Of a stretch of DNA of 64,000 nucleotides, positions 1 to 64,000 are shown piece by piece. The DNA comes from Giardia intestinalis (taxonomy: Eukaryota). Within the stretch, counting starts at the first letter, position 1; each line of letters opens with the position of its first letter. The translations under genes and the position numbers were made by a program. The stretch lies in the NCBI GenBank assembly GCA_000002435.2, contig CM018792.1. One strand, 5' to 3'. The notes under the pieces were generated by a model. It did no database searches. It worked only from the letters and a program-made list of their open reading frames with translations, and was not told where the DNA came from.

Positions 1-1065
1 ACGTGCAGAGACAAGGGGACACACGAATGTAGGAATGGACATTGTAGCGCTTGTGCCGTAACACATATTTTCTTTAAGTACGGATGTTACGATCGGTACG
101 GGAGCATTGCACAGAGGTACATCTGCAAAGCAGAAAATCAGTTTGAGCTAGGCAATAGGGTGTGTTGCAGGAAGTGCGTTGACCCGCTATTCTTTATCAA
201 TAACGGAGCATGCGTGAGTGAGACTTTTACGTGCGAGCAACGGAGTGGAGAAGTCTGCACTAAATGCAATTCAAAGATTCCTACAATATTCCTGTTCGGC
301 GGAGGGTGTTATGAAGCAAGTAAGGCTCCCGGGAACCTGCTCTGCAGCAAGGCTTCTGATGGTAAGTGCACAAACTGGACGTGCGATCAGAAAGGAGTGA
401 CAAAGCTAGGAGACGATTGCATTTTCTGCGATGACTCGAAAGGCAGTGTTGGCTGCACTGAGTGCAAGGGCGAAGGTGACAAATTCGCCTGTGTCGCTTG
501 CAAGGATGGCCTCTATCGGCTGGTCAACGGAGCATGTGCCTGTACTATTGACAAGTGCAAGAAGTGTGCGATACTAGGTTCTAGCCCCGTTTGCCTGGAG
601 TGCGAGGGAATGTTCTCTCTCGATCAGAAGAGCTGCGTCACCGAGTGCCCGCCAGGCCAAAAGCCCGACGAGAAAAAGGAAAGGTGCCAATGCAGCGAGG
701 GAACGGTTCCAAAATCCGATTGGTCGGGATGCGAGCACGAGGGAAACTGTCCAGCCAGTGCCGTCGGATGTTCGAAGTGCAGCTCGAGCGGGAAGTGCGT
801 CTCATGTATATCCAATGCTGAGTATGTCAGCCCAGGGCAGACACGGTGCGTGTCCTTCTGCCCTGACGGTTCCCAGCCCCTTGGACAGCGCTGCATCTGC
901 GCTGCAGGCCTTACGCCTTCTAACGATGAGTGCATAGTGAGACAGAAGAACAAGGCTGGTTTAAGCACTCAGGCCATTGCTGGGATTGCCGTGGCTGGTA
1001 CCATGACCCTTGGCGCCCTTGCTGGGGTCCTGGTCTGGCTGTTTGTCTTTAGAAGAAAACAGTAA
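1..1065 (+). CDS. High-cysteine membrane protein (HCMP, VSP-like), 5' partial. The frame is open from nt 1, so the gene starts outside the window.
   Basis: Cys-rich with repeated CXXC and CxC motifs (TCEQRSGEVCTKC, GCTECKGEGDKFACVACKDG). C-terminal TM helix LSTQAIAGIAVAGTMTLGALAGVLVWLFVF followed by a short basic tail RRKQ, with no CRGKA, so it is an HCMP rather than a true VSP. The listed ORF begins MCC with no signal peptide because the true N-terminus lies upstream of the window. Frame 1 has no stop from nt 1. Confidence 0.75.
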   Translation, partial: TCRDKGTHECRNGHCSACAVTHIFFKYGCYDRYGSIAQRYICKAENQFELGNRVCCRKCVDPLFFINNGACVSETFTCEQRSGEVCTKCNSKIPTIFLFGGGCYEASKAPGNLLCSKASDGKCTNWTCDQKGVTKLGDDCIFCDDSKGSVGCTECKGEGDKFACVACKDGLYRLVNGACACTIDKCKKCAILGSSPVCLECEGMFSLDQKSCVTECPPGQKPDEKKERCQCSEGTVPKSDWSGCEHEGNCPASAVGCSKCSSSGKCVSCISNAEYVSPGQTRCVSFCPDGSQPLGQRCICAAGLTPSNDECIVRQKNKAGLSTQAIAGIAVAGTMTLGALAGVLVWLFVFRRKQ

Positions 1066-1099
1066 CGATCTGCAAGAGTAAATTCTATGTCTGTTGAGG

Positions 1100-3050
1100 A
1101 AGTAATCATCCTCAAGGATCCCTTCACGCGGAGACCTGCATCAACTCGGTCATTCCAAGCAAACTGGAGATAACTGGATGAGAAGCGGCTTTTGAGGCAG
1201 TCGAACGCTGCATGACGGCGAGCTGCTCCCTTGGATCGAGCACAAGAAGATGCTCGAGGATTCCGCGGATGACCACGTCCTTGACCCCCTAGAGGTCTGA
1301 TGTCACCCCCTTCTCAAGGAGTTCATCGGTCCGCCTACCGTCTGGAGCAACGGGCTTGCTACCTGTGCTCAGTTCGTAAAGCACCGCTCCAAGGCTCCAG
1401 AGGTCGGAAGCTGGAGTGGGCTCTTCCCCCAGTAGGACCTCTGGTGGCGCATACACAGATAAGTGCCTGCGAAACGCCTCTGTTGAGACGCTAAGGTGGG
1501 ACTGTCGCCTGCTATCTGAGTGGTCTCTCATGCGAGCCACCGCCACCCTGGGCAAGTTCCTCGTTCGTTCACCAACTGAGATCCAGATCCAGAGTTCGAA
1601 GGCGGGTGTCAAGCGACTCCGGTGGGAGAAGAACTCTTGTTCTTCCCTCTTCCCAAGAACAAGACAGGACAACCACGATCAGGGGACGATCATGATGCGC
1701 TCCACAAGGCAGTCCCAAGCCCCCTGGAGACCAGACACTAGCCTTCCCCGAGACAGAGCAGACTGCGTTCCACCGACTGTACATGGTGGTGTTCGCATGG
1801 CACAGGGAGGCGCAGACTGATGGGCACGGCGGCCTCGCTCGACATAGCGAACATTCCAACAGCAGACGGCCTCTGCCGGACGAGTGTGCCCCGTCCCGAG
1901 GAGCTGCGTCGAGGCCTTCCTCCGGCTGCGACGCGCTGCACTCCTGGACTCGGTCCCTCGGGGCCCTGCGCATGCTTCTGTGCTGCGGGGGACAGAGCCT
2001 GCTCACCAGGAACTGAAGGAGATACCCCGCTCATTGCCTTGCCGACGACACATCCATCTTCCATAGTAGCAACAGTGACGCGACGGGGATAGCCACAGAG
2101 GCGACAGGCCTGGCGAAGCGATTGGCTCGACGGTCAGCACTGGGTGTAGGAGCACTGAGAGGCAGGGGGCCTCCTTCCTGGCCGGGCTCGAAGGAGCCCC
2201 CAAGGCAACAGAGAACCTGAAGCCAGTGATGGCACTAATCACTCGCCATGCTTGTCGAGATGGACCCACCATGCGATCTCTGTGAATCCCTCGACAAGAG
2301 ATGGGCCCCTGGGGTGCTTGGCTGACAGAGGCGGACTGATCCTGCCCGCACCGAAGAGCGGTGGTCTGGGCCACCTGCCGGGCGTCTGCCACAGCAGCTG
2401 GCAGTGCCTGACACCCTCGAGTAGGCGGGTGCCGGCTACCGAGCAAGACAGCCTAACGGCGAACCAGTTCTGATCGCTCCTGGTGCCTCAGACGACACCC
2501 CTCGGAGAGGTGGCCCTGGACCGACGCCTCGACAGACCGAAGCATCACCCCAAGTGTGCTGTCAGATGGACCAGCCCACACGTCACCGAGCCGGCACACT
2601 GCACAGGGTGGGCGTCGACACGGTCTCATGCTGGGTGACGGAGCACCTCTGCGATCCATGAGCAGAGGGGTGGGCCTCTCCCCCGACACAACACATGGGA
2701 GTACTCCATCGGCATCCACGAACGCGTACTATGACTCCAAGATAGAGGCGCACGGGGAGCGCACCCTCCGATCATGCTCGGGACCGATGATACAATCCAC
2801 GAGGAGACGAAGAGGCACCCCGAGGAACGGGGTAGACACTCGAGGTCGTGGCGTATCCCATCTTCGTCATGGAGCACCAGGGTCCCGGGCCACGTGGAGG
2901 CCAGATCGCCGTGACCGACACAAGACCCGAGACAGCGGGTGCTCACTAGATGCCAGACGATGGTTGGCCCCGACGGGCCAGAGGAAGGGAGGAACCCTAG
3001 AGGTAACGTGAGGAGCAGCGGCTCCCGGGGGAGAGGGAGCACAGAGTCTT
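1100..3050 (-). pseudogene. GC-rich degenerate NEK-family protein kinase pseudogene fragment. It is a diverged third copy of the repeat that fills the palindrome arms.
   Basis: ORF 1289..1672(-) carries kinase subdomains VIII-IX (VYAPPEVLLGEEPTPASDLWSLGAVLYEL). Nucleotides 2700-2900(+) are about 85% identical to 52520-52690(+) (gcgtactatgactccaagatagaggcgcacggggagcgcaccct versus gcgtactctaactccaagatagaggcatacggggagcacaccct). No long intact ORF, many overlapping frames, and high GC unlike the neighbouring genes. Confidence 0.55.
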
Positions 3051-3913
3051 CTCCTGTCGGGATCGAAGGCATCTGATCTTCGGACTCTGGATTTTGATCT
3101 CAGCTGGTACACGAGCGAGAGATACCCGTTTGCCCAGGACGGTAGTAGCTCGCACGGGAGATCACTCAGGTAACAGGTGACAACCCCACTCGGGCCTTCA
3201 TTCAGGTATTTCGACGGTCGCCTGTCTAAGTTGAGGTATTTCTGTAACTCACTCCAAAAACGAACAAGCTAGCTATGAGCATTCTGGTAACGTTATTCAG
3301 TAAGATTTATCAGTGTGAATTGTACATCTAACAAAGTAGTCAGGCATATTGTGCTATACTAGCTACATCGATAGCTCAATGAAAGTTCATATAGTAGTCT
3401 TTTGCCAGCAGTGAGTACTTGCTGGTCTTCTTTGGTGTTTATCAGCAAACGATTCAGTATTACAAGATACTCAAGGTACTACATCAATCTTAAAATATTT
3501 AATTATATTCATCTATCTATTTAGTTTCAGATGGACTATGAGGAGTGGATCATGACACTAGTAGTCCCACTTTCAGCGTGACCATTCACATGCCACTTGT
3601 TAATTGATCAGCAACCAAGGACGATCGCTGACCAAAGGGGCAATACAGATAAGTTCTTAAAATATACCACCATCAAGAGCAGATCTACATAAAAACCTCA
3701 GGTTTGAACCACATGCTTATCTTCTAGCGCAGTTTTTACATGCCATTAATTCTAAATCTCACCAGAACAAAAAATTACTCATTTTAAACTGATACTTATT
3801 GTTTCTGGTAGAATAGAAACCGGCTGATCCTATTCGTATTAAGGCTTAGGGTAATCTTGGCCGAAACAAGAGAGATGCCAAGCAGAATAAGTAATTAAAA
3901 AATAGTTCTAAGC

Positions 3914-6900
3914 ATGAAAACGCGGGGGAACCTCGCGGAGCGCACAGCAGGACGCACGTTTTCTGCTCTATTAGAAAAGCTTGGAGAGCAAATTTATCTT
4001 TCCAGAAGTCAGACTCAGATTGTTAGCGCTTCAAGTAGCACGTCTCATTCCAACCCCTCACTAACTGCATATCAATCCCAACCAGATGTAGATATTAACA
4101 CCTATTCGCTTAGTCCCCAAGCCTCTAACTGCTCTAGCTGTACCGAAGATTGGTCGCAATCCACTTCGTTCTACTCACAAACTAGCCCTTCCCATATTTC
4201 AGCGCAGTCAAATGATCCTGAAGATTACTCCTCACGGAGCTATAGTTATTCGTCGAGTGATGACTACTATAGTAGCAGCGTTAGCTATAGTTACTGCTCT
4301 GATTTGAACACTGAGGACGACATAGAAGCACCAGACCAGATATCCAGTGCCACCCGCACAGAGAGCTCTTTGCCTAGGAAAATTCTAAGGACGATTATTC
4401 GTGAAAATCCTCACATTCTTTCGCAGTTGAGATCCGGCTTAGGATCAGATCCGTCTTGTTCAAATAAATCCAATCAACCACTAGAGTCTCTAGAGTATAA
4501 ATTTTCCATTGAGGAAATGCGTAAGATAAAAGAGATAGGAGAGGATTTAGTAGCCGCTACTCAAAATGCTCTCAAACAAGAGGCAAGGCGACAGCGTGAG
4601 GTATCCAACAGGCTTTCTCGTCCTAAACACGGAATGACAAGTACTCTTAGTTTACGATCACATCGTAGACAGACAGAACTTACACCAAAGGGGTCCTCCA
4701 AAGCTTCAAAGCGGAGACAACCTGCCATAGTGTTGGAGGTTCCTCAGCTCAACAAGGGCACCACGACATCTACGGTGTGCAGTTCTTCAAGTGTTAGTAC
4801 TGAACTATCATCACCGTCAGTCGGACTCGTAACAGGCCGGCACTCAGTTAAAACATCTACTCAGGAAGCTTCAACCAGTAGTGAGCAAATAGATGATCCT
4901 CTTATTCTTTCTCGTGTACAAAGAGACTATTTGAAAGTGGCGCAACCAGTGATACAAGAACATTCACCACATCGTCTTAGTATTCCTGGATCAACAAACA
5001 GTACATCCAATGCTGTGGAGCAAAAAGTACATAGCGATATACTCAAGAGATCTGTTACTTCTATAGCAACACCCCAGGAGTTATTAGCCTCAGTTGCTCT
5101 GGTTGGATCTATCCCGGATATTAATAGTACTATCGAAGCAGCTTCAAAACAACACGTAGCATCCCAGACTAGTTCCACAAATTCCTTCAAGAGAAAGGCT
5201 GGGGATTCATCAATAAGTTTGATAGGTACTGGGAGTCATAGTAAGCCTTTGTCGAGCAGCGCACTTGAAGTTTCAAGAGAGCTCCCAGAGCCGGCATCCC
5301 GTCTTGTGACAACCAAGTCGTCCAGCCTAGCTCGCACCCAGCCCATGATCGACTTAACATTGACAACAACAGCTCCGCAGCCAGGAAACGCATCTACCTC
5401 CTATCGACCAAGAAGCCTCAGTTCTTTGTCACAGCAGCTCCATACGGCTCAGCTACAATCAGACCAGGTGGTTAAAGAGCTTAAGGATAAGATTGCTACG
5501 CTGGAACTAAAGCTTAAGGATGAAAAGCAACGAAATGCATCTACTTCCAAAGAGCTTCGTAACCTTAGAGAAAGAAAACGTGTTCTAGAAGGACAACTTA
5601 AAAAGAAGATCGAAGAAAAAGATCTCGCAACGTGGGAAGCACAGAAAAAAGCCCTCAAAATGAATGTGTCTCTTATGCGAACGATAGCTGCCATGAAAGC
5701 AAACTCGTCTAGTTCGAAAACTCAGCGCAAATATTCTCACCGCCAAGTACCCTCTCATATGCTGACTCGTCGAGATCCTGACTGTTCTGAGCCTACACAG
5801 TCCTTGCTTAACACGAATCTCCCTCTTATAGAGATAGCACCTCCTATGGCAAAACTCTCCGCATCAAAAGAAAACTCTATTCCTCCATCCGTTAAATTGT
5901 TCGATAGCATAGAGCAATCTGCCGATGTTAATGAGATTGTAGTCTGTTCGCATAAAAGACAAACACACTCTTCGGGCTCTCATGATTTAAACAGATTATT
6001 TGTAGATACCTGTAACAAAACTATCAGGGATGCTCTAGCAGATGTTTATAGTCTAGATTCAACTACAATTCCAGTCTTTGCATCGGCAGATCTACCCACA
6101 CTTCACATAGAGACAACCCCACCGCCGCCGATTATCTCTGCGGATCGTGAGCCAGACAGTCCTGTCGATAGGCAAAAGCTGCTAGAGTCTGATATTAGTC
6201 CAGAGGTTACCATTGGTAAACTAAAGTCACAAGATACCGACCAAGATGAGGAATCAGCACGGGCCTATACGCTTCCCGTTGATAAGCAGCTCTTTCAAAA
6301 GGATCTACATAAAAATGCCTCTATAGTGTTGGGAAACCAAACACATCTAGACTCGGAACTAAAACATTCAAGACCCCCGATAGCTCCACGACAAGAGAAC
6401 CGTGCACGTTCTATAAGACGTCACGGAGAATGCGTTGCCCTATTTCTTCTTCCAAGTCCCACACGTTACCCAGCTGACGCCGCAGAGATAACCAAACTCA
6501 TCGTTTCTATCAGCACCGATATATCATCAGCACCAGGGCTACCATCAAATGACCAGGAGCACATGCATGAGAATCTTCGGCTGGTGCGTGAACTAATTGA
6601 GAGTCCAGACCTAAGCATCTTTAATTATCCTTTGTTTGGTGCCAAGCTTATTGCAGCCATGTTTTGCACATATGGGCCTGGATCGTTTCCTGTTTTCAGC
6701 ACCGTCATTTATCGAATCAGTGATCTTTTACTGACAGAAGTAGTAAGCCTAGCCAATACACCTACCAATCCAACCCTTTATGAAATAGAGTGCCGGTTAT
6801 ACACATATATTCTGAACATTATTAGAGGAACATGTCTGCTAGTTATGAGCGTAACCACATGTACAAGTTTACAGCCAGGAGAGAGTAGTCTTCAAATATT

Positions 6901-7381
6901 ACTATTTGCATTTAACAGTCTTTGTGAGTTTAGTTCGTCAGCAAACGTCTTTTTGGAAGATACGGCCTTATACCTTGTAGTATCAACGAGTATAGAGGCC
7001 CTATTTTCAACCACATTAGCACGAAATACGGATTCACTATCACTATCTACAACTCCTATAGTGTGCCAAAGCACTGGTGAGAATCATCAAACATACCTCT
7101 CCATAACAGAAACAGATCAAGAGAGTCTTTTAGTAGCGGTTATAAAGACAGTTATATTGCTCTGTCACCAAATGCTATTGGAGTCAGACTGTTCAGATAG
7201 CAAATCAGAAGTACGGTACTATCAAAACCATTCTCTTTGTAGTATTTCATCCCTTTTACATTCTATATCAGCATTATTACAACGTAATAAACTATCTGTG
7301 AACGACAGCGCATTACTCACGCAACTACGGCGAAGGATAGTTGACGCCATTCCAGCACTAAGTTTAGTTCCTTGTGCATAG
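3914..7381 (+). CDS. Hypothetical protein, 1155 aa, with a Ser/Tyr-rich low-complexity N-terminus and a central coiled coil (KELKDKIATLELKLKDEKQRNAS...).
   Basis: Single long ORF in a compact genome. Heptad-like charged segment around aa 510-560. No recognisable catalytic motif. Confidence 0.6.
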   Translation: MKTRGNLAERTAGRTFSALLEKLGEQIYLSRSQTQIVSASSSTSHSNPSLTAYQSQPDVDINTYSLSPQASNCSSCTEDWSQSTSFYSQTSPSHISAQSNDPEDYSSRSYSYSSSDDYYSSSVSYSYCSDLNTEDDIEAPDQISSATRTESSLPRKILRTIIRENPHILSQLRSGLGSDPSCSNKSNQPLESLEYKFSIEEMRKIKEIGEDLVAATQNALKQEARRQREVSNRLSRPKHGMTSTLSLRSHRRQTELTPKGSSKASKRRQPAIVLEVPQLNKGTTTSTVCSSSSVSTELSSPSVGLVTGRHSVKTSTQEASTSSEQIDDPLILSRVQRDYLKVAQPVIQEHSPHRLSIPGSTNSTSNAVEQKVHSDILKRSVTSIATPQELLASVALVGSIPDINSTIEAASKQHVASQTSSTNSFKRKAGDSSISLIGTGSHSKPLSSSALEVSRELPEPASRLVTTKSSSLARTQPMIDLTLTTTAPQPGNASTSYRPRSLSSLSQQLHTAQLQSDQVVKELKDKIATLELKLKDEKQRNASTSKELRNLRERKRVLEGQLKKKIEEKDLATWEAQKKALKMNVSLMRTIAAMKANSSSSKTQRKYSHRQVPSHMLTRRDPDCSEPTQSLLNTNLPLIEIAPPMAKLSASKENSIPPSVKLFDSIEQSADVNEIVVCSHKRQTHSSGSHDLNRLFVDTCNKTIRDALADVYSLDSTTIPVFASADLPTLHIETTPPPPIISADREPDSPVDRQKLLESDISPEVTIGKLKSQDTDQDEESARAYTLPVDKQLFQKDLHKNASIVLGNQTHLDSELKHSRPPIAPRQENRARSIRRHGECVALFLLPSPTRYPADAAEITKLIVSISTDISSAPGLPSNDQEHMHENLRLVRELIESPDLSIFNYPLFGAKLIAAMFCTYGPGSFPVFSTVIYRISDLLLTEVVSLANTPTNPTLYEIECRLYTYILNIIRGTCLLVMSVTTCTSLQPGESSLQILLFAFNSLCEFSSSANVFLEDTALYLVVSTSIEALFSTTLARNTDSLSLSTTPIVCQSTGENHQTYLSITETDQESLLVAVIKTVILLCHQMLLESDCSDSKSEVRYYQNHSLCSISSLLHSISALLQRNKLSVNDSALLTQLRRRIVDAIPALSLVPCA

Positions 7382-7393
7382 CTCTACTAGGCC

Positions 7394-10300
7394 TTATTTG
7401 TTAGAAGAGAGAAGCTGCTCAATGTCGTCAAGCTGTTTGCGTAACATTTTGTTCTTCTTATTACGGTTCAATATAATAGGTACTATGATAGCAACAATCA
7501 GCACTATAACACAACACACAACTGTGACCGATATTATAACGGTTCGGTTGTTTATGGGGGCTAATTCTGGATATATGCATAGACCATATCCTCTATTAAT
7601 AACATAAGGTGCATTGCATTTTAAACAATATAGTGGGTTATACACGTCGCATAAACTACATGTTGGATGGTCGCACTTATCTGTTGTGAAGCATGTGTTA
7701 TTGATAAGCGTAAAATCGGTCAAACATTCTAAGCAATGAAATGGAGAAAGACACCTTTTACATCCTGCCTCACATCGGTCACACCCCTTGGTAGAAGGAT
7801 TAAAAACGTATCCTCCTTGACATACCTTACACGCTGTTTCGCTGTTTAAGACGCAACTGAAGCACCCAACGACTTGACAATTATTCTCAATTTTTTTACA
7901 TACCCACTCTTCATTGGGATGGTATACCTCCCCTGTGCTGTAGACTTCACATGCAATACAGAGAGTTGGATCACTTCTGATGGAAACAGCGCATGAATTG
8001 GCGGTTCCTTCATTGTAGACGTTATACACACACAGCCCAATCACAGGCAAGTTATCATAATTTTTACATAGCAAGCACCCTGCAGAGTTTGTACACAATG
8101 GACAATACAGAGGACACGGAGTACAGTATCCTTCTGGGTTGTGGTAGTATCCCATTGCGCATTTGATACACTTCCATGGGTCATCGCAAGAACAACGCAA
8201 ACAGTGGGGAACATTGCAGGTCGGACATATCATGCAAAGAATGTCTCCTGCATTTGCGAGGACTTCAGATGCGACTAGAAACCCTAAAGGACATGTGACA
8301 CAAACAGCTGGGGACTCTGGCAGCGGAAACGGAAGGATACTACCGCACATTGCACACTCCGATTGACACTTGGAACATATCGTTGTCCCACTAAGTACAT
8401 AGTGTGATGTAACACAACTAATGCAAGTATCTGGATCGTCCTTCTTGCAGTGTCTACAGTTGGGAACATTGCATGGGGTTGTGATATATTGAAATGGAAG
8501 AAGAGGAGGCGATTGTGTCGAGGGTGTATAGTTAAACGTATAATTGCAATCCCAGCCGATTTTGGATATTTTGTCATTGACAATCATCTTGCCTGCCCAC
8601 TGAACAGATGGGTTCCTTGTCGATACAGACATAGGACTGAGCTCATAATTTGGTAACGTTCGAAGAACAGGTTTCTTACTGTCAAAGAACCACTCACTTG
8701 TCTCGGTGAACTGGAAGGCGTATGTAAACTTTTCAATACTCATCGCCTGACTTATTGTAAATTCGTTTGAAAGAATATACTTGTTTTGCACAATATATAT
8801 AAGATCGCAGAGCAAACAATTATTGATCTCGCTTGTACCAGCGTAGAGAGACACACTGAGCGTGCCAGAGACTTTTGAGGTAATTATTTGGGCGGTTAGA
8901 TTGATGAGGACTCCCTTAATTGACGTATGAGAAAGGAGAGACTTTCCTAATAGGGCACCAATGCCGTATGCATTGACTCCAGAGGGAGAAAAATCCTTAA
9001 ACCCAACCATCTGGAGAGAAACAATTGCTTGGATGTAAGAATTATAAAAGTAAATATCTGCGTACGACAAGCCAAAGAGCCCCCCGTATAGAAATGTGCT
9101 GGAAGCTAAACAAGTTTCTCCAGAATAAAAGGAGGCATTCATCGTAGTGTAGGAAGACCGCACTGTCAGATTGTTCATTAGAGTTTGGTATCTTTGAAGA
9201 ATATATCCCACTAGGCCGCCTACAATAGCACTATTGTTATAGGGTAGACAGGAAAGGGTTGCATTCGCTATTCCATAGACCGCATATGAACTGTATATGG
9301 TCGAGATGTAATCGTCCTTCAACAGGACACCTCCAACTAACCCTCCGAGGGTAAGGGTTGAAGTGATCTCTTCAGAAGCAGTGAAATTGATATATGCATA
9401 TGCTGCTGCAGTGCTATTGATAAGAAATTTGCTACCTTCGCCAAGAAGCCCGCCAAAGACAAAATTATCCATATAAATTCCAATGATGGTCGTGAAGTTG
9501 ATTAGTGATTGATGGACAAAAATATCGCCTGTCCCCATTGCCACTGCACCACCGAAAAAAATGCCATTGCACTGGGCTACATTTGCCGGCAAAGGAACTC
9601 TGCAAGCAGATCTGTCGTGAGTCTCCACCGCTACCATGCACTGTCTGAATTCAGAAAGTACAGCCAGACCAGCAATTCCTCCCGTGTGCAGACACGAATG
9701 CAAATTTGTTATATTGATAATTGTCCTAGTGACTTGAAGATTGGTACTGCTAGCAAGAATTCCCCCAACATAATCTATCGTATAGTCTGCAGTGAAGTCA
9801 GAAATAGTAATGTTACAAGAATCTATTCTATTCGATAAAAATGTTGTTGCATTTCCAGTACCTACAAGTCCACCAACATAATTGGTATTGGCAGACCCAG
9901 ATGTGATGACTTGCAACTGATCAAGCTTACCGCGAACATCCACCAGGCTGGCTAATAACAGCCCAACAACACCACCAGCAATGGTGGGCTTGTCATTCAT
10001 ACCAGAAATTTGGATTTGCCCAGAAATGGTAGAGTTAGCAACAGATTGATATGTCATCCCAAAGAGAGCCCCGGCATAGCAAGATGATTGCAAGCACCGT
10101 ATGTTTGTGTTTGATGTCAAATTCATAGTAGATGATGTCAAGTTTGTTACAGGAAAACCATTCTCTGCTATTCCAACAATCCCGGCTAACCCGCCCACAT
10201 ATGCACTCATGAGCGTCACCTGTATGGTAGAGTTGATGGTAATGTCACTTGGGAAACTCAATGTGGCGCCGCAAAAGCCCCCGATTGCCTTACGAGAGCA

Positions 10301-10729
10301 ATCTCTACAGTACTCTGTTCCTCCCGTTACTCTGGAGGTCACATTGACGTTCTGAATCATCTTTGGAACCATGTACCCTGCAAATCCACCAATGAAGACA
10401 CTATCTGCCTTAATGCTCTTAATGTGTATATCCAAAACAATGTTTCTAACTATCCCATTGAAGGTTCGAAAGAATCCAAGAGTGTAGCCTCCAGAACTGA
10501 TGGTTATATTACTAATTGCATGATTTTCCCCATCGAGAACGCCATAAAATGTGTTTATGGGAATAAAGTCCTCTTTCATGACAATGTCTTGCTTCAATTT
10601 AAATGCGGAGTTCGGGCAATACCGCATCATCTCCATGGATTCTACATCATTTATGTCATAAAACACATTGCAACTGACCTGTTCACCCAAGACTGCAGCC
10701 AATAAAATCAAAAGAAAGGTGATGGTCAT
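7394..10729 (-). CDS. Type I membrane surface protein with about 18 Gly-rich 28-30-aa repeats (core Y[VA]GG[LI][VA]G, GLUG/beta-helix-like), then an HCMP-type Cys-rich CXXC stalk, a TM helix and a short cytoplasmic tail.
   Basis: N-terminal signal peptide MTITFLLILLAAVLG. Repeats include YVGGLAGIVG, IAGGVVGLLL, YVGGLVGTGN, HTGGIAGLAV, LGGLVGGVLL, IVGGLVGYIL and LYGGLFGLSY. The C-terminal third has dense CxxC and furin/EGF-like spacing (CRHCKKDDPDTCISC, CLRCSCDDPWKCIKC). TM segment VIISVTVVCCVIVLIVAIIVPIIL, then a basic tail. Confidence 0.7.
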   Translation of the reverse strand: MTITFLLILLAAVLGEQVSCNVFYDINDVESMEMMRYCPNSAFKLKQDIVMKEDFIPINTFYGVLDGENHAISNITISSGGYTLGFFRTFNGIVRNIVLDIHIKSIKADSVFIGGFAGYMVPKMIQNVNVTSRVTGGTEYCRDCSRKAIGGFCGATLSFPSDITINSTIQVTLMSAYVGGLAGIVGIAENGFPVTNLTSSTMNLTSNTNIRCLQSSCYAGALFGMTYQSVANSTISGQIQISGMNDKPTIAGGVVGLLLASLVDVRGKLDQLQVITSGSANTNYVGGLVGTGNATTFLSNRIDSCNITISDFTADYTIDYVGGILASSTNLQVTRTIINITNLHSCLHTGGIAGLAVLSEFRQCMVAVETHDRSACRVPLPANVAQCNGIFFGGAVAMGTGDIFVHQSLINFTTIIGIYMDNFVFGGLLGEGSKFLINSTAAAYAYINFTASEEITSTLTLGGLVGGVLLKDDYISTIYSSYAVYGIANATLSCLPYNNSAIVGGLVGYILQRYQTLMNNLTVRSSYTTMNASFYSGETCLASSTFLYGGLFGLSYADIYFYNSYIQAIVSLQMVGFKDFSPSGVNAYGIGALLGKSLLSHTSIKGVLINLTAQIITSKVSGTLSVSLYAGTSEINNCLLCDLIYIVQNKYILSNEFTISQAMSIEKFTYAFQFTETSEWFFDSKKPVLRTLPNYELSPMSVSTRNPSVQWAGKMIVNDKISKIGWDCNYTFNYTPSTQSPPLLPFQYITTPCNVPNCRHCKKDDPDTCISCVTSHYVLSGTTICSKCQSECAMCGSILPFPLPESPAVCVTCPLGFLVASEVLANAGDILCMICPTCNVPHCLRCSCDDPWKCIKCAMGYYHNPEGYCTPCPLYCPLCTNSAGCLLCKNYDNLPVIGLCVYNVYNEGTANSCAVSIRSDPTLCIACEVYSTGEVYHPNEEWVCKKIENNCQVVGCFSCVLNSETACKVCQGGYVFNPSTKGCDRCEAGCKRCLSPFHCLECLTDFTLINNTCFTTDKCDHPTCSLCDVYNPLYCLKCNAPYVINRGYGLCIYPELAPINNRTVIISVTVVCCVIVLIVAIIVPIILNRNKKNKMLRKQLDDIEQLLSSNK

Positions 10730-10787
10730 TAAAAAGTATACATCTACAGTCCAATGAAATCAGAAGCAAGGCACATAGGTTTCACAC

Positions 10788-11123
10788 ATGGCTTTGATTA
10801 AGCTTCGGTCGATGGTAACAACCTATTTACTCTGGCTGTTCTTGGGCATCTTTGGGGGGCATAGATTTTATCTCTATCAGTATGACATGGGCCTGCTATA
10901 TCTCTTTACCGCAGGAATATTCCTGATGGGGTGGATAACCGATGCGTTCATTATCCCCTTTATGGTCTGGGAAACAAATACGATCATCCGTGCCATCAAT
11001 AGACAGCAATTACAATTTGAGAACGAATACGGAGAAAATACAATAGTGCACCCTACTCGCCCACGCTATCCTCTAGTCACTCAGGTCAAGGCAACCGAAT
11101 ACGATGGACCTAAGGTCTTCTAA
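10788..11123 (+). CDS. TM2 domain-containing small membrane protein (111 aa).
   Basis: LLWLFLGIFGGHRFYLYQ ... GLLYLFTAGIFLMGWITDAFIIP matches the TM2 domain signature (GxxGxHRFYLG, then a second helix with a conserved D). Its stop overlaps the 3' end of the convergent gene 11120..12190 by 4 bp. Confidence 0.65.
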   Translation: MALIKLRSMVTTYLLWLFLGIFGGHRFYLYQYDMGLLYLFTAGIFLMGWITDAFIIPFMVWETNTIIRAINRQQLQFENEYGENTIVHPTRPRYPLVTQVKATEYDGPKVF

Positions 11124-12190
11124 GTAGAAGAGTTTGAGCACAATCTCGACTTCTGCCGTATCATAATTGTTTGGCAACGAATAATTTCCGGCTGCATTGC
11201 TTTTGTAAATGAGACGTTCGTCTTGGGTGTAGTTATTATCACTGAGGTAGACAAAGAGGATGCTTCAACCTCTAGTACCGAATGCTGCGCAGGCATTAGC
11301 TCTGATGCCGCATTAAGGTCTTGCTTTTCCGGAGGTTGTATGACGCTCTTCTTAGAAGTTAGCTGCTTTAGTTGCGGTTCCTTCGGTGCTTGATGATCTA
11401 ACTTTGATTGCGAGGGGTTAGAGCTTACACCTTTGCTTTTTTCAGCTCGTATTACCTTCTCTTTTGGAGAGTTGTTCGCTTGTAACTGTTTGTGCAAATG
11501 GCAGAGACGATCAACAAATTGTGTGTCAAACAAGGTTGATAGGGCCCGCAAAGATATATCCTCCCGTCTTCTAACATACATTCGGAGATACAGTTCTGGT
11601 TCGTAGCTCTCTGTTGGCCGTGTTGACGTACTGAGTATTAAAATGTAACACTTATTACATAAGCAGGCACAATCTGCTTCTCGCGATCCAAAAAATAGTG
11701 GCCGCATCTCACGACTAAACGCTTTCCTACAGGCTAAATGGATCATAGAGTTGCAACGAATGCAAACGCTTACGGGAAGCCCGGATTTTCCCTTTTTGCA
11801 ATGGAGACAGACATGCCGAGGACAGGAAAAGGATAAACCAAAAATATCCTGAGTGGGCAGTCCAGCTTTCTTGTAGCATTGTTGGTGGAACACTGTCTGA
11901 CAACCTGGTACACAGCACACAAGTAATGGGCCTTGATCATTAACCTTATGTTCGAGACAAATAGAGCAAACGCTTGTTCCTCTTTGACATGCTGTACAAG
12001 TGAAGTGGTAGTTGCTACCTAAACATTCTAATAGTCTCTTATTCATGTTTATCCGTTCTTCGTTAAAAACTGGCTCAGCTTTCCGGATTTTGGCTTCGAT
12101 GAGACACATAGGGCAATATGATCTGCGACAGACCCCTGCACAGACGATTCCATCTGGCTGTGCACAGAGGCAACAAATAGCGGATGTCAT
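11120..12190 (-). CDS. Cys/His-rich zinc-finger protein (PHD/RING-like), 356 aa.
   Basis: Several C-x2-C...H-x2-C clusters (CSICLEHKVNDQGPLLVCCVPGCQTVFHQQC; CPRHVCLHCKKGKSGLPVSVCIRCNSMIHLAC). The N-terminus MTSAICCLCAQPDGIVCAGVCRRSYCPMC also fits. Confidence 0.5.
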   Translation of the reverse strand: MTSAICCLCAQPDGIVCAGVCRRSYCPMCLIEAKIRKAEPVFNEERINMNKRLLECLGSNYHFTCTACQRGTSVCSICLEHKVNDQGPLLVCCVPGCQTVFHQQCYKKAGLPTQDIFGLSFSCPRHVCLHCKKGKSGLPVSVCIRCNSMIHLACRKAFSREMRPLFFGSREADCACLCNKCYILILSTSTRPTESYEPELYLRMYVRRREDISLRALSTLFDTQFVDRLCHLHKQLQANNSPKEKVIRAEKSKGVSSNPSQSKLDHQAPKEPQLKQLTSKKSVIQPPEKQDLNAASELMPAQHSVLEVEASSLSTSVIITTPKTNVSFTKAMQPEIIRCQTIMIRQKSRLCSNSST

Positions 12191-12318
12191 TTTAAACTTT
12201 TTAGTCCAATTTACGAAGATTGGATTGGATACAATAGAATAAAACTATTGTCGATTTACTAATACCTAGCGTTCACGAATTGATCTTCGAGAATTTCGAA
12301 TGCTTAGAGCACAAGCGA

Positions 12319-14970
12319 TTAGTTGGGGAGAGTCTTCTTCAGCTTCTCAAACTCCCCTTCGTAATACTTCCTCAGATCTTCTAATGACAATGAAAACTTG
12401 CTTCGTAACGATGGAACGTAGCATCTTTCGGAATAGTCAAGGAAAAGGGAATATCTTCTTTTTATACTTTCAAAGAGTGCATCACTGACTTGCTTCAGAA
12501 GGCCTATTGTTCCATCCTTGATACGCGCAACAGCAACGATGGACGAGCAATTTGCAATGGCCGCCTTGAGGTTTATATGCTTGAAAAATCGGTCCATGGT
12601 ATCCGAAAAGTGCTTCTTGATGGTTGAGTTGCATGTCTTTATTGCTTTCTCTACATCCTTATGTGCTAGTCCTGTCTGGGTGGGTACGTCGGTTGGCTGG
12701 ATCCCTCCGGCTATAACCTCTTCAATCTTATCGACAACCTGAACCCAGGAGAAGTCTTTGGAAGAATTATCGCAGAACTTGTACCTAATATTCTCTTCTA
12801 TATACTCAGATAGCAAAATATCTATTTTAGTCTTCAAAGACATCTGTATGGATGTGCTGAAGTTGTGCTCTAAAAGACTGTCACAGAAGTATATAAGAAA
12901 TGACAAGTTTTCAATGGTAGCAATGTTCCGGTACTTTTCAGTATTTGCTTTATCTGCTACTATAATAGAATCAAGCCACGCCTCAAATCTTTCAACGATA
13001 AGCATGTACGGGTTTGTTATAAGCTTGAGCAGCGACATGTGTCCGGAGTCAAGCTTAAATGTCATCGGGAATGTACTTTCTTCAATATCTGGCTGAGTAA
13101 AAGTAATGCTCCCAGCGCGATCTGACGGAAGGAAAGCTGACAATGAGCTAAACAGACTACTGTACGCAGGGGAGCTCGCTGAGAGCGTCTTGACGGTGAG
13201 GGTAGCAGAACAATACATAGCATGTATTGCAGAGAGCAGTGTGCACGTGTAAATGGTACCGGGAAAGACACCGGCTTGCTTGATCGTTGGCTGCTGTTTT
13301 GATAAGTGTGCATGAAAAGTATCCGTGAAGGACACGACGTGGGACTCGATGGTCTGCAGGGCGCTGGACAGCAAAAGTATCATAAGGTCGCAATCAAGGG
13401 TGCACGCTATTGACAGAGCATGATCTATCTGCATGTAAAGAGCGAACCCATAGAGAGGGTTGGACGTCAGAACGCCTTCGAGAACATGACTGAGAGGTCT
13501 AGTCCGGACTGAAGAGAAATAGGCCTCAGGAACATCCTTAACCCATTTTAGTGTGTTACGATAGGATTGACTTCTGGTAAAATCTAAGGTTGAGAAGTAT
13601 TTTATTTCTGCATGGAGCATTTTATAATCTAGAACGGGGTAGAAAATGGTTCCGAGGCAAGCGTCAATCGTAGAGAGATCTGTTAACAATTTGTTACTTC
13701 CGTTTGCACTGAGTTTTTGTATAGCAACCTCCAGAGACTCACGAGAGGAAAGTTGCTCATTTAAGACAGCATCCAATACAACAGTAAATCTTTCGATTTC
13801 GTGGATCTCTTTCGTGCCGTGTCTGGGCTCTGAATTTTCCTTTGGGTTACTAGAGAAAAAAACTGATAGCAAGATATCTCGTGTATGATATATGTATATG
13901 GTTACAGCCAAGAAGTAATATCCTAGCGCGCGATCTAAGTATTCACAGCCATCTTTGAGAAGGTTATTTGCATAGGTGGAATGATGCAGTTGTACCGTAT
14001 TCACAGTCGAGTTAGAGTGCCTCCCCGATTTTGTTTGGGCTTCTCTCTCCGCAGCAACTCTACGATCGATAGGTACACTGTCCGGATAACAAATGGTGCT
14101 ATAGGATAGTTCATATATCTTAAGTCCTAGGCCTCTGAGTAGATTTATATCTGGTGCTGCAATGCCCTCATGCATGTTGTCCTCTAAGAAGGATATGCTT
14201 CCACGCGCTAGTTCATAAAGTACTAGTATCACAGCTGCTCGCACAAGGCTATAACTGGCAGGATCTAACTCTTTTAGAAAAGATATGGAAGCTGCATCAG
14301 AGAACAACATCTCACGAAAGGATGCAACATCAAAGTAGCTTTTTATATCCTTAACCTTGCATCGCTTACGTGTAGCAATAATGACCGCAAACTCGTTACA
14401 AATGGCCTTTATAAGTCGCATGGTCAGCGCTTGTACAAAGGTTCTAATAGCATCTTTGATCTGGGCATGTGAACGAGAGACAACAACAAAGGTGTCAAAC
14501 CCGGGGAATTCCTCTGCGTAGCTATGCATTGCTTCAAAATAGCTTTGAGACGCCTCAATAATCGACAACTCAAACTGCCTATCTGCTCCATGTCTATATG
14601 CTTGCAGATCTTTTAATAGGTTATCTGCGACAGTAAGAATATGATCAACGGCCTCGAGAATGCGTATCATTTGCTGCTTCTCTGATTCTGTTGTATTGGC
14701 TTGCTGTTTCGTCTTAACGTTGTAGATATTGGCATGGTGCTCGCGGCCCCGGAGCGCCGCCAGGGTGACGGAGTCCCCAATATTTGCAATACCTGTACTC
14801 AGATGCACAGCCTCCATAACAACACGCTGAAGATCAGCATTAGTGTCCTTATTAATGGCGAAGATCCCCAGCAGTAGGTGTTCGTTAGCAAGCTCCAGCT
14901 CGTCCGCGAGCTGAACCAACTGAGACTTGTGTCCGGAGGGAAGGAGATGCGGGCCGGAGGGAGAGGGCAT
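12319..14970 (-). CDS. Hypothetical protein, 883 aa.
   Basis: Long uninterrupted ORF with codon usage like its neighbours. No diagnostic motif seen. Confidence 0.55.
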   Translation of the reverse strand: MPSPSGPHLLPSGHKSQLVQLADELELANEHLLLGIFAINKDTNADLQRVVMEAVHLSTGIANIGDSVTLAALRGREHHANIYNVKTKQQANTTESEKQQMIRILEAVDHILTVADNLLKDLQAYRHGADRQFELSIIEASQSYFEAMHSYAEEFPGFDTFVVVSRSHAQIKDAIRTFVQALTMRLIKAICNEFAVIIATRKRCKVKDIKSYFDVASFREMLFSDAASISFLKELDPASYSLVRAAVILVLYELARGSISFLEDNMHEGIAAPDINLLRGLGLKIYELSYSTICYPDSVPIDRRVAAEREAQTKSGRHSNSTVNTVQLHHSTYANNLLKDGCEYLDRALGYYFLAVTIYIYHTRDILLSVFFSSNPKENSEPRHGTKEIHEIERFTVVLDAVLNEQLSSRESLEVAIQKLSANGSNKLLTDLSTIDACLGTIFYPVLDYKMLHAEIKYFSTLDFTRSQSYRNTLKWVKDVPEAYFSSVRTRPLSHVLEGVLTSNPLYGFALYMQIDHALSIACTLDCDLMILLLSSALQTIESHVVSFTDTFHAHLSKQQPTIKQAGVFPGTIYTCTLLSAIHAMYCSATLTVKTLSASSPAYSSLFSSLSAFLPSDRAGSITFTQPDIEESTFPMTFKLDSGHMSLLKLITNPYMLIVERFEAWLDSIIVADKANTEKYRNIATIENLSFLIYFCDSLLEHNFSTSIQMSLKTKIDILLSEYIEENIRYKFCDNSSKDFSWVQVVDKIEEVIAGGIQPTDVPTQTGLAHKDVEKAIKTCNSTIKKHFSDTMDRFFKHINLKAAIANCSSIVAVARIKDGTIGLLKQVSDALFESIKRRYSLFLDYSERCYVPSLRSKFSLSLEDLRKYYEGEFEKLKKTLPN

Positions 14971-15091
14971 CTTTTAAAAATAAAAATCTCTGCTCCTTTT
15001 CGAGTGGTGTTTTCCTACAGGAATGCCTCGAGGCCTCATGGCACAAAACAAATAGTTCAAAGGTTATATATAGAATTGTGCGGGGTTTGCG

Positions 15092-15163
15092 CCGGAATAG
15101 CTCAGCGGTAGAGCGCTGCACTTGTAATGCAGTGGTCGCGGGTTCAATTCCCGCTTTCGGCTT
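15092..15163 (+). tRNA. tRNA-Thr (anticodon UGU).
   Basis: Hand-folded cloverleaf. Acceptor stem GCCGGAA/TTTCGGC with one G-U pair. D arm GCTC-AGCGGTA-GAGC. Anticodon stem CTGCA/TGCAG with loop CTTGTAA, giving anticodon TGT. Variable loop TGGTC. T arm GCGGG-TTCAATT-CCCGC. Discriminator T. 72 nt, no intron. Confidence 0.8.
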
Positions 15164-15187
15164 TTCAGTGGGCCTTACAGGTTACAG

Positions 15188-15991
15188 GTGCTTCTCCGCA
15201 GAATCCCCATCACAGAGGCCGTTATCCCCCCGGAGGTGTGGGCCAAGATCCGCGCCCTGAGCTTAGCAAGCCTCGACAAGGCCATGGGGCTCATTGAGGG
15301 GGCGTCGTGGAAGGACCCCAAGGTGGACGAGGGGATGTCGATCACCACCGCCGTGGTCGAGGGCAACAAGAACCACGCGCTCAAGGCGACGATGGAGATA
15401 CCATACCCCGTCCACTGCTGCTTCGGGGCCCTTGTGGCGATGAACATCAACGTTGACGAGACCAACAGCCAGGCCCTCCGCAAGTCGACGCTTTTCCGCC
15501 GCGAGACGCTGGAGTCTCCGGCCGACGCCGAGGCGAAGAAAGCCTATGCAGGCTATGCCCAGCAGAAGACGGCCCAGGACTTCCCCGAGGTCAGGGAGAT
15601 CTCTAGCGTCTCCCAGTTTGTCACCACGTCTCCCTCTGCGATTGTCGCCCACCGCGAGTTTCTCACCGTCCTCAACTTCAGGGAGCTCCCGAAGGCGGAG
15701 GGGAGGCGCCGAATCCTCTACTCGTTCATGAGCCCAGAGCTCCCGGAGCTTCTCGCCCTTTACCCAGAGGCGACCAAGCAGGAGGGCTGGGTCCGCGGAG
15801 TCGTCCACATCAGCGCCTTCCTTTTTGAGGAGACGGCCCCGGGCAGCGGAAAGACAGCCGCCACGTTTGTCTGCCATAGCGATCCCATGGGAAAGGTCCC
15901 GGCGCTGCTTGCCAACTCAGTGATTGTCAACCAGGCGAAGTCCCTGCTCAGCATCGTTAAGGTCATCGAGACCGGGCAGGTCCAGAAGTGA
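15188..15991 (+). CDS. START/Bet-v1-like lipid-binding domain protein (267 aa), GC3-rich.
   Basis: The C-terminal half resembles a START fold (REFLTVLNFRELP...RRRILYSFMSPELPE...GWVRGVVHISAFLFEE...ATFVCHSDPMGKVPALLANSVIVNQAKSLL). GC3 is very high, so a full-length antisense ORF (15263..15877) appears, which I regard as an artefact. The start codon is only 25 nt downstream of the tRNA, so an internal Met start is possible. Confidence 0.45.
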   Translation: MLLRRIPITEAVIPPEVWAKIRALSLASLDKAMGLIEGASWKDPKVDEGMSITTAVVEGNKNHALKATMEIPYPVHCCFGALVAMNINVDETNSQALRKSTLFRRETLESPADAEAKKAYAGYAQQKTAQDFPEVREISSVSQFVTTSPSAIVAHREFLTVLNFRELPKAEGRRRILYSFMSPELPELLALYPEATKQEGWVRGVVHISAFLFEETAPGSGKTAATFVCHSDPMGKVPALLANSVIVNQAKSLLSIVKVIETGQVQK

Positions 15992-16424
15992 ATGCATGAT
16001 GGTGCGTCTCACTAACGCTGGCCCGTTCTTTGGGTGTGCTGCAAGTCTGTCCTTCTTTTCCGGACGTGCATGCACTCCCACGAGGAACCTACAATTCTGG
16101 ATGCAGTGAAGGGGCCGATTACACGTCAGCCCTAGCAGCCCATGAGAGCCGCCTCCTGCAGACCTCTGGCCCAGGTTATACTGAGGACGCTATCGTAGAC
16201 ACAGATCTTTAGAAATCCTCATCCAACTTGAGTGCCTGAAGGAGTCTTAGTCTCGAGCATTATGCAATCTAACCACCATCGTTCTCGGCTCCAGCTGATC
16301 TTTCCCAATACAAGAGACATCGGGGACCCGTCGCCCAATTCGCACTCACAGTCGCTGTCTCCTGCCAATGGGCGCACCTACTCGAGCTTTCTCCACAATC
16401 GCCACCGCAGTAGATACATTTACA

Positions 16425-18452
16425 TCAAAGAGCAGAGTCGGCGGACCCCTCGGGCAGCAGACTGTCTGCACTCCCGCGATCGTACTTCATTGCCCGGGTC
16501 CTTCTACGCACCCCCTTGCGGACCAGGACCTTCACGATGAACGGTATTGCCGCGCAGACGCCTATGAGGAGCAGGACCAGAATCACGATCGCTGCTGTTA
16601 CTCCGGGCTTGAGGCCAGACTTGTTCAAAAGGCCACTGCAGTGCAGGCCATAGGCTGTGCTTAGACTGACAGTTTCTCCCGAGGCACATCGCGTGCATCC
16701 AACTCGGCCATTATTTGAGAACTGTTTGCACATAGAGCATCCAGAGGGGCACTCAAGACACTTACTGTTGTCATAACTGAAGTAGAAACCATCGGCACAA
16801 ACTCCGAACGCACAAATATCTGCAAAGTAACAGCCTCTAATGCATTCCTTTTGGCACGGAATACAGGTAGGATTAGCGCCTTCTGAAAATCCGTAGCCCT
16901 TGATACAAGTATTACATTTATCCTGTCCTTTAACATATTCCATGCAATTTTGGACAGAGCCTTTGGTACAAGTTGTGCTGTCTGTTGACAAGTAGTATCC
17001 ATTATTGCATGTAGAACACTCTTCACGTTTAAACAGACATCTGCTGCAATTTTCAACCTGGCACTTATCGATTTGTTTTTTAGTTGCGTCATAAAAGTAT
17101 CCTTCAACGGCACGCATACACTGGGATACGTCGGGGCCGCTACAGGACTCACACTTATCGGCACAGGAAGCACAAATTCCACTAGATACATAGTATCCAG
17201 CAACGCACTTAATGCAGGTGGGATCTGTCTCATCGCCTGCAAGTATACAATTAGGAATTACGTCGCCAACAGGAATGCAAATACCATCCTTTAACGCCAT
17301 ATCATTACGGCATGTTTTACAGTTACTACCTGGACCATCGCAGGTATAACAAACGGAGTCACAGGCCACGCATATATTGTCAGACAAGTAGAAGCCGTCC
17401 TGACACTTTGTGCAGTTGTATCGTTCGCTGCACGTATCACATCCCAGTATACTCAGTTCACAGCGTATGCAGGCCCCATTTTCTTGAAATTCATCTTCAG
17501 CACATGGGTCTGGTTCAGATGTAGCACATAGTACGCCGTATATCTTTGGACCAGTCCTAGCTGCTGTTGTTACTTTACATTTTTCACATACAGCTTCTCC
17601 GTGTCCAAGATCGTAGTAACATGAAAAACATCCATCTGGACATGGTAAGCAGTACTGCGAATAGGGGTTAAACATAGACCCTGGCATACAGGCGCCACTA
17701 GTACAGCGGTATGGCGCGGGAGTATTACCATTCATGCAGAACAAGCAATTTGTGGCACAAGGAAGACAAGCAGCTCCGCTGAGGACATAGCCTTCTTTAC
17801 AGCCTGTACACGTGTCCTTAGGCTCACATTCATTGCAATTTTGGACAGTGCACTTAATGCAACTCCCATTTTTGTTACTACTTTTATCTAAACCGTATCC
17901 ATTCACGCATTCATCACATGTATCCTTAGATGTGTTACATATTTTGCAGTTAGTATCTACGCAGCGAGTAATCTCTCCAGTGGTTTTATTTAAATAGTAC
18001 CCAGAAGAGGGCTCCTCACACTCAGTTTCATTCTTGCAGCTGTAACAGTTATCTTTGCATTTAGTGCATGTAAAGGTCTTTGCATTAAAGAAGTATCCAG
18101 CGTGGCACTGTATGCACTTGTTGGTGTCATGTGCGCACCTGATGCACCCCTCATAGACCTCACCGGGCTCATCGCAGACCCCAATTGCATTCCTGCAGTG
18201 ATTCCCGCTGCACTCCAAGCAGCTGTTCGGATTATTGCACGTCTTGCATGTGTGGTCGCACGGCTTGCAATAGCCATAGTCGAGATAGTACCCCGCTTTG
18301 CACTCAGTGCAGGCTCCTGGCCCCCGACACGAGAGGCACCAGAGCATGCTGTCATCGCACTTAACGCACATGTTGCCGAGAGCATAGTGGTCTCGGGGGC
18401 AGTTGATAGCTAATGTTCCAATAAGAAGAGCGATTAGAGTAAGAAGTTGCAT
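16425..18452 (-). CDS. High-cysteine membrane protein (HCMP), 675 aa, EGF/furin-like CXXC repeats.
   Basis: Signal peptide MQLLTLIALLIGTLAINC. About 12% Cys with repeated CxxC and CxC motifs. C-terminal TM helix VTAAIVILVLLLIGVCAAIPFIV and a 40-aa cytoplasmic tail without CRGKA. The embedded ORFs 16661..17242(-) and 17990..18385(-) are alternative frames of the same Cys-codon-rich DNA. Confidence 0.8.
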   Translation of the reverse strand: MQLLTLIALLIGTLAINCPRDHYALGNMCVKCDDSMLWCLSCRGPGACTECKAGYYLDYGYCKPCDHTCKTCNNPNSCLECSGNHCRNAIGVCDEPGEVYEGCIRCAHDTNKCIQCHAGYFFNAKTFTCTKCKDNCYSCKNETECEEPSSGYYLNKTTGEITRCVDTNCKICNTSKDTCDECVNGYGLDKSSNKNGSCIKCTVQNCNECEPKDTCTGCKEGYVLSGAACLPCATNCLFCMNGNTPAPYRCTSGACMPGSMFNPYSQYCLPCPDGCFSCYYDLGHGEAVCEKCKVTTAARTGPKIYGVLCATSEPDPCAEDEFQENGACIRCELSILGCDTCSERYNCTKCQDGFYLSDNICVACDSVCYTCDGPGSNCKTCRNDMALKDGICIPVGDVIPNCILAGDETDPTCIKCVAGYYVSSGICASCADKCESCSGPDVSQCMRAVEGYFYDATKKQIDKCQVENCSRCLFKREECSTCNNGYYLSTDSTTCTKGSVQNCMEYVKGQDKCNTCIKGYGFSEGANPTCIPCQKECIRGCYFADICAFGVCADGFYFSYDNSKCLECPSGCSMCKQFSNNGRVGCTRCASGETVSLSTAYGLHCSGLLNKSGLKPGVTAAIVILVLLLIGVCAAIPFIVKVLVRKGVRRRTRAMKYDRGSADSLLPEGSADSAL

Positions 18453-18919
18453 TTTAGATTCTATACATTTTTCGTGTGCATGGTGAAAAAGCGCAATAGC
18501 CTGTAACGTTATTAGCGTCCTGCCCTTAAGTAACTATTAGGTACATTTCAAAATGATCTGTGTTATTTTTAACATTAGTTTGTACTTAAGGTGCCTGTGG
18601 TATACACCCTTTGGAAGTCGTAACCTTTGTGTACAAGCTTCTCGGGCTTCCAACTATAGATTGTGACGATAACTATATGTAGTAAAATATTATTTAACAA
18701 TTCAACTGAATAACAAGTGAATTTAAGGCTGTAATCATGACAGAAAGCAACGTAGGTATGTCTTCAGAAAATGGTTGCGCTTCTACTTAGCCTGACTCTT
18801 TCGCATGATGCATGTTGCTCTAACACAATAACCACGTTTGGCTGTGTTTCACTCGCCTCAACCCGATCTATATTGCTAACGTACTAATTGCAACATTCTA
18901 TGTATGGACAAGAGCCGCT

Positions 18920-21900
18920 TTGTCCTATCGACAAGAGGTGCTTTCCATAAAAATAATTGCAATGGGTTGGAGCCCTACTTCAACGGCCATTGCTAACACT
19001 GAAAAGCTAATCAATTTAGCATCATGTATGACGAACGAAGCAAATAAAGAGGCAAATGACCTTATGGCAAGGCTCGTCGAGACAGAGGTAGATCTTCCTT
19101 GCTTACTTTTAGAAGCTTTTCTCTCCGATGGACCCTACAGTACATACGCCGGCGCGCTCTTTAAAGCGTGCATTCGTCAGTCGTATAGCTATATTATATC
19201 GCAAGGGCGGCAGGATATTGCGTCCTATCTCTTTCTGCGATTAGTAGACAGCCTGCAATCTAGTTCATCTAGAGCATATAATTCACAGTCAATTCTCGCG
19301 AATATGATAAGTGCATTAGTTTGTCATGAACGTGTGGGATTCATTTGGCCGGAACTAGAGCAGGCACTGATAGAGGCAGTGACTTCCATGCAAGCCACAT
19401 ACGTGTCATCTCTCTCTTGCAAGAATCTCAATCCTAAATCTCTCGCTCCATTTATGTGTACTTCTTTGCTGATACAGAATATTACCGACGATTCCATTAA
19501 GATTCTTAAGGACTGCAAAGGTTTGTCGGCTGCCATTGAGATGATGGTTTCGACGGTATTAACCGATACTGTTACCACTTTTTTAGTTACTAAAGTCTCT
19601 ATAGATGCAAATCCCCTCATGTTTGCTGCTTTCAGTCCAGTGTTACGGTTTTATAAGGGTGTTTTGACAGAGCCTATCTCTCCCCAGTTTAGTGATGACA
19701 CTGCGCTCATTTCGCGAGTCTTCATCCTCATAGAGCGCCTCTGTCCGTTAGCCATTCATTCAGATTGGGATCTTCTCCAGGCTGCACTCGAAGTTGTTAT
19801 CCGAAGCATTACCGTGACGCCAGAACTGTACTATCAGAATACGGACTTCTTCTCTAATGTTCTGGAACTTCTAATATATATGACCAAAGAGCTTTACGAG
19901 CTAGAGAACGTTGGAGAGAAACTTGAGGCACAAGTACAGTATCTTGGGGTTAAGCTCCGCGGCGAAGGGACAGGTGTGGCGCGGCTAGTAATGGAGGTGT
20001 GGCACCTTTTCGTTAGCGATTCCAATTTTTATTCTGTTCTGCGTAATCACATTACCCTTCATCTGATAGATCCCCTGCTTGCTGCGTGCATTCTTCAAGA
20101 AGATGAGCTTCTCTTTTTAAAATCTTCAGCTGCAGTGGCTACAAGAGACATAGGACAAATTTCAGATCTACTAGGACCGTGGACTAATCGTAAACACGCC
20201 TTGCTCCTCTTAGACATACTCTGTGGAATACGAAGGGATTGTACTGACCTAGTTATACAGGGATGCACCCGAATGCTGTCATCATGTGACATATCCATCA
20301 TCGAAGCGGCCATAACGATTCTTGCATATGTTTCGTCTCATGTCAAGAAGGAAGCCATTACTACCATTTTAATACAGATCAAAGCTACAGTCCTGGACAC
20401 GTTCTATACGGATTATCCTGAGCCTTTTCTACTCGACCATTCTACGGGGAGCGTATCATTTAATCAGCAGTTCTCTGTAGCCATGGAGGCTTCGTATCGC
20501 TCTTTCAGCGCTACTGAAAACCATAGCCAGCTTTTAGGTGCCCCAGCAAGAGGGGAGAGGGTCTCTCTATTTCTGTCTATCATAGTTTCTCATAGTGTAT
20601 ACACCATTTCAAAATACATCGAATTGTTTGACAGCTCCTCAATTACATGTATCCTAGCATCTTTTCTTAAGGTCCTTGTGTTCTCTTCAGACATCAGAAC
20701 AAGGTACTATGCGATCGGAGCCATTGGGACAATAATTGATATCGCACTTGTATCTTCTGATAGCTCTGCTGCCGATTCAGCTCAATTTGTACCGTCAGGA
20801 GAAGCTATTACAGTGTCCTATATAGATCGAATTGTCTACGAGGGTGTTCTGAATATAGTGTGTGGGCTTCTACTACTGGACGTACGAGCAAACAGAGTTG
20901 TTCCCACAGAGCTTAACTTTCTAATTGATGTAGTGATCTCCTGCTTGATGGCCGATTCCGGAAAAGAAACGTCCATAGTTATGGCAGGCGTGGCAGAGTA
21001 TGACATATCAGGACTTGGACGCTCTTCTCTATGCACAACCTCTGTCATGGAGGCTTTAGCTGAGGTCTTTTCTACGTTACTTCCTTCCTATCTTCCTCAC
21101 GTTGTTCGCGCAATAACCACCTTGTCTGATAGTAACGACTCTGATGAGCGCATATGCTTGGCATTTAGTAATCTGAATGATGCCATATCATCACTGCTTG
21201 GGGACTTGATCCATCCAGGTATTGGGCCTCAGACAGAGAAGCTGCAAAAGACCATACATTCTCACCTCATTCCTACCTACATTGACAGCGTAATCAGAGG
21301 ACTTATGCTTTGCATGGATCAGGTGGAAAATCCAATTCTTTGGCCCGACGTGTCACTGATGGAAAGTCTTATTTCGTTTATCAATGATGCTTTATTGACT
21401 GGAAATAGCACGGCTATGATGATTCTAAATTACAACAATCAGTCACTTGTTCCTGCACTCATTCAAACTGCTGCTATTTTTGTAGGCACAACTCTGCAAG
21501 CGGAGATGTTCGGGATATTGGGAGAAATTGTCAGGGAATATCCAGAGCATATTTTCGTGCACCGTGAATATTCATCTGCGTTACTAGATTGTTTGTTTAA
21601 TGTGATTCAGAGCCCTTTTGAACCGAAAGCGCAGAACAACGCGACTTGGTTATTTAGCACACTTATTGCAAGCCCACAACTGAGTGTATCCATTGGTGTA
21701 CACGCATATATGACTCTTTACTGTGGCACAGCATCTGGAGACCTAGGGTCGTATTTAGCAGCACTGCCTCAGTACTGTGAAACACCAAAAGAGATACTGA
21801 TACTTTCAGACACTGCACAACTATCTGGTGAGCATTTCCAAAATTACGCGCAGCTCCTTCTCGAACTGATTCAAGAAGAGCGAGCAACAAAAGATGTTTT

Positions 21901-22270
21901 GATCAATGCATCTGTTGCTTTGCTGAAATGGGTGCGAATCTATCTACTTATGGGACGAGTGGTTCCTTTTCTGGACTGTCGCCTTTTACAGATGGTTGCT
22001 GAAAATCTGGATATAATAGTCCTTCAGGTGTGCAGAAGCGATGACGTGGATGACCGAGATTGCTGCTTTATAGCTATTCTTATGGTTGCGCTTTGTATGC
22101 CAGATGTAGCTGCTGAGGCTAGCACGGAGATATGCTGTTCTTTGATGGAAACCGTAAAGATGTGCCCTATAAACAACGAGGAATTTGATGCCCTTTTGAA
22201 CGACGTTTTGCGAGCCAATATAATAGTTGGGCTAAACAGGGATGCTCTAGATAAGTGCATTAATTCATAG
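18920..22270 (+). CDS. Hypothetical large protein (1116 aa), probably alpha-helical HEAT/ARM-like repeats.
   Basis: Leu-rich amphipathic helical segments throughout and no catalytic motifs. Divergently arranged with the HCMP gene across a 467-bp AT-rich intergenic region. Confidence 0.5.
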   Translation: MSYRQEVLSIKIIAMGWSPTSTAIANTEKLINLASCMTNEANKEANDLMARLVETEVDLPCLLLEAFLSDGPYSTYAGALFKACIRQSYSYIISQGRQDIASYLFLRLVDSLQSSSSRAYNSQSILANMISALVCHERVGFIWPELEQALIEAVTSMQATYVSSLSCKNLNPKSLAPFMCTSLLIQNITDDSIKILKDCKGLSAAIEMMVSTVLTDTVTTFLVTKVSIDANPLMFAAFSPVLRFYKGVLTEPISPQFSDDTALISRVFILIERLCPLAIHSDWDLLQAALEVVIRSITVTPELYYQNTDFFSNVLELLIYMTKELYELENVGEKLEAQVQYLGVKLRGEGTGVARLVMEVWHLFVSDSNFYSVLRNHITLHLIDPLLAACILQEDELLFLKSSAAVATRDIGQISDLLGPWTNRKHALLLLDILCGIRRDCTDLVIQGCTRMLSSCDISIIEAAITILAYVSSHVKKEAITTILIQIKATVLDTFYTDYPEPFLLDHSTGSVSFNQQFSVAMEASYRSFSATENHSQLLGAPARGERVSLFLSIIVSHSVYTISKYIELFDSSSITCILASFLKVLVFSSDIRTRYYAIGAIGTIIDIALVSSDSSAADSAQFVPSGEAITVSYIDRIVYEGVLNIVCGLLLLDVRANRVVPTELNFLIDVVISCLMADSGKETSIVMAGVAEYDISGLGRSSLCTTSVMEALAEVFSTLLPSYLPHVVRAITTLSDSNDSDERICLAFSNLNDAISSLLGDLIHPGIGPQTEKLQKTIHSHLIPTYIDSVIRGLMLCMDQVENPILWPDVSLMESLISFINDALLTGNSTAMMILNYNNQSLVPALIQTAAIFVGTTLQAEMFGILGEIVREYPEHIFVHREYSSALLDCLFNVIQSPFEPKAQNNATWLFSTLIASPQLSVSIGVHAYMTLYCGTASGDLGSYLAALPQYCETPKEILILSDTAQLSGEHFQNYAQLLLELIQEERATKDVLINASVALLKWVRIYLLMGRVVPFLDCRLLQMVAENLDIIVLQVCRSDDVDDRDCCFIAILMVALCMPDVAAEASTEICCSLMETVKMCPINNEEFDALLNDVLRANIIVGLNRDALDKCINS

Positions 22271-22275
22271 GTGTG

Positions 22276-23232
22276 CTATCGCCTAATTTTACGTTTTGCT
22301 TTTCGACCTCTGGGGGTAATTATTTCGCTTAAAGTTAGCTGCTTCTCCCCGTTCTCTTTGGGATATCTAATTTTCAACTTGTCAGCGTCTAGGCTAGTTG
22401 TATTAGTCTCCTCCCTCTCTGCCATCAACACATTATTGTTAAGTAAATAGTTACTGAGTGTTTCTAGGGAAACGTTGATCTTACACTTCTTCATATGCTC
22501 GAGCATTTTGTACTTGTTCACTGGGACAAAGGTCAGAATCAACAGGTACCAGGGAGACGCCTTGATCCAATCGGTAATTGTCTCCTCCAGCGTTTGACGG
22601 CGTGCCGGGGACATCAGCTGGAACTGAGTCAAATGGATATTTGGAAGCCACCCATGAGTATCATGCTCTCTACGCAAAGTCTGTATGGCCTGCTCTCGTG
22701 TAAAGTACTTCTTTCCCAGCTGCTTTAGGCTCTGACGGAGCTGAAAGATGGTGTATGACTCAAAATCCGTAAGGGGGTTAGAAGCAGGTGTGCTAGGCAG
22801 CGCAAGGTTGCAGGGCTGCAGCCTCTCCATTAGAGACAGTCGTCGATGCTCGGGCGTTTGAGGAGGGCGACTAGGCTCTGTGAGCTGGGCAGAGCAGTCG
22901 ACTGTAGGGTGAGTTCTATCTAGAAGTCTCACCAGCTCAGTGGTCTCAGGAGTGCCACCTAAGATTGGCACTGCAATAGGTGTACTTTGGCGAACTGTAC
23001 TAGAGTCCCTTGGACAAGGATTCTCTAGGGGTGAGCACGGCTGAAGAAGTTCTTTGCTCTGTAAAGCCGTTGATTTTACAAATTGTAGATATGCTTTGCG
23101 AGCCAGAATTAAGGATGAAACTATAGAATCGATTCTGCGCAAAATGCACTCTGGCAAATGCTCAGAATCGCCTCCTTCTCCCGTGACATATCCAACAACA
23201 AGGAGACGCAGCGATGCATCATCAGGGGTCAT
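22276..23232 (-). CDS. Hypothetical protein, 318 aa.
   Basis: ORF packed between the convergent gene at 22270 and the Sec61 gene, with only 11 bp between its start and the Sec61 stop. Confidence 0.45.
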   Translation of the reverse strand: MTPDDASLRLLVVGYVTGEGGDSEHLPECILRRIDSIVSSLILARKAYLQFVKSTALQSKELLQPCSPLENPCPRDSSTVRQSTPIAVPILGGTPETTELVRLLDRTHPTVDCSAQLTEPSRPPQTPEHRRLSLMERLQPCNLALPSTPASNPLTDFESYTIFQLRQSLKQLGKKYFTREQAIQTLRREHDTHGWLPNIHLTQFQLMSPARRQTLEETITDWIKASPWYLLILTFVPVNKYKMLEHMKKCKINVSLETLSNYLLNNNVLMAEREETNTTSLDADKLKIRYPKENGEKQLTLSEIITPRGRKAKRKIRR

Positions 23233-23243
23233 TTTTATCGAGT

Positions 23244-24716
23244 TTACATAGAAAGCTGGATACCTTCTTTAGCGAACTCCTCGTACATCTTTACGAGAGT
23301 CGTTGCTGCAAGTAAAATGCCCGTGCCAGACCCAATAGCACCAAAGATGTCCGCACAGAACCCAACAAACCCGAGTATAAGACCGCCTGCGAGGGCTGCA
23401 GTTGGAATGTATCTATTCAGCTCGCGCTGAAGAGCCCCCTTAGTCATATAACCAGGCATGCACCAGCCATTGGTCTCGAGCATCTCTGCGACCTCTTTAG
23501 CGCCTTCACCAGAGAACTCTACCCAGACACGTGAGATAAGCCCAGAGAGAGCGACTAAGGTCACCGCGTGGAGAATGGTATGAATAGGGTGAAAGAGTGC
23601 ACTTCGAAGAGAGTACGGAGAGGCAAGAATCCATGCAAGACCACCTGTTGGAAAGGCCTGACCAGGACGCGACTCGACCTCCGCCCAAGTACCTAGCAGC
23701 GCAGTGAAAATAGAATTGCCAAAGCGACGCCAGATAGCCTGAGAAATCATAAAGACGTTAGACGTCAATGTTGATATAATCATCATGGGCGTCGAAGATG
23801 CATAAAGCAGTCTGATGGGATATTGTTGCTGAACGGATGGCCCTGCCTTTGCATGCTGAATCCGCAAATTACGCTTGATTCCCTGGAGATAGATAGCCAC
23901 AAGGAAAACTACAAGGGTTGCTATAATGTTCATCACATTTGTGAGACCATCCCGGAAGAAGGCCAGCTTGATCGCCTTGAGCTTATTTGGCTGGGTGAAC
24001 ATGTAATGGACAGCTGCCAGGACAGCACCCTCAAATTCCTTTCCATTGCCACGGTCGATGCGGAAGAAGGAGAACGACTTCCAGATGATGTTCTCGCAGA
24101 CATTGGCAGTGGTAAATAAAGAAATACCAGAGCCTATGCCCCATCCATTTTCAAGCATTTCATCCAAGACCTGAACCAGTATAGATGAGATAGTCAGCTG
24201 AGCAATAATGGCCACTGCACTGAACAGGCCTATTTGCGAGATAGACCCGTAAATACCAGCGAGCACATAAAGAACGGCCTGGAAGAAGGTGAAAATAAAT
24301 CCAATAAGATTTTGGACACGATTAAAAACTTGGCTCTCTACTTCGTTGTTCTTGTCAAAGGGCAGTACCTTGGATGAGATAAGTATCTTGAGGAAAAAGC
24401 TCGAAGTGATCGTAGGACCAATACCCAACTCCATGAGGCTTCCTCGCTGGCCCGCAAATATAGAACGCAGCCAGAACAAAGGATCCTTACGGATTGAGGA
24501 GTGCAGACCGTAAAGCGGCACCTGAGAAGCCGTGAGGTAGACAATTAAGGCCAGAAAGGTATAAAGCCCTTTTGTAGTGAAGCGCACCGTTTTCGGAGCC
24601 TTCTCAACACTAGGTAGCATCCTTGCCCACGGATCCAGCACCTTTAACCACGTTGCAACCATCCTTGCTCCACGCCCTCTGGTCTTTCTTTTTTGACTTT
24701 TAACAAACTGTAACAT
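23244..24716 (-). CDS. SEC61A: Protein translocase Sec61 alpha subunit (SecY family). The true start is probably the internal Met at about 24662.
   Basis: Conserved Sec61-alpha blocks: VRFTTKGLYTFLALIVYLTASQVPLYGL, SLMELGIGPTITSSFFLKIL, GWGIGSGISLFTTANVCENIIWKSFS and TNGWCMPGYMTKG. 10-TM topology. The first 18 codons (MLQFVKSQKRKTRGRGAR) are basic and not Sec61-like. Confidence 0.9.
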   Translation of the reverse strand: MLQFVKSQKRKTRGRGARMVATWLKVLDPWARMLPSVEKAPKTVRFTTKGLYTFLALIVYLTASQVPLYGLHSSIRKDPLFWLRSIFAGQRGSLMELGIGPTITSSFFLKILISSKVLPFDKNNEVESQVFNRVQNLIGFIFTFFQAVLYVLAGIYGSISQIGLFSAVAIIAQLTISSILVQVLDEMLENGWGIGSGISLFTTANVCENIIWKSFSFFRIDRGNGKEFEGAVLAAVHYMFTQPNKLKAIKLAFFRDGLTNVMNIIATLVVFLVAIYLQGIKRNLRIQHAKAGPSVQQQYPIRLLYASSTPMMIISTLTSNVFMISQAIWRRFGNSIFTALLGTWAEVESRPGQAFPTGGLAWILASPYSLRSALFHPIHTILHAVTLVALSGLISRVWVEFSGEGAKEVAEMLETNGWCMPGYMTKGALQRELNRYIPTAALAGGLILGFVGFCADIFGAIGSGTGILLAATTLVKMYEEFAKEGIQLSM

Positions 24717-24880
24717 GTCAAAGTCTTAAGTTGACCAATGGAGATGCAATAAAAACAGTACCAAAGCTTAGACTAGGCGACCTGACTATTAACTGAGTAT
24801 GGATAGCAGATGCAAATCATTTTGTCTCATCGATAAGCCTCTGAAATAATAATTCCAATTCAAAATTAGAGTGACCAATC

Positions 24881-26509
24881 ATGCCTGAGGTGGTGGAAAA
24901 GGACAGTCATGGCATTGTGCGAGGCAAGCAGTGCAACACAGCACGTGATCAGTCGAAGCAACAGAAGCAGGCGATTCGTGGTGGCGACGTGACTTTCAGC
25001 TTAACTAAGACCCGTGACACTTTTGCTGATTGGTTTGATGCCATTATGGATGCTGCAGAGCTTGTTGATAGGCGCTACCCAGTTAAAGGCTGCGTTGTCT
25101 TTCGTCCTTATGGGTTTTTCATGGAGAATGCTATTATGAGGCTTTGCGAGGAGGAGTATGCTAAGGTAGGTATTAGCCAGATTCTCTTTCCTACTGTTAT
25201 TCCAGAAAGCTTTCTGAAGAAGGAAAGTGATCATATAAAGGGCTTCGAGGCAGAATGCTTCTGGGTCGAAAAAGGTGGACTCCAGCCGCTGGAAGAGCGC
25301 CTTGCTCTAAGGCCTACTTCTGAGACAGCCATATACTCTATGTTCTCCAAGTGGGTCCGTTCCTACAAAGATCTTCCTCTGAAAATTCATCAGACGTGTA
25401 CCATATTTCGCCATGAGACAAAAAACACAAAGCCCCTAATAAGAGTTAGAGAGATCCATTGGAACGAGGCACATTGTTGCCATGCAACAGCAGAAGATGC
25501 GGTGTCTCAACTTTCCGACTACTGGAAAGTTATCGACACCATTTTTAGCGACGAGCTCTGCTTCAAGGGGCAAAAGCTACGCCGCGTATGTTGGGATAGG
25601 TTTCCGGGTGCGGACTACAGTGAAGTCTCCGATGTCGTTATGCCGTGTGGGCGAGTGCTTCAAACAGCCGGCATCCACAATCTTGGGCAACGCTTCTCGT
25701 CTACCTTCGATATTCTGTATGCGAACAAGGCTAATGAAAGCGTGCATCCATACCTAACGTGTGCAGGTATATCCACTCGTGTGCTAGCGTGTGCCTTATC
25801 AATCCATGGGGACTCGGGAGGCTTGGTTCTTCCTCCCCTCATTGCCCCCATCCATGTAGTAATAATTCCAATTGGCTGTGGAAAGAAAAACAACCAAGAG
25901 TCCGATCAGCAGGTTTTGGGGAAGGTAAACGAAATCGCCGACACCCTGAAGTCAAAGCTTGGATTACGGGTTTCTATCGACGATGACTTCTCGAAGAGCA
26001 TGGGCGATAAATTGTACTATTATGAACTCAAGGGGGTGCCTCTTCGAATAGAAGTTGGACAGCGTGATTTGGCCAACGGTCAATGCATTGTTGTGCCCCG
26101 TGATGTAGGAAAGGACCAGAAAAGAGTAATTCCCATTACGGAGGTCATGAAGGTATCTTCTCATACCACCGAAAACCACGAGTTGGTTGTGAAAAATGTT
26201 ATCAAGGACGAGCTAGACGCCTACAAAGCCAGGCTTAAGGAAAAGGCATTTGCATTTCACAATTCCATGGTTACCAATTGCAAGAGTTTTGATGAGATAG
26301 TGGCTTGTATAGAAAACAAGGGAGGCCTGGCACGCTTTCCATTTTATACGACAGAGGCCGATGGTGAAGTGTGGGACAAGAAGCTAAAAGATGCGTGCTC
26401 TGCAGAAATTCGCGGGCACAATCCCGACGAGAATGTTCTCCCCGGCGAGGTCTGTGCCCTTTCAGGGAAACCTGCTGTTTGCTACATGTACTGTGCCAAG
26501 TCGTATTAA
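24881..26509 (+). CDS. PARS: Prolyl-tRNA synthetase, archaeal/eukaryotic-type class II aaRS.
   Basis: Class II motifs and ProRS blocks: FRPYGFFMENAIMRL, LALRPTSETAIYSMFSKWVRSYKDLPLKIHQTCTIFRHE, HVVIIPIG (anticodon-binding domain), and a C-terminal zinc-binding domain ending in a conserved Tyr (CYMYCAKSY). AGTAAAT polyA signal about 18 nt after the stop. Confidence 0.88.
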   Translation: MPEVVEKDSHGIVRGKQCNTARDQSKQQKQAIRGGDVTFSLTKTRDTFADWFDAIMDAAELVDRRYPVKGCVVFRPYGFFMENAIMRLCEEEYAKVGISQILFPTVIPESFLKKESDHIKGFEAECFWVEKGGLQPLEERLALRPTSETAIYSMFSKWVRSYKDLPLKIHQTCTIFRHETKNTKPLIRVREIHWNEAHCCHATAEDAVSQLSDYWKVIDTIFSDELCFKGQKLRRVCWDRFPGADYSEVSDVVMPCGRVLQTAGIHNLGQRFSSTFDILYANKANESVHPYLTCAGISTRVLACALSIHGDSGGLVLPPLIAPIHVVIIPIGCGKKNNQESDQQVLGKVNEIADTLKSKLGLRVSIDDDFSKSMGDKLYYYELKGVPLRIEVGQRDLANGQCIVVPRDVGKDQKRVIPITEVMKVSSHTTENHELVVKNVIKDELDAYKARLKEKAFAFHNSMVTNCKSFDEIVACIENKGGLARFPFYTTEADGEVWDKKLKDACSAEIRGHNPDENVLPGEVCALSGKPAVCYMYCAKSY

Positions 26510-26566
26510 CGCCAGGATGTATAAAAGTAAATCTTTAGGTACTCTATCCATTTTCATTTATCGACT

Positions 26567-28885
26567 CTAGAAGAGGACCTCCTCTATCAATGACCAGACG
26601 GCCTTGTCATGAATAAGCATGAAGTGAGTAATATTCTTTACGATAACACGGTCAATAACAAAATCATGTGGAAATCCATCCGATAGGGCAGAATGAAGCA
26701 AGACTGTTCCATCGCCATCAGAATCAATTGTAGTGGGGATTTGCGTGCAGAGTTCATGGTAGCTACTGACTGGTTGATTGTAGACCACGTGCAGTGGAGT
26801 CTTGCACCCACTTCCACAGATAGCAAAGTAACGGAAGTTGGTTTCATTAGGCTGCGGGAAGATAATTGGTTTCGTTCGTATCTTATAGATCTCATCCCAG
26901 TATTGCTCAAAAGGCTCAAATAAGTACTCCTCCAGGCTTCCAGGGCGGTTGAGGCTTTTCATCAAGGACAGAACGCTGCGGTAGATGATGGATGAAACGA
27001 CACTTATGCTACTCCAAGGCAGAGGTGGTATCTTGATGCCAGTCTGCACATTGTGTGGTCGTTGACGCAAGGCTGACATACCACGAAAACCCGCTTTGTC
27101 AAGTCTGTATAAAGATGAGATTAGTTCCAAAGGAGTTGATTCAGTGAACAAGTTCTTGTCTGCAACTACTTCCACAGCACAATGATCCTCTAGGTCAGAT
27201 GCTTTTGTAGGAGTTATTAGTCTAGTTTGCTTCACTACCGAAGTTGTGCGCCTATGGTTTAGTGCCTTTTGCTTGTGGTTTAGATCTAATGTTGCGGTCT
27301 TATAAACAGAAAGCGTTAATGGCACAAATGCGCTTTCTGCTCTGTTAGTGTAAGGAGCAAGCCGTACTAGCGTCCCTGCATCTTCAAAAATGTCCCGAAG
27401 AGCTGTGAAATCGCTGAAGCTTTGATAAATGGAGTTAGCGTATGCATGCTGAAGAATGTCTGGGCGTGATGACGAGCGAATGATTTCAGTTGGTGCGCCA
27501 ACTCTGCAGTCTTTGATTTCATCGTAATAGGGGGCATCTTCTTTGAGGAGTAGCCGATCGCCAGAAATATAAAACCATGGATGCTTAAAGGCACGTAGTG
27601 GCAGGTATGATTTTCTAAGGTCTGAAGTCTCTGTCCAAGAGGTATACGCCTCCCATTCCCACAAACCAAGCTGGTTCTCAACAGCCTCTCGAGTAGGTAT
27701 ACCAACCGTATAACGTGGAGTTAGTAGCGTATCAACGTATAAGAAATTAGAAGACCAAATGCGCTCGCCTGTCACCTTTGACCGAAGAACTCCGCGTTTT
27801 ATATTTAACAGCAAAAGTCGTAATGCCTGTGCCTCGTGTTGTGGATGGAGTTTTTCTGGTTGTTGACTGAGTCTCAGAAGAAGAAGAGACGAAAGATCAG
27901 GAAACTTTTTCCCGTACTTTTTCAAATCAACAGAGATATCCTTGATAGAGAGGTTGGTAGGAATGACTTTTTGCAAGAACTTTTTGTAAAGTGATCCATC
28001 AGTACAATAGGTAGGGCCAGGGTCATGAGTTGAAACACCTATCTGACGTGCAAAATTAGCGCTGTTTCGGTAAACTTTCTTAATAAATATGCAAGTAGGA
28101 ATGTATTGATTGACACCATACTCCTCTAATTGTGAAACCACAGGAGCAGGGCCCAGAAAGACAGGAACAGAGCTGCTGGCTTGGAAATTGCGAGCTGTTA
28201 TATATTTTATAAATGGGATTTTCAATGCGAAACCGTTGATAAGACTCATTGCCATATAGGCAGAAGAGTTATCGTAAGGGGGTCCAATTGCTATAAAGCG
28301 AAAAATATGTTGATGCCAGTCATCATACAACTGCATATACAGCCTGACCAACAGCGCACCATGGCTATGACCAATTAGAATAACGTGTAAGGAGCTAGTT
28401 CTATTCAAGACACTCAGAATGAGTCTTCGCAGAGAGCCTAAAACTGCATCAGATGATAGGGGCTGTCGCCAATCATACGAATGGCAAAAGAGATCGACAT
28501 CCACTTGATATCCGTGCCTTTTGAGTCTATTCTTTAAAGTAGTGAAATATCTGCCAAGCATGAATTTGGGATTTAAGGCATGAATCACGGAGATACCCCA
28601 GTGCTGAGCTAGGTGTGAGCAACCCTTGAAGCCTTCCAATATGTGCATATCTCCAACATCTTCAATAAACGACTGATACCGGCCATCACTGGTTGGCTTT
28701 CCCCATACATCGTTTATCATCTTTTCTCCCATACGGGACTTTGGTATGTAATGAGCTGAAACCCACGCACGTTCTCTCATGCCCGTTGTCCTGTGGACGA
28801 TGTCCAGTTTGGTACTACAGAGACCTGGAATAAGGATTATAGGCACACGTGCTTGTTGCTCAGTGGTAGCCCCAGGTGCCCTCAT
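26567..28885 (-). CDS. LCAT-like alpha/beta-hydrolase (putative phospholipase or acyltransferase), 772 aa.
   Basis: Nucleophile elbow LHVILIGHSHGALLVRLYM (GxSxG) preceded by a WRQP-type LCAT-like region (CHSYDWRQPLSSDAVLGSLRRLIL). Long C-terminal extension. Confidence 0.5.
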   Translation of the reverse strand: MRAPGATTEQQARVPIILIPGLCSTKLDIVHRTTGMRERAWVSAHYIPKSRMGEKMINDVWGKPTSDGRYQSFIEDVGDMHILEGFKGCSHLAQHWGISVIHALNPKFMLGRYFTTLKNRLKRHGYQVDVDLFCHSYDWRQPLSSDAVLGSLRRLILSVLNRTSSLHVILIGHSHGALLVRLYMQLYDDWHQHIFRFIAIGPPYDNSSAYMAMSLINGFALKIPFIKYITARNFQASSSVPVFLGPAPVVSQLEEYGVNQYIPTCIFIKKVYRNSANFARQIGVSTHDPGPTYCTDGSLYKKFLQKVIPTNLSIKDISVDLKKYGKKFPDLSSLLLLRLSQQPEKLHPQHEAQALRLLLLNIKRGVLRSKVTGERIWSSNFLYVDTLLTPRYTVGIPTREAVENQLGLWEWEAYTSWTETSDLRKSYLPLRAFKHPWFYISGDRLLLKEDAPYYDEIKDCRVGAPTEIIRSSSRPDILQHAYANSIYQSFSDFTALRDIFEDAGTLVRLAPYTNRAESAFVPLTLSVYKTATLDLNHKQKALNHRRTTSVVKQTRLITPTKASDLEDHCAVEVVADKNLFTESTPLELISSLYRLDKAGFRGMSALRQRPHNVQTGIKIPPLPWSSISVVSSIIYRSVLSLMKSLNRPGSLEEYLFEPFEQYWDEIYKIRTKPIIFPQPNETNFRYFAICGSGCKTPLHVVYNQPVSSYHELCTQIPTTIDSDGDGTVLLHSALSDGFPHDFVIDRVIVKNITHFMLIHDKAVWSLIEEVLF

Positions 28886-28984
28886 AATGTAAACAATTTA
28901 TATTCAACTTTGAACCCTGTAGATACTCACTATGAACTATGATCTCCATCGCATGGTTGGTGGGTTGGCAAATGCAGCAGTCTA

Positions 28985-29821
28985 CTACAGCCCACTACAA
29001 AAGTTTGGATCCAATCCCTTTGCTTCCAAAATGATCTCCTGTGCGCAATCGTTAATATGTTTGAATCGTGCTGGACCCAGAGGGATTCCACCAAAGTATC
29101 TGGTGACGATTGCGACCCTATTATAAACCTTCATCTTCTGCATCAACAGCAGTAGGCGCCCTCCCGCTGCATGCTCTCCGTCATCATCGAAGCCCTCTTG
29201 AAGGTCAGATGGATCTTTCGTCGAGCAGAGGCGATAAGCAATGATATTATGGGTTGCATCGTCAAGTCCTTGAGTGTCCTTGAGAAAGATGCAGAGTCGA
29301 TCAACGTCCTCAATAGTCAAAACGTGTGCGGTGTGCGCGAAAAACACGGACTTCTTCGATTTTATGGTATTAGACTTGAGAATACATCGTTCTTTGAGCC
29401 AATGATCATCTATGCAAAGTGCACTTTTACAAAGTACTGGGGACTTAGATTGTTCTGAAGTAAAGGCGGCTTTAGGAACATTATTCCTATTAAAAGACTC
29501 TAGTGCAGAAACCAGTTTTCCATATGCAAAGACAGCAGCAGCAATTAGATCTGTGGGATCTGCTTCGACGATATCCATAAGCTCCTTAGTTAAAAGCCTA
29601 CAATCATCAAAGGATAGAGTTGTGGATTGGATTTTTGCGGAGTTAATCAGTAGATCCTTGGAGTCTTCGACGGAGTTGCTCAATGACAAGTTGAAAACGA
29701 TAGAGCTTTCATAGCGACTTTTGTCGTTATTAATGAAAAGGGAGACAACAGGCAAAGATACATCCACAGTACACTCAGGAAACATGTGCTCTAAAGCGCC
29801 TAGCTGCTCATTCATGGGCAA
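28985..29821 (-). CDS. IMPACT/YIH1-family protein (RWD-like N-terminus plus UPF0029 C-terminal domain).
   Basis: Family signature DDDGEHAAGGRLLLLMQKMKVYNRVAIVTRYFGGIPLGPARFKHI, corresponding to DDGE..aG...l.....nvlvVVtRyfGG..LG in IMPACT/YigZ. Confidence 0.7.
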   Translation of the reverse strand: MPMNEQLGALEHMFPECTVDVSLPVVSLFINNDKSRYESSIVFNLSLSNSVEDSKDLLINSAKIQSTTLSFDDCRLLTKELMDIVEADPTDLIAAAVFAYGKLVSALESFNRNNVPKAAFTSEQSKSPVLCKSALCIDDHWLKERCILKSNTIKSKKSVFFAHTAHVLTIEDVDRLCIFLKDTQGLDDATHNIIAYRLCSTKDPSDLQEGFDDDGEHAAGGRLLLLMQKMKVYNRVAIVTRYFGGIPLGPARFKHINDCAQEIILEAKGLDPNFCSGL

Positions 29822-29863
29822 TTGATATTTCGGATTTTTCTTTAAAAAAACTCGGGACTTGGC

Positions 29864-30655
29864 ATGAACACTCTCTTCTCCGTTTCTCCCATGACCATGC
29901 CCTTCTACAGAGCATACAAGGCGAAGCAGGGTTCATTTTTTGTTGTGTCTAGCACCTTTGATCTCCCTATTCTGGTCAAGATAAGCTCTACTGCCTCGCA
30001 GGACTACATAGTCTATCCTCCAATATTTGTATTAGCCCCGCATACAGCCCAAGAAATTTGCGTCAGCCTCACATTAAAGGAAGAGCTAAAACCTCACGAA
30101 GATCACCGCTACTCTGTTGACGCCTTTCCCTTGGAGCAGGGGGCCTATGCATCTCTCAGTACTGACGCATCTCCGCAACCAACAGCATTACGAATCTACT
30201 GGAACTCGCACTACAATGACGCATGCAGAAAAGGAAGGTTGTTTACTCAGAAATTCACTGTTTCATTTGTGGACGGGGCACCCCCTGCAGCTGTGCAGAA
30301 ACTTGCACGTCATGTTCCCGCAGAAATACTTGATTCGAAGGATCTTGATACAGAGCTGGGGAATATAAGCCACAAGAAAGCAAGATACATCGCAGAGAAG
30401 GCGTCTCTCTTGCACTCTATCCAGCTTCAGCAAGGAAAAATAGATCTTCTTAAGAATACCATTTCCCGCGATGAAGCAGAAATACTTAGGTTCAATAGAG
30501 AGATTGATGAACTTCAGAGGCGCCTCAAGGAGCTTGGCAATCATGACACCTTGTCTAAGTACATCATAGGCACCAGGCTAGAGCTTCGTGTAGTACACTA
30601 CATACTAGCAATCTTTGTCGGGTTAATATGCGGTAGGCTATTGCACAAATTTTGA
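29864..30655 (+). CDS. VAP-like tail-anchored protein (MSP domain, coiled coil, C-terminal TM).
   Basis: The N-terminal ~120 aa has MSP-domain beta-strand pattern (FFVVSSTFDLPILVKISSTASQDYIVYPPIFVLAPHTAQEICVSL). Coiled coil (EAEILRFNREIDELQRRLKELG). C-terminal TM ILAIFVGLICGRLL. It shares a 42-bp AT-rich divergent promoter region with the IMPACT gene. Confidence 0.6.
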   Translation: MNTLFSVSPMTMPFYRAYKAKQGSFFVVSSTFDLPILVKISSTASQDYIVYPPIFVLAPHTAQEICVSLTLKEELKPHEDHRYSVDAFPLEQGAYASLSTDASPQPTALRIYWNSHYNDACRKGRLFTQKFTVSFVDGAPPAAVQKLARHVPAEILDSKDLDTELGNISHKKARYIAEKASLLHSIQLQQGKIDLLKNTISRDEAEILRFNREIDELQRRLKELGNHDTLSKYIIGTRLELRVVHYILAIFVGLICGRLLHKF

Positions 30656-30692
30656 TGGAACACCCAGATATTTTTCATGTGCTTACTCAAAC

Positions 30693-32723
30693 TCAACTCA
30701 ACTTCTCCGTGCTCATCATATATACTTCTGCAAGTCTAGAGCATATTTCATATTGGGTCGCGGCAATGTTGCGTAACCCAAGTTGACTCTGAGGTAGATA
30801 TGCCTCCGCATTATAGTATGTTAGAGAGCGCTGGAAACCTAGAGACAACTCCTCAAATTGGACGGCACTAATATGAGTTCCCATTTCATCTGAGCAAGCG
30901 TCAGAAACGACGGCCGGTACTACGTTGAGGAAGAAACTCGGGGAGCTCACAAGCTCATATGACAATGCCTGAATCTCTTTAGCATGCTGGTGCCTTTTAT
31001 CAATGCTCTGGCGCGCGGTTATTATATGCTCTCTGAAGAGCTTTATATTCTTTGCCAGTGCAATGTCCTCTACAATTTCATGATCGGCCATATCCACGTC
31101 CGAGATCATGGCTTCAATTGCAGCAAATAGCGAACTAGCGCTTTCTCCGTTTATTTCCTCCATAGCCACTCGTATGGCCTCCTTGAGAGCCCTGGTAACC
31201 AATCTTTTCAACTCATCCATCTTTCCTGCGCGTTTGTACCACAAAGCAGCATCTTGTATGAGGTTTCTTCGCTCCAGCATTTGTGCAGCCCCCTTCTTGA
31301 CCAGCAGCTCCATCTCTGGTCCTAGTTCCAATCGGGATACAAGGTGTAGTAGCTCTATGATCTCGGTTACGTCCTCTGCCGATGCAATTTTTGAATACAG
31401 TGCTTGCTGAATTCTGTGAGAAATATTATTTTTTGAGACTAGGTCTGCGTTACTTGGAAGGGTCCAACGATAGTAATCTATGGCGAGCTTCCATATCCCA
31501 GTACTTGTAGTATCGATTGACAGTGTTTTTTGGGCCCCAGAGACATCTACCAACACGCGTATCTCACTAAGGCACTCCGCATAGCTCATTATGGCAGCAA
31601 CACGGGCTGACTGGAAAATGTGGTCAGCAGTTGAAATGAGGTCCATGATATGTGCATAAATCATCAACAGAAGTGGCTTTTTCAACGAGTTCATCCCGCA
31701 AAGAGTAGAGAAGGACCACGGTGTAGATTGTAGGGCAATACTCATGAAGGCCTCCTGTGTATGTTCTTTATTCGGCTGTTTAAATAAAGCAATCGAAGAA
31801 AATGACAGGATACTTTGTAGAGTTACCAAGAAAGCAGTAACATATGGGCCATAAGTATGCGAGAATTTGACTGATTTCAAAAGTATCTCAAATAGCAGCC
31901 GGAGATCTTCTACATAAGTATCTTGTCTTTTCTGCTTTATTTTTCCATACTGTACCTCTATAATTATAAGGAAGCAAAGGTAGACGAGAGCATTGGATGT
32001 AATTGGCGCTATAAGAGATGAGTTATTTGCATCAGATTGCTTTACAAAGTATGAAAGCTTTCTTATCAAGGGTCTTAGCTCTTGATCATCTCCAATTTGT
32101 GCGATTGTTAAATGCCCCAGGAATTCTAGTGGTTGTATATTTCCAGAGAGCATATCTATGATCTGCTGGAGTTCAGACTTTTTTCCACCGGCCTGAGCAA
32201 GCTTATCCGCTCCTGGCTTTCCTTGCTTAGGTTGTGATATACCATTCAAGAGGTTAGCTATCTGTATGCTAAGCGGATCATGATTACTTGCCAGATAGCC
32301 TTGTATATCCTCAGTATTGCCTAGCAGTAAATCAAGCTTGAATCGTGTTTCTGGAGCCAAATGGGGCTGCCTCTGAAGTGCAGCCCCATCCAGGTCAGCT
32401 AACGCTTTGATAAAGTTCCTAAGAATGCTTAATATTCCTTCTGTGGCAGTAGCTCTTGCCAGCGTTGCGTGTTTGTATATTCGAAGATAGAACATCTCGA
32501 GAAGGGCCCAAATAGATCGTAAGAAGAGCAAGTCATAGGTAATGTTCAAGTTCGATACCTTCAAAGCCTTTACGAGTTCGTCAAACACAGAGAGATAGTC
32601 CTGCGATGCTTGAATGGGATCAAAGTGGGTATTAGATGCTCGATTGTGAATAGAGGCTTGGGATGAGAGAAAGACCTTGTGCATTTCAAATAGGAGACGG
32701 ATCACTTGCGGCGTAGAGTCCAT
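30693..32723 (-). CDS. Hypothetical protein, 676 aa, alpha-helical.
   Basis: Long ORF with no diagnostic motifs. Confidence 0.5.
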   Translation of the reverse strand: MDSTPQVIRLLFEMHKVFLSSQASIHNRASNTHFDPIQASQDYLSVFDELVKALKVSNLNITYDLLFLRSIWALLEMFYLRIYKHATLARATATEGILSILRNFIKALADLDGAALQRQPHLAPETRFKLDLLLGNTEDIQGYLASNHDPLSIQIANLLNGISQPKQGKPGADKLAQAGGKKSELQQIIDMLSGNIQPLEFLGHLTIAQIGDDQELRPLIRKLSYFVKQSDANNSSLIAPITSNALVYLCFLIIIEVQYGKIKQKRQDTYVEDLRLLFEILLKSVKFSHTYGPYVTAFLVTLQSILSFSSIALFKQPNKEHTQEAFMSIALQSTPWSFSTLCGMNSLKKPLLLMIYAHIMDLISTADHIFQSARVAAIMSYAECLSEIRVLVDVSGAQKTLSIDTTSTGIWKLAIDYYRWTLPSNADLVSKNNISHRIQQALYSKIASAEDVTEIIELLHLVSRLELGPEMELLVKKGAAQMLERRNLIQDAALWYKRAGKMDELKRLVTRALKEAIRVAMEEINGESASSLFAAIEAMISDVDMADHEIVEDIALAKNIKLFREHIITARQSIDKRHQHAKEIQALSYELVSSPSFFLNVVPAVVSDACSDEMGTHISAVQFEELSLGFQRSLTYYNAEAYLPQSQLGLRNIAATQYEICSRLAEVYMMSTEKLS

Positions 32724-32793
32724 ACGTGCCTCCGGTCACGATAGCAAATTTTAAGGAAGCCAGATTTACTGTAAAACGCACCGAACCTTCTTT

Positions 32794-35331
32794 TTACCTC
32801 CCTCCTGCTCGTCCAGATGCGCCACGCTTCTTTAGGAGCCGTGCTCTTGCTGCGTCCAGGTCTTTGTAACTATGTTGATCAACTTCCAACATATGTTGAA
32901 CTTTATTGGCGGCGCGCTCTCGTCCTGTTTTAAGCTTTAGCTTTTGTTCTGTTCGGAGAGCTGCTTTCCGTCTGATTTCTCTCCGAGCACTCCGCTCCTC
33001 GTCTCGTTTCTGCTTTTTGATACGCTTCTCTTCTACACGGGCGCGCTCGCGGGCCTTGTTGGGATCCATACTCTTTCCTGGGCAAAAGTCAACCATATAC
33101 ATAGGTTCGTTTGCTTTGATCTCAGGAAGCCTATCATCTATCCAACTTAGACTCTGCTCTTTTCTTTCAGACGACAGCGTCTCAACCAGCAAATTAAGAG
33201 ACCACTGAATCGAGAATTGTGTACCAGGGGTGCTATAACTTTCTGCAGGCACTAAGTGAGATTGGAGCTCCTTGCAAATTGGCAATAGAAGTGAGTACTG
33301 TGAGGATAGGTCGTACTTCTTTGCGATCTTAAGTTGTAAGAAACATGCGTTGAGAACTGTTGAGAACCCTGCTAATATATTTCCCAGGGTGAAAGTCAGA
33401 TCGTCCTGGAATAGAGACGGTAGCAACTCAATCTTGTGTTCTGTTGGTACACTTAGGACTATGTACGGCGCAGTAATAGATTGAAAAACCTTCTTAGGTG
33501 TGTCTGTGATGGCAACGGAGTGTGCAAATAACTTGGAATATACACGGAGTATACACGCGAGGCCTCGAGACACAGATGGAATATGAAGTTGAGTTGCATT
33601 ACTTAGCATGAGGGTGGTCAGAACGAGAGCCTGCAAGAAAAGAGTCTCTTGATATATTGTACAGAGCATGCAGCTATTCATATTAATTAGTGCATCCTCT
33701 GTTGTCAAAAGAATCTGTTCAAGGCGCAAACACAGACCTTGAATTGGAGCGTCGTTGGCCAAAAACATAGCGGTATAGAGAGGCTGTTCCTCAAACACGC
33801 GCATATTAGTGAGTGCAAACTCATCTGGGGATAACGTATACCAAGTTCCTTGTGGAAAAACAATGGCCATTAAATTAGAAAGCATAACACCTCCAAATAT
33901 TGCACGACCATGTAGAGAAAGAAACCCTTTTGGCTGCTCATCACAGGCCTCTGTTTTTTGACTGGCTATAGATGCAGTGGAAAAAAGCACAGTGTCAAGA
34001 CCTTCTATTCTTTTCTTCTTATTAGAGCATTTGCTTTTTAAGGCCTCCTGATTGTGTAGAGAGATCCTCATAAAATTCACAGCCTGGACCGCTTTGTGAT
34101 ACGTTAAGATAAGCTTTTGATAGGCAGACATCATGTAATGTGGAATTTCACTGGTTATATGTCGTAGTCCTCGAGCCTGAGCGTCAATGCGAACTGGATC
34201 TAGTTCAGGCGCGTCATAGATGAGGTACATGAAGCGAGTGGTGCAGAAAGATCCCAATCTCTCCATTTCGGGACGATTAGATCTTTCCAAGAGCGTAGAG
34301 TTGGACTTAATGAGCCTGTCTAGGACCAGTATCTCCTCAATCGATTGAACAGAGTCCAACATTGCCTGGAACTCATCCATAGTACTTGGAACTGGCAACG
34401 AGAATGACAGCTTTTCGAAATATGTGGGCTGAACTTCCCGGCAGAGAAAATGAGGCAACTGATGCTCTCTAGTATCATCTTCCTCACTGTGCTCATTGCC
34501 TTCTGTGCCACTTTGCGTATCAGATTCTTCAGGAGTATCAGATGAAAAATTATCTCCTAAGTTGAAATCTCCGTTAAGGCACTCTGGATCATTACTGGTA
34601 ATATTGGTGGATTGCTGGTGGTCAAGTTTAGGACGCATAACTGGAGCTGTGCTCCTGTCTCTATCCATTTTCTCCAGTGTTTCAGCACACGCTCTTACTG
34701 CGTCGGCTAAATTAGTAGCCCCACGTGACGCATGGACGCGGACTCCATCTAAAGGTTGAAACTCTGCAACAATGGACTGGGATTCCAGACGAGTCTCTTT
34801 CGGCAACAGTCGAGACACTGTCCCATAAGCTCTGTCGAGCTGTTGTACGGCTTCTGAAACATCTCTATTAATACGCTTATGCTCTTCTCGGTAGGCTTTT
34901 GCTTTAGCACGGACCTCGGCGTAAACATCTCTAGCACGCTGCCTCATTTCCCGCTCATAAAAAATCCGCTCATCTGGCCGCGTATTATCTGGAAAATCGA
35001 ATTTCTGTGGTGTCTGATTAATACTGTGTCGTATGAGTTCGCTACGTTGATAGGAATAGCCCTTTTCTCCTTGCTTCGGAACAATGCGCTCATCATTTAT
35101 TTCCGCTATTACGTGAGCATTGTTACCCGCAGAACCAAGTGGTTTTTTGATTGCCTCGGTAATGGGCTTTGCACAAGTGTGTCTATATTTATGCTCCCCT
35201 TTGTTGAGGACTTGACGGCGTGTATTCACCTTAATATGATCAAATGGGTTCAGCTTTCCGTCTTCTACACCCATTTTCCGCTTCACTATGTCCAGTTTTG
35301 CTTGTAACTTAAGGTGGGTCGGTTTCCCCAT
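32794..35331 (-). CDS. Hypothetical protein (845 aa from Met at 35331). The open frame continues to 35604 into the GC-rich repeat, but I take that extension as spurious.
   Basis: The body has ordinary Giardia composition. The 5'-most 91 codons (35332..35604) are low-complexity, Arg/Pro/Gly-rich and GC-rich, and 229 nt of them lie inside the inverted repeat (boundary at 35375). The same sequence mirrored at 52687..52941 makes a dead-end 84-aa ORF. Met35331 (MGKPTHLKLQ...) is 44 nt outside the repeat. Confidence 0.55.
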   Translation of the reverse strand: MGKPTHLKLQAKLDIVKRKMGVEDGKLNPFDHIKVNTRRQVLNKGEHKYRHTCAKPITEAIKKPLGSAGNNAHVIAEINDERIVPKQGEKGYSYQRSELIRHSINQTPQKFDFPDNTRPDERIFYEREMRQRARDVYAEVRAKAKAYREEHKRINRDVSEAVQQLDRAYGTVSRLLPKETRLESQSIVAEFQPLDGVRVHASRGATNLADAVRACAETLEKMDRDRSTAPVMRPKLDHQQSTNITSNDPECLNGDFNLGDNFSSDTPEESDTQSGTEGNEHSEEDDTREHQLPHFLCREVQPTYFEKLSFSLPVPSTMDEFQAMLDSVQSIEEILVLDRLIKSNSTLLERSNRPEMERLGSFCTTRFMYLIYDAPELDPVRIDAQARGLRHITSEIPHYMMSAYQKLILTYHKAVQAVNFMRISLHNQEALKSKCSNKKKRIEGLDTVLFSTASIASQKTEACDEQPKGFLSLHGRAIFGGVMLSNLMAIVFPQGTWYTLSPDEFALTNMRVFEEQPLYTAMFLANDAPIQGLCLRLEQILLTTEDALINMNSCMLCTIYQETLFLQALVLTTLMLSNATQLHIPSVSRGLACILRVYSKLFAHSVAITDTPKKVFQSITAPYIVLSVPTEHKIELLPSLFQDDLTFTLGNILAGFSTVLNACFLQLKIAKKYDLSSQYSLLLPICKELQSHLVPAESYSTPGTQFSIQWSLNLLVETLSSERKEQSLSWIDDRLPEIKANEPMYMVDFCPGKSMDPNKARERARVEEKRIKKQKRDEERSARREIRRKAALRTEQKLKLKTGRERAANKVQHMLEVDQHSYKDLDAARARLLKKRGASGRAGGR

Positions 35332-35699
35332 TATATTTATTTTAAGAAGAGATTTACTCCGTGTTAACAGACGAGCTTGCCACCCGCTGCCCGAGCAGGC
35401 CCGCTGGGGCCTCTCCCCCGCCCTGCGCGGTTGACCCCGAGAGCCTGGAGGCCGCCCGATTCTGGGGAGGGGAGGGGTGTCGCGCCTCCTCGCTCTGAGC
35501 GTCGTGACCTTGCTCTTGCGACACCGTCTGGGCTTCTCCTTTCTCTCACTCAGCCCCCTTGGGGCCAACTTCTGTATGGAGTGGAAAGCAGTGATCTTGG
35601 CCACGTAGCCTAGGGCCTTGGTACTCTATGACGAAGATTGCATACGCCATGAACCTCGGGATGGCCCGAAGCTCACCGGATACTTTCTTGTCATCTCGT

Positions 35700-37751
35700 G
35701 GAGCGGGTGTCCGTCCCACTATCAAGGGTGTGCTCCCCGTATGCCTCTATCTTGGAGTTAGAGTACGCACTCATGGATGCCGGCGGACAGCTCCCATGCG
35801 TTGGTGCCGAGGAAGAGGTCCAGCCCTGGTTTGCCTTCCCGCTCGACCCGTCCTTCTGCTCATGGACCACAGCGCGCCTCTTGTGCAGTGCTAGGAGACG
35901 CATACCGACAGACATTGCGCCTTGCCACGTCACTGGCCGGATCTTCCTGCTCGCGGTTGGCATGCGGCTCCTCGTCTGTCTGAACAAGGCAGTGGGGGTT
36001 GGAGTGGCAGAACTAGAGCGTGTTTGCCAGAGGCGCTAGTCTGCCGGCTAGAGGCGGAGTCGAGCGATGCCTGCCCAGAGATGCTCGCTCGGCTGCGAGG
36101 AGCACTGCAGGGGGTTCCACGAGCGCGGGAAGGCTCCCTCCCCTAGAAGCCCCGAGGGCCCTCGCGTCCCCGAGTTCAGTCTCCAGGGGCTTTGCGGGCA
36201 TATGCGACGATCTGGGCGCAAGAGCCCTGGGTGGTCTCGAACTCCGGACGCACGCTTTCACCAGGGTTTCGCACCCGAGCGTCCTCAGATACCACCGGGT
36301 AATCAGAACGAGCTGCTTTGTCTACACAACCATGGACCGCGGCCACAGAAGTCTAGGACAACTCCTCCTTGAGCACATGCAGGCCGACGAGCCGGTCGCT
36401 GAGGGCCTGGTGTTGTCCATCATGGAGCAGCTTTCTACCGGGCTTACCTACCTCCATGACGTCTGCTGGGAGGACGCCAGCGGAGCGCCCTGCCAGGGAA
36501 TCGTCCACTAGAGCCTCACGCCCGCCGACGCCCTCATTAGACAGGACGAACAGCGCGTCGTGCTCGCAGACTTCGCGTCCACAGAAACGCTCTGCACAGT
36601 GGCAGTGCGGAGGCAGAGGGCCCCGCGTACACGGATCCTGAAGCCCTCAGATGGCGCGGCCTCCGATCTCTGGGCCCTTGGTGCTATCGCATGCGAGCCT
36701 GCCACTTTGAAGGGGCCGAGCTTCCTGGACGGGTAAGACGCAAAGGCCCCTTTGTCGCCGGATGGAAGCCGAATCTGGGCCTTGTTGTGAAGGATCTCGT
36801 GTGGGATGTCCTCGGGAGGGTCTTTGCCTCAGACCCCGAGTGGTGACCAACAGCCACCAAGCTCGCCAGCCTGCTTCTGCGTGCGGGACGTCTGCTGTGG
36901 GCCCGGATCTCCAGGCCGGCGAGTTGGCAAGCACGGGCGAGTCTCTGCGGCCAGTGCCGAGTCTGTCCTTTCGAGGCAGGGCCCGAAGATGCCGCTCAGC
37001 ATATCAGAGGCATTGGCGCATCCATCGGGCCGTTCCACCAAAGGGCGGGAGCAGCACACTGCAGACGGGCACGGGGCTTCCATCGAATCGACCGACCAGG
37101 TTGCAGCGAGCGGCACGAGGTCCCTATCCTTCCGGGTCCCTGCGAAGGACTCCTCGTGGACCCGGCTGATGCGCGCTGCCGTTACTGGAGATCTCAAGAC
37201 GGCACAGAAGCACCTTGGTGAAAAGGACAAGAAGAACGAGGCGGCGACGCGGTGTACACTCCTGCCGTCAAGGCCGGACAGGGGCCGATGCTGGAGCTCC
37301 TTGACCTTACGGATAAGGCCGGGTCACGGCGCTCATGAGGGCTGCGGACAGAGGAGACGCAGAGGCAGTGAGGCTTCTGGTGAAGCACGAGGACGGCATG
37401 AGGGATGACGATGATTGACGGCGCTCATGATAGCAGCACGGTATCGCCATCCGGAATGCGTTAAGCTTGCTAGAGAGGGAAGCATGTATGACAGGCATAA
37501 GAGGCGCGACTGCTCTTGTGCATGCGGCGGCCAACGGCAGTGCCTTGTGCATACCCTTCCTCTTGGAGAAGGAGGCATGTGTGCAGGACGCCAGTGGCTG
37601 GTCTGCTCTCGCGTGGGCAACATATCTAGATAAGCCAGAGTGTGCGAAGCTTCTTATGGGGGAGGAGGACATAGAAATCACCCCCATAGCTGGAGGGTAT
37701 GCCGACGATGGCAACAATGGCAAGACCGGTGGCGACTATTGTCGACTATGA
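35700..37751 (+). pseudogene. NEK-type Ser/Thr kinase plus ankyrin-repeat pseudogene with a nonsense codon in the catalytic loop.
   Basis: Kinase subdomains IV-VIa in ORF 36020..36511 (HPSVLRYHRVIRTSCFVYTTMDRGHRSLGQLLLEHM...IMEQLSTGLTYLH). The frame then reads GIVH-TAG-SLTPADALIRQDEQRVVLADFA...ASDLWALGAI, that is HRDLKP, DFG and subdomain IX, with TAG (36496-36498) replacing the Arg of HRD and DFG changed to DFA. Ankyrin repeats are spread over three frames (WTRLMRAAVTGDLKTAQKHL; TALMIAARYRHPECVKLA; GATALVHAAANGSALCIPFLLEKEACVQDASGWSALAWATYLDKPECAKLL). Confidence 0.7.
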
Positions 37752-40301
37752 CGACTATGATTACTCGACTCCTATGACCACGATTATCATGCTCCTGACG
37801 ATCATGACGTTTACGATTGCTACGGTTACTAGTATTCTGATAACTATGATTTTCATAATCCTTTTGAATGCGATTCCTTATGTGGCGCCACAGCTCTTGA
37901 GCTAGAGGATGGATCATCGAGGGATAGTGGAGGTTCTTTCAACGCGACTGCAGGGTACTAACGGGCTTCTCTACAGGCACACCTTTATACAACTGCCAAT
38001 CTGTTTGCAGCAGTAAAGCTGCGTCACCGCAGTGGCCTAGGGGCTGCTCGATCTATAATTCCGCAAGGGGCAGGCTGATAAAGCAAAACTCTGCGGCCTA
38101 ATTTGTGCCCTGTACAGCCAGCAAGCAAATCCTCTGGACCGCCAGCAGAGCTGCTCGTTCAGCGGAGCGCCGTCTCGTAGGGAGAAGCGGGACGTCACTG
38201 TCAGGCCCAAGCGAGAGTGCCGGCGCCATGCGAACAGTCTCCGGTCCCTGGAGGCCGCCCCGGGTCACCGAAGGCAGGGTATCCTATTGCACAGTGCAGG
38301 CGCGTAGCAGCTAACAGAACCGGCGCAAGTGGCGGCCGAGCGGTGGCTTTTGCGCCTCTCCGAAGTGGGGAGACAGTGTCCAGAAGGCGCGAGGTTCCCG
38401 CGATTTGTCTGGAGCCAGCCGGGAGCGTCACAGAAAAAGCATCTTGAGGGCTCCCTAGGTGCAGTGGCAAAGGGACGTCCGCTGCTTCTTCGCCAGCGGC
38501 TTGCCCGGTGGACCACAGGGCCTCCTAGGCCGCCAAGCGCGAACACAGCTGCGATGAGTGGCTACTGTACGCCCTTGTGACACAGAGTGGACGTGCAGGA
38601 TGCCAGCGACGTGCTGAGGAAGGCTTTATTACCCTCCTGCTGTCTGTGCACCTGCTCCTGGTAAGGATGCTGAGCCCATGCTTACAAGCCACGGCCCCTT
38701 TGAGAGTGGCCAAAGCCGGTGCTCGAGCAGAGATAGATGGCTGCCTCGCAGATCTCGAATCGCTGCGCATGCCGGTCCAGAGAGACACCGATCAGCCCGT
38801 CACTAGGGATGAGGATCCAGGCATGAGAATCGCCAGCCTCCCGCGCCTCGGATGGACCCAGGCGATGGTGGTACGGGGCTAAGGGTCCTGCTACATCCGG
38901 GCAGACCAGGCATTGCCTCTGAACATGACATCAGGTCAGGGCCCTGTCGCGGACAGAGGGGCGAGGCTAGAAGCCAGCCGAGGCGGAGCAGCTGCATAGA
39001 CGGGAGCGCAGGTTATTATGGCAGCAGACTTCCACAGACGAGGGAGCCCGCGCTCTACTCCAGGATGAAACAGCGACGCCCCAGAGTGCGGCCCCGAACC
39101 ATGCTGCACCCCTCCTTTTGTGGCGCGGGAAGACTGCATGCACTTCAACCACGATGCATCCGGCCTTGAACACTGTGCGGAAAGACAGGCGGCCAGTGCG
39201 ATTCATGCGACGCAAGGAAGATGCCTCACCTTCTGATGCCCTACAATGCGGGGAACATAGCCCCCTGCGCACGGGCTGTCTGCTTAAGGACGGCAAGCAC
39301 ATGGAACCAGGCATGAACGGAACCGGGTCTTGATAGCGGCACGGCTGTCTTCAAGGGAAGGGTGATCTCTTGTCTCTTTAAGCAAGACGTGCTGGATCGC
39401 ACAAGCTTACGATTGGGTGAGGAAGGCTTCTGCATGCAACTCTCTGGCATGACCTAGCTGCAAACAGGCGGCAGCGAAGAGCGGACAGCGGGCTCCAGTC
39501 GTGCGGAAGGAGGATGCACCTGCCTGAGGCTACACGCAGTCATCAGGCGGGGCGTTCTCTGCAGAGGTTACGTGCTATGCAGGGTCGTGTCAAACCGAAG
39601 GACCACTCTTAGATGAGCCAGACCAAGGTGCCCCCATCCGCGCGAGACAGGCCTGTCAGATATATGGCATGCCTGCGAAAGTGAGCGCCGACAGGCAGGG
39701 GCCCGGGTAGACCTGGCGTCCTGGCCCAGAGAGTGAACGAGGACGGCCCGCGATACTTGTCCAGCCGAAGTATGAACGCTATGATGCCCCGGGTTGGACA
39801 AGCAACTCTTAGCGCCCCCCCTGAGAGGCTGCAGAGGACGGGCTTCTGGATGGAGGGACGACCCCAGCCAGGCAGACGTGATCACAGAAGAAGGGGCGCT
39901 GGAACCCGGAACAGTGGCTGACGACTGCGTGTCTGCGCGATGCAGTGCCCACTACTGTCAGTCGGCACACGGCGGTCGGCAGGACGCAGAGCTGCAGAGT
40001 GCTGGAGGCGCCGAGCGAGGCCAGTCTCGCTCATGGGACAGAGGCTGCCTGAGCCCCGCAGTCCTGCGAGCCTCTGGACGGTGGCAACAAGAGACCTTTC
40101 ATGGTACGCATCTGCCTGGATGGCGGCGTGATCCCAGAGCCGGCATCGTACCACTTCACGAGCATCACGATCGCTGTGTCCCCCACGATGGTCACTCGGG
40201 CAGTAGTCAGGTGCAGGGCATGGCGGCTCTTCCCTGTCCCCCAGCAGGACCTCGTAAGAGTAGAGTAGATTGTATAACGATGGACGCGTTTACTATCTAA
40301 G

Positions 40302-42524
40302 TCACGCCTTGCCCCTACATATGAACCACCAGCAGAGGAAGCCCACGAGGCCCCCAACGACGACGATGACTGCGACGGAGATGCCCGCGATGGCCCCCGT
40401 GGAGAGCCCGCTCTTATTCGTGCTTCCGCCAGTATTGTCGCCGGTATTATCATCCGTTTCGAAACATATGAACTTGCCGTTAACAGGTGTCGCGCACTGC
40501 CTGCATCCAGCCAGCCCCTCGGAGCACTTTCTGCACGGCCCATTACTACTACTCTCCTTGTAATATCCAGGAGTACATACCTTGCATGTAGTAGCATCGG
40601 CTTCGCAGGTGTAGCAACTTTCGTGGCATTTCGTGCAGGCACTGCCGACCTTCACATATCCGTCCATGCACCTAGAACAGTCCCTAGTGGTGGTGCACTC
40701 AGCGCACCCAGTGTAGCAAGCCACAAGGCTCTCGCCTGTCAGGCTAAATCCTTCTTCCGGAGTCTTGCAGGTTCCGCCTGTACTCTGCGCACTCAAGCAC
40801 ACTGTCGACCCCGGAAGCTGGCTGGTGGAGTAGCAGCCGCCGTTCATCTTGAAGAAGCCGTCTGCGCAGACATTGCACACGCCACCAGTAATGCTTCCAT
40901 CTTTGCACTTATCTGTGCGACTGGTTTTAACAGCACAGACGCCGTTCTGGGGATACTCGTTGTTTTGACTACAGACAGAGCAGTATTTTGTCCCCTCAAC
41001 AGTCAGACCGCACTCCCTGCACTTGCCTGTGCCTGTGCCCGCCGCGCACTCGGCCCCACATGTGCCAGTGTTTCCTGTGGATCCGTAGGTGAGCGCGCTT
41101 CCAGACTTACAGCTTGTGCAATCATTGGCAGTATTTCCGCTACATGTCTTACAGCTGGAATCGCAAGGGGAGCACGCTTCGCCGTAGAAGCCGTCCTTAC
41201 AGAGACCGCACCCGCCATTTTCACTGCACGCGAGACAGTTGGCGACCTCGCACTTCTTGCAGACCCTCTTGTTGCCCTCTGTGCTACTGTAGTAGCCTAG
41301 AATATATTCGCAGTGGTCTATGCACTGGTTTGTTGGCGTCAGATACTTGTTGGACAGACATTCGGTGCAGATCTCTTTGTTTGTTTGTGCACCACTGCAT
41401 GCCTTACAATCCTGAGTACTGCATGGATTTGAAGGGGAATCATTTGGCACGCATTGTGTTTCTTCTTCGTCAAGTTTAAATCCATCATTGCACGTGCAAG
41501 TATTCTCGGTCTTGGCTTCTGAGTTATCAGGGCAGCTACTAATGCACGACTTCTTTCCGAGTCCAAATACCATATTTTCCTTACACGCTGTGCAGGTAAC
41601 GGAGGTGTCACTTTTGGTGCATGTTTTGCAGTTCTCAAACGTTCCTGCCGTGCACGGCTTGCACGTCTTCGGCTCCTCATCGTCGGCGTAGTGGGTGTTT
41701 CCACTCGTGCACGCTTCCTCAGTCACGCACTCGCCTGCCTGATCCTGTGACTGCGCCTTCTTTAGGTACGGCTTGTCCTCATTGCAAGAGGTGCACTTCG
41801 TAGCCTCGGTCTCACAGGTCTTGCATGTCTCAGCGCACTTGGTGCATTTTTTACTGCCTGTTGCATCGACGAAGAAGCCTGCAGTACTCGTGCACTCATG
41901 TTCCGTCACACACGACGTCACGTCGCCGTCCGTCTTAACAATCCTCGCGGTTTGCTGCGCATCAGGGCCGCACGCAGTACACTTAGCAACTCCACTGGCC
42001 TCTACCGTTAATTGTAATCCGTCACAGGCAGTGCACCCATCCACGCCCGTGTACTTCTTATTGCCAGTAAGCGTCACGCCTATCGAATCTCCGCACGAAA
42101 CAACCGAGTCGTGCGCATTATCAGCGCCCGGCGGTAGAAAGTATCCTTCCGTAGCCTGTGTGCACTTACCACCAGCTGCTCCTCCACACATCACATTGCC
42201 AGGCTCAATAGCTTGTTCGTAACACCCGCCCTTGTACATAAAAGTCTGACCAGCGCACTTTGCACAGGTCTCATCAGATGCAGTATTTCCATCGGCAGCT
42301 GTACATTTATCTGTTACATCATCTTTGCCTACACATTTTCCATTGATAGGAACAAATCCTGTGTTACATTGAGAGCAATACAATTTACCACCGATCAGAA
42401 CGTTGCATGCGTTTGCTGCACAATTGGCGTTATTCGCGCAGTGAGCTTCCCGCGCACGTTCTGCTACTTTTTCTGCCCATGCAATCTGGATGGCTAGGCC
42501 CGCGAATATAAAACTGCCGAACAT
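40302..42524 (-). CDS. vsp: Variant-specific surface protein (VSP), 740 aa, copy 1 of an identical pair.
   Basis: Signal peptide MFGSFIFAGLAIQIAWA. About 12% Cys with many CXXC motifs. C-terminal TM plus the invariant Giardia VSP tail GGLVGFLCWWFICRGKA. AGTAAAC polyA signal 7 nt after the stop (40288..40294 on the minus strand). Confidence 0.93.
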   Translation of the reverse strand: MFGSFIFAGLAIQIAWAEKVAERAREAHCANNANCAANACNVLIGGKLYCSQCNTGFVPINGKCVGKDDVTDKCTAADGNTASDETCAKCAGQTFMYKGGCYEQAIEPGNVMCGGAAGGKCTQATEGYFLPPGADNAHDSVVSCGDSIGVTLTGNKKYTGVDGCTACDGLQLTVEASGVAKCTACGPDAQQTARIVKTDGDVTSCVTEHECTSTAGFFVDATGSKKCTKCAETCKTCETEATKCTSCNEDKPYLKKAQSQDQAGECVTEEACTSGNTHYADDEEPKTCKPCTAGTFENCKTCTKSDTSVTCTACKENMVFGLGKKSCISSCPDNSEAKTENTCTCNDGFKLDEEETQCVPNDSPSNPCSTQDCKACSGAQTNKEICTECLSNKYLTPTNQCIDHCEYILGYYSSTEGNKRVCKKCEVANCLACSENGGCGLCKDGFYGEACSPCDSSCKTCSGNTANDCTSCKSGSALTYGSTGNTGTCGAECAAGTGTGKCRECGLTVEGTKYCSVCSQNNEYPQNGVCAVKTSRTDKCKDGSITGGVCNVCADGFFKMNGGCYSTSQLPGSTVCLSAQSTGGTCKTPEEGFSLTGESLVACYTGCAECTTTRDCSRCMDGYVKVGSACTKCHESCYTCEADATTCKVCTPGYYKESSSNGPCRKCSEGLAGCRQCATPVNGKFICFETDDNTGDNTGGSTNKSGLSTGAIAGISVAVIVVVGGLVGFLCWWFICRGKA

Positions 42525-43439
42525 TAACCAATCTGGTAGATTGATAGGAACAGAATCGCGATATATTCAGCCAATCCGTGTGACTGACACATGATGATGA
42601 TGATGATTTACTCCACCCACCGGTTGCTTCCAGTGGTGTGCTGCTGGGGCCCTCGCCTGCAGGCGCTGTCCGCAAATCTCGCGAGTAAATTCCCGCTCAA
42701 TTTTTGGCGATGTCCGGAGATGAGGGTTGGTCACGGGCCGTAACGATAATCACAGCGGTTGTAAGGAGGAGCTATCTGCATTCCTCGGCTGTTCCGTGGG
42801 CATGCGCACACAACCGGACCTGAAACGAAGGAGAGCCCGCAAGGACCCGATCCACATCATGAACGCAAGATCGTACCTTCGGGCCCCCAGAGAGCAAGCC
42901 GTGAGTCTCTACTTGGGAGACCACTCCAAAGACGCTTGCCCTCTCGGCAGGACACACACGCTGGCTCTGTGGCCTACCGTGCAAGAGTGCCAACAATCAA
43001 CCGAGCACCTGAGAGAAGCAAATGATAACAGACACAGAGTACTAGGTGACGACAAACTGATCATTCCATCCCATATACCGAACCAGACAGCTGCCATGCT
43101 CATCCACCAGGGTGCAGCATGATCGCGAGCATCGAGCAGGCCGGGACTGGGGTAGCGCTCCCCGCTATCAGGGGCCTGAACGCCTTGGTAGGAAACTGCT
43201 AGAAGACTCAAGCAACACAGCAGAGCAGACCCAGAGCAAGGCGGACCCAGACCCCGAGAAGGCGAGACGCCGGATAGCAAACAGGGTGAACAACGCGCTG
43301 AGTTTCGGGGCAGTTGCCAAGGCCCTCCGCGCCCTTGATGACACGCCCACGATAGACAAGCCGGAGAAGGCCGACCGCCCTCAGCGCGCTACACCTGTGC
43401 GTCCCCCCGAAGGCTACGTTGGCCTTGACTACCCTCCAT

Positions 43440-45110
43440 CGATGAGCTCGACGGGCTGGAGTGGCAACCGAAGAAGAAATGAGGAAGGCTCTGTTTGAGA
43501 CTCTCAACAAGAAGGCCTCGGGCCGGTCCAGCTCAAGGCGATGAAGCAGAGCGACAGCTTCGTGAAGTACCTCACGCAGGCATACAACGAGCTGACCACC
43601 CACCCCGAGGCGATGCCAGAGGTGATGGCCATGCTCGAGTTCCGGGCGATCCTCATCCCGAAGGAGTCCGACGGATACCGCCCGATCGCGATAGGCGAGA
43701 CGGTGACAAACATCTTCCACCGCGTCCTGCTGAAGGGCTGATCAGGCATGCCAACTACCTCTTGTGCGAACAGATCGCCTTCATGCAGAACGCATACGCG
43801 GTAGGCGTGAGGAGGGCCCACGAGCTCATCAGCAGGACAGGAGCACGCCGTCTCCCTCGACACAAAGAACGCCCTCAACTCGCTCCCGAGGGCGGAGGTC
43901 GTCAGAGCCCTGAACGAGGCGGGCGTCCCGAAGGTCCTGGTCGACTACATCGGGGACTTCCTCGACCTGAGGCACAGCCGGGACGTGAAGTGCGAGGTCT
44001 GCGGCGTCCCCCAGGGCGACCCGCTCAGCATGCTCCTCTTCTGCATGGCCACCGAGCGCCTCCTGAGACGCCTCAGGGAGAGGGGCATCACCTTCCTTGC
44101 CTATGCGGACGACATCGTGGCGTTCCACGACGAGGCCTACCCAGCAGGCGTGATAACACAGCTGGCCATGGGCCTGACGATCAGGAGCGACAATGCAAGT
44201 CCACCATGGCGGGCGAGGAGGTGACCTTCCCCAACCACCCGGTGTCCCCCACTCCTGCCAGTCTCGCGCCGAAGGCCATCGCAGGTGCCGAGACTGCCCT
44301 GAGGAAGATTGAGAACGCCCCCATAACCACCCACCAGAAGCTCATCCTGATGTCACTCTGCGTGGTCCCGATGGTGAACTACGCCCCCCTGGTCGAGATA
44401 ACATCGGATAAGGCGGACTACAAGGAGCTGACAGATATCGCACAAGGCTTCAGCAAGCTAACCAGCAGAAGCTGCGATCGCCTGGTCGACTTCCTGGCGT
44501 ACCAAAGGAGAAGGGCGGCCCGGGCCTGCTCATGCCGGGGTTCTACCACGACGAGCTGCGGAGAGCATGGGCCTCCCTGGACGTCAACAAGGGGACCAGA
44601 GACCCGGTGGAGCTGCCGGTGGAAGGCCAGGCACTGCAAGGGAAGGGGACCTACTCCAACCGCCTCCTCACGCATACACCAGCTTCCGGACAGAGCGGCG
44701 GCGTGCTGACCGAGGAGGAAAGGGCCCTGAAGCAGAGAGATGGCTCGATCATGGGGCAGACAAGAGGCACCTGCCCGGGCTGCCACACGGCAAGGACCCT
44801 CGACCGCGACATGATCGTCACGTGCCTGTACCTCCGCGTCTCAGGGAAGTTCAACGCAGAGCTGGAGGTCAAGACCCACAGCCACCTCAGCGGCCAGAAC
44901 CAGAAGCCCGACATCTGGTTCGTCGACAAGTGCAAGGCGATAGATGTGGGTGTCATCCAGCCCCGCCAGATGGACGCCTACTACAACGAGAAGGTCAAGA
45001 AGTACAGGGACGGGACGCTCCCGATCATCTACGGGACAGACGGATCCCTCCACCCAAGTCCAAGGGGCACCTCGAGGAGCTCCACGTGGACCTCTGTCCG
45101 GGCTGCCTTC
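43440..45110 (+). mobile_element. Degenerate non-LTR retrotransposon (Giardia GilD/Genie-like: RT plus CCHC plus REL-endonuclease) with at least 3 frameshifts, filling the palindrome spacer.
   Basis: RT motif 0 (EEEMRKALFETLNKKASGP..QLKAMK, about 43470-43560, frameshifted). Motifs 1-2 (AILIPKESDGYRPIAIGETVTNIFHRVLLK, 43541..43741). Motif A (VSLDTKNALNSLPRAEVV), B (CGVPQGDPLSMLLF) and C (FLAYADDIVAF) in a second frame (about 43840..44222). Thumb in a third frame (ALRKIENAPITTHQKLILMSLCVVPMVNYAPLVE). Then CPGCH...C and a PD-(D/E)xK block (KPDIWFVDKCKAIDVGV) in ORF 44532..45359. No frame is intact across them. Confidence 0.8.
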
Positions 45111-45766
45111 GCCATCGCCCACATGGCTGCAAAGGCGAACGAGCACCCGACGAAGCTGATCAGACGGGCCGGGCCGAAAGCCTGGCCACCCAGAGCGACC
45201 GTCTCCTGTCATCCTACTTCTGACAACCGAATGAGTCCATCCCCGGGACCTGTCGACAACGACCGAGAAGGGGCGCAAGACTGGACACACAACCGAGTTG
45301 AATCCCAACCAGAAGAGAAAGCCCCGCTAGCTGCTGCTGATATACATGGACAGTATTGAGAATGACAACAAAGACCAGAGCTTCACTCACCGTGAAGGGA
45401 GAGCAAGGAGAGGCACCCTAGTAGACCAGCAAGCCTGCAGGACGGCTTGATCTCTGAAAGAACCGATGTGCACACCCAGTCTGAGCTCACGCCCACGGAA
45501 CAGCCGAGGAATGCAGATAGCTCCTCCCTTCCACTACTGTGGTCTTTGTATTGATACACGACCAACCCTCGTCTCCGGACTAGTCAGGGACTGAGCAAGA
45601 GCTTACCCGTGAGATCTCTGGACCATACCTGCAGGCGAGGGCCCCAGCAGCACACCACTGGAAGCAACCGGTGGGTGGAGTAAATCATCATCATCATCAT
45701 GTGTCAGTCACACGGATTGGCTGAATATATCGCGATTCTGTTCCTATCAATCTACCAGATTGGTTA

Positions 45767-47989
45767 ATGTTCGGCAGTTTTATATTCGCGGGCCTAGCCA
45801 TCCAGATTGCATGGGCAGAAAAAGTAGCAGAACGTGCGCGGGAAGCTCACTGCGCGAATAACGCCAATTGTGCAGCAAACGCATGCAACGTTCTGATCGG
45901 TGGTAAATTGTATTGCTCTCAATGTAACACAGGATTTGTTCCTATCAATGGAAAATGTGTAGGCAAAGATGATGTAACAGATAAATGTACAGCTGCCGAT
46001 GGAAATACTGCATCTGATGAGACCTGTGCAAAGTGCGCTGGTCAGACTTTTATGTACAAGGGCGGGTGTTACGAACAAGCTATTGAGCCTGGCAATGTGA
46101 TGTGTGGAGGAGCAGCTGGTGGTAAGTGCACACAGGCTACGGAAGGATACTTTCTACCGCCGGGCGCTGATAATGCGCACGACTCGGTTGTTTCGTGCGG
46201 AGATTCGATAGGCGTGACGCTTACTGGCAATAAGAAGTACACGGGCGTGGATGGGTGCACTGCCTGTGACGGATTACAATTAACGGTAGAGGCCAGTGGA
46301 GTTGCTAAGTGTACTGCGTGCGGCCCTGATGCGCAGCAAACCGCGAGGATTGTTAAGACGGACGGCGACGTGACGTCGTGTGTGACGGAACATGAGTGCA
46401 CGAGTACTGCAGGCTTCTTCGTCGATGCAACAGGCAGTAAAAAATGCACCAAGTGCGCTGAGACATGCAAGACCTGTGAGACCGAGGCTACGAAGTGCAC
46501 CTCTTGCAATGAGGACAAGCCGTACCTAAAGAAGGCGCAGTCACAGGATCAGGCAGGCGAGTGCGTGACTGAGGAAGCGTGCACGAGTGGAAACACCCAC
46601 TACGCCGACGATGAGGAGCCGAAGACGTGCAAGCCGTGCACGGCAGGAACGTTTGAGAACTGCAAAACATGCACCAAAAGTGACACCTCCGTTACCTGCA
46701 CAGCGTGTAAGGAAAATATGGTATTTGGACTCGGAAAGAAGTCGTGCATTAGTAGCTGCCCTGATAACTCAGAAGCCAAGACCGAGAATACTTGCACGTG
46801 CAATGATGGATTTAAACTTGACGAAGAAGAAACACAATGCGTGCCAAATGATTCCCCTTCAAATCCATGCAGTACTCAGGATTGTAAGGCATGCAGTGGT
46901 GCACAAACAAACAAAGAGATCTGCACCGAATGTCTGTCCAACAAGTATCTGACGCCAACAAACCAGTGCATAGACCACTGCGAATATATTCTAGGCTACT
47001 ACAGTAGCACAGAGGGCAACAAGAGGGTCTGCAAGAAGTGCGAGGTCGCCAACTGTCTCGCGTGCAGTGAAAATGGCGGGTGCGGTCTCTGTAAGGACGG
47101 CTTCTACGGCGAAGCGTGCTCCCCTTGCGATTCCAGCTGTAAGACATGTAGCGGAAATACTGCCAATGATTGCACAAGCTGTAAGTCTGGAAGCGCGCTC
47201 ACCTACGGATCCACAGGAAACACTGGCACATGTGGGGCCGAGTGCGCGGCGGGCACAGGCACAGGCAAGTGCAGGGAGTGCGGTCTGACTGTTGAGGGGA
47301 CAAAATACTGCTCTGTCTGTAGTCAAAACAACGAGTATCCCCAGAACGGCGTCTGTGCTGTTAAAACCAGTCGCACAGATAAGTGCAAAGATGGAAGCAT
47401 TACTGGTGGCGTGTGCAATGTCTGCGCAGACGGCTTCTTCAAGATGAACGGCGGCTGCTACTCCACCAGCCAGCTTCCGGGGTCGACAGTGTGCTTGAGT
47501 GCGCAGAGTACAGGCGGAACCTGCAAGACTCCGGAAGAAGGATTTAGCCTGACAGGCGAGAGCCTTGTGGCTTGCTACACTGGGTGCGCTGAGTGCACCA
47601 CCACTAGGGACTGTTCTAGGTGCATGGACGGATATGTGAAGGTCGGCAGTGCCTGCACGAAATGCCACGAAAGTTGCTACACCTGCGAAGCCGATGCTAC
47701 TACATGCAAGGTATGTACTCCTGGATATTACAAGGAGAGTAGTAGTAATGGGCCGTGCAGAAAGTGCTCCGAGGGGCTGGCTGGATGCAGGCAGTGCGCG
47801 ACACCTGTTAACGGCAAGTTCATATGTTTCGAAACGGATGATAATACCGGCGACAATACTGGCGGAAGCACGAATAAGAGCGGGCTCTCCACGGGGGCCA
47901 TCGCGGGCATCTCCGTCGCAGTCATCGTCGTCGTTGGGGGCCTCGTGGGCTTCCTCTGCTGGTGGTTCATATGTAGGGGCAAGGCGTGA
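45767..47989 (+). CDS. vsp: Variant-specific surface protein (VSP), 740 aa, copy 2. Identical to 40302..42524 and head-to-head with it.
   Basis: Identical 740-aa translation ending ...FLCWWFICRGKA. AGTAAAC polyA signal at 47997..48003. Confidence 0.93.
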   Translation: MFGSFIFAGLAIQIAWAEKVAERAREAHCANNANCAANACNVLIGGKLYCSQCNTGFVPINGKCVGKDDVTDKCTAADGNTASDETCAKCAGQTFMYKGGCYEQAIEPGNVMCGGAAGGKCTQATEGYFLPPGADNAHDSVVSCGDSIGVTLTGNKKYTGVDGCTACDGLQLTVEASGVAKCTACGPDAQQTARIVKTDGDVTSCVTEHECTSTAGFFVDATGSKKCTKCAETCKTCETEATKCTSCNEDKPYLKKAQSQDQAGECVTEEACTSGNTHYADDEEPKTCKPCTAGTFENCKTCTKSDTSVTCTACKENMVFGLGKKSCISSCPDNSEAKTENTCTCNDGFKLDEEETQCVPNDSPSNPCSTQDCKACSGAQTNKEICTECLSNKYLTPTNQCIDHCEYILGYYSSTEGNKRVCKKCEVANCLACSENGGCGLCKDGFYGEACSPCDSSCKTCSGNTANDCTSCKSGSALTYGSTGNTGTCGAECAAGTGTGKCRECGLTVEGTKYCSVCSQNNEYPQNGVCAVKTSRTDKCKDGSITGGVCNVCADGFFKMNGGCYSTSQLPGSTVCLSAQSTGGTCKTPEEGFSLTGESLVACYTGCAECTTTRDCSRCMDGYVKVGSACTKCHESCYTCEADATTCKVCTPGYYKESSSNGPCRKCSEGLAGCRQCATPVNGKFICFETDDNTGDNTGGSTNKSGLSTGAIAGISVAVIVVVGGLVGFLCWWFICRGKA

Positions 47990-47996
47990 CTTAGAT

Positions 47997-48003
47997 AGTA
48001 AAC
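47997..48003 (+). terminator. Giardia polyadenylation signal AGTAAAC (AGTRAAY) 7 nt after the VSP stop. Its mirror is at 40288..40294 on the minus strand.
   Basis: Exact match to the AGTRAAY consensus, which normally lies within about 10-30 nt downstream of the stop codon in Giardia mRNAs. Confidence 0.7.
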
Positions 48004-50539
48004 GCGTCCATCGTTATACAATCTACTCTACTCTTACGAGGTCCTGCTGGGGGACAGGGAAGAGCCGCCATGCCCTGCACCTGACTACTGCCCGAGTGAC
48101 CATCGTGGGGGACACAGCGATCGTGATGCTCGTGAAGTGGTACGATGCCGGCTCTGGGATCACGCCGCCATCCAGGCAGATGCGTACCATGAAAGGTCTC
48201 TTGTTGCCACCGTCCAGAGGCTCGCAGGACTGCGGGGCTCAGGCAGCCTCTGTCCCATGAGCGAGACTGGCCTCGCTCGGCGCCTCCAGCACTCTGCAGC
48301 TCTGCGTCCTGCCGACCGCCGTGTGCCGACTGACAGTAGTGGGCACTGCATCGCGCAGACACGCAGTCGTCAGCCACTGTTCCGGGTTCCAGCGCCCCTT
48401 CTTCTGTGATCACGTCTGCCTGGCTGGGGTCGTCCCTCCATCCAGAAGCCCGTCCTCTGCAGCCTCTCAGGGGGGGCGCTAAGAGTTGCTTGTCCAACCC
48501 GGGGCATCATAGCGTTCATACTTCGGCTGGACAAGTATCGCGGGCCGTCCTCGTTCACTCTCTGGGCCAGGACGCCAGGTCTACCCGGGCCCCTGCCTGT
48601 CGGCGCTCACTTTCGCAGGCATGCCATATATCTGACAGGCCTGTCTCGCGCGGATGGGGGCACCTTGGTCTGGCTCATCTAAGAGTGGTCCTTCGGTTTG
48701 ACACGACCCTGCATAGCACGTAACCTCTGCAGAGAACGCCCCGCCTGATGACTGCGTGTAGCCTCAGGCAGGTGCATCCTCCTTCCGCACGACTGGAGCC
48801 CGCTGTCCGCTCTTCGCTGCCGCCTGTTTGCAGCTAGGTCATGCCAGAGAGTTGCATGCAGAAGCCTTCCTCACCCAATCGTAAGCTTGTGCGATCCAGC
48901 ACGTCTTGCTTAAAGAGACAAGAGATCACCCTTCCCTTGAAGACAGCCGTGCCGCTATCAAGACCCGGTTCCGTTCATGCCTGGTTCCATGTGCTTGCCG
49001 TCCTTAAGCAGACAGCCCGTGCGCAGGGGGCTATGTTCCCCGCATTGTAGGGCATCAGAAGGTGAGGCATCTTCCTTGCGTCGCATGAATCGCACTGGCC
49101 GCCTGTCTTTCCGCACAGTGTTCAAGGCCGGATGCATCGTGGTTGAAGTGCATGCAGTCTTCCCGCGCCACAAAAGGAGGGGTGCAGCATGGTTCGGGGC
49201 CGCACTCTGGGGCGTCGCTGTTTCATCCTGGAGTAGAGCGCGGGCTCCCTCGTCTGTGGAAGTCTGCTGCCATAATAACCTGCGCTCCCGTCTATGCAGC
49301 TGCTCCGCCTCGGCTGGCTTCTAGCCTCGCCCCTCTGTCCGCGACAGGGCCCTGACCTGATGTCATGTTCAGAGGCAATGCCTGGTCTGCCCGGATGTAG
49401 CAGGACCCTTAGCCCCGTACCACCATCGCCTGGGTCCATCCGAGGCGCGGGAGGCTGGCGATTCTCATGCCTGGATCCTCATCCCTAGTGACGGGCTGAT
49501 CGGTGTCTCTCTGGACCGGCATGCGCAGCGATTCGAGATCTGCGAGGCAGCCATCTATCTCTGCTCGAGCACCGGCTTTGGCCACTCTCAAAGGGGCCGT
49601 GGCTTGTAAGCATGGGCTCAGCATCCTTACCAGGAGCAGGTGCACAGACAGCAGGAGGGTAATAAAGCCTTCCTCAGCACGTCGCTGGCATCCTGCACGT
49701 CCACTCTGTGTCACAAGGGCGTACAGTAGCCACTCATCGCAGCTGTGTTCGCGCTTGGCGGCCTAGGAGGCCCTGTGGTCCACCGGGCAAGCCGCTGGCG
49801 AAGAAGCAGCGGACGTCCCTTTGCCACTGCACCTAGGGAGCCCTCAAGATGCTTTTTCTGTGACGCTCCCGGCTGGCTCCAGACAAATCGCGGGAACCTC
49901 GCGCCTTCTGGACACTGTCTCCCCACTTCGGAGAGGCGCAAAAGCCACCGCTCGGCCGCCACTTGCGCCGGTTCTGTTAGCTGCTACGCGCCTGCACTGT
50001 GCAATAGGATACCCTGCCTTCGGTGACCCGGGGCGGCCTCCAGGGACCGGAGACTGTTCGCATGGCGCCGGCACTCTCGCTTGGGCCTGACAGTGACGTC
50101 CCGCTTCTCCCTACGAGACGGCGCTCCGCTGAACGAGCAGCTCTGCTGGCGGTCCAGAGGATTTGCTTGCTGGCTGTACAGGGCACAAATTAGGCCGCAG
50201 AGTTTTGCTTTATCAGCCTGCCCCTTGCGGAATTATAGATCGAGCAGCCCCTAGGCCACTGCGGTGACGCAGCTTTACTGCTGCAAACAGATTGGCAGTT
50301 GTATAAAGGTGTGCCTGTAGAGAAGCCCGTTAGTACCCTGCAGTCGCGTTGAAAGAACCTCCACTATCCCTCGATGATCCATCCTCTAGCTCAAGAGCTG
50401 TGGCGCCACATAAGGAATCGCATTCAAAAGGATTATGAAAATCATAGTTATCAGAATACTAGTAACCGTAGCAATCGTAAACGTCATGATCGTCAGGAGC
50501 ATGATAATCGTGGTCATAGGAGTCGAGTAATCATAGTCG

Positions 50540-52591
50540 TCATAGTCGACAATAGTCGCCACCGGTCTTGCCATTGTTGCCATCGTCGGCATACCCTCCA
50601 GCTATGGGGGTGATTTCTATGTCCTCCTCCCCCATAAGAAGCTTCGCACACTCTGGCTTATCTAGATATGTTGCCCACGCGAGAGCAGACCAGCCACTGG
50701 CGTCCTGCACACATGCCTCCTTCTCCAAGAGGAAGGGTATGCACAAGGCACTGCCGTTGGCCGCCGCATGCACAAGAGCAGTCGCGCCTCTTATGCCTGT
50801 CATACATGCTTCCCTCTCTAGCAAGCTTAACGCATTCCGGATGGCGATACCGTGCTGCTATCATGAGCGCCGTCAATCATCGTCATCCCTCATGCCGTCC
50901 TCGTGCTTCACCAGAAGCCTCACTGCCTCTGCGTCTCCTCTGTCCGCAGCCCTCATGAGCGCCGTGACCCGGCCTTATCCGTAAGGTCAAGGAGCTCCAG
51001 CATCGGCCCCTGTCCGGCCTTGACGGCAGGAGTGTACACCGCGTCGCCGCCTCGTTCTTCTTGTCCTTTTCACCAAGGTGCTTCTGTGCCGTCTTGAGAT
51101 CTCCAGTAACGGCAGCGCGCATCAGCCGGGTCCACGAGGAGTCCTTCGCAGGGACCCGGAAGGATAGGGACCTCGTGCCGCTCGCTGCAACCTGGTCGGT
51201 CGATTCGATGGAAGCCCCGTGCCCGTCTGCAGTGTGCTGCTCCCGCCCTTTGGTGGAACGGCCCGATGGATGCGCCAATGCCTCTGATATGCTGAGCGGC
51301 ATCTTCGGGCCCTGCCTCGAAAGGACAGACTCGGCACTGGCCGCAGAGACTCGCCCGTGCTTGCCAACTCGCCGGCCTGGAGATCCGGGCCCACAGCAGA
51401 CGTCCCGCACGCAGAAGCAGGCTGGCGAGCTTGGTGGCTGTTGGTCACCACTCGGGGTCTGAGGCAAAGACCCTCCCGAGGACATCCCACACGAGATCCT
51501 TCACAACAAGGCCCAGATTCGGCTTCCATCCGGCGACAAAGGGGCCTTTGCGTCTTACCCGTCCAGGAAGCTCGGCCCCTTCAAAGTGGCAGGCTCGCAT
51601 GCGATAGCACCAAGGGCCCAGAGATCGGAGGCCGCGCCATCTGAGGGCTTCAGGATCCGTGTACGCGGGGCCCTCTGCCTCCGCACTGCCACTGTGCAGA
51701 GCGTTTCTGTGGACGCGAAGTCTGCGAGCACGACGCGCTGTTCGTCCTGTCTAATGAGGGCGTCGGCGGGCGTGAGGCTCTAGTGGACGATTCCCTGGCA
51801 GGGCGCTCCGCTGGCGTCCTCCCAGCAGACGTCATGGAGGTAGGTAAGCCCGGTAGAAAGCTGCTCCATGATGGACAACACCAGGCCCTCAGCGACCGGC
51901 TCGTCGGCCTGCATGTGCTCAAGGAGGAGTTGTCCTAGACTTCTGTGGCCGCGGTCCATGGTTGTGTAGACAAAGCAGCTCGTTCTGATTACCCGGTGGT
52001 ATCTGAGGACGCTCGGGTGCGAAACCCTGGTGAAAGCGTGCGTCCGGAGTTCGAGACCACCCAGGGCTCTTGCGCCCAGATCGTCGCATATGCCCGCAAA
52101 GCCCCTGGAGACTGAACTCGGGGACGCGAGGGCCCTCGGGGCTTCTAGGGGAGGGAGCCTTCCCGCGCTCGTGGAACCCCCTGCAGTGCTCCTCGCAGCC
52201 GAGCGAGCATCTCTGGGCAGGCATCGCTCGACTCCGCCTCTAGCCGGCAGACTAGCGCCTCTGGCAAACACGCTCTAGTTCTGCCACTCCAACCCCCACT
52301 GCCTTGTTCAGACAGACGAGGAGCCGCATGCCAACCGCGAGCAGGAAGATCCGGCCAGTGACGTGGCAAGGCGCAATGTCTGTCGGTATGCGTCTCCTAG
52401 CACTGCACAAGAGGCGCGCTGTGGTCCATGAGCAGAAGGACGGGTCGAGCGGGAAGGCAAACCAGGGCTGGACCTCTTCCTCGGCACCAACGCATGGGAG
52501 CTGTCCGCCGGCATCCATGAGTGCGTACTCTAACTCCAAGATAGAGGCATACGGGGAGCACACCCTTGATAGTGGGACGGACACCCGCTCC
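50540..52591 (-). pseudogene. Second copy, identical and mirrored, of the NEK kinase plus ankyrin pseudogene.
   Basis: Mirror of 35700..37751. The same TAG sits in the HRD position (ORF 51780..52271(-) ends GIVH-stop). Confidence 0.7.
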
Positions 52592-52953
52592 ACGAGATGA
52601 CAAGAAAGTATCCGGTGAGCTTCGGGCCATCCCGAGGTTCATGGCGTATGCAATCTTCGTCATAGAGTACCAAGGCCCTAGGCTACGTGGCCAAGATCAC
52701 TGCTTTCCACTCCATACAGAAGTTGGCCCCAAGGGGGCTGAGTGAGAGAAAGGAGAAGCCCAGACGGTGTCGCAAGAGCAAGGTCACGACGCTCAGAGCG
52801 AGGAGGCGCGACACCCCTCCCCTCCCCAGAATCGGGCGGCCTCCAGGCTCTCGGGGTCAACCGCGCAGGGCGGGGGAGAGGCCCCAGCGGGCCTGCTCGG
52901 GCAGCGGGTGGCAAGCAAATTCTACAAAGATTTACTTCTAAGAACGTAAAGGA

Positions 52954-55900
52954 TTAGATCTTGTATTCTTGACATCCCAATATGATTCCTTCTTCAGCTG
53001 CCTGTCTTACATCGTCTGCCTTTCCAAAAACAACAGTTTGACCAGAGATAACGGCTTCAAATGAAACAGCAGCACTCTTAAGGTCATTAATGGTCATGCG
53101 ACGAATTTGGCCAACAGCTCTTCTGTAATCGTTAACACTGTTGCCTTCTAACCAGTAGTCAACGGCCTGGGTAAAGCGAACTAACGGGGCCAAATCCATT
53201 TGGCGCTTACCGACGGCGCCTATTTTGAAGAAAAGAAGCTCTTCAGCAGTTAAGGTAAGGCGGTCGATATATTCTTTAATCTCATCAAACACCTTCTTTG
53301 TTTCTACCAATTGAGGATCTAAGTATGTTGTTAGATAGGACCAGCGTGATCTGGATAAAATAAAGAAGCAGCCACAAGCTCCATTTTCTATTCGTATCTT
53401 TTTTGCAAGATAATCGTAAGTGATGATATGCAAAAGCAATAATTCCGCACCAGTCAGCTCTGTCAACGGAAGCCGGCCACTTCGAGCAACATAATTAACG
53501 TTGACGGGAGCCGCCACAGAGAGCATCCTATGCTGTATGTCTTGTTCCATTTTGAGGAAGCGCTGAGAGTCCTTTTCTGGGGGGCACAAGTCCTTCTTAT
53601 GCAACTTGACCGGGGTAGTTAGAAAGTGCGCGGCATGTTCAGTTATTGGGAATATGTCTGGCTTCATATTCCACTTGTTTATATCGTAAGTATGTGTTGA
53701 GTATTTGTCGTGTATAATAGCTTGAAGCTTTTGAACTATTAGCAGCCCATTAATAATTTTATCTACCACGGCTTGCGTATTGCTGGTGATAATGCGCTTA
53801 TTCATGAAGGGTTCAAGTTCAGGGACATTTAAGCCAATACAAACAGCAATCGATGTGTGCCTTTGCAGAAGCCTTGCATACATGTTCTTCAGCTTCCTTG
53901 ACATAACAATAGCTATCTTCAAATCATCATCGGTCAATGTGTATACATTATGCTTGATGCATTCCTCATCAAAATCAAGTCCGTTGGCGGAGGAAATTTC
54001 GGAGTCAGCCGGGGGCTCCAGCAAAGTCTTCTTCAGGTATTCCAGATAATTGATCCCATTAACATACTCATCATAGATGGCCCCGATACTCCCAGATAGT
54101 GCCATGGCACGCGTGTAAGCGATGTAGTAGCCCATTTTCTGTAAGAAGTGGCTCTCCATTTGCTCCTTATGGCTGTGAAGTATCTTGAATACTAGCTCCA
54201 GATTGCCCAATCCAACCATTGACTTTTGCCAGATTTCGCTGAGTATAAGGTGAAGGGCCTGATCCGTTTTGCTTTCTAAGAATGAAGCATCTATCCTTAT
54301 ATAGGCACGTGGGTATGTTTCTGACGCATTCAGTGTGTGTACGGTTGAATAACGATACTCCATAGAGACGCGGAACTTTCCTAGGACATTGCTAATTGCT
54401 AGCTGCAGCTGCTCCGGAGATTCATAGTTCTCTGTACTGACATTTCCGAGCATCGCACCTGCTAAGAAAGAGATCAAAGGCGCCTCTTCAAAGGTCACCA
54501 GTTCAGAGACGTCAATAAACATACTAAAGTGAACAATTCCATTTCCCAGACTTCCTGTATTATACACGTTTATGGGGACATCATTAAGGTGAACTCCTGG
54601 GCTATTGTGTTTGGAAAGCGATCGAGAAAATATGCGTAGCTGCAAGTAGTCATCTTCAAGAGAGACTAGGTCTGCTTCCGAGACCTGAGGAAACTCCCTG
54701 AGCACCTTCTCGTCGACTTCATTAGAGCGATTGAGTACAGCCAGTGTTTGTGCAACTAAGCCGTTTATCTCCTTCTCTGACATCATACTCTTTTTGTCCT
54801 GGAGCTCTCTTTGCTTGGCTTCTGCTATGTCCTCAGCAAGACCTGGTGTTGGGGTCAAAATAGCATCCTTCCAGGCTTTGTTGTCAATGTAGTATCTTCT
54901 AAGGAGTTCGCGCATATATACACTTATGGTACCCTCTGCTATTTTCTCTCGTAACTCTAGGAATGCCCCTTCAAACAGTAACTCTTCTTCTGGGGTCACA
55001 TTGTAGAACCAAGAGCCGAAAAGTGAGGTCAGAACCTTGACGCCATAGTTAGTCTGATGCTCACGAAGCTCAAACTCAAGTCTGTCCATCTCTGACGAGA
55101 TTCGGGTTGGAGAAAGATAAAACATATAGTCGGAAAGCGGATCCTGCTCTGTTCGCGTACTATTCTCATTCTCCAAAAGAAGGAAGACACGATCAAGCTC
55201 TCTGCGCAGACGACTAGTGGAATCTTCATCATATTCGCACCCGTGAAGACAAATATATGTGTATCCTTGGCAGTTAGTATCATCAGTCTCCACAGATAGT
55301 TCTGAAATAAGGCCCAACTTCTGTAGATGAGCAAGGACAGGAGAGGAAGTGGCACCAAATAAAATTCCAGAAAGGGTGTCAAGCGCTAAGCGCTCTGTTC
55401 GCGTGACTTCGTTAATGTTGAAAGTACGCCACATACGTACCAAATAGCCTTGTCGAAAGCCTACTTGAGATTCCTTTGCGATAGGGTAAGAGAGGCGCAA
55501 TGGTTCTATGCACGCGTTGATGGGTAAAGCGCCTGCTAAAATAGGGGCCTTTTTAACAATGTAAGGAGCCAGCTCTTCGCTGCTCATAGATTCTAGAGGC
55601 TGCAGATATCTATCATATATCAGTGAGAGCTCCTTCTCTAATGGGAGAGTAGAATGGTAGGCTATACGACCGTTTGCCATGGTATAGTGAGTGCTGTGGT
55701 ACTCGACAAGATCATCCGGCTCTAAGGTGACGATGTGATCAGGGTGTCCAATAGATGTATACATGAGACTGCCTCCATCGAATAGAGCCTGCTTAAGAGC
55801 GTGCACAGCGATGTGGATGGGCTCTGAGAAGGCCACTGTTAGCTCATTAAGGATGGCGCCTCGCAGCTCCAGCTCTGACGTATTGCTCATAAGGTGCATG

Positions 55901-56355
55901 GACCACGCTTCCTGGTGAAAGACTCGCTTGTCGTGAAGGAGTGCAGGACAGAACACCGCGTCGAGATAGATGGCCATTATATTCAGATAGTCCTTTTCAC
56001 AACGCGACGCAAAGGGATAAAGAGTAAATGTGTCGTAGGTTCCAGCGTTAAGGTACGTTTTAAGAGATCCTTGTAACAGCTGGCCAAATGGATCTGGAAG
56101 AGGATAACGGTCGGAACCACAAAGAACAGAACGGCTGAGAATGTGCGGAAGGCCTGTATCAGAGGTTGGAGGAGTGCAAAAGCCAATCGAAGCACTGAAT
56201 TCCGGGTAACTTGCCTGAAGCGGGGTCAATTTGATCGCTCGAAAACCAGTAAGCTTGTGCTCTAGTTCGATCAAGGAGCAATCTATCTCTGGTATCTGTT
56301 CAACCGTGCGAACGACGGTGAAGCCCGAAATGACACTTCCTATTGGCGGAGGCAT
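52954..56355 (-). CDS. M16C-family (presequence protease/falcilysin-like) metallopeptidase homologue with a degenerate zinc motif (HILSR in place of HxxEH). Probably a pseudo-protease.
   Basis: The N-terminal block LIELEHKLTGFRAIKL...FCTPPTSDTGLPHILSRSVLCGSDRYPLPDPFGQLLQGSLKTYLNAGTYDTFTLYPFASRCEKDYLNIMAIYLDAVFCPALL...FHQEAW is collinear with PreP/Cym1 (HILEHSVLCGS.KYPV.DPF..LLKGSL.TFLNA.TY.D.T.YP.AS.N.KDF.NL..VYLDAVF.P). Length 1133 aa is typical of M16C. The stop codon is 38 bp from the palindrome boundary. Confidence 0.65.
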   Translation of the reverse strand: MPPPIGSVISGFTVVRTVEQIPEIDCSLIELEHKLTGFRAIKLTPLQASYPEFSASIGFCTPPTSDTGLPHILSRSVLCGSDRYPLPDPFGQLLQGSLKTYLNAGTYDTFTLYPFASRCEKDYLNIMAIYLDAVFCPALLHDKRVFHQEAWSMHLMSNTSELELRGAILNELTVAFSEPIHIAVHALKQALFDGGSLMYTSIGHPDHIVTLEPDDLVEYHSTHYTMANGRIAYHSTLPLEKELSLIYDRYLQPLESMSSEELAPYIVKKAPILAGALPINACIEPLRLSYPIAKESQVGFRQGYLVRMWRTFNINEVTRTERLALDTLSGILFGATSSPVLAHLQKLGLISELSVETDDTNCQGYTYICLHGCEYDEDSTSRLRRELDRVFLLLENENSTRTEQDPLSDYMFYLSPTRISSEMDRLEFELREHQTNYGVKVLTSLFGSWFYNVTPEEELLFEGAFLELREKIAEGTISVYMRELLRRYYIDNKAWKDAILTPTPGLAEDIAEAKQRELQDKKSMMSEKEINGLVAQTLAVLNRSNEVDEKVLREFPQVSEADLVSLEDDYLQLRIFSRSLSKHNSPGVHLNDVPINVYNTGSLGNGIVHFSMFIDVSELVTFEEAPLISFLAGAMLGNVSTENYESPEQLQLAISNVLGKFRVSMEYRYSTVHTLNASETYPRAYIRIDASFLESKTDQALHLILSEIWQKSMVGLGNLELVFKILHSHKEQMESHFLQKMGYYIAYTRAMALSGSIGAIYDEYVNGINYLEYLKKTLLEPPADSEISSANGLDFDEECIKHNVYTLTDDDLKIAIVMSRKLKNMYARLLQRHTSIAVCIGLNVPELEPFMNKRIITSNTQAVVDKIINGLLIVQKLQAIIHDKYSTHTYDINKWNMKPDIFPITEHAAHFLTTPVKLHKKDLCPPEKDSQRFLKMEQDIQHRMLSVAAPVNVNYVARSGRLPLTELTGAELLLLHIITYDYLAKKIRIENGACGCFFILSRSRWSYLTTYLDPQLVETKKVFDEIKEYIDRLTLTAEELLFFKIGAVGKRQMDLAPLVRFTQAVDYWLEGNSVNDYRRAVGQIRRMTINDLKSAAVSFEAVISGQTVVFGKADDVRQAAEEGIILGCQEYKI

Positions 56356-56503
56356 CTCTCACTTTTTATAAATTAAAAATATCGCGTCTTGTGGCGTTCT
56401 TTGCAGCTTGGTTGCCCCGGACTTTGAGGGAGTCACCAACAAAGAGACCGCAAGCATCAGCCAGCGTACCACGGGGAATACTTAAGAGTTTAAGATTTCA
56501 ACC

Positions 56504-59500
56504 ATGGCATCCTTAGCCACATCCCAGTTTATATTTCATGATGACACAATAGACATCCTTGTGGGCAACAGGGTTGTTAACAATGTGCAGCTTACAAACT
56601 CTTGCATCTTGGCGCTGCACAGAATAGGAAGATTTGATGTGCCTCAAGTCTTTGCCGTCTATATCAGTAGTGAAGAGCCAGGCCTTCATTCTATCCTTTT
56701 CCGTCTGTCGACGATTAAGGATGTTGCCACACTTGTCCCGCTGATGCGTATTGATATTAGCTCCATAATGTCAAATTGTCCGGGATTGACTGTGTCCCAC
56801 CTTTTTCCAGAGCATACTAAGATTCTTTTGTACCTTCGAGAAGAGCACATTTGCATCCAGTTTTCTCCGTCTTGTATCATTTACGCAAACATGCGACTTT
56901 CGCACCGTGTGGATACTGGCGGTGTGTACCGCTTTGTGCTTCCTTCGACTGCCTCATGCATGCTGAACATACCGAATCCAGAACACATTACATCCATGGA
57001 TGCTAACGAGTACCTGTACGCATGTGTAGGAAATGCGCTTTTACGGACCAAGACTCCTATAAATCTTCACATACTAAGCAGGCGACAGACGCCAATGATG
57101 TTTAAGAGGGTTGCAACACTATCCACTTCTGGAGAGTATGTTTGTCTCAATTGTAGTATACTTTCTGACTCTACCCTTTCCGAAATCGACACTCACAGAC
57201 CGGGTTACAAGCATGCTCCTACATTGTTAAAAAGGCCCATAGATATTGCTCCTTTATCACAAAAGTTTTCTCAGCAACTTCAGTCTGCTTACCCTCCTCT
57301 TCCGTCTACCTTGTTGACTCACAAGTGGCAAAAAGAGATCTCTACTGCATCTCATCTCTCTACTAACAGTACCACTTTTATTAAGCACTATATCATGAAT
57401 ATCTCGGGTAGTAGTCAGACTCCTGTGTTTCTCATCGGAACTCTGGTTCATGACACAACAGGGTGTTTCTCTTTCTTCTCAATTAATATCTACACACTCT
57501 CTCAGGTGCCAATGAGCGACTGGAAACGGTACACAAAAAATGAGATGACTTCTGCATCTATGTTTAGACTGTGCAAGACAGTTGGAAGAATCAATTTGGA
57601 TGAGCTGTGTACGTACAGGTTTCCTCTTGCCACGGAAACGGAAATGAAGCCTCAGCAACTAGGCGGTCCGTCGTTGTGTCATACTAAGACATACTTAGAT
57701 AACTTCACCATCTCTCCATTGCGAGCTATCAACAATTCTTTCTTTTTCTCTATGAGCTTCATGGCCCGATATACCGATACAGACGCATTCCGTTTTTTCT
57801 ATGCTTTCCAGGTTAACTGCGAATCTGCAAACATCCGCCTGGTGATGAAGCAGATCTACTTGTCTGTGCCTCGAGCCCCCGACTGCAATGAGTTTGCACT
57901 TACTGAGCAAACGATTATCAATAACACAATTGCAGGGGTACATCTGGTCTCCTTTATATCGGATAAATCGGAGAATCTCCTATACATTCACGATAACACA
58001 AAGGTGTACTTCCTTATGATGTTTAACGAGAAAATCAAGTTTGTGTCCGGTAGGGATCTCACCCTCTTCATCTATTCGTATGCAAATAACGAGCGCGATG
58101 TCTTTAATATTTACAACTTAGAGCTTTCTGAGAATTGTGCATCCCTTCCGGCGGATGGCTTAGAGGCGCAGGAACATGGAGGACTGTTTGAGGCTGTAAG
58201 CTATAAGTATGTGTCTAAATATAGTGTCGGGCTGGCTGCTACATTCTTGCGCCTGGTTGGCTTTGGAAAGAATCTGATGATGATACAAGGGATTGCAGGA
58301 GCTGCTATGCCTTATGGAAACAAGACCGACAAATTAGATGGAGAACTAATTAAGATAACTATATTTTCTGAAAAAGACGGGAACTATTTGTCTTCCTTCA
58401 AGTACTTAGTCCTTCCACACACATCTCGTGACTCTTCTGAAGCGTCTCTAAAGCACGCACTATTTACTAGCTTTGAGAGGTATGGGCAGCTATACATTGC
58501 TTTCTGCACTGAGTATGCTGCCGACAACAGAGTTCAAATGACCGGTGACACGCTCAAGGTGGATAGTCTTGCACGAATAGCTTCCACAGCATCGATCACT
58601 AGAACATCCTCTATCACGACCATAGGGTCAGACCACTCCACTGAGTCTCTCCTTACTATACCGTCCGATCTTTCCGACGCGTCTGTGAAAACATCCTCTG
58701 GCTTAAAGAACCCGGAGCCTCTTCCTGGCTTCCCGTGCCCGAACATAGATACCCATTTGGATCAGCACACTCGGAGCACATTCATGATTCGAGACTTTAA
58801 CTTGCTGACCATTGTGTTTACTATGTCTGGAAGATATCTTTACTCCACAGGTTTCCAAGACTTAGAATACGATGCTCTTCCTTCGACGGAGAAGGTTACA
58901 AGTGATCCGTCTGATGACCCTCAAACGAGTTTCTTTTCTAGCGGGGTGACACAATTTCGCTGTCTATTGCGCAGATCAAATTTAATTCCTCATCGTTTGT
59001 TCTATGTTCTTCCAAATGACTGCTTGCGATTATCTTTTATTACCCCATATGAGCTGCGTGCCCCACTGCAGCGCCACAAGATACATGTAGAGCGCTTCTT
59101 TTTGCCATTTCTTTCAATTGCCACATGCTTCCTTTCCTCTGCGCCAAGCATTCTCAGAACATACACTGCTCACCTGCACACAACGCTTTTTAGGCGCTTT
59201 ATTACAAATGTGCTGACATCCAGCCACTACCTCTTCAACATTACTCTCCGGGACAAGCTGGAACCAGATACTATCATGAAGTACGCCTTCTTCAACCTTT
59301 ACGATGTTTCTGTTTCGATAAGTGAGTTCACCTCTATTTTACTCTTATCTACTTCTCAACATTATGACTATGACTCTCATCTTACAAATTACATCGTAAC
59401 AAAATTATTGATGTCTAAGGATCTTCCAAGAGATAGACTTCTCCCTTACCTAGTCACCGGCGTTCTCTGCTTAACAAAGCAGCTTGGGCCAAAAGGCTCA

Positions 59501-62500
59501 GATAGTATATCTCAGGATCTGGCGTATGATCTGCCCAATTGGTTGGAAACCTACCTTTCTGCTGATCATGTCGCTGTTGATTATACATTGCTGGCTGCCC
59601 ACTCTGGGTCTGTGCCTCGTATTTTCTTACCGGAAGCACATGCTTTCAAAACAGGCCTGCTCAGAGTTCTCCCGTCTGTCTATCTTAGGGGACTCTTTAT
59701 CGCCATTGGTGACACAGAGTACCGCTTATCAAAAGTGCCGAATTCAGTGGTCACCTTCTACTATGTAATAACCAATCGACTTGTTGTACTTGCAAACCTT
59801 TATCTGCGTGCACAGAATACCAAAGTAGCCACTTTCCTTAAATCCCACACGTACAACGGAGAAGACAGCGCGAGATCGTTTGAGGTCGCCAGGAAAAACG
59901 CATTTGTATTACTGACGAAGTGCGATTATTATATGGCAGCAGCATGGTTCGTCTTGGCGGCCGATTTTGAACACATGGTTACTGTTCTTGTTGATAAGCG
60001 CTACATGGCCAACATAGATCTTGGGCTGGCAGTTTTCAGGTATCTGCGAGACACCATGTCTGATTCACTTGTTAAACTGACCCAACTATCTTCGACATTC
60101 GTCATCACACCTGATCATCTTACATCGATGGAAAGAGTTCTTTTTAACTCCACAATCAAGGAGTATGTTGTCACAGAAGATACAGAGGACACTGGGAGCC
60201 TATCTCCGCAAAAGCATACAGTTATCAATCTGGAAAAGTCTGAGATATCAAGGTTGTCGTACAAGATGTCATCAAGCAGAATTCACAAAAACATCACTGA
60301 TTTTACCTCTCACTGTATGGCAGCATACGATATAATCTACTATTACTTTGTTCTAAGTCAATACGAAGACAGCAGCGAATTTCTTGCTGCAGTTATTACA
60401 GATGTTGTTGCTGCGATCATCTCGTTTACGCAGCACACAACTCTAGAAAATGGTACACCAGCGGATATGCACGAGGCTATCTCTGTGGTACTGCATGTAC
60501 TTCACAACTTCATATTCCTTTGCGTCCATTACAAAATGACAAACGAGATCCGGAGCATCTTGAACGCACTATATCGACTTTACTCATGTAACATGTTTGG
60601 GCCCATTGAGAAGTTGCGAATTCTTAATCTGTCCATGTATATTCTTGCTCTAAGCAGGCGCACATTTGCTGCAGTGGAGGGTCTAGGATCGTTCCTCCTA
60701 CTTTCAGATGTCAAGGTCTCTCAGAGGCAGCTCTTTAACGCGTTTGAGCTCTCTTTCGTGTCACTGATCCACTTACACTCTAACACACTTTCAACGTCTC
60801 TGCTCTACAATGCGTTTCTTTATTTTCTAAACCCTAGCCGATATCTTGGCAGCAGCTACACATCTCGAATGAAGAAGCTAAGAGAGCAATGCGACATTGC
60901 AGCAGAAAAAGAGATAGCAGCCACCGGGAAGGATGAGTCTTCAGACAGTCAATCTGACCGCTTCAGACGCATACTATCTACGTTTGTGTTTTACCTTTGC
61001 TTGGGATTCTTCACTGGAGATGGGAAGAGAGCTGCTAACCTCATGTGGGAGAAATATCAGTCTGAGGTAGCAGAGCATATTTTGTTCACTCAATTGAAGC
61101 GACGCCCAAGCAGATTTGACATAGAAAATGCCCACCTAAAAGAGGAAAGAGTTATCAGACGCCGTCGCCTCTGTGCGGCAAGTGTGCCTGACGGCTATAT
61201 TGATGACAATATCGAGCTTGATAATGACAACGACGAGAGTGACAGCAATAACAGTAGCTATAGCTATAGCGATGACGAAAGCTGTCATGAGCCTATAGAA
61301 GCAGACAGTGAGGAAGAGGTTATGATCAAGGAAAAGAGTCATGATAAAACTAGGGTCCATTTGAAGAATCGCCGCTGCCGGCTGCAGACACCAGAAGAGA
61401 TTCAGCACCTGTGCAGAATTGTCCATGCGTATTTCAAAACTATCTTTGGTTTCACACAGTCTCCTCGTATCATAGATCATACTACTCAGATTCTAAACTC
61501 GTTTGAAGCAACTATTCTTCCTGTCGTCAACACCACTATTACAGCAGCTACGTCTAAGGAGATACACGATATGACCGACTCCTTACTTAACTTGATTTCA
61601 ACCCTTTCAACAGGGGACGAGGCGTCTAAGCAGCTCTTGAATTCAGTGCACTCTGAGGCGCGCGTGTTGCAAAGCGAGTCTGAATATCAATCTATGGCGA
61701 CATCGGATAGAGATAGCACGTCTATTATCCAGCAGTTGTTATTTAAGCGTCGTGAAAACCCCACCTCGGCTAGCTCGGATAGAGAGCTGCTTAAACAGCC
61801 AAAGCACAGAGAGAAGCGTGTGATAACGATCTCGGATATGGAGATGCATACGACCATGCTTTCAGATGCTATGAATGGTCCGTACGATACTCCAGGAGAA
61901 GATGACTATGATAGAACTGCGCGTACACCTTTTGCAAAGCATCCTGTTTTACGCCGCAGTCTTGGGTTTGTAATTGTAACAAAGAATAACACATTAATGA
62001 TTGAACAATATGATACCCTACTAGAATTCTATTCATATCTAACACTGACCCCGGGCGGCTACACAAGGTATGTGCCAGCAGCCTTTAATTCTGCACTGGC
62101 TGCAACAGCCCATTCTATCTCATTGTCGCGTAAAGAGGCCTCGACTATGGGCTTTGAAATGCTCTCTGTTTTCCTTACTCACGGGAGCAATAGCTTGTCA
62201 CATCTTGTGCGACATGGCTTGTCAGCAACTAAACGTGTAGAGCCGATGAACTTTGATTGCTTCCTTGCAACGCATGCTCAGAATTCGATTTCGGACGTTC
62301 GGATCTCCAATCTTTTTTACATTTTAATTGCACTACATGAATACACAATTAACAATGGGAGCATGCTTCTTTTTAGAAACACCATGCAGAGCAAGTATGG
62401 ATTGCAGATTCACCTCAATCAACTTATGGAGAAGACAAGTAACTGCCCGTACAAGGATATCCTTCCTGCCTACCATGCCATCTTTAAAGAGATCCAGCGC

Positions 62501-63997
62501 AATGCACTCACCACGGATGAGGTCTCCTATCTGGAAATACTTGAGCACGCAGGCACCACCTTTGTGGAAAGATTACTGATAGCTAAGAAGCTCATTCTAT
62601 TAGAGATTTACTATATTATCAGTAGGTACAAGACGGTTCCTACGAAAGAATCGCGCATCCATCATATGAGAGCAGCGCAGGACTCCGGTGGTGGGGCGCT
62701 AATCCCATCAACCCTGATAACCTTCCTCAAGAACCCGTTTGTATGTTTCCTAAACGGGCTTCTCAACCATATCTTCTACTCTCCGCGGTTGGCACTGAAT
62801 GCTACACCAATTAGTGTGTTGCATAAGACACAGATTTCAGGAAGTCTTGCTGAGGACTTACTGCCCGTTTTAAAGGACACCCTCTTTTGGCAAACATACA
62901 TAGCAAAAGATTGGAAGACAAGTTATGCGGCCAGCGAGCGGTTCTTTGACAGCAGACTTCTAAGATACTGCATTTTTCTCTCTAAGTACATCCTTCTTTA
63001 CTTGTACCCCTCCTCTATCCTTGTGTTCTCCATCGTGCAGAATAACAATCCATCAAGCACTACCACAGTGGACGGGACAATGGTGTCTATAGATACCTTC
63101 GAGGAGTATGGTGCAACAGATGAAAGCGACAGCGGAACCTCTCTCGATGGGAGCTCTGATGTTCCACCAAGATTGGCACGACGAGGTCGCTTAAAGAGCC
63201 GGGGACGGAAGGATCATCAGACTAGGCGTATGTATGACCTCAGATTAGTGCTTGAATACACGAATGTTACTTCGTTTATCCAAACGTCTAAAAACACTTT
63301 CTATCTCCTTGTCAAGTCAAACTATATCATAGGTGTCACGTTACATAAGGACGGCGACGAGGTTGCAACTGTTTCAGCACCTATTTCCACAAACTTCGAC
63401 TCGGAGAAGCTGATAGGTGGATTAGATACCATTAATGACTTAGGGGTTTTGTTTAGCAAATCTATGTACTCTGTGTTCTGCAAAGATGGTATCGTGGTTC
63501 CAGCAGTTCAAAATCGCAACATTAAGTTTGGCCTGACAGATGCATCGTTATCATTGAAAACTGCCACTATTCATGATATGGCACTATTCACCAACTTCCA
63601 GGCGTTGGCGCTAGTCTCCTATCTTGAGCATGGCTCTTCCGACAACACTCCACCCAAGCTAATTCTCGCCACGGTCAACCTTCTTAATTGCTCCATCATC
63701 GACGGCATTGAACTTGAAGAGGCATACGTCCATATTGTCTTGACTAAAGTGCGCGACATTCAAATTCTTCTGCTTTTTGGCGCGAAAGAGTACTGCATTC
63801 TGTGCAAGCATGTGGCAGGAGCAACAGACACTTATATCAAGGCGGAAGGTGGCCTTCTTCCTGAGGACGTGGGATCAGCACTGGTTCTTGCTGAGGCGCT
63901 TTGTGAGGGAAGCCGGGTCATCTACAGGCTTGTCTACGCCGTGGGACGGGGTGCCGTGAAGACCCACGTCATCACATATCATGTGAACGTTGTCTGA
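56504..63997 (+). CDS. Giant hypothetical protein, 2497 aa, Leu-rich helical with an acidic Ser/Tyr/Asp low-complexity insert.
   Basis: Single 7.5-kb ORF with its stop at 63995-63997. No P-loop or other catalytic motif seen. Acidic stretch DDNIELDNDNDESDSNNSSYSYSDDESCHEPIEADSEEE. Confidence 0.55.
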   Translation: MASLATSQFIFHDDTIDILVGNRVVNNVQLTNSCILALHRIGRFDVPQVFAVYISSEEPGLHSILFRLSTIKDVATLVPLMRIDISSIMSNCPGLTVSHLFPEHTKILLYLREEHICIQFSPSCIIYANMRLSHRVDTGGVYRFVLPSTASCMLNIPNPEHITSMDANEYLYACVGNALLRTKTPINLHILSRRQTPMMFKRVATLSTSGEYVCLNCSILSDSTLSEIDTHRPGYKHAPTLLKRPIDIAPLSQKFSQQLQSAYPPLPSTLLTHKWQKEISTASHLSTNSTTFIKHYIMNISGSSQTPVFLIGTLVHDTTGCFSFFSINIYTLSQVPMSDWKRYTKNEMTSASMFRLCKTVGRINLDELCTYRFPLATETEMKPQQLGGPSLCHTKTYLDNFTISPLRAINNSFFFSMSFMARYTDTDAFRFFYAFQVNCESANIRLVMKQIYLSVPRAPDCNEFALTEQTIINNTIAGVHLVSFISDKSENLLYIHDNTKVYFLMMFNEKIKFVSGRDLTLFIYSYANNERDVFNIYNLELSENCASLPADGLEAQEHGGLFEAVSYKYVSKYSVGLAATFLRLVGFGKNLMMIQGIAGAAMPYGNKTDKLDGELIKITIFSEKDGNYLSSFKYLVLPHTSRDSSEASLKHALFTSFERYGQLYIAFCTEYAADNRVQMTGDTLKVDSLARIASTASITRTSSITTIGSDHSTESLLTIPSDLSDASVKTSSGLKNPEPLPGFPCPNIDTHLDQHTRSTFMIRDFNLLTIVFTMSGRYLYSTGFQDLEYDALPSTEKVTSDPSDDPQTSFFSSGVTQFRCLLRRSNLIPHRLFYVLPNDCLRLSFITPYELRAPLQRHKIHVERFFLPFLSIATCFLSSAPSILRTYTAHLHTTLFRRFITNVLTSSHYLFNITLRDKLEPDTIMKYAFFNLYDVSVSISEFTSILLLSTSQHYDYDSHLTNYIVTKLLMSKDLPRDRLLPYLVTGVLCLTKQLGPKGSDSISQDLAYDLPNWLETYLSADHVAVDYTLLAAHSGSVPRIFLPEAHAFKTGLLRVLPSVYLRGLFIAIGDTEYRLSKVPNSVVTFYYVITNRLVVLANLYLRAQNTKVATFLKSHTYNGEDSARSFEVARKNAFVLLTKCDYYMAAAWFVLAADFEHMVTVLVDKRYMANIDLGLAVFRYLRDTMSDSLVKLTQLSSTFVITPDHLTSMERVLFNSTIKEYVVTEDTEDTGSLSPQKHTVINLEKSEISRLSYKMSSSRIHKNITDFTSHCMAAYDIIYYYFVLSQYEDSSEFLAAVITDVVAAIISFTQHTTLENGTPADMHEAISVVLHVLHNFIFLCVHYKMTNEIRSILNALYRLYSCNMFGPIEKLRILNLSMYILALSRRTFAAVEGLGSFLLLSDVKVSQRQLFNAFELSFVSLIHLHSNTLSTSLLYNAFLYFLNPSRYLGSSYTSRMKKLREQCDIAAEKEIAATGKDESSDSQSDRFRRILSTFVFYLCLGFFTGDGKRAANLMWEKYQSEVAEHILFTQLKRRPSRFDIENAHLKEERVIRRRRLCAASVPDGYIDDNIELDNDNDESDSNNSSYSYSDDESCHEPIEADSEEEVMIKEKSHDKTRVHLKNRRCRLQTPEEIQHLCRIVHAYFKTIFGFTQSPRIIDHTTQILNSFEATILPVVNTTITAATSKEIHDMTDSLLNLISTLSTGDEASKQLLNSVHSEARVLQSESEYQSMATSDRDSTSIIQQLLFKRRENPTSASSDRELLKQPKHREKRVITISDMEMHTTMLSDAMNGPYDTPGEDDYDRTARTPFAKHPVLRRSLGFVIVTKNNTLMIEQYDTLLEFYSYLTLTPGGYTRYVPAAFNSALAATAHSISLSRKEASTMGFEMLSVFLTHGSNSLSHLVRHGLSATKRVEPMNFDCFLATHAQNSISDVRISNLFYILIALHEYTINNGSMLLFRNTMQSKYGLQIHLNQLMEKTSNCPYKDILPAYHAIFKEIQRNALTTDEVSYLEILEHAGTTFVERLLIAKKLILLEIYYIISRYKTVPTKESRIHHMRAAQDSGGGALIPSTLITFLKNPFVCFLNGLLNHIFYSPRLALNATPISVLHKTQISGSLAEDLLPVLKDTLFWQTYIAKDWKTSYAASERFFDSRLLRYCIFLSKYILLYLYPSSILVFSIVQNNNPSSTTTVDGTMVSIDTFEEYGATDESDSGTSLDGSSDVPPRLARRGRLKSRGRKDHQTRRMYDLRLVLEYTNVTSFIQTSKNTFYLLVKSNYIIGVTLHKDGDEVATVSAPISTNFDSEKLIGGLDTINDLGVLFSKSMYSVFCKDGIVVPAVQNRNIKFGLTDASLSLKTATIHDMALFTNFQALALVSYLEHGSSDNTPPKLILATVNLLNCSIIDGIELEEAYVHIVLTKVRDIQILLLFGAKEYCILCKHVAGATDTYIKAEGGLLPEDVGSALVLAEALCEGSRVIYRLVYAVGRGAVKTHVITYHVNVV

Positions 63998-64000
63998 GAT

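What the first reader, a model, noticed from the sequence alone, without database searches (positions are those of the whole stretch)
35375..52916. 17.5-kb palindromic module: perfect 7.29-kb inverted repeat around a 2.97-kb spacer, sitting between two tightly spaced core genes
Two arms (35375-42662 and 45629-52916) are exact reverse complements, symmetric about 44145.5. Every mirrored six-frame ORF translates identically, including a 740-aa VSP, so the arms are effectively 100% identical over 7.29 kb. The module begins 44 bp from the start codon of the gene ending at 35331 and ends 38 bp before the stop codon of gene 52954-56355. If the module were removed, those two minus-strand genes would be tandem with an ordinary Giardia spacing of about 80 bp, so it behaves like an insertion or acquired accessory island in a syntenic core region. 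A perfect palindrome this large can form hairpins or cruciforms, is unstable during replication, and is a substrate for gene conversion and amplification. It could also be an assembly artefact, which needs excluding.
Basis: seen in the sequence. Interest (0 to 1): 0.85.

Follow-up and report, generated by a model that had tools for sequence, protein, structure and literature searches.

The report
Known Giardia duplicated VSP gene palindrome
This is a real 17.5-kb palindrome in the Giardia WB reference genome carrying two identical surface-antigen (VSP) genes around a dead retrotransposon; the gene pair is already listed in the genome paper, and the only additions here are that the palindrome is old and its two arms appear to be kept identical by copying between them.

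Summary
The arms 35375-42663 and 45628-52916 are exact reverse complements (7289 nt, 0 mismatches) around a 2964-nt spacer.

The window is Giardia intestinalis WB, chromosome 4. Each arm holds a 740-aa VSP gene. The two are head to head and 3242 bp apart, with a decayed reverse transcriptase between them. This is the pair 50229/d50229 in Table 2 of Xu et al. 2020, and the class has been described since Adam et al. 2010.

It is not an assembly artefact. Independent Illumina contigs and AII assemblies contain both outer junctions.

In G. muris the two flanking genes are adjacent, 95 bp apart, so the module occupies a synteny-break site. Assemblage B has a different Cys-rich gene at that site. 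Assemblage E has its own short inverted repeat there.

Sub-assemblage AII has the same palindrome with the same outer boundaries. Its arms are identical to each other over the 419 nt that can be tested. They differ from the WB arms by 5-13%, and they carry a different VSP (51% aa identity).

I infer an old palindrome homogenised by arm-to-arm gene conversion, with replacement of the VSP cassette. It is catalogued, so interest is low to moderate.

The parts
32794..35331 (-). Left flanking core gene, Nop14-like. It is 100% identical to WB XP_001705334.1 / KAE8304421.1.
   Evidence: Pfam Nop14; 845/845 identity to P0008
35375..42663 (.). Left arm of the palindrome (7289 nt, GC 58%)
35700..37760 (+). 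Decayed NEK-type kinase/ankyrin gene remnant in the outer arm. It is frame-shifted and has a paralogue at window 1200-3100.
   Evidence: Pkinase 7.8e-4 (19.4 bits, below Pfam's curated cut-off of 31.7) at 36020-36511; Ank_2 1.6e-10 at 37467-37751; broken frames. Illumina contigs agree 100% over 35375-38466.
37761..40301 (.). GC-rich arm segment with no recognisable coding content
   Evidence: No Pfam hit for any open stretch of 90 aa or more; no Rfam or tRNA hit
40302..42524 (-). VSP gene copy 1 (740 aa), one of GL50803_50229 / d50229
   Evidence: Pfam VSP 1.1e-136; 100% identical to P0027 on the 2,761,001-bp WB contig; Xu 2020 Table 2
42664..42815 (.). Degraded inner continuation of the inverted repeat, left side (about 75-80% to its partner)
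   Evidence: (I2)
42664..45627 (.). Single-copy spacer (2964 nt, GC 60%)
43661..44209 (+). Reverse-transcriptase domain remnant of a non-LTR retrotransposon, with 3 in-frame stops
   Evidence: Pfam RVT_1 1.2e-17, 64.7 bits; best PDB matches are R2 retrotransposon proteins, 1.1e-5; coordinates; 'psiRT' in Xu 2020 Table 2
44532..45359 (+). 275-aa open frame downstream of the RT. It shows a CCHC-like motif and a KPD...D.K motif by eye, so it may be a restriction-like endonuclease remnant. Its relatives are only short fragments.
   Evidence: No Pfam or PDB hit; 55 relatives, and the strong ones are all 54-257 aa
45476..45627 (.). Degraded inner continuation of the inverted repeat, right side
45628..52916 (.). 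Right arm of the palindrome, the exact reverse complement of the left arm
45767..47989 (+). VSP gene copy 2 (740 aa), head to head with copy 1 and 3242 bp from it
50540..52271 (-). Mirror copy of the kinase and ankyrin remnants
   Evidence: Mirror coordinates; ORFs 50883-51485 and 51780-52271
52954..56355 (-). Right flanking core gene, an M16C/PreP-type metalloprotease. It is 100% identical to WB KAE8304424.1.
   Evidence: Pfam; P0147 100%

Best explanation
The feature is the duplicated, head-to-head VSP gene pair GL50803_50229/d50229 on chromosome 4 of Giardia intestinalis WB. It belongs to the known class of identical inverted VSP pairs. Each arm is a 7.29-kb unit made of a decayed NEK kinase/ankyrin gene lying tail to tail with an intact 740-aa VSP gene. 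The 2.96-kb spacer is a dead non-LTR retrotransposon remnant. The module sits in what was ancestrally a roughly 95-bp intergenic spacer between the M16 peptidase and Nop14 genes, at one of the synteny-break sites where Giardia keeps its variable gene families. Shown here: the structure is real, it is present with the same outer boundaries in sub-assemblage AII, and arms within a genome are identical while arms of AI and AII differ by 5-13%. Inferred: the palindrome predates the AI/AII split, and its arms are kept identical by recurrent intrachromosomal (arm-to-arm) gene conversion, as in primate Y-chromosome palindromes. The VSP coding cassette was exchanged in one lineage by ectopic recombination with another VSP, bounded by the conserved VSP 3' end and the proximal promoter, and the new cassette was then copied to the other arm. 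The net effect is two always-identical copies of one antigen gene. Any effect on expression is unknown.
For: Identity and catalogue. Both flanking proteins and the VSP are 100% identical to WB C6 proteins on the 2.76-Mb contig. Xu et al. 2020 Table 2 lists 'Chr 4, 50229, d50229, <- ->, 740 aa, 3242 bp, psiRT', which matches the window exactly. The class is described by Adam et al. 2010, by bioRxiv 2022.03.07.483299, and for G. muris.

Reality. Logan Illumina contigs from 20 runs cover 29966-38466, which is the left flank plus 3092 nt of arm. Contigs from 4 runs cover 49825-56356, which is the right flank plus 3092 nt of arm. All are at 100% identity. Several other right-flank contigs (L007, L009-L011; the L007 contig is recorded in 20 or more samples) stop 30 nt (k-1) into the arm, as expected at a repeat boundary.

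Age and homogenisation. The 419 nt after the DH (AII) peptidase gene are 419/419 identical to the reverse complement of DH's Nop14-upstream arm, but only 96.4% identical to WB. The boundary is the same within 2 nt. The full AII arm with a 747-aa VSP is joined to Nop14 in DH and to the peptidase in an AII metagenome contig. AI-versus-AII identity is 94-95% in the outer arm, 87-92% in the middle arm, 58% nt and 51% aa in the VSP ORF, and 98.8% in the flanks. The abrupt step from 100% to about 78% identity at 42663/42664, followed by about 150 nt of decayed symmetry, fits a conversion-tract boundary in an old repeat.

Site. In G. muris the peptidase and Nop14 genes are adjacent with a 95-bp spacer.

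Spacer. RVT_1 scores 1.2e-17 with in-frame stops, and the best solved-structure matches are R2 proteins.
Against: Both arms of one AII genome could be compared over only 419 nt, because the DH contig ends there. The rest of the AII evidence comes from different isolates. The perfect identity in WB may be slightly overstated, because short-read polishing cannot tell the arms apart. All short-read contigs that enter the arm stop at 38466/49825, which may mark a real inter-arm or allelic variant. The inner arm-spacer junctions of WB were not confirmed with independent WB reads. Only the right-hand type of inner junction is seen, in AII contigs. Arm identity extends 4927 nt beyond the VSP stop codon, much further than the 139-729 bp reported for pairs in the 2007 assembly. 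Gene conversion is inferred from the pattern and was not observed.
Confidence: 0.85

Rival explanations
1. A recent one-off inverted duplication. Under this reading the arms are identical simply because they are young, as Adam et al. 2010 suggested for identical pairs, and there is no ongoing homogenisation.
For: Zero differences over 7289 nt. Adam et al. proposed relatively recent duplication and transposition events.
Against: AII has the same palindrome with the same outer boundary within 2 nt. Its arms are identical to each other but differ from WB arms at 12 substitutions and 1 indel in 419 nt, and by 5-13% over the rest. Two independent duplications with the same end points are very unlikely. 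The 150 nt of decayed symmetry just inside the perfect arms also points to an older repeat.
Confidence: 0.07
2. An assembly artefact, such as a PacBio missed-adapter chimera or a mis-join that created a false second arm.
For: Identical VSP pairs were once suspected to be assembly artefacts. Polishing can erase small differences between arms.
Against: Both outer junctions are present at 100% identity in independent Illumina assemblies. Both are also present in the 454-based DH assembly and in ENA metagenome assemblies. A 3-kb unique spacer is not what missed-adapter chimeras produce. The WB assembly was 200x PacBio with read N50 of 12.7 kb, checked against optical maps.
Confidence: 0.02
3. A mobile composite element: a foldback or TIR-bounded unit that inserted as a whole between the two core genes.
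For: It lies exactly in an ancestral intergenic spacer. It contains a retrotransposon remnant. It is GC-rich relative to the flanks.
Against: No target-site duplication abuts the arms. The outer 100-150 nt of the arm are homologous to single-copy Nop14-proximal DNA in P15. Assemblages B and E hold different contents at the same site. No intact transposase or RT is present. The spacer and other non-palindromic islands in the window are equally GC-rich.
Confidence: 0.03
4. A functional hairpin locus. Read-through transcription across both arms would give long double-stranded RNA that feeds the RNAi-type pathway proposed to silence VSP genes. This is not exclusive of the best explanation.
For: There is only the geometry: perfect 7.3-kb complementary arms that contain a VSP. 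The RNAi model of VSP control is my own knowledge (Prucca et al. 2008) and was not tested here.
Against: The two VSP genes are transcribed away from each other, so normal transcripts do not contain both arms. No RNA evidence was available. No structured-RNA family matched.
Confidence: 0.04

Closest known systems
Identical inverted VSP gene pairs of Giardia intestinalis WB (Adam et al. 2010, BMC Genomics 11:424; Xu et al. 2020, Sci Data 7:38, Table 2; vsp1267 as prototype)
   Same: Two nucleotide-identical VSP ORFs lie in inverted orientation, separated by about 2-4 kb (here 3242 bp). Identity ends abruptly 139 nt above the start codon. An RT remnant lies between the head-to-head copies. This very pair (50229/d50229) is tabulated.
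   Different: Published descriptions list genes and distances only. Arm identity here runs 4927 nt beyond the stop codon and includes a decayed NEK gene, against 139-729 bp reported from the 2007 assembly. Those papers treat the pairs as probably recent duplications, whereas the AI/AII comparison here indicates an old structure that is kept homogenised.
Identical VSP pairs in Giardia muris (Xu et al. 2020, Microb Genom 6:mgen000402)
   Same: Seven identical pairs, head to head or tail to tail, with NEK, ankyrin or zinc-finger genes or pseudogenes in the intervening DNA.
   Different: It is a different species and the loci are different. At this locus G. muris has no insert at all.
Ampliconic palindromes of primate Y chromosomes, maintained by arm-to-arm gene conversion (Rozen et al. 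2003; my own knowledge)
   Same: Long arms with near-100% identity surround a unique spacer. The orthologous palindrome in a sister lineage has arms that are alike within a lineage but diverged between lineages. The arms carry members of a multi-copy gene family.
   Different: The scale differs (7 kb against 9 kb-1.45 Mb), as do the organism and the ploidy (tetraploid, binucleate, largely asexual Giardia). Conversion here is inferred from one sister-lineage comparison only.
Non-LTR retrotransposons of Giardia, GilM/GilT/GilD (Arkhipova and Morrison 2001, my own knowledge; GilM mentioned)
   Same: The spacer encodes an RVT_1 domain that is closest to R2-type elements. It is decayed and belongs to a family seen only as fragments, as expected of the 'dead' GilD family.
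   Different: Assignment to GilD rather than GilM or GilT was not tested, because no reference sequences were available. It is not telomeric. The endonuclease domain was recognised only by eye.

Membership tests
Giardia identical inverted VSP pair | Two VSP ORFs with identical nucleotide sequence | tested here: met
   Both 740-aa ORFs lie inside the perfect arms. Pfam VSP 1.1e-136, CRGKA tail, 28 CXXC motifs.
Giardia identical inverted VSP pair | Inverted orientation (head to head or tail to tail) on one chromosome | tested here: met
   40302-42524(-) and 45767-47989(+), so the starts face each other.
Giardia identical inverted VSP pair | ORFs separated by about 2.2-3.8 kb of intervening DNA | tested here: met
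   42525-45766 is 3242 bp, identical to the value in Xu 2020 Table 2 for 50229/d50229.
Giardia identical inverted VSP pair | Flank identity ends abruptly 139-729 bp from the ORFs (Adam 2010) | tested here: inconclusive
   The 5' side fits, at 139 nt. On the 3' side identity continues for 4927 nt, well outside the published range. That range came from a fragmented assembly in which pairs sat at contig ends.
Giardia identical inverted VSP pair, psiRT subclass | Reverse-transcriptase remnant between head-to-head copies | tested here: met
   RVT_1 1.2e-17 with 3 in-frame stops at 43661-44209(+).
Palindrome maintained by arm-to-arm gene conversion | Arms within a genome far more alike than orthologous arms between sister lineages that share the palindrome | tested here: met
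   WB shows 0/7289 differences and DH shows 0/419 differences between arms. WB against DH shows 12 substitutions and 1 indel in those 419 nt and 5-13% over the arm. The boundary is shared within 2 nt. The within-genome AII test is limited to 419 nt.
Palindrome maintained by arm-to-arm gene conversion | Direct observation of conversion tracts, or of spacer inversion isomers from associated crossovers | not testable with these tools
   This needs long reads. The DH contig has the spacer in the opposite orientation to WB, but short-read assemblers cannot phase across identical 7.3-kb arms.
Transposon-like insertion (TIR or foldback element) | Target-site duplication directly flanking the terminal inverted repeats | tested here: not met
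   The left flank ends ...CAGACGA and the right flank begins AAATTCT..., so there is no direct repeat.
Non-LTR retrotransposon (intact element) | Uninterrupted ORF with RT and endonuclease domains | tested here: not met
   Stops and frame shifts are present. The C-terminal ORF has no Pfam or PDB match. Relatives are fragments only. It is therefore a remnant, not an active element.

The most novel reading that the evidence does not exclude
The palindrome may be an ancient, actively recombining device rather than a passive duplicate. Arm-to-arm recombination would flip the spacer, so both isomers coexist, as hinted by the opposite spacer orientation in the DH contig. It would also fix any newly recombined VSP cassette in both copies at once. 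Occasional read-through across the arms could yield hairpin RNA that takes part in VSP silencing. The same logic might then apply to all ~20 VSP pairs in WB and to those of G. muris.
Probability: 0.12. Interest if true: 0.6.

Novelty: already known. Interest (0 to 1): 0.27.

Why it matters
VSP genes are the antigenic-variation repertoire of a major human gut parasite, and the authors who catalogued the identical inverted pairs called them a 'cryptic observation'. Two points here bear on how the repertoire evolves. One such pair has persisted with the same boundaries since before the AI/AII split while its arms stayed identical. Its VSP cassette was also swapped. Together these suggest that the pairs are long-lived, homogenised structures rather than fresh duplicates. 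In practice, reads cannot be assigned to one copy. Expression, SNP and copy-number analyses of 50229/d50229 and of the 4.9 kb beyond it must therefore allow two-fold multi-mapping. The basic finding is already in the literature, so it is not a discovery.

Tried and rejected
- Exact-protein look-ups of the window's Nop14 and VSP found nothing, because the WB 2020 assembly is not in the gene-position index. I worked around this with cluster members and Logan contigs.
- A metagenome scan with the spacer ORF and another with a 38-nt spacer DNA pattern found no Giardia contigs.
- Pfam on all open stretches of 38000-40300 found nothing.
- The first attempt to scan whole frames failed because of stop codons.
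- Rfam and tRNA scans of the module were empty.
- The PDB and Pfam gave no support for an endonuclease in ORF 44532-45359. The exhaustive protein search returned only short fragments. The restriction-like endonuclease call therefore remains an eye-only inference.
- I considered GC-biased gene conversion as the cause of the arms' high GC and rejected it. The single-copy spacer (60%) and two non-palindromic islands in the window (58-61%) are just as GC-rich. WB/DH differences show no excess of strong bases in WB (158 against 193).
- I considered the DH spacer orientation as proof of flip-flop inversion and rejected it as proof, because short-read assemblies cannot phase across the arms.
- The Arkhipova and Morrison 2001 paper on GilD could not be opened.
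Full report
**Observation.** A base-by-base test of reverse complementarity about the point 44145.5 shows an uninterrupted perfect match from 35375 to 42663 against 52916 to 45628. The repeat finder's 7325 nt at '100%' includes 13 mismatches in its last 36 nt. Inside the perfect arms the symmetry does not stop at once. About 150 further nucleotides on each side (to roughly 42815 and 45476) are still 75-80% complementary and include a perfect 37-nt block. The single-copy spacer between the perfect arms is 42664-45627 (2964 nt). The module is GC-rich: the arms are 58% and the spacer 60%, against 45% in both flanks.

**Source of the window.** The left flanking gene (32794-35331, minus strand; Pfam Nop14) is 845/845 identical to the Nop14-like protein of Giardia intestinalis WB clone C6. 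The right flanking gene (52954-56355, minus; M16C/PreP metalloprotease) and the 740-aa ORF in the arms are also 100% identical to WB proteins located on a 2,761,001-bp contig. The window is therefore from chromosome 4 of the PacBio reference assembly.

**Anatomy.**
- Each arm contains an intact VSP gene: 40302-42524 on the minus strand and 45767-47989 on the plus strand. Pfam VSP scores 1.1e-136, and the protein has 28 CXXC motifs, a GGCY motif and a CRGKA terminus.
- The two genes are head to head and 3242 bp apart. Perfect identity extends 139 nt above each start codon.
- Beyond the stop codon the arm continues for 4927 nt of GC-rich DNA (61%). The outer 2 kb is a frame-shifted NEK-type kinase plus ankyrin remnant. 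The Pkinase fragment at 36020-36511 is weak and below Pfam's cut-off. Ank_2 scores 1.6e-10 at 37467-37751.
- The remaining 2.5 kb of the arm has no recognisable content.
- The spacer carries, on the plus strand, a reverse-transcriptase domain with three in-frame stops (43661-44209; RVT_1 1.2e-17). Its best solved relatives are R2 non-LTR retrotransposon proteins.
- Downstream of the RT is a 275-aa open frame. By eye it has a CCHC-like motif and a KPD...D.K motif. It has no family or structure match, and its relatives in 1.84 billion proteins are only short fragments. This is a dead retroelement family.

**Already known.** Xu et al. [quoted passage not shown] This is exactly the structure in the window.
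- They report 19 duplicated VSP pairs. Four of the seven divergent pairs have an RT remnant between the copies.
- Adam et al. 2010 (PMC2996952) had described 14 identical inverted pairs 2190-3847 bp apart. They noted that such pairs terminated contigs and called them 'an interesting, but cryptic observation'.
- A 2022 preprint counts 20 pairs 'always surrounded by retrotransposon relics'.
- G. muris has seven such pairs.

**Artefact or real.** Independent short-read assemblies (Logan) of many sequencing runs contain both outer junctions at 100% identity.
- Contigs from 20 runs cover window 29966-38466, which is the Nop14 flank plus 3092 nt of arm.
- Contigs from 4 runs cover 49825-56356, which is the peptidase flank plus the mirrored 3092 nt.
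- Several other right-flank contigs (L007 and L009-L011, with the L007 contig recorded in 20 or more samples) stop 30 nt into the arm. This is the k-1 overhang expected where a de Bruijn graph meets a repeat.
- The same two junctions exist in assemblies of sub-assemblage AII made with other technologies (below).
- The reference itself was built from 200x PacBio with read N50 of 12.7 kb and checked against optical maps.

An artefact is very unlikely. What I could not confirm with independent WB reads are the two inner arm-spacer junctions and the exactness of the 100% identity. All short-read contigs that enter the arm stop at precisely 38466/49825. That point lies next to a spot where DH carries a 36-nt insertion and clustered substitutions. 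A real inter-arm or allelic variant may be hidden there.

**Synteny.**
- In G. muris the order is Rav1-like gene, M16 peptidase, Nop14. The last two are tandem and 95 bp apart.
- The site has a longer history, though. In assemblage B (GS) the gap is 4607 bp and 56.5% GC. It holds one 704-aa high-cysteine membrane protein on the opposite strand, has no inverted repeat and shows no nucleotide similarity to the WB module.
- In assemblage E (P15) the site holds other ORFs and a 393-aa VSP. The 366 nt starting 209 nt after the peptidase stop are 99.5% identical to the reverse complement of the DNA 228-593 nt upstream of Nop14. This is a separate short inverted repeat with different boundaries.
- The first 100-150 nt or more of the WB arm next to Nop14 are homologous to P15's single-copy Nop14-proximal DNA. 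Identity is 81%, 70% and 64% in successive 50-nt bins. The peptidase-proximal DNA of P15 has no counterpart in WB.
- No target-site duplication abuts the arms.

The module was therefore built up in place at a synteny-break site. The peptidase-side arm is the derived copy. It was not dropped in as a unit.

**Comparison with AII.**
- In DH, contig AHGT01000005.1 runs from spacer to a 747-aa VSP, then the arm, then Nop14.
- Contig AHGT01000053.1 runs from the peptidase 419 nt into the arm before it ends.
- Those 419 nt are 419/419 identical to the reverse complement of DH's own Nop14-side arm. They differ from WB at 12 substitutions and one indel (96.4%). The arm begins at the same base within 2 nt.
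- AII short-read contigs also break 30 nt into the arm.
- An AII metagenome contig (ERZ19219916 NODE_367) carries the full arm with the 747-aa VSP joined to the peptidase.

AII therefore has the same palindrome. Between WB and AII the flanks are 98.8% identical and the outer 2 kb of the arm 94-95%. The middle arm is 87-92% and the conserved VSP 3' end 84%. The VSP ORF is only 58% identical in nucleotides and 51% in amino acids. The 65 nt just upstream of the ATG are again 94% identical.

If the arms had evolved independently since the AI/AII split, about 15 differences would be expected in the 419 nt tested in DH, and several hundred in WB. None is seen. Two independent duplications with the same end point are implausible. 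The arms therefore evolve in concert. The sharp step from 100% to about 78% identity at 42663/42664 looks like the edge of the conversion tract in an older repeat.

**Mechanism.**
- Shown: a real, conserved palindrome consisting of a VSP plus a decayed NEK gene in each arm around a dead retroelement, at an ancestral intergenic site.
- Inferred: the arms are homogenised by intrachromosomal gene conversion.
- Inferred: the VSP cassette was replaced in one lineage by ectopic recombination, using the conserved 3' end and the proximal promoter as anchors, and was then copied to the partner arm.
- Not supported: special instability. The structure has kept its boundaries across sub-assemblages. From general knowledge of yeast and bacterial studies, a 3-kb spacer makes cruciform or hairpin formation unlikely.
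- Not supported: GC-biased conversion as the cause of the high GC. The single-copy spacer and other islands in the window are equally GC-rich.

**Open points.** The DH contig joins the retroelement's 3' end, through the arm, to Nop14. WB and the AII metagenome contig join it to the peptidase. This is either a true inversion of the spacer by crossover between the arms, or an arbitrary path chosen by assemblers that cannot phase across 7.3 kb of identity. Long reads would decide. Whether the pairing affects VSP expression or silencing is untested.

**Verdict.** The added value is threefold. The identical arms are ten times longer than the published flank identities. The palindrome predates the AI/AII split and evolves in concert. 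The site was an ordinary 95-bp spacer in the Giardia ancestor. Interest is low to moderate.

Noticed in passing
window 38466 / 49825 (mirror positions in the arms): All 24 independent short-read (Logan) contigs that enter the arm from either flank end at exactly this base. Nothing in the window is repeated there. DH has a 36-nt insertion and clustered substitutions within about 50 nt. This may mark a real inter-arm or allelic variant that the polished reference hides.
   Followed up: partly
L001 1-2130 (DH contig AHGT01000005.1) against window 43514-45515: In the DH assembly the spacer is oriented oppositely, relative to the flanking genes, compared with WB and with an AII metagenome contig (L020). 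This is either a spacer inversion isomer or an arbitrary assembler path through identical arms.
   Followed up: partly
window 160-3100: A Cys-rich membrane protein gene (160-1065, plus strand, running off the window start) is followed tail to tail by a GC-rich decayed NEK-like kinase on the minus strand (about 1200-3100). The 5' part of that kinase remnant is 72-82% identical to the arm at 35619-35882. 'Cys-rich gene plus decayed NEK' therefore appears to be a recurring unit.
   Followed up: partly
window 15000-18452: A 675-aa high-cysteine membrane protein gene (16425-18452, minus strand) has a 58% GC block (15000-16400) upstream. It is another GC-rich variable-family island in otherwise 43-46% GC core DNA.
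   Followed up: no
L003 9408-9773 and L019 13611-13975 (assemblage E, P15): P15 has its own 366-nt, 99.5% inverted repeat bracketing the same peptidase-Nop14 site, with different boundaries. It also has a degraded (67%) internal inverted repeat, 8728-9764 against 4783-5964.
   Followed up: partly
L023 5394-10000 (assemblage B, GS): The same intergenic site in GS is 4607 bp and 56.5% GC. It holds a single 704-aa HCMP-like gene with a long cytoplasmic tail instead of a VSP pair.
   Followed up: partly
window 42591-42607 and 45684-45700: An (ATG)5.7 triplet microsatellite lies 67-83 nt upstream of each VSP start codon, inside the perfect arms.
   Followed up: no
window 32794-35604: A 936-aa GTG-initiated ORF extends the Nop14-like gene 273 nt upstream into the arm, and prokaryote-style gene callers report it (P0009 in 20 Logan contigs). 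It is an over-extension artefact. The real start is the ATG at 35331.
   Followed up: yes
window 35332-35374 and 52917-52953: Both short unique flanks carry AGTAAATCT, which resembles the Giardia polyadenylation signal. One copy lies after the peptidase stop and one just upstream of the Nop14 promoter. This may be a relic of the original single intergenic spacer. No true target-site duplication is present.
   Followed up: partly

What the first reader, a model, noticed from the sequence alone, without database searches (positions are those of the whole stretch)
35700..37751. NEK kinase plus ankyrin pseudogene killed by a TAG in the HRD catalytic-loop position and a DFG-to-DFA change, duplicated in both arms, with a third decayed copy next to another Cys-rich surface-protein gene
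The kinase reads GIVH-TAG-SLTPADALIRQDEQRVVLADFA. This is a recognisable HRDLKP...DFG core with a nonsense codon where Arg should be and a mutated DFG, followed by ankyrin repeats scattered across frames. Giardia has a huge NEK expansion in which many members are catalytically dead but still encoded as intact ORFs. Here the ORF itself is destroyed, yet the sequence is kept at 100% identity in both arms. An about 85% identical fragment of the same family lies at 1100-3050, directly downstream of the HCMP gene at 1-1065. Both instances pair a Cys-rich surface-antigen gene with a decayed NEK-ankyrin repeat, suggesting these travel together as a duplication unit in variable regions.
Basis: partly seen in the sequence, partly recalled or inferred. 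Interest (0 to 1): 0.5.

Follow-up and report, generated by a model that had tools for sequence, protein, structure and literature searches.

The report
Dead Giardia Nek kinase in VSP palindrome
This is a badly decayed copy of a Giardia Nek kinase-ankyrin gene that was copied, already dead, into both arms of a published inverted duplication of a surface-antigen (VSP) gene, so it is an ordinary example of known Giardia genome turnover.

Summary
The core observation holds. Window 36206-37667 (+), with a probable tail to 37941, is a relic of a Giardia Nek kinase plus ankyrin-repeat gene. It carries 2 in-frame stops (TAG 36509 at the HRD arginine, TGA 36844) and 9-10 frameshifts, reads DFA instead of DFG, and has no detectable N-terminal lobe. 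It lies in a palindrome whose arms are 100% identical over 7,289 bp (35375-42663 and 52916-45628). More than 100 independent short-read contigs carry the same broken ORF pieces, so the TAG is not a sequencing error.

The interpretation needs correcting in three places.
- The catalytic loop reads H*SLTP, and the closest intact relative reads YRSLTP, so the lineage was probably already a dead kinase.
- The perfect identity covers coding and non-coding DNA alike. It reflects duplication or gene conversion, not preservation of the pseudogene.
- The "third copy, about 85% identical, 1100-3050" is only a 97-aa kinase C-lobe relic (1172-1462, minus strand) plus about 236 bp at 72% identity. It has no ankyrin repeats.

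The window is G. intestinalis WB chromosome 4. The VSP pair (GL50803_50229/d50229, 740 aa, 3242 bp apart, reverse-transcriptase remnant between) is listed in Xu et al. 2020. Nek-GL4 pseudogenes, and Nek/VSP/HCMP clustering in GC-rich variable islands, are already published. Interest is low.

The parts
36206..37667 (+). Core of the Nek (GL4-like) kinase plus ankyrin pseudogene, left-arm copy. It contains kinase subdomains III-XI, a linker and about 6 TALM-type ankyrin repeats.
   Evidence: tblastn E = 3e-44. The frameshift-aware alignment gives 41-43% aa identity to P0001/P0005, with 2 stops and 9-10 frameshifts. Pfam Ank_2 E = 1.5e-26; Pkinase E = 7e-5, below the gathering score.
36509..36511 (+). 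In-frame TAG opposite the Arg of the HRD catalytic-loop motif. The loop reads H*SLTP.
36569..36577 (+). D-F-A in place of the DFG motif.
36844..36846 (+). Second in-frame stop (TGA), opposite the conserved Arg of the subdomain XI motif (E/K)RPTA.
37884..37941 (+). Probable C-terminal tail of the pseudogene (GATALEL / RMDHRGIVEVLS, with one frameshift). It lies beyond a low-complexity insertion at about 37700-37880.
   Evidence: Several homologues' C-termini align at the same place. Scores are at or modestly above the shuffled maxima (39 vs 33, 37 vs 33, 33 vs 27). A 9-bp tandem repeat sits at 37733-37760.
50350..52085 (-). Identical twin of the pseudogene in the right arm. The twin of the TAG is at 51780-51782.
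   Evidence: Arms are identical base for base, with position p mapping to 88291-p. tblastn hits are mirrored.
35375..42663 (.). Left palindrome arm (7,289 bp, 100% identical to the right arm). A further 147 bp to 42810 is homologous at only ~72%.
45628..52916 (.). Right palindrome arm.
40302..42524 (-). VSP gene, 740 aa, ending in CRGKA. It is one of GL50803_50229/d50229 (KAE8304422/KAE8304423).
   Evidence: Xu et al. 2020 Table 2.
45767..47989 (+). Identical twin VSP gene. The two VSPs point away from each other and are 3,242 bp apart.
43811..44221 (+). Reverse-transcriptase remnant in the spacer (motifs GVPQGDPLS and YADD). Broken RT-like ORFs span about 43483-45356.
   Evidence: Pfam RVT_1 E = 1e-16. 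Sequence read. Listed as 'psiRT' in Xu et al. Table 2.
37942..40301 (.). 2.35 kb of GC-rich (61%) sequence inside each arm, between the pseudogene and the VSP 3' end. No recognisable gene.
   Evidence: No Pfam hit. No homologue among 5.8 billion proteins. No Rfam hit.
1172..1462 (-). Separate Nek kinase C-lobe relic (about 97 aa, subdomains VIII-XI, stop at 1291), 107 bp from the stop codon of the HCMP gene. It has no ankyrin repeats and no N-lobe.
   Evidence: tblastn E = 1.5e-14. Alignments. N-lobe test negative.
2666..2897 (-). About 236 bp, 72% identical to 35601-35827 (+), lying upstream of the kinase relic in both loci. It is non-coding or unrecognisable.
   Evidence: No protein homologue in any frame.
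1..1065 (+). 3' part of a high-cysteine membrane protein (HCMP-like) gene, cut by the window edge.
   Evidence: Frame 1 is open from base 1, is rich in CXXC motifs, and ends in a TM tail ...FRRKQ. Pfam VSP E = 1.6e-8.

Best explanation
The feature is a non-functional, heavily decayed, unprocessed pseudogene of the fast-turning-over Giardia Nek-GL4 kinase-ankyrin family. It sits in a GC-rich variable island of G. intestinalis WB chromosome 4, between the Nop14 and insulinase-type metalloprotease genes. It does nothing itself.

It is present twice because it lies in the outer part of a 17.5-kb palindrome. The layout is 7.3-kb arm, 2.7-kb spacer with a reverse-transcriptase remnant, then 7.3-kb arm. 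The functional cargo of the palindrome is the identical, divergently oriented VSP pair GL50803_50229/d50229.

The gene was already dead when the arms were last made identical, because every stop and frameshift is shared. Before that it was probably already a pseudokinase lacking the catalytic Asp. The perfect arm identity is best explained by arm-to-arm gene conversion, or by a very recent re-duplication, laid over an older inverted duplication. The inner 147 bp of the arms are homologous but 28% diverged with a transition bias.

Shown: the pseudogene anatomy, the palindrome, the identity of the locus, and the reality of the lesions. Inferred: the order of events, gene conversion as the homogenising mechanism, and lack of function.
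For: - Anatomy: 2 stops, 9-10 frameshifts, DFA, lost N-lobe. Homologues are Giardia Nek+ankyrin proteins of 700-860 aa, E down to 3.5e-124.
- Subfamily: homologues carrying the same motif strings are labelled Nek-GL4 in Manning et al. Table S1. That paper reports 30 Nek pseudogenes in WB, 29 of them GL4.
- Palindrome.
- Both junctions are real. Contig L009 joins Nop14 to the arm and L002 joins the metalloprotease to the arm, both 100% identical over 35375-38466.
- The broken ORF pieces occur in 109-130 contigs.
- Locus identity: the VSP is KAE8304422/3 of WB chromosome 4. The 740 aa, 3242 bp and psiRT match Xu et al. Table 2. The RT remnant is verified.
- Consecutive protein accessions KAE8304420-24 leave none for the Nek region, which I infer means no protein-coding gene is annotated there.
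- The inner arm ends show 41 differences in 147 bp, 29 transitions against 11 transversions by hand count.
- The island is 53-63% GC against ~45% for the flanking core genes, as published for such islands.
- Homology with assemblage E (P15) stops at 52922, six bases from the arm boundary.
Against: - No transcription or small-RNA data could be examined, so 'no function' is an inference from decay.
- GL4 membership rests on the labels of homologues, not on a phylogeny.
- Gene conversion versus a recent second duplication cannot be separated without other isolates. The one other isolate available (DH, assemblage AII) covers only 419 bp of the arm.
- Every short-read contig stops at 38466. This could hide an arm or allelic difference that reference polishing removed.
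Confidence: 0.88

Rival explanations
1. The gene is intact, and the stops and frameshifts are sequencing or assembly errors in a GC-rich repeat.
For: The region is 59% GC and repeated, which is hard to assemble. One Logan contig (L019) shows three 1-bp indels relative to the window.
Against: About 12 independent lesions are spread over 1.5 kb. Identical sequence comes from the PacBio-based reference and from many independent short-read assemblies. The N-lobe is undetectable. A low-complexity insertion sits in the C-terminal region.
Confidence: 0.01
2. The 100% identity of the two copies reflects selection on the pseudogene sequence itself, for example as a regulatory RNA or a recombination donor for live GL4 Neks.
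For: Identity is perfect. Manning et al. list at least one Nek-GL4 pseudogene (114495_mod) among differentially expressed SAGE transcripts.
Against: Identity is equally perfect over all 7,289 bp, including 2.35 kb with no recognisable content. No Rfam family matches. The best intact relatives are only 41-43% identical in protein and 68-77% in DNA, too divergent for efficient homologous recombination or siRNA targeting. In the AII isolate DH the first 419 bp of the arm are 96.4% identical to WB, against 98.3% for the adjacent core genes, so the arm is not unusually conserved.
Confidence: 0.04
3. The palindrome is simply a very recent one-step inverted duplication, perhaps linked to the retroelement in the spacer, with no ongoing gene conversion.
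For: There are zero differences in 7.3 kb. Four of the seven outward-facing VSP pairs in WB have an RT remnant between them, which hints at a recurrent formation mechanism. Adam et al. interpret identical pairs as recent duplications.
Against: The arms continue for 147 bp at only 72% identity with a transition excess. This points to an older homologous duplication whose outer part was later homogenised. The same junction exists in assemblage AII, whose flanking core genes differ by 1.7%, so the island is not brand new.
Confidence: 0.3
4. The Nek relic next to the HCMP gene (1172-1462) and the palindrome copy descend from one mobile 'Cys-rich gene plus Nek' duplication unit.
For: Both loci have, in the same order and orientation, a ~236-bp segment (72% identical) followed by a Nek kinase relic. 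In both, the Nek 3' end faces the 3' end of a Cys-rich gene.
Against: The kinase relics are only ~42% identical over 38 aa. The spacing between the shared segment and the kinase differs by ~400 bp. The third locus has no ankyrin repeats and no N-lobe. The HCMP and the VSP are only ~27% identical in protein. No other DNA similarity links the loci. A third Cys-rich gene at 16425-18452 has no Nek relic nearby.
Confidence: 0.1

Closest known systems
Nek-GL4 kinase pseudogenes of Giardia WB (Manning et al. 2011, Genome Biol 12:R66; PMC3218828)
   Same: Both have a kinase domain with the GL4-type insert between YLH and the catalytic loop, a coiled-coil-type linker and C-terminal TALM-ankyrin repeats. 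Both are disrupted by stops and frameshifts and belong to the rapidly turning-over, strain-variable family. Many live members already lack catalytic residues.
   Different: This copy is much more decayed than the example I could read: ~12 lesions and no detectable N-lobe, against a single frameshift in GL50803_42657. It is present as two identical copies. I could not find its peptide strings in the held (truncated) copy of their Table S1, so I cannot say whether it is one of their 30.
Identical inverted VSP gene pairs of Giardia WB (Adam et al. 2010, PMC2996952; Xu et al. 2020, PMC7000408, Table 2: chr 4, 50229/d50229)
   Same: This is that pair: 740 aa, outward-facing, 3,242 bp apart, with an RT remnant between. 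The 5' flanks are identical up to an abrupt divergence point 139 nt above the start codon, within the 139-729 bp range Adam et al. report.
   Different: The identical sequence continues 4,927 bp beyond the VSP stop codon and takes in the Nek pseudogene. In the 2010 description identity ended 139-729 bp from the coding regions. The 'd' locus tag marks a gene added as a duplicate in the 2020 annotation. I infer that the long identical arms were collapsed before long reads.
GC-rich non-syntenic islands of Giardia carrying VSP, HCMP, Nek, Protein 21.1 and RT genes (Jerlstrom-Hultqvist et al. 2010, PMC3091692)
   Same: The island is 53-63% GC within ~45% GC core genes. It contains a VSP, a Nek relic and an RT relic, and homology with P15 ends at its boundary.
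   Different: Nothing substantive. This is one instance of that pattern.
Large near-identical palindromes kept uniform by arm-to-arm gene conversion (for example human Y-chromosome ampliconic palindromes; from my own knowledge)
   Same: Kilobase-scale arms of ~100% identity surround a unique spacer, with a sharp identity boundary.
   Different: Gene conversion is only inferred here. The scale is far smaller, and the organism is a tetraploid, binucleate protist.

Membership tests
Giardia Nek kinase + ankyrin family (Nek-GL4) | Protein-kinase domain homologous to Giardia Neks | tested here: met
   tblastn E = 3e-44 to P0001 and 5e-35 to P0005. phmmer E = 3.5e-124. Pfam Pkinase is only 22.7 bits, below the gathering score of 31.7, because of decay.
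Giardia Nek kinase + ankyrin family (Nek-GL4) | C-terminal array of (TALM-type) ankyrin repeats | tested here: met
   Ank_2 E = 1.5e-26 and Ank E = 4.5e-17. About 6 repeats, including VTALMRAA and LTALMIAA, at 37150-37667.
Giardia Nek kinase + ankyrin family (Nek-GL4) | Placement in subfamily GL4 rather than another Nek group | tested here: inconclusive
   Sequences in Manning Table S1 that share the motif strings of P0002 and P0009 are labelled Nek-GL4. The YLH-to-catalytic-loop insert resembles the GL4 rows of their alignment. No phylogeny was run.
Giardia Nek kinase + ankyrin family (Nek-GL4) | Intact open reading frame (a gene rather than a pseudogene) | tested here: not met
   2 in-frame stops and 9-10 frameshifts. 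The longest ORF piece is 200 aa.
Catalytically competent protein kinase | VAIK Lys, HRD catalytic Asp and DFG Asp-Phe-Gly present | tested here: not met
   The VAIK region is undetectable. The catalytic loop is H*SLTP (Asp to Ser, Lys to Thr) and DFG is DFA.
Identical inverted VSP pair (Adam 2010 / Xu 2020) | Two identical VSP ORFs ending in CRGKA, in inverted orientation, separated by about 2-4 kb | tested here: met
   40302-42524 (-) and 45767-47989 (+) are 100% identical and 3,242 bp apart. This matches Table 2 of PMC7000408.
Identical inverted VSP pair (Adam 2010 / Xu 2020) | Flanks identical up to an abrupt divergence point a few hundred bp from the ORFs | tested here: not met
   The 5' side fits (139 nt). 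The 3' side does not: identity runs 4,927 bp beyond the stop codon to 35375/52916. This is a longer-armed variant of the published description, not a reason to exclude the pair, which the literature names.
Non-LTR retrotransposon remnant (psiRT) in the spacer | Reverse-transcriptase domain with a YxDD motif | tested here: met
   RVT_1 E = 1e-16 at 43811-44221, and YADD is read in the ORF. The family (GilM/GilT/GilD) was not tested.
High-cysteine membrane protein (HCMP), ORF 1-1065 | CXXC-rich ectodomain and C-terminal TM segment, without the VSP CRGKA tail | tested here: met
   Translation. Pfam VSP E = 1.6e-8. The tail is ...VFRRKQ.

The most novel reading that the evidence does not exclude
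The 17.5-kb perfect palindrome might be transcribed through its arms to give long hairpin RNA. In that case the dead Nek and the VSP sequences in the arms would feed Giardia's RNAi machinery. They would contribute to VSP silencing or dampen related GL4 Nek transcripts, which would make the pseudogene a small-RNA source rather than inert DNA. Nothing here tests this. The low similarity to live Neks (68-77% DNA identity) argues against effects on Nek paralogues.
Probability: 0.03. Interest if true: 0.55.

Novelty: new member of a known kind. Interest (0 to 1): 0.12.

Why it matters
It matters little beyond annotation. The locus shows that at least one of the published identical VSP pairs sits in a much longer palindrome (7.3-kb arms) than the early descriptions suggested, and that dead neighbouring genes are carried along and kept identical. 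That is a useful caution: perfect identity between Giardia repeats says nothing about function. If arm sequences from other isolates were compared, the locus could serve as a small natural test of gene conversion in a tetraploid organism for which no sexual cycle has been directly observed (my own knowledge). The Nek relic appears to have no protein entry in the current WB record and could be added as a pseudogene.

Tried and rejected
- **N-terminal lobe.** I aligned the first 62-100 residues of 11 homologues against 35400-36330 with frameshifts allowed. Scores were no better than shuffled controls, so I do not claim the N-lobe is present.
- **N-lobe or ankyrins at the third locus.** None were found.
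- **The 2.35 kb between the pseudogene and the VSP (37942-40301).** Pfam on the longer ORFs, a search of all ORFs of at least 75 aa against 5.8 billion proteins, Rfam and tblastx against the rest of the window all found nothing.
- **The ~240-bp segment shared with 2640-2904.** A six-frame protein search found nothing. It is absent upstream of two intact relatives.
- **Positional orthologue in assemblage E.** The P15 contig loses similarity at the arm boundary, and its remaining 1.6 kb has no Nek or VSP. The best P15 homologue (P0002) sits in an unrelated neighbourhood.
- **Manning et al.'s pseudogene list.** Eight peptide strings from the two relics were not found, but the stored supplement is truncated.
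- **Exact-protein look-ups.** The VSP and the 168-aa ORF returned nothing from the contig index.
- **Variant ORF clusters (P0032, P0036).** These turned out to be WB-type sequence with different start calls or 1-bp indels, so they gave no between-isolate comparison.
Full report
**Where the window comes from**

The 740-aa ORFs at 40302-42524 (-) and 45767-47989 (+) end in CRGKA. They are exactly the protein KAE8304422/KAE8304423, annotated 'VSP' in Giardia intestinalis WB clone C6, on a 2,761,001-bp record. Neighbouring ORFs are exact matches to GL50803_005749 and to the insulinase-family metalloprotease KAE8304424.

Xu et al. 2020 (PMC7000408, Table 2) list a chromosome 4 pair 50229/d50229. 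It is outward-facing, 740 aa, 3242 bp apart, with a reverse-transcriptase remnant between. The window shows exactly 3,242 bp between the two ORFs, and I confirmed the remnant (Pfam RVT_1, E = 1e-16, at 43811-44221, with a YADD motif). The locus is therefore a published VSP inverted pair.

**The observation**

The quoted string is read exactly: GIVH, TAG (36509-36511), SLTPADALIRQDEQRVVLADFA.

A search with a stitched translation returned only Giardia Nek kinase-ankyrin and ankyrin proteins at the top. E-values went down to 3.5e-124 and the hits were 700-860 aa long. tblastn of those proteins back onto the window hit 36257-37495 with E = 3e-44, and hit the mirror position in the other arm.

I wrote a frameshift-tolerant protein-to-DNA aligner. 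Against P0005 and P0001 it gives these results:
- Homology runs from 36206 to 37667, at 41-43% amino-acid identity.
- There are two in-frame stops. TAG 36509 lies opposite the Arg of HRD. TGA 36844 lies opposite the Arg of the subdomain-XI (E/K)RPTA motif.
- There are 9-10 frameshifts, four of them inside the ankyrin region.
- DFG reads DFA.

Pfam sees the ankyrins strongly (Ank_2, E = 1.5e-26). It sees the kinase only weakly (22.7 bits, below the gathering score of 31.7).

The first ~58 residues of the kinase (Gly-loop, VAIK) cannot be found. Alignments of 11 homologues' N-termini against 35400-36215 score no better than shuffled controls. So 35700-36205 of the reported interval is not demonstrably part of the gene.

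At the other end, a canonical C-terminal tail (GATALEL / RMDHRGIVEVLS) appears at 37884-37941, after a low-complexity insertion containing a 9-bp tandem repeat. The relic probably ends near 37941 rather than 37751.

**The catalytic loop was probably already dead**

The loop is H*SLTP: Ser where the catalytic Asp should be, and Thr for the Lys. The closest intact relative, P0001, reads YRSLTP at that place and has Arg at the VAIK lysine position. Manning et al.'s table shows xLTP/xITP loops in Neks annotated as dead. The ancestor was therefore most likely already one of Giardia's many pseudokinases, not an active HRDLKP kinase killed by the TAG.

**Is the TAG real?**

Yes, on three lines of evidence.
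- The broken ORF pieces (163, 200 and 87 aa) occur as exact sequences in 120, 109 and 130 contigs of independent short-read assemblies.
- Contig L009 runs from the Nop14 gene into the left arm. Contig L002 runs from the metalloprotease gene into the right arm. Both are 100% identical to the window through 38466, and further contigs agree.
- About a dozen lesions cannot all be errors.

The same contigs show that both junctions exist, so the duplication is not an assembly artefact.

**The two arms**

A self-comparison gives one inverted repeat, 35375-42810 against 52916-45482. Base by base, 35375-42663 and 52916-45628 are identical over 7,289 bp. The next 147 bp towards the spacer are still alignable but carry 41 differences, which I counted by hand as 29 transitions, 11 transversions and 1 indel.

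Each arm contains, in order:
- about 830 bp of unrecognisable sequence;
- the Nek relic;
- 2.35 kb with no detectable gene or RNA;
- the VSP gene.

Identity is uniform across live, dead and anonymous DNA, so it says nothing about constraint on the pseudogene. All lesions are shared by both arms, so the gene died before the arms were last made identical.

The sharp step from 100% to 72% identity suggests an older inverted duplication whose outer part has since been homogenised. Arm-to-arm gene conversion is the likeliest cause, and a second, recent duplication is the alternative. I cannot separate the two without arm sequences from other isolates. The only other isolate reachable (DH, assemblage AII) shares the junction but covers just 419 bp of the arm. 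That stretch is 96.4% identical to WB, against 98.3% for the adjacent core genes.

**The 'third copy'**

The claim of an ~85% identical fragment at 1100-3050 is not borne out.
- DNA similarity to the arm is limited to 103 bp at 80.6%, or 236 bp at 71.6% with more sensitive settings. It links 35601-35827 to 2897-2666 in inverted orientation. This stretch lies upstream of the kinase in both loci and matches no protein in any frame.
- The only Nek-like sequence is a 97-aa C-lobe relic on the minus strand at 1172-1462, with a stop at 1291 (E = 1.5e-14). It is about 42% identical to the main relic over 38 aa.
- No N-lobe and no ankyrin repeats are present. Only 107 bp separate the relic from the stop of the Cys-rich gene.

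A Nek relic does lie beside a second Cys-rich gene, but it is a different, independent relic, not a copy of one unit. A further Cys-rich gene at 16425-18452 has no Nek relic nearby.

**What is already known**

- Manning et al. 2011 (PMC3218828) found 30 Nek pseudogenes in WB. [quoted passage not shown]
- Sequences in their Table S1 that share the motif strings of my homologues P0002 and P0009 are labelled Nek-GL4, so this relic is very probably GL4. I could not find its peptides in the truncated stored copy of their table.
- Adam et al. 2010 (PMC2996952) described 14 identical inverted VSP pairs whose flanks diverge abruptly 139-729 bp from the ORFs. Here the 5' side fits (139 nt), but the 3' side stays identical for 4,927 bp.
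- This pair carries a 'd' locus tag, which Xu et al. added to duplicated genes in the 2020 annotation. They note that their long-read assembly reconstructs duplicated regions more completely. I infer that these long arms were collapsed in the earlier assembly.
- Jerlstrom-Hultqvist et al. 2010 (PMC3091692) and Xu et al. report that VSP, HCMP, Nek, Protein 21.1 and RT genes cluster at synteny breaks in GC-rich islands. This island is 53-63% GC against ~45% in its flanks, and similarity to P15 stops six bases from the arm boundary.
- The run of protein accessions KAE8304420-24 across the locus leaves none for the Nek region. I infer it is not annotated as protein-coding, but I could not check for a pseudogene feature.

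**Verdict**

This is a genuine but ordinary pseudogene of a family known for pseudogenes. It is carried passively in a published VSP palindrome. The reading of the catalytic loop, the meaning of the 100% identity, and the third copy were not. The only modestly new points are the length of the identical arms and the evidence for homogenisation over an older duplication.

Noticed in passing
window 38466 (twin 49825): Every independent short-read contig that enters the arms stops at exactly this base (L002, L009, L017, L018, from different sequencing runs). The reference continues with identical arms. This suggests an assembly-graph branch there, either an allelic or arm-specific variant or a k-mer shared with another genomic site.
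   Followed up: partly
window 42664-42810 vs 45482-45627: The inner ends of the arms drop abruptly from 100% to ~72% identity. There are 41 differences in 147 bp, 29 of them transitions by hand count. This looks like an old duplication whose outer 7.3 kb has been homogenised.
   Followed up: partly
window 43483-45356 (+), core 43811-44221: The spacer carries broken reverse-transcriptase ORFs (GVPQGDPLS...YADD; Pfam RVT_1 E = 1e-16), all on the + strand, so the spacer is asymmetric. Xu et al. report RT remnants in 4 of 7 outward-facing VSP pairs, which hints at a link between the element and palindrome formation.
   Followed up: partly
window 37942-40301 (twin 47990-50349): This is 2.35 kb of 61% GC sequence with no ORF over 171 aa, no Pfam or Rfam match, and no homologue among 5.8 billion proteins. 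Its origin is unknown.
   Followed up: yes
window 35601-35827 (+) and 2666-2897 (-): A ~236-bp stretch, 72% identical between the two loci, lies upstream of both Nek relics. It is better conserved than the kinase relics themselves. No frame stands out and no protein homologue was found.
   Followed up: yes
window 37700-37880: A low-complexity, relatively AT-rich insertion sits inside the C-terminal part of the pseudogene and is absent from intact homologues. It includes a 9-bp tandem repeat (CGACTATGA x3) at 37733-37760.
   Followed up: partly
L013 13403-15010 (P15 contig ACVC01000687.1): In assemblage E, similarity to WB ends six bases from the palindrome boundary (window 52922). The remaining 1.6 kb of that contig is GC-rich, with no Nek, VSP or other recognisable gene.
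   Followed up: partly
window 14000-18500: A second, smaller GC-elevated patch (52.7% at 14-16 kb) contains tRNA-Thr(TGT) at 15091-15162. It lies next to a 675-aa Cys-rich, VSP-like gene at 16425-18452 (-), which has no Nek relic nearby.
   Followed up: no

What the first reader, a model, noticed from the sequence alone, without database searches (positions are those of the whole stretch)
40302..47989. Identical VSP gene pair in head-to-head (divergent) orientation, start codons 3.24 kb apart
Both 740-aa ORFs carry the Giardia VSP hallmarks (signal peptide, CXXC-rich ectodomain, TM, invariant CRGKA tail, AGTAAAC polyA signal). VSPs are normally expressed one at a time, and silencing has been linked to antisense or dsRNA made from vsp transcripts. 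A perfectly duplicated, inverted vsp pair is an obvious intramolecular source of sense plus antisense VSP RNA. Any read-through from one arm is antisense to the other arm only beyond the spacer. Snap-back hairpin RNA is possible if transcription crosses the axis. The pair is also a template for gene conversion between VSP copies.
Basis: partly seen in the sequence, partly recalled or inferred. Interest (0 to 1): 0.7.

Follow-up and report, generated by a model that had tools for sequence, protein, structure and literature searches.

The report
Known duplicated Giardia VSP gene pair
The two identical surface-antigen (VSP) genes are real, but they are a pair already catalogued in the Giardia WB reference genome, and they form part of a 17.5 kb mirror-image duplication built around a dead retrotransposon, so the finding is ordinary.

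Summary
Two identical 740-aa VSP ORFs (40302-42524 on the minus strand, 45767-47989 on the plus strand) lie head to head, 3,242 bp apart. The object is published: Xu et al. 2020 (PMC7000408, Table 2) lists chr 4, GL50803_0050229/d50229, '<- ->', 740 aa, 3242 bp, psiRT between. Adam et al. 2010 and Rodriguez-Walker et al. 2022 describe the class (14-20 identical inverted VSP pairs).

- The repeat is 7,289 bp per arm with zero mismatches (35375-42663 / 45628-52916). Each arm also carries a decayed NEK-kinase pseudogene.
- The 'spacer' is a discrete 3.08 kb dead non-LTR retrotransposon (42607-45684) with its own ~200 bp terminal inverted repeats. Perfect arm identity ends 57 bp inside those repeats.
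- The whole 17.5 kb module is inserted between a peptidase gene and Nop14, which are adjacent in G. muris.

Independent short-read assemblies break exactly at the arm edge, which argues against an assembly artefact. The dsRNA/hairpin idea is untested and gets no specific support: antisense RNA is general to VSPs, and another inverted pair (VSP1267) can be the expressed antigen. Most likely this is an inverted segmental duplication seeded at the retroelement's inverted repeats and kept identical by arm-to-arm gene conversion. Novelty: already known. Interest: low.

The parts
35375..42663 (.). Left arm of the perfect inverted repeat (7,289 bp, GC 0.58)
   Evidence: Base-by-base reverse-complement comparison gives zero mismatches over 7,289 bp. 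The repeat was first detected.
45628..52916 (.). Right arm of the perfect inverted repeat (7,289 bp)
   Evidence: Short-read contigs from at least 20 runs end 30 nt inside its outer edge, and L006 reads 3,092 bp into it at 100% identity.
40302..42524 (-). VSP gene copy 1 (740 aa; one of GL50803_0050229/d50229; KAE8304422.1 and KAE8304423.1 are the two copies, which is which was not determined)
   Evidence: ORF. 100% identical to P0001, a Giardia WB VSP. Matches the Xu 2020 Table 2 entry.
45767..47989 (+). VSP gene copy 2 (740 aa, identical to copy 1)
   Evidence: Pfam PF03302, E=1e-136.
47997..48003 (+). AGTAAAC polyadenylation signal of copy 2 (the mirror for copy 1 is at 40288-40294 on the minus strand)
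42607..45684 (+). Dead non-LTR retrotransposon (the psiRT of Xu 2020; GilD-like), a discrete 3,078 bp element
   Evidence: blastn shows 86-88% identity over the full length to three separate loci in isolate DH (L004, L003, L001). The stitched ORF hits RVT_1 at E=7e-19. There are at least 5 frame changes between conserved blocks. Homologues are found only in Giardia.
42607..42810 (.). Left terminal inverted repeat of the retroelement. The outer 57 bp (42607-42663) lie inside the perfect arm.
45476..45684 (.). Right terminal inverted repeat of the retroelement. The outer 57 bp (45628-45684) lie inside the perfect arm. The inner part is a divergent variant, ~70-80% identical to the left TIR with indels.
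43649..44125 (+). Reverse-transcriptase core motifs, spread over three reading frames: ILIPKESDGYRPIAIGE, HAVSLDTKNALNS, GVPQGDPLS, FLAYADDIVAF
44772..45056 (+). C-terminal CCHC knuckle (CPGCHTARTLDRDMIVTC) and a PD...D..K-like block. This is read as a restriction-enzyme-like endonuclease domain.
   Evidence: Sequence. The domain assignment is my inference from knowledge of R2/NeSL-type elements, not a tool hit.
36257..37680 (+). Decayed NEK-type pseudogene in the left arm: protein-kinase fragment 36257-36712 and ankyrin repeats 37317-37680, in different frames. The mirror copy is at 50611-52034 on the minus strand.
   Evidence: Pfam Pkinase E=4e-6 and Ank_2 E=1.5e-13 on X-masked frame translations.
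32794..35331 (-). Left flanking gene, Nop14-like. Its probable ATG at 35331 is 43 bp outside the arm.
   Evidence: Pfam Nop14, E=4e-19. Start position.
52954..56355 (-). Right flanking gene, an M16C/PreP-type metalloprotease. Its stop is 37 bp outside the arm.
   Evidence: Pfam. The G. muris orthologue lies directly next to Nop14.

Best explanation
This is the published duplicated VSP pair GL50803_0050229/GL50803_00d50229 on chromosome 4 of Giardia intestinalis WB.

Shown:
- The pair is the coding part of a 17,542 bp palindromic module (35375-52916).
- The module has two 7,289 bp arms with no differences. Each arm carries one VSP gene plus 4.9 kb of GC-rich, gene-poor DNA with a NEK-kinase pseudogene.
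- The arms flank a 3.08 kb dead non-LTR retrotransposon that has its own ~200 bp terminal inverted repeats.
- Perfect identity stops 57 bp inside those repeats.
- The module is an insertion between two housekeeping genes that are adjacent in G. muris.

Inferred origin (about 50% confidence): a VSP-bearing segment next to the retroelement was copied in inverted orientation. The element's own inverted repeats supplied the homology, either by fold-back priming after a break or by a replication template switch. This would explain why the junction lies inside the TIR, and why the same element family sits at the centre of other inverted VSP pairs.

Inferred maintenance: the arms stay identical through arm-to-arm gene conversion, whose inner limit is where TIR homology decays (about 55%). 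The alternative is that the duplication is simply very recent (about 40%).

Functional consequence: two identical copies of one antigen gene, each with the same 139 bp of upstream sequence. There is no evidence for a dedicated RNA-silencing role.
For: Identity of the object:
- 100% protein match to WB VSP KAE8304422.1/KAE8304423.1 on a 2,761,001 bp contig.
- Xu 2020 Table 2 row 'chr 4, 50229/d50229, <- ->, 740 aa, 3242 bp, psiRT' matches my measurements.

Class:
- 14 identical inverted pairs in Adam 2010; 20 pairs in the 2022 preprint, with retrotransposon remnants between head-to-head pairs.
- GilD elements lie next to VSPs (PMC2861651).

Anatomy:
- Arms. NEK pseudogene. RT.
- The element is discrete, has TIRs, and is present in DH both solitary (L003) and inside another inverted VSP duplication (L004).
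- The identity boundary lies inside the TIR.

Insertion: peptidase and Nop14 are 95 bp apart in G. muris. The outer junctions are abrupt and retain 37 + 43 bp of intergenic DNA.

Real duplication: contigs from at least 20 independent runs end k-1 = 30 nt inside the arm edge, and L006 crosses it.

For gene conversion:
- In WB every identical VSP duplicate is an inverted pair, and no identical genes occur in any other arrangement (Adam 2010).
- Identity here covers pseudogene and non-coding DNA.
Against: - The seeding role of the TIRs and the gene-conversion step are inferences from structure. No intermediate or orthologous locus was examined.
- The outer 57 bp of the left and right TIRs are also nearly identical in the DH copies. 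The boundary position therefore does not by itself prove overwriting.
- The arm ends coincide exactly with the edges of the inserted DNA. This fits insertion of a preformed palindrome at least as well as in-situ duplication.
- The DH L004 arms are only 95.5% identical, so homogenisation is not universal. Alternatively, that short-read contig may be imperfect.
- The name GilD/Genie 2 and its reported flanking inverted repeats rest on my memory of Arkhipova & Morrison 2001 and Burke et al. 2002, which could not be read.
Confidence: 0.85

Rival explanations
1. One reading: the inverted pair is a functional hairpin/dsRNA locus. A transcript crossing the axis folds back, is diced, and feeds RNAi-type silencing of this or related VSPs.
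For: - The geometry allows it: 2.2 kb of perfectly complementary VSP sequence, and 7.3 kb in all.
- There is no AGTRAAY poly(A) motif on the minus strand across the retroelement. A minus-strand read-through from antisense-right-VSP into sense-left-VSP is therefore not obviously terminated.
- VSP antisense RNA is abundant in Giardia.
- RNAi components have been implicated in VSP control (Prucca et al. 2008, from memory).
Against: - Antisense excess is seen for ~80-88% of VSPs whether or not they are paired.
- The inverted pair VSP1267 is the highly expressed VSP in a clone, so pairing does not impose silencing.
- Both promoters fire outward.
- On the plus strand an AGTAAAT sits at 42684, just past the left VSP.
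- The arms are mostly pseudogene or non-coding DNA, as expected for a segmental duplication rather than a designed hairpin.
- No RNA data exist for this locus.
Confidence: 0.08
2. Assembly artefact or collapsed alleles: a single-copy VSP was wrongly duplicated in inverted orientation by the long-read assembler.
For: - Perfect palindromes can arise from SMRTbell or chimeric reads.
- This gene ID (50229) is new to the 2020 assembly, and the protein has no accession from the 2007 annotation.
- Early duplicated pairs were once questioned as artefacts.
Against: - The centre is a complete, independently defined element with its own asymmetric TIRs. It is not a zero-spacer fold-back.
- The two arm ends abut two different unique genes.
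- Unitigs from at least 20 independent Illumina runs branch exactly at the arm edge, and one contig crosses it.
- The class is supported by Sanger assembly and earlier mapping of vsp1267 and by optical maps.
Confidence: 0.03
3. One-off, very recent inverted duplication with no ongoing homogenisation. The arms are identical only because too little time has passed.
For: - There are zero differences in 7,289 bp.
- WB heterozygosity is very low, ~0.01%, so young duplicates would look perfect.
- The DH L004 arms at 95.5% suggest arms can drift.
- Adam 2010 favoured recent duplication and transposition.
Against: - Fourteen to twenty WB pairs are all exactly identical, with very few intermediates.
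- Identical duplicates occur only in inverted orientation. This is the pattern expected from stable arm-to-arm conversion rather than from a steady birth-and-decay process.
- The same VSP-retroelement-VSP architecture recurs with diverged paralogues (vsp162 is 56% identical).
Confidence: 0.35

Closest known systems
GL50803_0050229 / GL50803_00d50229 duplicated VSP pair (Xu et al. 2020, Sci Data, PMC7000408, Table 2)
   Same: Chromosome 4, divergent orientation, 740 aa, 3,242 bp between genes, reverse-transcriptase remnant in between. The protein is 100% identical. It is the same object.
   Different: Nothing differs. The paper does not report the arm length (7,289 bp), the NEK pseudogene in the arms, the TIRs of the RT element, or the insertion site.
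Identical inverted vsp pairs of isolate WB (Adam et al. 2010, PMC2996952), e.g. vsp162 (GL50803_111933/111936) and vsp1267
   Same: - Identical ORFs in inverted orientation.
- 2.2-3.8 kb between ORFs.
- Flanks identical up to an abrupt divergence 139-729 bp from the ORF; here it is 139 bp on the 5' side.
- vsp162 is also on chr 4, head to head, with a psiRT and a TAATGTT initiator.
   Different: - This pair is not one of the four head-to-head pairs listed in 2010. vsp162 equals P0003 and is only 56% identical.
- Here the identity continues 4.9 kb beyond the 3' end, against 141-203 nt reported for the two head-to-head pairs that could be measured.
GilD / Genie 2 dead non-LTR retrotransposon family of Giardia (Arkhipova & Morrison 2001; Burke et al. 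2002)
   Same: - RT followed by a C-terminal endonuclease-like region.
- Riddled with frameshifts.
- Located in gene-poor DNA next to VSP genes (PMC2861651).
- About 3 kb long.
- From memory, Genie 2 was reported to be flanked by inverted repeats.
   Different: No reference GilD sequence was available, so the family name is an assignment by description and not by alignment.
Large palindromes formed from short inverted repeats and kept identical by arm-to-arm gene conversion (yeast and mammalian fold-back palindromes; human Y-chromosome ampliconic palindromes)
   Same: - Long near-perfect arms around a unique spacer.
- Identity extends over non-coding DNA.
- A short pre-existing inverted repeat sits exactly at the arm/spacer junction.
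   Different: - The module is interstitial, only 17.5 kb, and embedded between single-copy genes.
- Neither the formation mechanism nor conversion has been demonstrated in Giardia.
Hairpin-RNA (inverted-repeat) endo-siRNA loci of animals, plants and fungi
   Same: An inverted duplication of a gene that could in principle give a long hairpin transcript.
   Different: - The genes fire outward from the axis.
- The loop would be a 3 kb retroelement.
- No transcript or small RNAs are known from this locus.
- Another Giardia inverted VSP pair is highly expressed.

Membership tests
Giardia variant-specific surface protein (VSP, PF03302) | Match to the family profile above the curated threshold | tested here: met
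   E=1.1e-136, 456 bits against a 31.4-bit cut-off.
Giardia variant-specific surface protein (VSP, PF03302) | N-terminal signal peptide, ~12% Cys mostly as CXXC, GGCY motifs, a single C-terminal TM segment, and an invariant CRGKA tail | tested here: met
   88 Cys (11.9%), 28 CXXC, YKGGCY and MNGGCY, and a ...GFLCWWFICRGKA* tail. The signal peptide and TM segment were judged by eye from hydrophobic stretches, not by a predictor.
Giardia variant-specific surface protein (VSP, PF03302) | Initiator element [T/C]AATGTT at the start codon and an AGTRAAY poly(A) signal just after the stop | tested here: met
   TTAATGTTCGG at the ATG; AGTAAAC 8 nt after the stop.
Identical inverted VSP pairs of WB (Adam 2010 / Xu 2020) | Two identical ORFs in inverted orientation, 2-4 kb apart, with flanks identical up to an abrupt break | tested here: met
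   Identical ORFs 3,242 bp apart, with an abrupt break 139 bp upstream of each ATG. This is an exact match to a Table 2 row.
Identical inverted VSP pairs of WB (Adam 2010 / Xu 2020) | Both copies physically present in the genome (not an assembly duplicate) | tested here: inconclusive
   Indirect support comes from short-read unitigs of at least 20 runs branching at the arm edge and from L006 crossing it. Spanning long reads could not be examined.
GilD / Genie 2 dead non-LTR retrotransposon | Reverse-transcriptase domain of non-LTR type, with a C-terminal endonuclease region | tested here: met
   RVT_1, E=6.8e-19, on the stitched ORF. The CCHC and PD..D..K-like motifs were read from sequence; the endonuclease assignment is inference.
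GilD / Genie 2 dead non-LTR retrotransposon | All copies inactivated (frameshifts/stops), and located beside VSP genes in gene-poor DNA | tested here: met
   At least 5 frame changes plus stops. VSP genes lie 82 bp from each end. The location property is stated in PMC2861651.
GilD / Genie 2 dead non-LTR retrotransposon | Sequence identity to the reference GilD consensus | not testable with these tools
   The defining papers and sequences are not held. Only unnamed DH/P15/GS relatives were found.
Hairpin-RNA / endo-siRNA-producing inverted repeat | A single transcript spanning both arms | not testable with these tools
   No RNA data are available. Only poly(A)-motif positions could be listed.
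Hairpin-RNA / endo-siRNA-producing inverted repeat | Dicer-sized (25-27 nt) small RNAs of both polarities enriched over the arms | not testable with these tools
   No small-RNA data are available. Published strand-specific RNA-seq shows antisense is general to VSPs.
Palindrome maintained by arm-to-arm gene conversion | Arms identical within a lineage but diverged between lineages (concerted evolution) | not tested
   The WB chromosomes and the orthologous loci of other assemblage A isolates were not retrievable.

The most novel reading that the evidence does not exclude
The retroelement-centred palindrome is more than a passive duplication. A transcript reading through the dead retrotransposon on the minus strand, where no AGTRAAY signal is present, would join antisense and sense copies of the VSP into a long hairpin. 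This would make head-to-head VSP pairs dedicated producers of VSP-directed small RNAs, and the retroelement's inverted repeats would be the engine that creates such loci.
Probability: 0.07. Interest if true: 0.7.

Novelty: already known. Interest (0 to 1): 0.15.

Why it matters
As a discovery it does not matter much. The pair, its orientation, its spacing and the RT remnant between the genes are in a published table of the reference genome, and the class has been described since 2010.

The modest added value is anatomical:
- The repeat is 7.3 kb per arm rather than gene-sized.
- The 'spacer' is a discrete element with its own terminal inverted repeats, and the perfect identity ends inside them.
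- The whole module is an insertion between two conserved neighbours.

If the TIR-seeded origin and arm-to-arm conversion were confirmed across all WB pairs, that would give a concrete mechanism for what Adam et al. called an 'interesting, but cryptic' feature of VSP family expansion. It would also bear on how read-mapping studies of VSP expression should treat these loci.

Tried and rejected
1. Matching the pair to Adam 2010's head-to-head pair vsp162 (same chromosome, same Cys and CXXC counts). Rejected: vsp162 equals P0003 (741 aa, 75.4 kDa) and is only 56% identical.
2. Fetching WB DNA for the VSP itself, vsp162 and the chr-3 relative P0002, to compare paralogous palindromes. These products are not on record in the contig index.
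3. Fetching the Nop14-side junction from independent assemblies. Not on record.
4. Reading the degenerate 145 bp inner repeat as an eroded palindrome margin. Rejected: the same TIRs occur on solitary copies of the element in DH.
5. Using left/right TIR differences in DH to tell which arm was the donor. Uninformative, because the outer 57 bp are the same on both sides there.
6. Reading Arkhipova & Morrison 2001 (not held), and searching for a description of Genie 2 inverted repeats. Nothing usable.
7. Pfam on the VSP-sense frames of the distal arm. No domains.
8. Rfam and tRNA scans. Nothing in the module.
9. The sigma-70 promoter/terminator scan was not used, because it is irrelevant to Giardia.

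Full report
**Observation.** The protein is an unambiguous Giardia VSP:
- Pfam PF03302, E=1e-136.
- 88 Cys, 28 CXXC, GGCY motifs, a hydrophobic N-terminus, and a TM segment followed by CRGKA.
- A TAATGTT initiator at the ATG and AGTAAAC 8 nt after the stop.

The ORFs are 3,242 bp apart. The finding understates the repeat. Base-by-base comparison shows two arms of 7,289 bp (35375-42663 and 45628-52916) that are perfect reverse complements with no mismatch. The arms and centre have GC ~0.58-0.60, against ~0.445 in the flanks.

**Identity of the locus.** The protein is 100% identical to a VSP of Giardia intestinalis WB C6. It carries two consecutive accessions (KAE8304422.1 and KAE8304423.1) and lies on a 2,761,001 bp contig. 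The next closest VSP is 74% identical. Xu et al. 2020 (PMC7000408), Table 2, lists 'chr 4, 50229, d50229, <- ->, 740 aa, 3242 bp, psiRT', which matches in every field. The class was described earlier:
- Adam et al. 2010 (PMC2996952) reported 14 identical inverted pairs (10 tail to tail, 4 head to head). They lie 2,190-3,847 bp apart, with flanks identical up to an abrupt break 139-729 bp from the ORF.
- They found no identical genes outside such pairs, and called the pairs 'interesting, but cryptic'.
- This pair is not among their four head-to-head pairs. vsp162 has the same chromosome and Cys counts but equals P0003, which is only 56% identical.
- Rodriguez-Walker et al. 2022 (bioRxiv 10.1101/2022.03.07.483299) count 20 pairs and note retrotransposon remnants between head-to-head pairs.

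**Anatomy of the arms.** Beyond the VSP, each arm carries 4.9 kb without long ORFs. X-masked frame translations give a protein-kinase fragment (left arm ~36257-36712) and ankyrin repeats (~37317-37680) in different frames. This is a decayed NEK-type pseudogene convergent with the VSP. The VSP-sense frames hit nothing. No RNA genes lie in the module.

**Anatomy of the centre.** The sequence between the genes contains a reverse transcriptase broken over at least three frames.
- The stitched product hits RVT_1 at E=7e-19 and ends in a CCHC knuckle and a PD..D..K-like block.
- Its only relatives are Giardia proteins from isolates DH, P15 and GS.
- blastn against the DH loci shows that window 42607-45684 (3,078 bp) is a discrete element, 86-88% identical over its full length to three separate DH loci. 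Each copy has its own ~190-210 bp terminal inverted repeats starting at TTTACTCCACCC.
- One DH copy (L003) is solitary between unrelated genes. Another (L004) is itself embedded in a larger inverted repeat carrying tail-to-tail VSP 3' ends, with 909 bp arms at 95.5% identity.
- In P15 a VSP lies head to head with an RT ORF and there is no second VSP.

By description this is the 'dead' GilD family. Gladyshev & Arkhipova (PMC2861651) say GilD lies in gene-poor regions next to VSPs. The family name, and my recollection that 'Genie 2' was reported with flanking inverted repeats, could not be checked.

**The junctions.** Each VSP ATG lies 82 bp from an element terminus. The perfect arms run 57 bp into the element's TIRs and stop where the right TIR switches to a divergent variant, ~70-80% identical to the left TIR with indels. 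The unique core spans ~42811-45475. The outer junctions are abrupt switches from AT-rich intergenic DNA to GC-rich arm sequence, with no clear target-site duplication.
- The left arm ends 43 bp upstream of the probable Nop14 start.
- The right arm ends 37 bp after the stop of an M16C/PreP-type peptidase gene, just beyond that gene's AGTAAAT signal.
- In G. muris the peptidase and Nop14 genes are adjacent with a 95 bp gap. The 17.5 kb module is therefore an insertion into a conserved intergenic site.
- In assemblage B (GS) the peptidase is followed by 856 bp of unrelated sequence and then a contig end.

**Is it an artefact?** Independent short-read (Logan) assemblies carry the peptidase gene at 100% identity. 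Contigs from 20 or more runs stop at 52887, exactly 30 nt (k-1) inside the arm edge at 52916, as expected when a de Bruijn graph branches at a repeat boundary. One contig (L006) continues 3,092 bp into the arm at 100% identity. The centre is a complete, asymmetric element and the two arm ends abut different unique genes. Together these make an assembly duplicate unlikely (about 3%). Spanning long reads were not available to me.

**How it most likely arose and persists.**
- Shown: the structure above.
- Inferred origin: a VSP-bearing segment beside the retroelement was copied in inverted orientation using the element's TIRs as homology, by fold-back priming after a break or by a replication template switch. 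This would place the junction inside the TIR and would explain why the same element sits at the centre of several head-to-head pairs (4 of 7 in Xu's table) and of the DH L004 pair.
- Complication: the arm ends coincide exactly with the edges of the inserted DNA, which fits insertion of a preformed palindrome at least as well as in-situ growth.
- Why the arms are identical: I favour arm-to-arm gene conversion (about 55%) over mere recency (about 40%). In WB all identical VSP duplicates are inverted pairs, there are few intermediates, and identity covers pseudogene and non-coding DNA. This needs the cross-isolate test described under next steps.
- Recombination among VSPs is independently visible. 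Residues 1-240 are 73% identical to vsp162 but 32% to P0002, while residues 286-740 are 96.5% identical to P0002 but 51% to vsp162.

**The dsRNA interpretation.** It cannot be tested with these tools, and the published data give it no specific support.
- Antisense exceeds sense for roughly 80-88% of all VSPs regardless of pairing.
- The inverted pair VSP1267 is the dominant transcript in a clone expressing it.
- Both genes fire away from the axis, so a hairpin requires a transcript of at least 7.7 kb through the retroelement.
- Motif positions are mildly asymmetric: there is an AGTAAAT on the plus strand at 42684, and no AGTRAAY on the minus strand across the element. A minus-strand read-through is therefore not excluded.

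I put a functional hairpin role at about 7-8%.

**Verdict.** The only additions are structural details and a testable origin model.

Noticed in passing
window 160-1065 (+): Another cysteine-rich membrane-protein ORF. It hits Pfam VSP at E=1.6e-8 and has a TM segment, but its tail is ...FRRKQ instead of CRGKA. AGTAAAT lies 14 nt after the stop. It is probably a CRMP/HCMP-type gene, sits in a GC-rich island (1-3000), and may run off the window start.
   Followed up: partly
window 2666-2897 versus arms 35601-35827 (mirror ~52464-52690): A stretch of ~230 bp is 72% similar (79-nt core at 82%), in inverted orientation, between the GC-rich island at the window start and the outer end of the arms. 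This suggests a shared repeat family in VSP/CRMP-associated islands.
   Followed up: partly
window 15091-15162 (+) and 15188-15991 (+): A tRNA-Thr(TGT) sits in a third GC-rich island (15000-16500). The adjacent 267-aa ORF gives only a marginal START-domain hit (E=1e-4).
   Followed up: no
VSP ORFs 40302-42524 / 45767-47989: The VSP is a mosaic with a sharp breakpoint near residue 285. Residues 1-240 are 73% identical to vsp162 (P0003). Residues 286-740 are 96.5% identical to a VSP on a 1.97 Mb contig, probably chr 3 (P0002). This is evidence of inter-locus recombination.
   Followed up: partly
window 35349-35359 and 52928-52938: Both unique flanks carry AGATTTACT[C/T]C 11-14 nt outside the arm ends. 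Its reverse complement is G[G/A]AGTAAATCT, which is poly(A)-signal-like. The retroelement TIR terminus also starts TTTACTCC. This could be a remnant target duplication or just recurrent poly(A) motifs; it is unexplained.
   Followed up: no
window 42591-42606 and mirror 45685-45700: An (ATG)5 microsatellite directly abuts both termini of the retroelement. It is part of the arms and is absent from the flanks of the DH copies.
   Followed up: no
L004 (G. duodenalis DH, AHGT01000170.1) 163-1069 / 3869-4773: A copy of the same retroelement is flanked by tail-to-tail VSP 3' ends in inverted arms of 909 bp at 95.5% identity. Retroelement-centred inverted VSP duplications therefore also occur in the opposite gene orientation and with diverged arms.
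   Followed up: partly
L002 (G. lamblia P15, ACVC01000769.1) 3197-7008: In assemblage E a VSP (minus strand) lies head to head with a 475-aa RT ORF of the same family. No second VSP lies beyond it. This is a possible unduplicated counterpart of the architecture.
   Followed up: no
L013 (GS, ACGJ01002498.1) 11171-12026: In assemblage B the peptidase gene is followed by 856 bp unrelated to the WB arm, to Nop14 or to VSP, and then the contig ends. The same intergenic site may be a synteny break there too.
   Followed up: partly
window 42684 (+): An AGTAAAT poly(A)-like motif is present in the left TIR only. It lies just inside the non-identical part and is lost in the divergent right TIR. No AGTRAAY occurs on the minus strand across the whole retroelement. 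Read-through potential is therefore asymmetric between the two strands.
   Followed up: no

Follow-up and report, generated by a model that had tools for sequence, protein, structure and literature searches.

Antigenic variation in Giardia rests on the VSP genes, some 20 of which occur in pairs that are perfect mirror images. Such identical inverted pairs, with ORFs 2-4 kb apart, were described in G. intestinalis by Adam et al. 2010 and Xu et al. 2020; Adam et al. give consistent pair spacers of ~2.2-3.8 kb and report that identical vsp copies were not found outside inverted pairs. For isolate WB, Xu et al. 2020 (PMC7000408) record an RT remnant between the genes of four of the seven divergent identical pairs and no annotated RT in the other three, nor in any of the 12 convergent pairs, which are spaced by 2.5-2.8 kb. 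A 2022 preprint (10.1101/2022.03.07.483299) likewise places retrotransposon relics both between and around duplicated VSP pairs, and GilD elements are generally found adjoining vsp genes (PMC2861651). In G. muris, where retrotransposons are very few, the spacers of seven identical inverted VSP pairs contain NEK, ankyrin or zinc-finger sequences (PMC7641422).

The window examined here, a stretch of 64,000 nt, contains the pair GL50803_0050229/d50229 of G. intestinalis WB chromosome 4. Protein length, spacing, orientation and psiRT all agree with Table 2 of Xu et al. (PMC7000408), where the pair is entered as "<- ->" with 740 aa, 3242 bp and a "psiRT" between its members. A dead RT relic between mirrored VSP genes is thus real but already published in the WB reference-genome paper, as is the adjacency of GilD and vsp genes (PMC2861651), so that the novelty implied by an earlier note on this DNA falls away and what follows is a refinement of a published locus, not a discovery. 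Neither the terminal repeats of the element nor the junction inside them are described in the accessible portions of Adam et al. 2010, Xu et al. 2020 or the preprint 10.1101/2022.03.07.483299, and the same portions describe neither the 7.3-kb arm length nor the PreP-Nop14 insertion for 50229/d50229. Similarly, no description of a 3,078-bp unit with its own ~204-nt repeats and sibling copies in isolate DH was found in the available parts of the literature consulted. The locus is arranged as follows:

32794..35331, minus strand: Nop14 gene, left flank, start codon 43 nt from the arm edge (Pfam Nop14 E=2.6e-19; orthologue of the G. muris gene beside PreP)
35375..42663, unstranded: left perfect arm, 7,289 nt (0 mismatches against the right arm; repeat search)
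35601..35885, minus strand: piece of an endonuclease domain from a second, P15-type non-LTR family, separate from the central element (tblastn with P0131 and P0133)
40302..42524, minus strand: VSP gene, 740 aa, CRGKA tail, member of GL50803_0050229/d50229 (ORF list; Xu et al. 2020 Table 2)
45628..52916, unstranded: right perfect arm, mirror of the left (repeat search; 0 mismatches; right flank-arm junction in independent reads)
45767..47989, plus strand: second VSP gene, 740 aa, identical to the first and oriented away from it (ORF list; PMC7000408 Table 2)
52406-52690, plus strand: mirror copy of the P15-type endonuclease fragment (palindrome symmetry)
52954..56355, minus strand: PreP/M16 metalloprotease gene, right flank, stop codon 37 nt from the arm edge (homology)

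The two 740-aa ORFs are identical, inverted and 3,242 bp apart, with identity breaking off abruptly 139 nt upstream of the ATG, as in the published identical inverted VSP pairs. Around them extends a palindrome of 17.5 kb overall (a module of 17,542 bp) with its axis at 44145.5. Its arms show 0 mismatches in 7,289 positions (35375-42663 against 45628-52916), a perfection that short-read polishing of the assembly may exaggerate in part, whereas the next 36 nt inward contain 13 mismatches. Apart from its VSP gene and the outermost 57 nt of the left terminal repeat, the left arm holds kinase/ankyrin pseudogene remnants (a Pfam Pkinase match of E=8e-4 in ORF 36020-36511, and Ank_2 gene calls on the matching arm sequence in contig L005) and the fragment of the second non-LTR family. 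An Rfam scan of the whole module gave zero matches. Both outer arm edges are abrupt, and neither microhomology nor a target-site duplication is evident at them. We also considered whether the second-family relic might have its 3' end at the outer edge, as would favor an origin by retrotransposition, and this was ruled out: homology of the P15-type relic ceases 226 nt short of the arm edge, while other relics continue. In an independent read set (L005), 3,129 nt across the right flank-arm junction are present with 100% identity, and four further contigs (L004, L006-L008) end 67 nt past the PreP gene end, ~29 nt into the right arm. Exact-product look-ups of VSP and Nop14 returned no record, and the independent read support accordingly concerns the right outer junction.

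Among the lineages compared, G. muris alone provides synteny for the PreP-Nop14 interval. The gap between the two genes measures 95 nt in that species and holds the entire module here, with 43 + 37 nt remaining. The PreP orthologue contigs L012-L014, which come from assemblage B and a further two lineages, end <1 kb past the gene and have no alignment to the arm. It should be noted that a simple in-place duplication of one arm would have had to stop no more than ~40 nt from where the insertion originally ended, a coincidence that counts against the origin preferred below.

Between the VSP genes lies a complete unit of a repeat-bounded family:

42607..45684, plus strand: complete family unit, a dead non-LTR retrotransposon of putative GilD/Genie-2 type, 3,078 bp, both terminal repeats included (blastn to L001 and L003)
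42607..42810, plus strand: left terminal inverted repeat, ~204 nt, whose outer 57 nt (42607-42663) lie within the perfect arm (sequence comparison)
42765..42801, plus strand: 37-nt core of the terminal repeat, identical at both ends, with its partner at 45491-45527 on the minus strand (motif search: 2 found against 0 expected by chance)
45482..45684, minus strand: right terminal inverted repeat, whose outer 57 nt (45628-45684) lie within the perfect arm (sequence comparison)
45581..45627, unstranded: hyper-diverged 47-nt patch of the right terminal repeat, directly inside the perfect-arm junction (against the family consensus)

Alignments by blastn over exactly 42607-45684 reach 86-88% identity to two contigs of isolate DH, L001 (884-4054) and L003 (8546-11672), and the closest protein match of the element has 66% identity (E=2e-196). 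The L003 copy has a NOT2-domain gene on one side and an EamA-type gene on the other, with neither a vsp gene nor any palindrome beyond the repeat, which there comprises 170 nt at 98% and a further 34 nt. Across the window, L001 and L003 the terminal repeats measure 170-204 nt, and every full-length terminus seen (L001, L003) carries the family repeat; the termini of L002 and L016 match it as well, both copies being cut by contig ends. The terminal inverted repeat therefore belongs to the element family and not to the target site, and the arm junction is located inside it. The repeats are not much better conserved than the body, a possibility that we ruled out, as the level of identity varies little from one end of the unit to the other. 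A metagenome scan with the terminal-repeat motif produced no matches.

The copies differ in how far identity between their two ends extends. Identity of left and right repeat reaches inward ~57 nt in the window, ~125 nt in L001, where a convergent pair surrounds the copy, and ~170-200 nt in L003; outward, inverted identity is absent in L003 (0 nt), covers at least 720 nt in L001 and reaches 7,232 nt in the window. Two G>A changes inside the arm's 57 nt of repeat are specific to the window copy and common to both of its ends. The adjoining 47-nt patch carries 16 transitions and 3 transversions relative to the family consensus, and the same stretch has 0-1 differences in six of the seven other termini and nine in L002_L.

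These comparisons bear on several points of the earlier note. Its coordinates 42663 and 45628 are the exact limits of perfect arm identity, and its axis at 44145.5 is correct, with the YADD box (44102-44113) lying 32-43 nt away where ~30 bp had been claimed. The association of further copies with inverted repeats, which it also mentioned, is borne out by the full-length copies of L001 and L003. The central position to which it attached weight carries no independent information, because element and terminal repeats together make up the spacer and the unit is symmetric by construction (42607+45684 = 2 x 44145.5).

The frame path of the window copy was traced by tblastn with in-frame relatives, phase being the coordinate modulo 3:

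43250-43460, phase 2: N-terminal region (tblastn)
43464-43523, phase 0: segment after the N-terminal region (tblastn)
43514-43741, phase 2: RT fingers (tblastn)
43514..44194, plus strand: RT remnant as a whole, motifs 1-2, A, B and C, broken by frame changes and stops (Pfam RVT_1, tblastn)
43756-43850, phase 1: segment between fingers and palm (tblastn)
43810-44194, phase 2: RT palm (tblastn)
44191..44499, plus strand, phase 1: thumb-like region, its frame differing from that of the RT palm (tblastn with P0001, P0002 and P0004; weak colinear match to the R2 thumb)
44475..45167, plus strand, phase 0: linker followed by a truncated CCHC knuckle and the remains of a restriction-like (PD...D...K) endonuclease (74% identity in tblastn with P0002; R2 profile matches)
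44800..44810, plus strand: point at which 45 nt between two CACGACATGA repeats are deleted in the window copy only (alignment of four copies; protein comparison)
45169-45231, plus strand, another phase: tail (tblastn)

Pfam RVT_1 matches ORF 43985-44224 with E=3.1e-10 (5e-18 to 2e-27 in relatives), and the domains follow one another in the order RT, thumb, CCHC, restriction-like endonuclease. For the endonuclease ORFs, Pfam gave no match and a single-sequence PDB search was marginal (E=0.8); the latter was superseded by a profile of the region that included the window's own translation, whose significant matches were R2 proteins only (8gh6_A, E=2.2e-5; 9nl3, 9dou, 8ibw and 9nl2, 2e-4 to 7e-4), all of them on the R2 segment of CCHC and restriction-like endonuclease. 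The window copy is dead, because it has at least seven frame changes, several stops (3-4 within the RT high-scoring segments) and a zinc knuckle that lost its His and last Cys through the 45-nt deletion between 10-nt direct repeats. The DH copies are likewise broken into several ORFs. Thus, the domains and their order in the earlier note are confirmed by RVT_1, tblastn and the R2 profile, but its CCHC finger is not intact; its description of a dead copy spread over at least three frames holds, and a single intact ORF is not restorable.

The name given to the element also appears sound. GilD (Arkhipova & Morrison 2001), for which Genie 2 (Burke et al. 2002) is another name, is the 'dead' non-LTR family of Giardia lamblia. 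Two homology searches returned no match named GilM, GilT or GilD, so that the assignment rests on features, and on all those tested the element seems to fit this VSP-associated family. Only degenerate copies were seen (in the window and in DH); the location is interstitial, gene-poor and adjoining vsp, as in PMC2861651, here between two VSP genes at the chromosome-internal Nop14-PreP interval; and the loss of 45 nt between CACGACATGA repeats resembles the microhomology-mediated deletions reported there. The RT, thumb, CCHC and PD-(D/E)xK endonuclease stand in the same order as in R2-type elements, with the CCHC and endonuclease motifs C-terminal to the RT and alignable to those of R2 (the knuckle being truncated in the window copy), and the profile hits fall on residues 933-1033 of R2Bm and on three further R2 proteins. 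The similarity to R2 is only distant, however, and the copy is non-functional, with a specific target site not evidenced; terminal inverted repeats are moreover not known as an R2 feature. Genie 2 copies are said to carry inverted repeats of up to ~172 bp, compared with 170-204 nt here, and the 7.3-kb extension of the inverted repeat far exceeds that length.

Short inverted repeats nucleate palindromes in Tetrahymena rDNA, in yeast and mammalian fold-back amplification and in human DUP-TRP/INV-DUP, and human Y-chromosome palindromes undergo arm-to-arm gene conversion. The present locus resembles such nucleated palindromes in having near-identical arms, a loop made of the sequence between the repeats, a short inverted repeat at the center that would predate the arms, a junction of perfect and diverged sequence 57 nt inside that repeat, and a copy of the same repeat elsewhere without a palindrome. 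It differs in that its arms are bounded at 7.3 kb and do not reach a chromosome end, second-junction microhomology was not found, and the whole module is an insertion relative to G. muris. On balance, we consider it somewhat probable that the element came first and that the arms were made later by the host at the DNA level, seeded by the repeats of the element as passive inverted homology. The element would have inserted with its own ~200-nt terminal inverted repeats, which would then have offered inverted homology to host DNA repair. A broken or stalled DNA end could have folded back or switched template at this homology and copied the flank, with its vsp gene and pseudogenes, in reverse to yield the second 7.3-kb arm, and arm-to-arm gene conversion may now halt at that same point. 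Host machinery would build or maintain the arms, and the enzymes of the element, this copy being dead, would not be involved. This order of events, with fold-back, template switching or gene conversion as its mechanism, is what we infer from the pattern of the repeats. The window-specific G>A changes on both sides within the 57 nt point to arms that, together with part of the repeat, were copied or homogenized at a time when the element was already distinct from its relatives, the central position would follow from the element being the loop between the repeats, and the varying identity limits and outward extents among copies are as expected from recombination that started at the repeats again and again. 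The RT remnants in four of the seven divergent WB pairs and the convergent pair around the L001 copy also speak for this reading. Of the element-driven palindrome formation that had been suggested earlier, it is this weaker form, with the repeats as passive homology, that we prefer. Against it stands that pair formation does not require a GilD-type element, because G. muris has its pairs with very few retrotransposons and 12 convergent WB pairs lack an annotated RT. Gene conversion moving inward from an older palindrome would moreover give an identical inner junction, and the order of events is thus not proven by it.

The same facts, together with the three of seven divergent WB pairs that lack an annotated RT and the general tendency of GilD to adjoin vsp genes anyway, are what would be expected if a general, retrotransposon-independent mechanism made or homogenized inverted vsp pairs and the dead element merely lay in the spacer, GilD relics being common in vsp-rich, gene-poor regions. 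We regard such an absence of any causal link as unlikely, given that the arms stop inside the element's own repeat and not at an arbitrary point of the spacer, that pair spacers of ~2.2-3.8 kb are near the size of the element, and that in another isolate L001 and L002 show identity or contig breaks running outward from the repeat. The reverse order, in which the element entered the center of an older palindrome, for example where its endonuclease cut a cruciform tip, would account for its exactly central place and recalls the site specificity of some relatives with such an endonuclease; later gene conversion could then have extended arm identity 57 nt into the element. Centrality is automatic for any spacer-filling sequence, however, the terminal repeat accompanies the element to a non-palindromic site in L003, and the shared window-specific substitutions imply copying after the element was present, so that we hold this order to be highly improbable. 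Structure-directed insertion at cruciform tips, as the earlier note had it, fares poorly on the same grounds: the repeat is the element's own, L003 has it without a palindrome, and the arms enter it by 57 nt.

Retrotransposition itself might also have delivered the whole module in one step, if a read-through RNA that extended from the element into the flank downstream of it was reverse-transcribed at the PreP-Nop14 gap and the 3' end of the cDNA folded on the terminal repeat to prime the second strand. Symmetric arm ends exactly at an insertion into the ancestral 95-nt gap and an inner junction inside the repeat are both accounted for in this way; GilD, the right-hand VSP gene and the second-family relic are all on the plus strand in the right arm, and the single 5'-truncated copy, L017, can be taken as a sign that the family moved by target-primed reverse transcription. 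We nonetheless find this quite improbable. The outer arm edge is not a retroelement 3' end, the relic's homology stopping 226 nt before it; neither a target-site duplication nor a 3' tail was seen at L003 or at the edges of the window module; a 10-kb RNA and RT supplied in trans would be needed; and Adam et al. report no identical vsp copies outside inverted pairs that could mark a source locus. Lastly, perfect identity over 7.3 kb would in principle raise suspicion, and pairs of this kind interrupted earlier assemblies, but a falsely mirrored contig is hardly credible with a unique 2.9-kb spacer between the arms, the right flank-arm junction present in independent reads, contigs of other runs breaking at the arm edge, and the pair reported from Sanger and PacBio assemblies.

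Because the arms end in a terminal repeat of a dead element that also occurs elsewhere without a palindrome, the preferred origin, from repeats acting as passive homology, offers a concrete and testable mechanism for how VSP pairs arise or how their identity is kept up. Whether it extends further is doubtful, and only tentatively do we suggest that the terminal repeats of dead GilD elements might be a general seed of identical G. intestinalis VSP pairs, each relic acting as a built-in palindrome generator that doubles a vsp gene and kilobases of flank, with gene conversion preserving arm identity as far as a position within the repeat. If so, read-through transcripts of such palindromes could form long hairpin RNA that bears on an RNAi-type control of VSP expression.

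The two arms of the palindrome are fully complementary, with 0 mismatches in 7,289 nt about an axis at 44145.5, and 13 mismatches follow within 36 nt just inward of this perfect identity. Each arm carries a VSP gene, the pair being divergent and 3,242 bp apart, and arm identity ends 139 bp from the gene (42524 to 42663). G+C content is ~0.5-0.65 in the arms and spacer versus ~0.44 in the flanks.

Features of the locus (window positions unless L003, a sibling copy of the element from isolate DH, is named)
~1732-2981, plus: second-family relic, dead and longer than the fragments listed below, close to the start of the window
32794-35331: left flanking gene, Nop14
35375-42663: left palindrome arm, mirroring 45628-52916
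35601-35885, minus: second-family endonuclease-domain fragment, left arm
40302-42524, minus: VSP gene, left arm, 740 aa, CRGKA tail
42607-42810: left terminal inverted repeat, ~204 nt
42614-42633 and mirror position; L003 8554-8573: hairpin CCACCGG-TTGCTT-CCGGTGG
44102-44113: YADD box
45482-45684: right terminal inverted repeat, ~204 nt
45628-52916: right palindrome arm, mirroring 35375-42663
45767-47989, plus: VSP gene, right arm, 740 aa, CRGKA tail
52406-52690, plus: second-family endonuclease-domain fragment, right arm
52954-56355: right flanking gene, PreP
L003 7846-8300: second-family endonuclease-domain fragment beside the GilD copy

The module lies between Nop14 (Pfam E=2.6e-19) and a PreP/M16 peptidase gene, which is followed by Rav1. 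In G. muris (L015 10001-15564), PreP and Nop14 are adjacent in the same relative orientation and only 95 nt apart (gene coordinates 13246 and 13342), while in WB the gap holds a 17,542-bp module (35375-52916) that comes within 43 nt of Nop14 and 37 nt of PreP. Therefore, both arms are non-ancestral here and their ends sit symmetrically at the insertion edges. The junction of right flank and arm also appears in an independent short-read assembly (L005) at 100% identity over 3,129 nt, and four other contigs with this flank (L004, L006-L008) end 67 nt past the gene, ~29 nt into the arm, as a true repeat edge would predict. Contigs from assemblage B and two further Giardia lineages (L012 11171-12026, L013 11434-12340, L014 11700-11961) run <1 kb past PreP, and their sequence there shows no relation to the WB arm; this interval seems to be a recurrent synteny break point. 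No long ORF occurs in the outer 4.9 kb of either arm (35375-40300; mirror 47991-52916), where remnants of protein-kinase and ankyrin-repeat sequence mark a NEK/ARP-type pseudogene; next to the L002 copy of the element there is a kinase-ankyrin gene as well.

The earlier note had read the spacer as a dead, frameshifted non-LTR retrotransposon encoding RT, a CCHC finger and a restriction-like endonuclease; the observation holds and is well beyond chance expectation. The ORF at 43985-44224 matches RVT_1 (Pfam, E=3.1e-10), and a homology search with the frameshift-corrected conceptual protein found its best relatives among Giardia proteins, led by DHA2_154256 of isolate DH (66% identity, 79% coverage, E=2e-196). 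With in-frame relatives as tblastn queries, the coding path shifts frame at least 7 times and uses all three frames, and 3-4 stops fall inside the RT segments. A C-terminal profile built from both related lineages and the window's own translation matched only R2 retrotransposon proteins significantly (8gh6_A, E=2.2e-5; 9nl3, 9dou, 8ibw and 9nl2, 2e-4 to 7e-4), every match covering the CCHC plus restriction-like endonuclease segment of R2, with the motifs C..C..H..C, RH(D/N), E, KPD, D-V and K..KY aligned. The CCHC/endonuclease region is thus recognizable, but the finger itself is broken: its His and last Cys are missing because of a 45-nt deletion bounded exactly by two CACGACATGA repeats. The element is indeed central, but its position on the axis adds nothing beyond its being the spacer.

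The unit spans 3,078 bp (42607-45684), is 86-88% identical to sibling copies of isolate DH across this span, and ends in inverted repeats whose 37-nt core is identical at both ends. These terminal repeats are part of the element. L003, whose neighbors are a NOT2-domain gene and one of EamA type, has a 170-nt repeat at 98% identity and a further 34 nt, past which no homology was found. L001, also from DH, lies between convergent VSP genes, and its inverted identity extends from the repeat to the contig ends, rising from 86% within the repeat to 99% farther out. L002 and L016 terminate within the repeat, as an assembly break would predict, while L017 is a more divergent, 5'-truncated copy. Near the outer end of the repeat, all copies have the internal hairpin, with a G>A change in both arms in the window copy. 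An (ATG)5 microsatellite (42591-42606, mirrored at 45685-45700) touches the outer edge of the window repeats and is absent from sibling copies. The arms of the L001 palindrome (280-561 and 4379-4656) also contain a ~290-nt 3'-end relic of another GilD copy, located ~640 nt out from the main terminal repeat, which suggests nested or repeated events there.

In the window, arm identity ends 57 nt into the terminal repeat. Two G>A changes in these outer 57 nt are common to both window ends and absent from 6/6 other termini; therefore, the outer repeat was copied from side to side along with the arm. The limit of left/right identity differs by copy, at ~57 nt in the window, ~125 nt in L001 and ~170-200 nt in L003. 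The left repeat of L003 (8546-8750 vs 11469-11672) is of the sequence type seen on the right side elsewhere, and thus homogenization of left and right reached deeper than it did in the window or L001. Directly inward of the junction, a 47-nt patch of the right repeat (45581-45627) differs from the family consensus by 16 transitions (4 each of C>T, G>A, A>G and T>C) and 3 transversions, whereas six of seven other termini have 0-1 differences in the same stretch and the left terminus of L002 has 9. The patch may be an old variant of the repeat that escaped homogenization, a stretch converted from another copy, or the product of mutagenesis associated with a break. It shares with that L002 terminus ~6 derived states as well as a deletion of 1 nt.

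The same arrangement has already been published for this very locus, so its novelty is low. Every value listed for the chromosome 4 pair 50229/d50229 ("<- ->", 740 aa, 3242 bp, "psiRT" between; Xu et al. 2020, Table 2, PMC7000408) agrees with the window, and the same study found an RT remnant in 4/7 divergent duplicated VSP pairs. For 14 identical inverted pairs, Adam et al. 2010 (PMC2996952) reported spacings of 2.2-3.8 kb and abrupt identity loss, the smallest distance quoted, 139 bp, being equal to the window's. A 2022 preprint (10.1101/2022.03.07.483299) reported relics of retrotransposons both between duplicated pairs and in their surroundings. What remains is a testable refinement, that the inner ends of the palindrome fall within the retroelement's own terminal repeats. 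No description of the unit extent, the terminal repeats or the junction within them was found in these three sources or PMC2861651.

Our preferred reading is that the element came first with its own inverted repeats, and that the arms were then made or kept identical by host DNA transactions using them, because the junction lies within the repeat, the private substitutions are shared, L003 has the repeat only and L001 is graded. The repeats would serve as inverted homology; the arms may have arisen from a break or stalled fork that folded back or switched template, and might be maintained by arm-to-arm gene conversion halting where the repeats differ too much. As the copy is dead, its own enzymes are irrelevant. 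Insertion into a pre-existing cruciform, which the earlier note had proposed as one origin, is not supported, given that the repeat travels with the element, as in L003 without outer homology, and that arm copying reaches into the repeat.

Counting against the preferred reading, identical VSP pairs are also made in G. muris, where retrotransposons are almost absent (PMC7641422), and for many WB pairs no RT is annotated (PMC7000408). A further weakness is that the module fits symmetrically into a tiny ancestral gap, which simple in-place duplication fails to account for. That fit would be explained if read-through RNA were reverse-transcribed and the cDNA primed second-strand synthesis by folding back on the repeat, but such coupling to retrotransposition predicts a retroelement 3' end at the outer arm edge. 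The homology of the relic at 35601-35885 stops 226 nt short, where other second-family relics run on, and no target-site duplication was seen; we therefore rank this model low.

Assignment of the element to the GilD/Genie 2 type is supported by described features, every one that could be tested fitting: dead copies, an interstitial position next to vsp genes, microhomology-mediated deletion, a unit of ~3 kb and inverted repeats of ~170-200 nt on copies. In a 2002 description by Burke and colleagues, the inverted repeats of Genie 2 reportedly reach up to about 172 bp. GilD members occupy gene-poor regions adjoining vsp genes and are typically broken by microhomology-mediated deletions (Arkhipova, PMC2861651). 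A second, related lineage (P0004, P0131, P0133 and P0007) shares 36-41% amino-acid identity with the GilD type and occurs in assemblage E and environmental assemblies; the second-family relics resemble Giardia P15 'reverse transcriptase' proteins.
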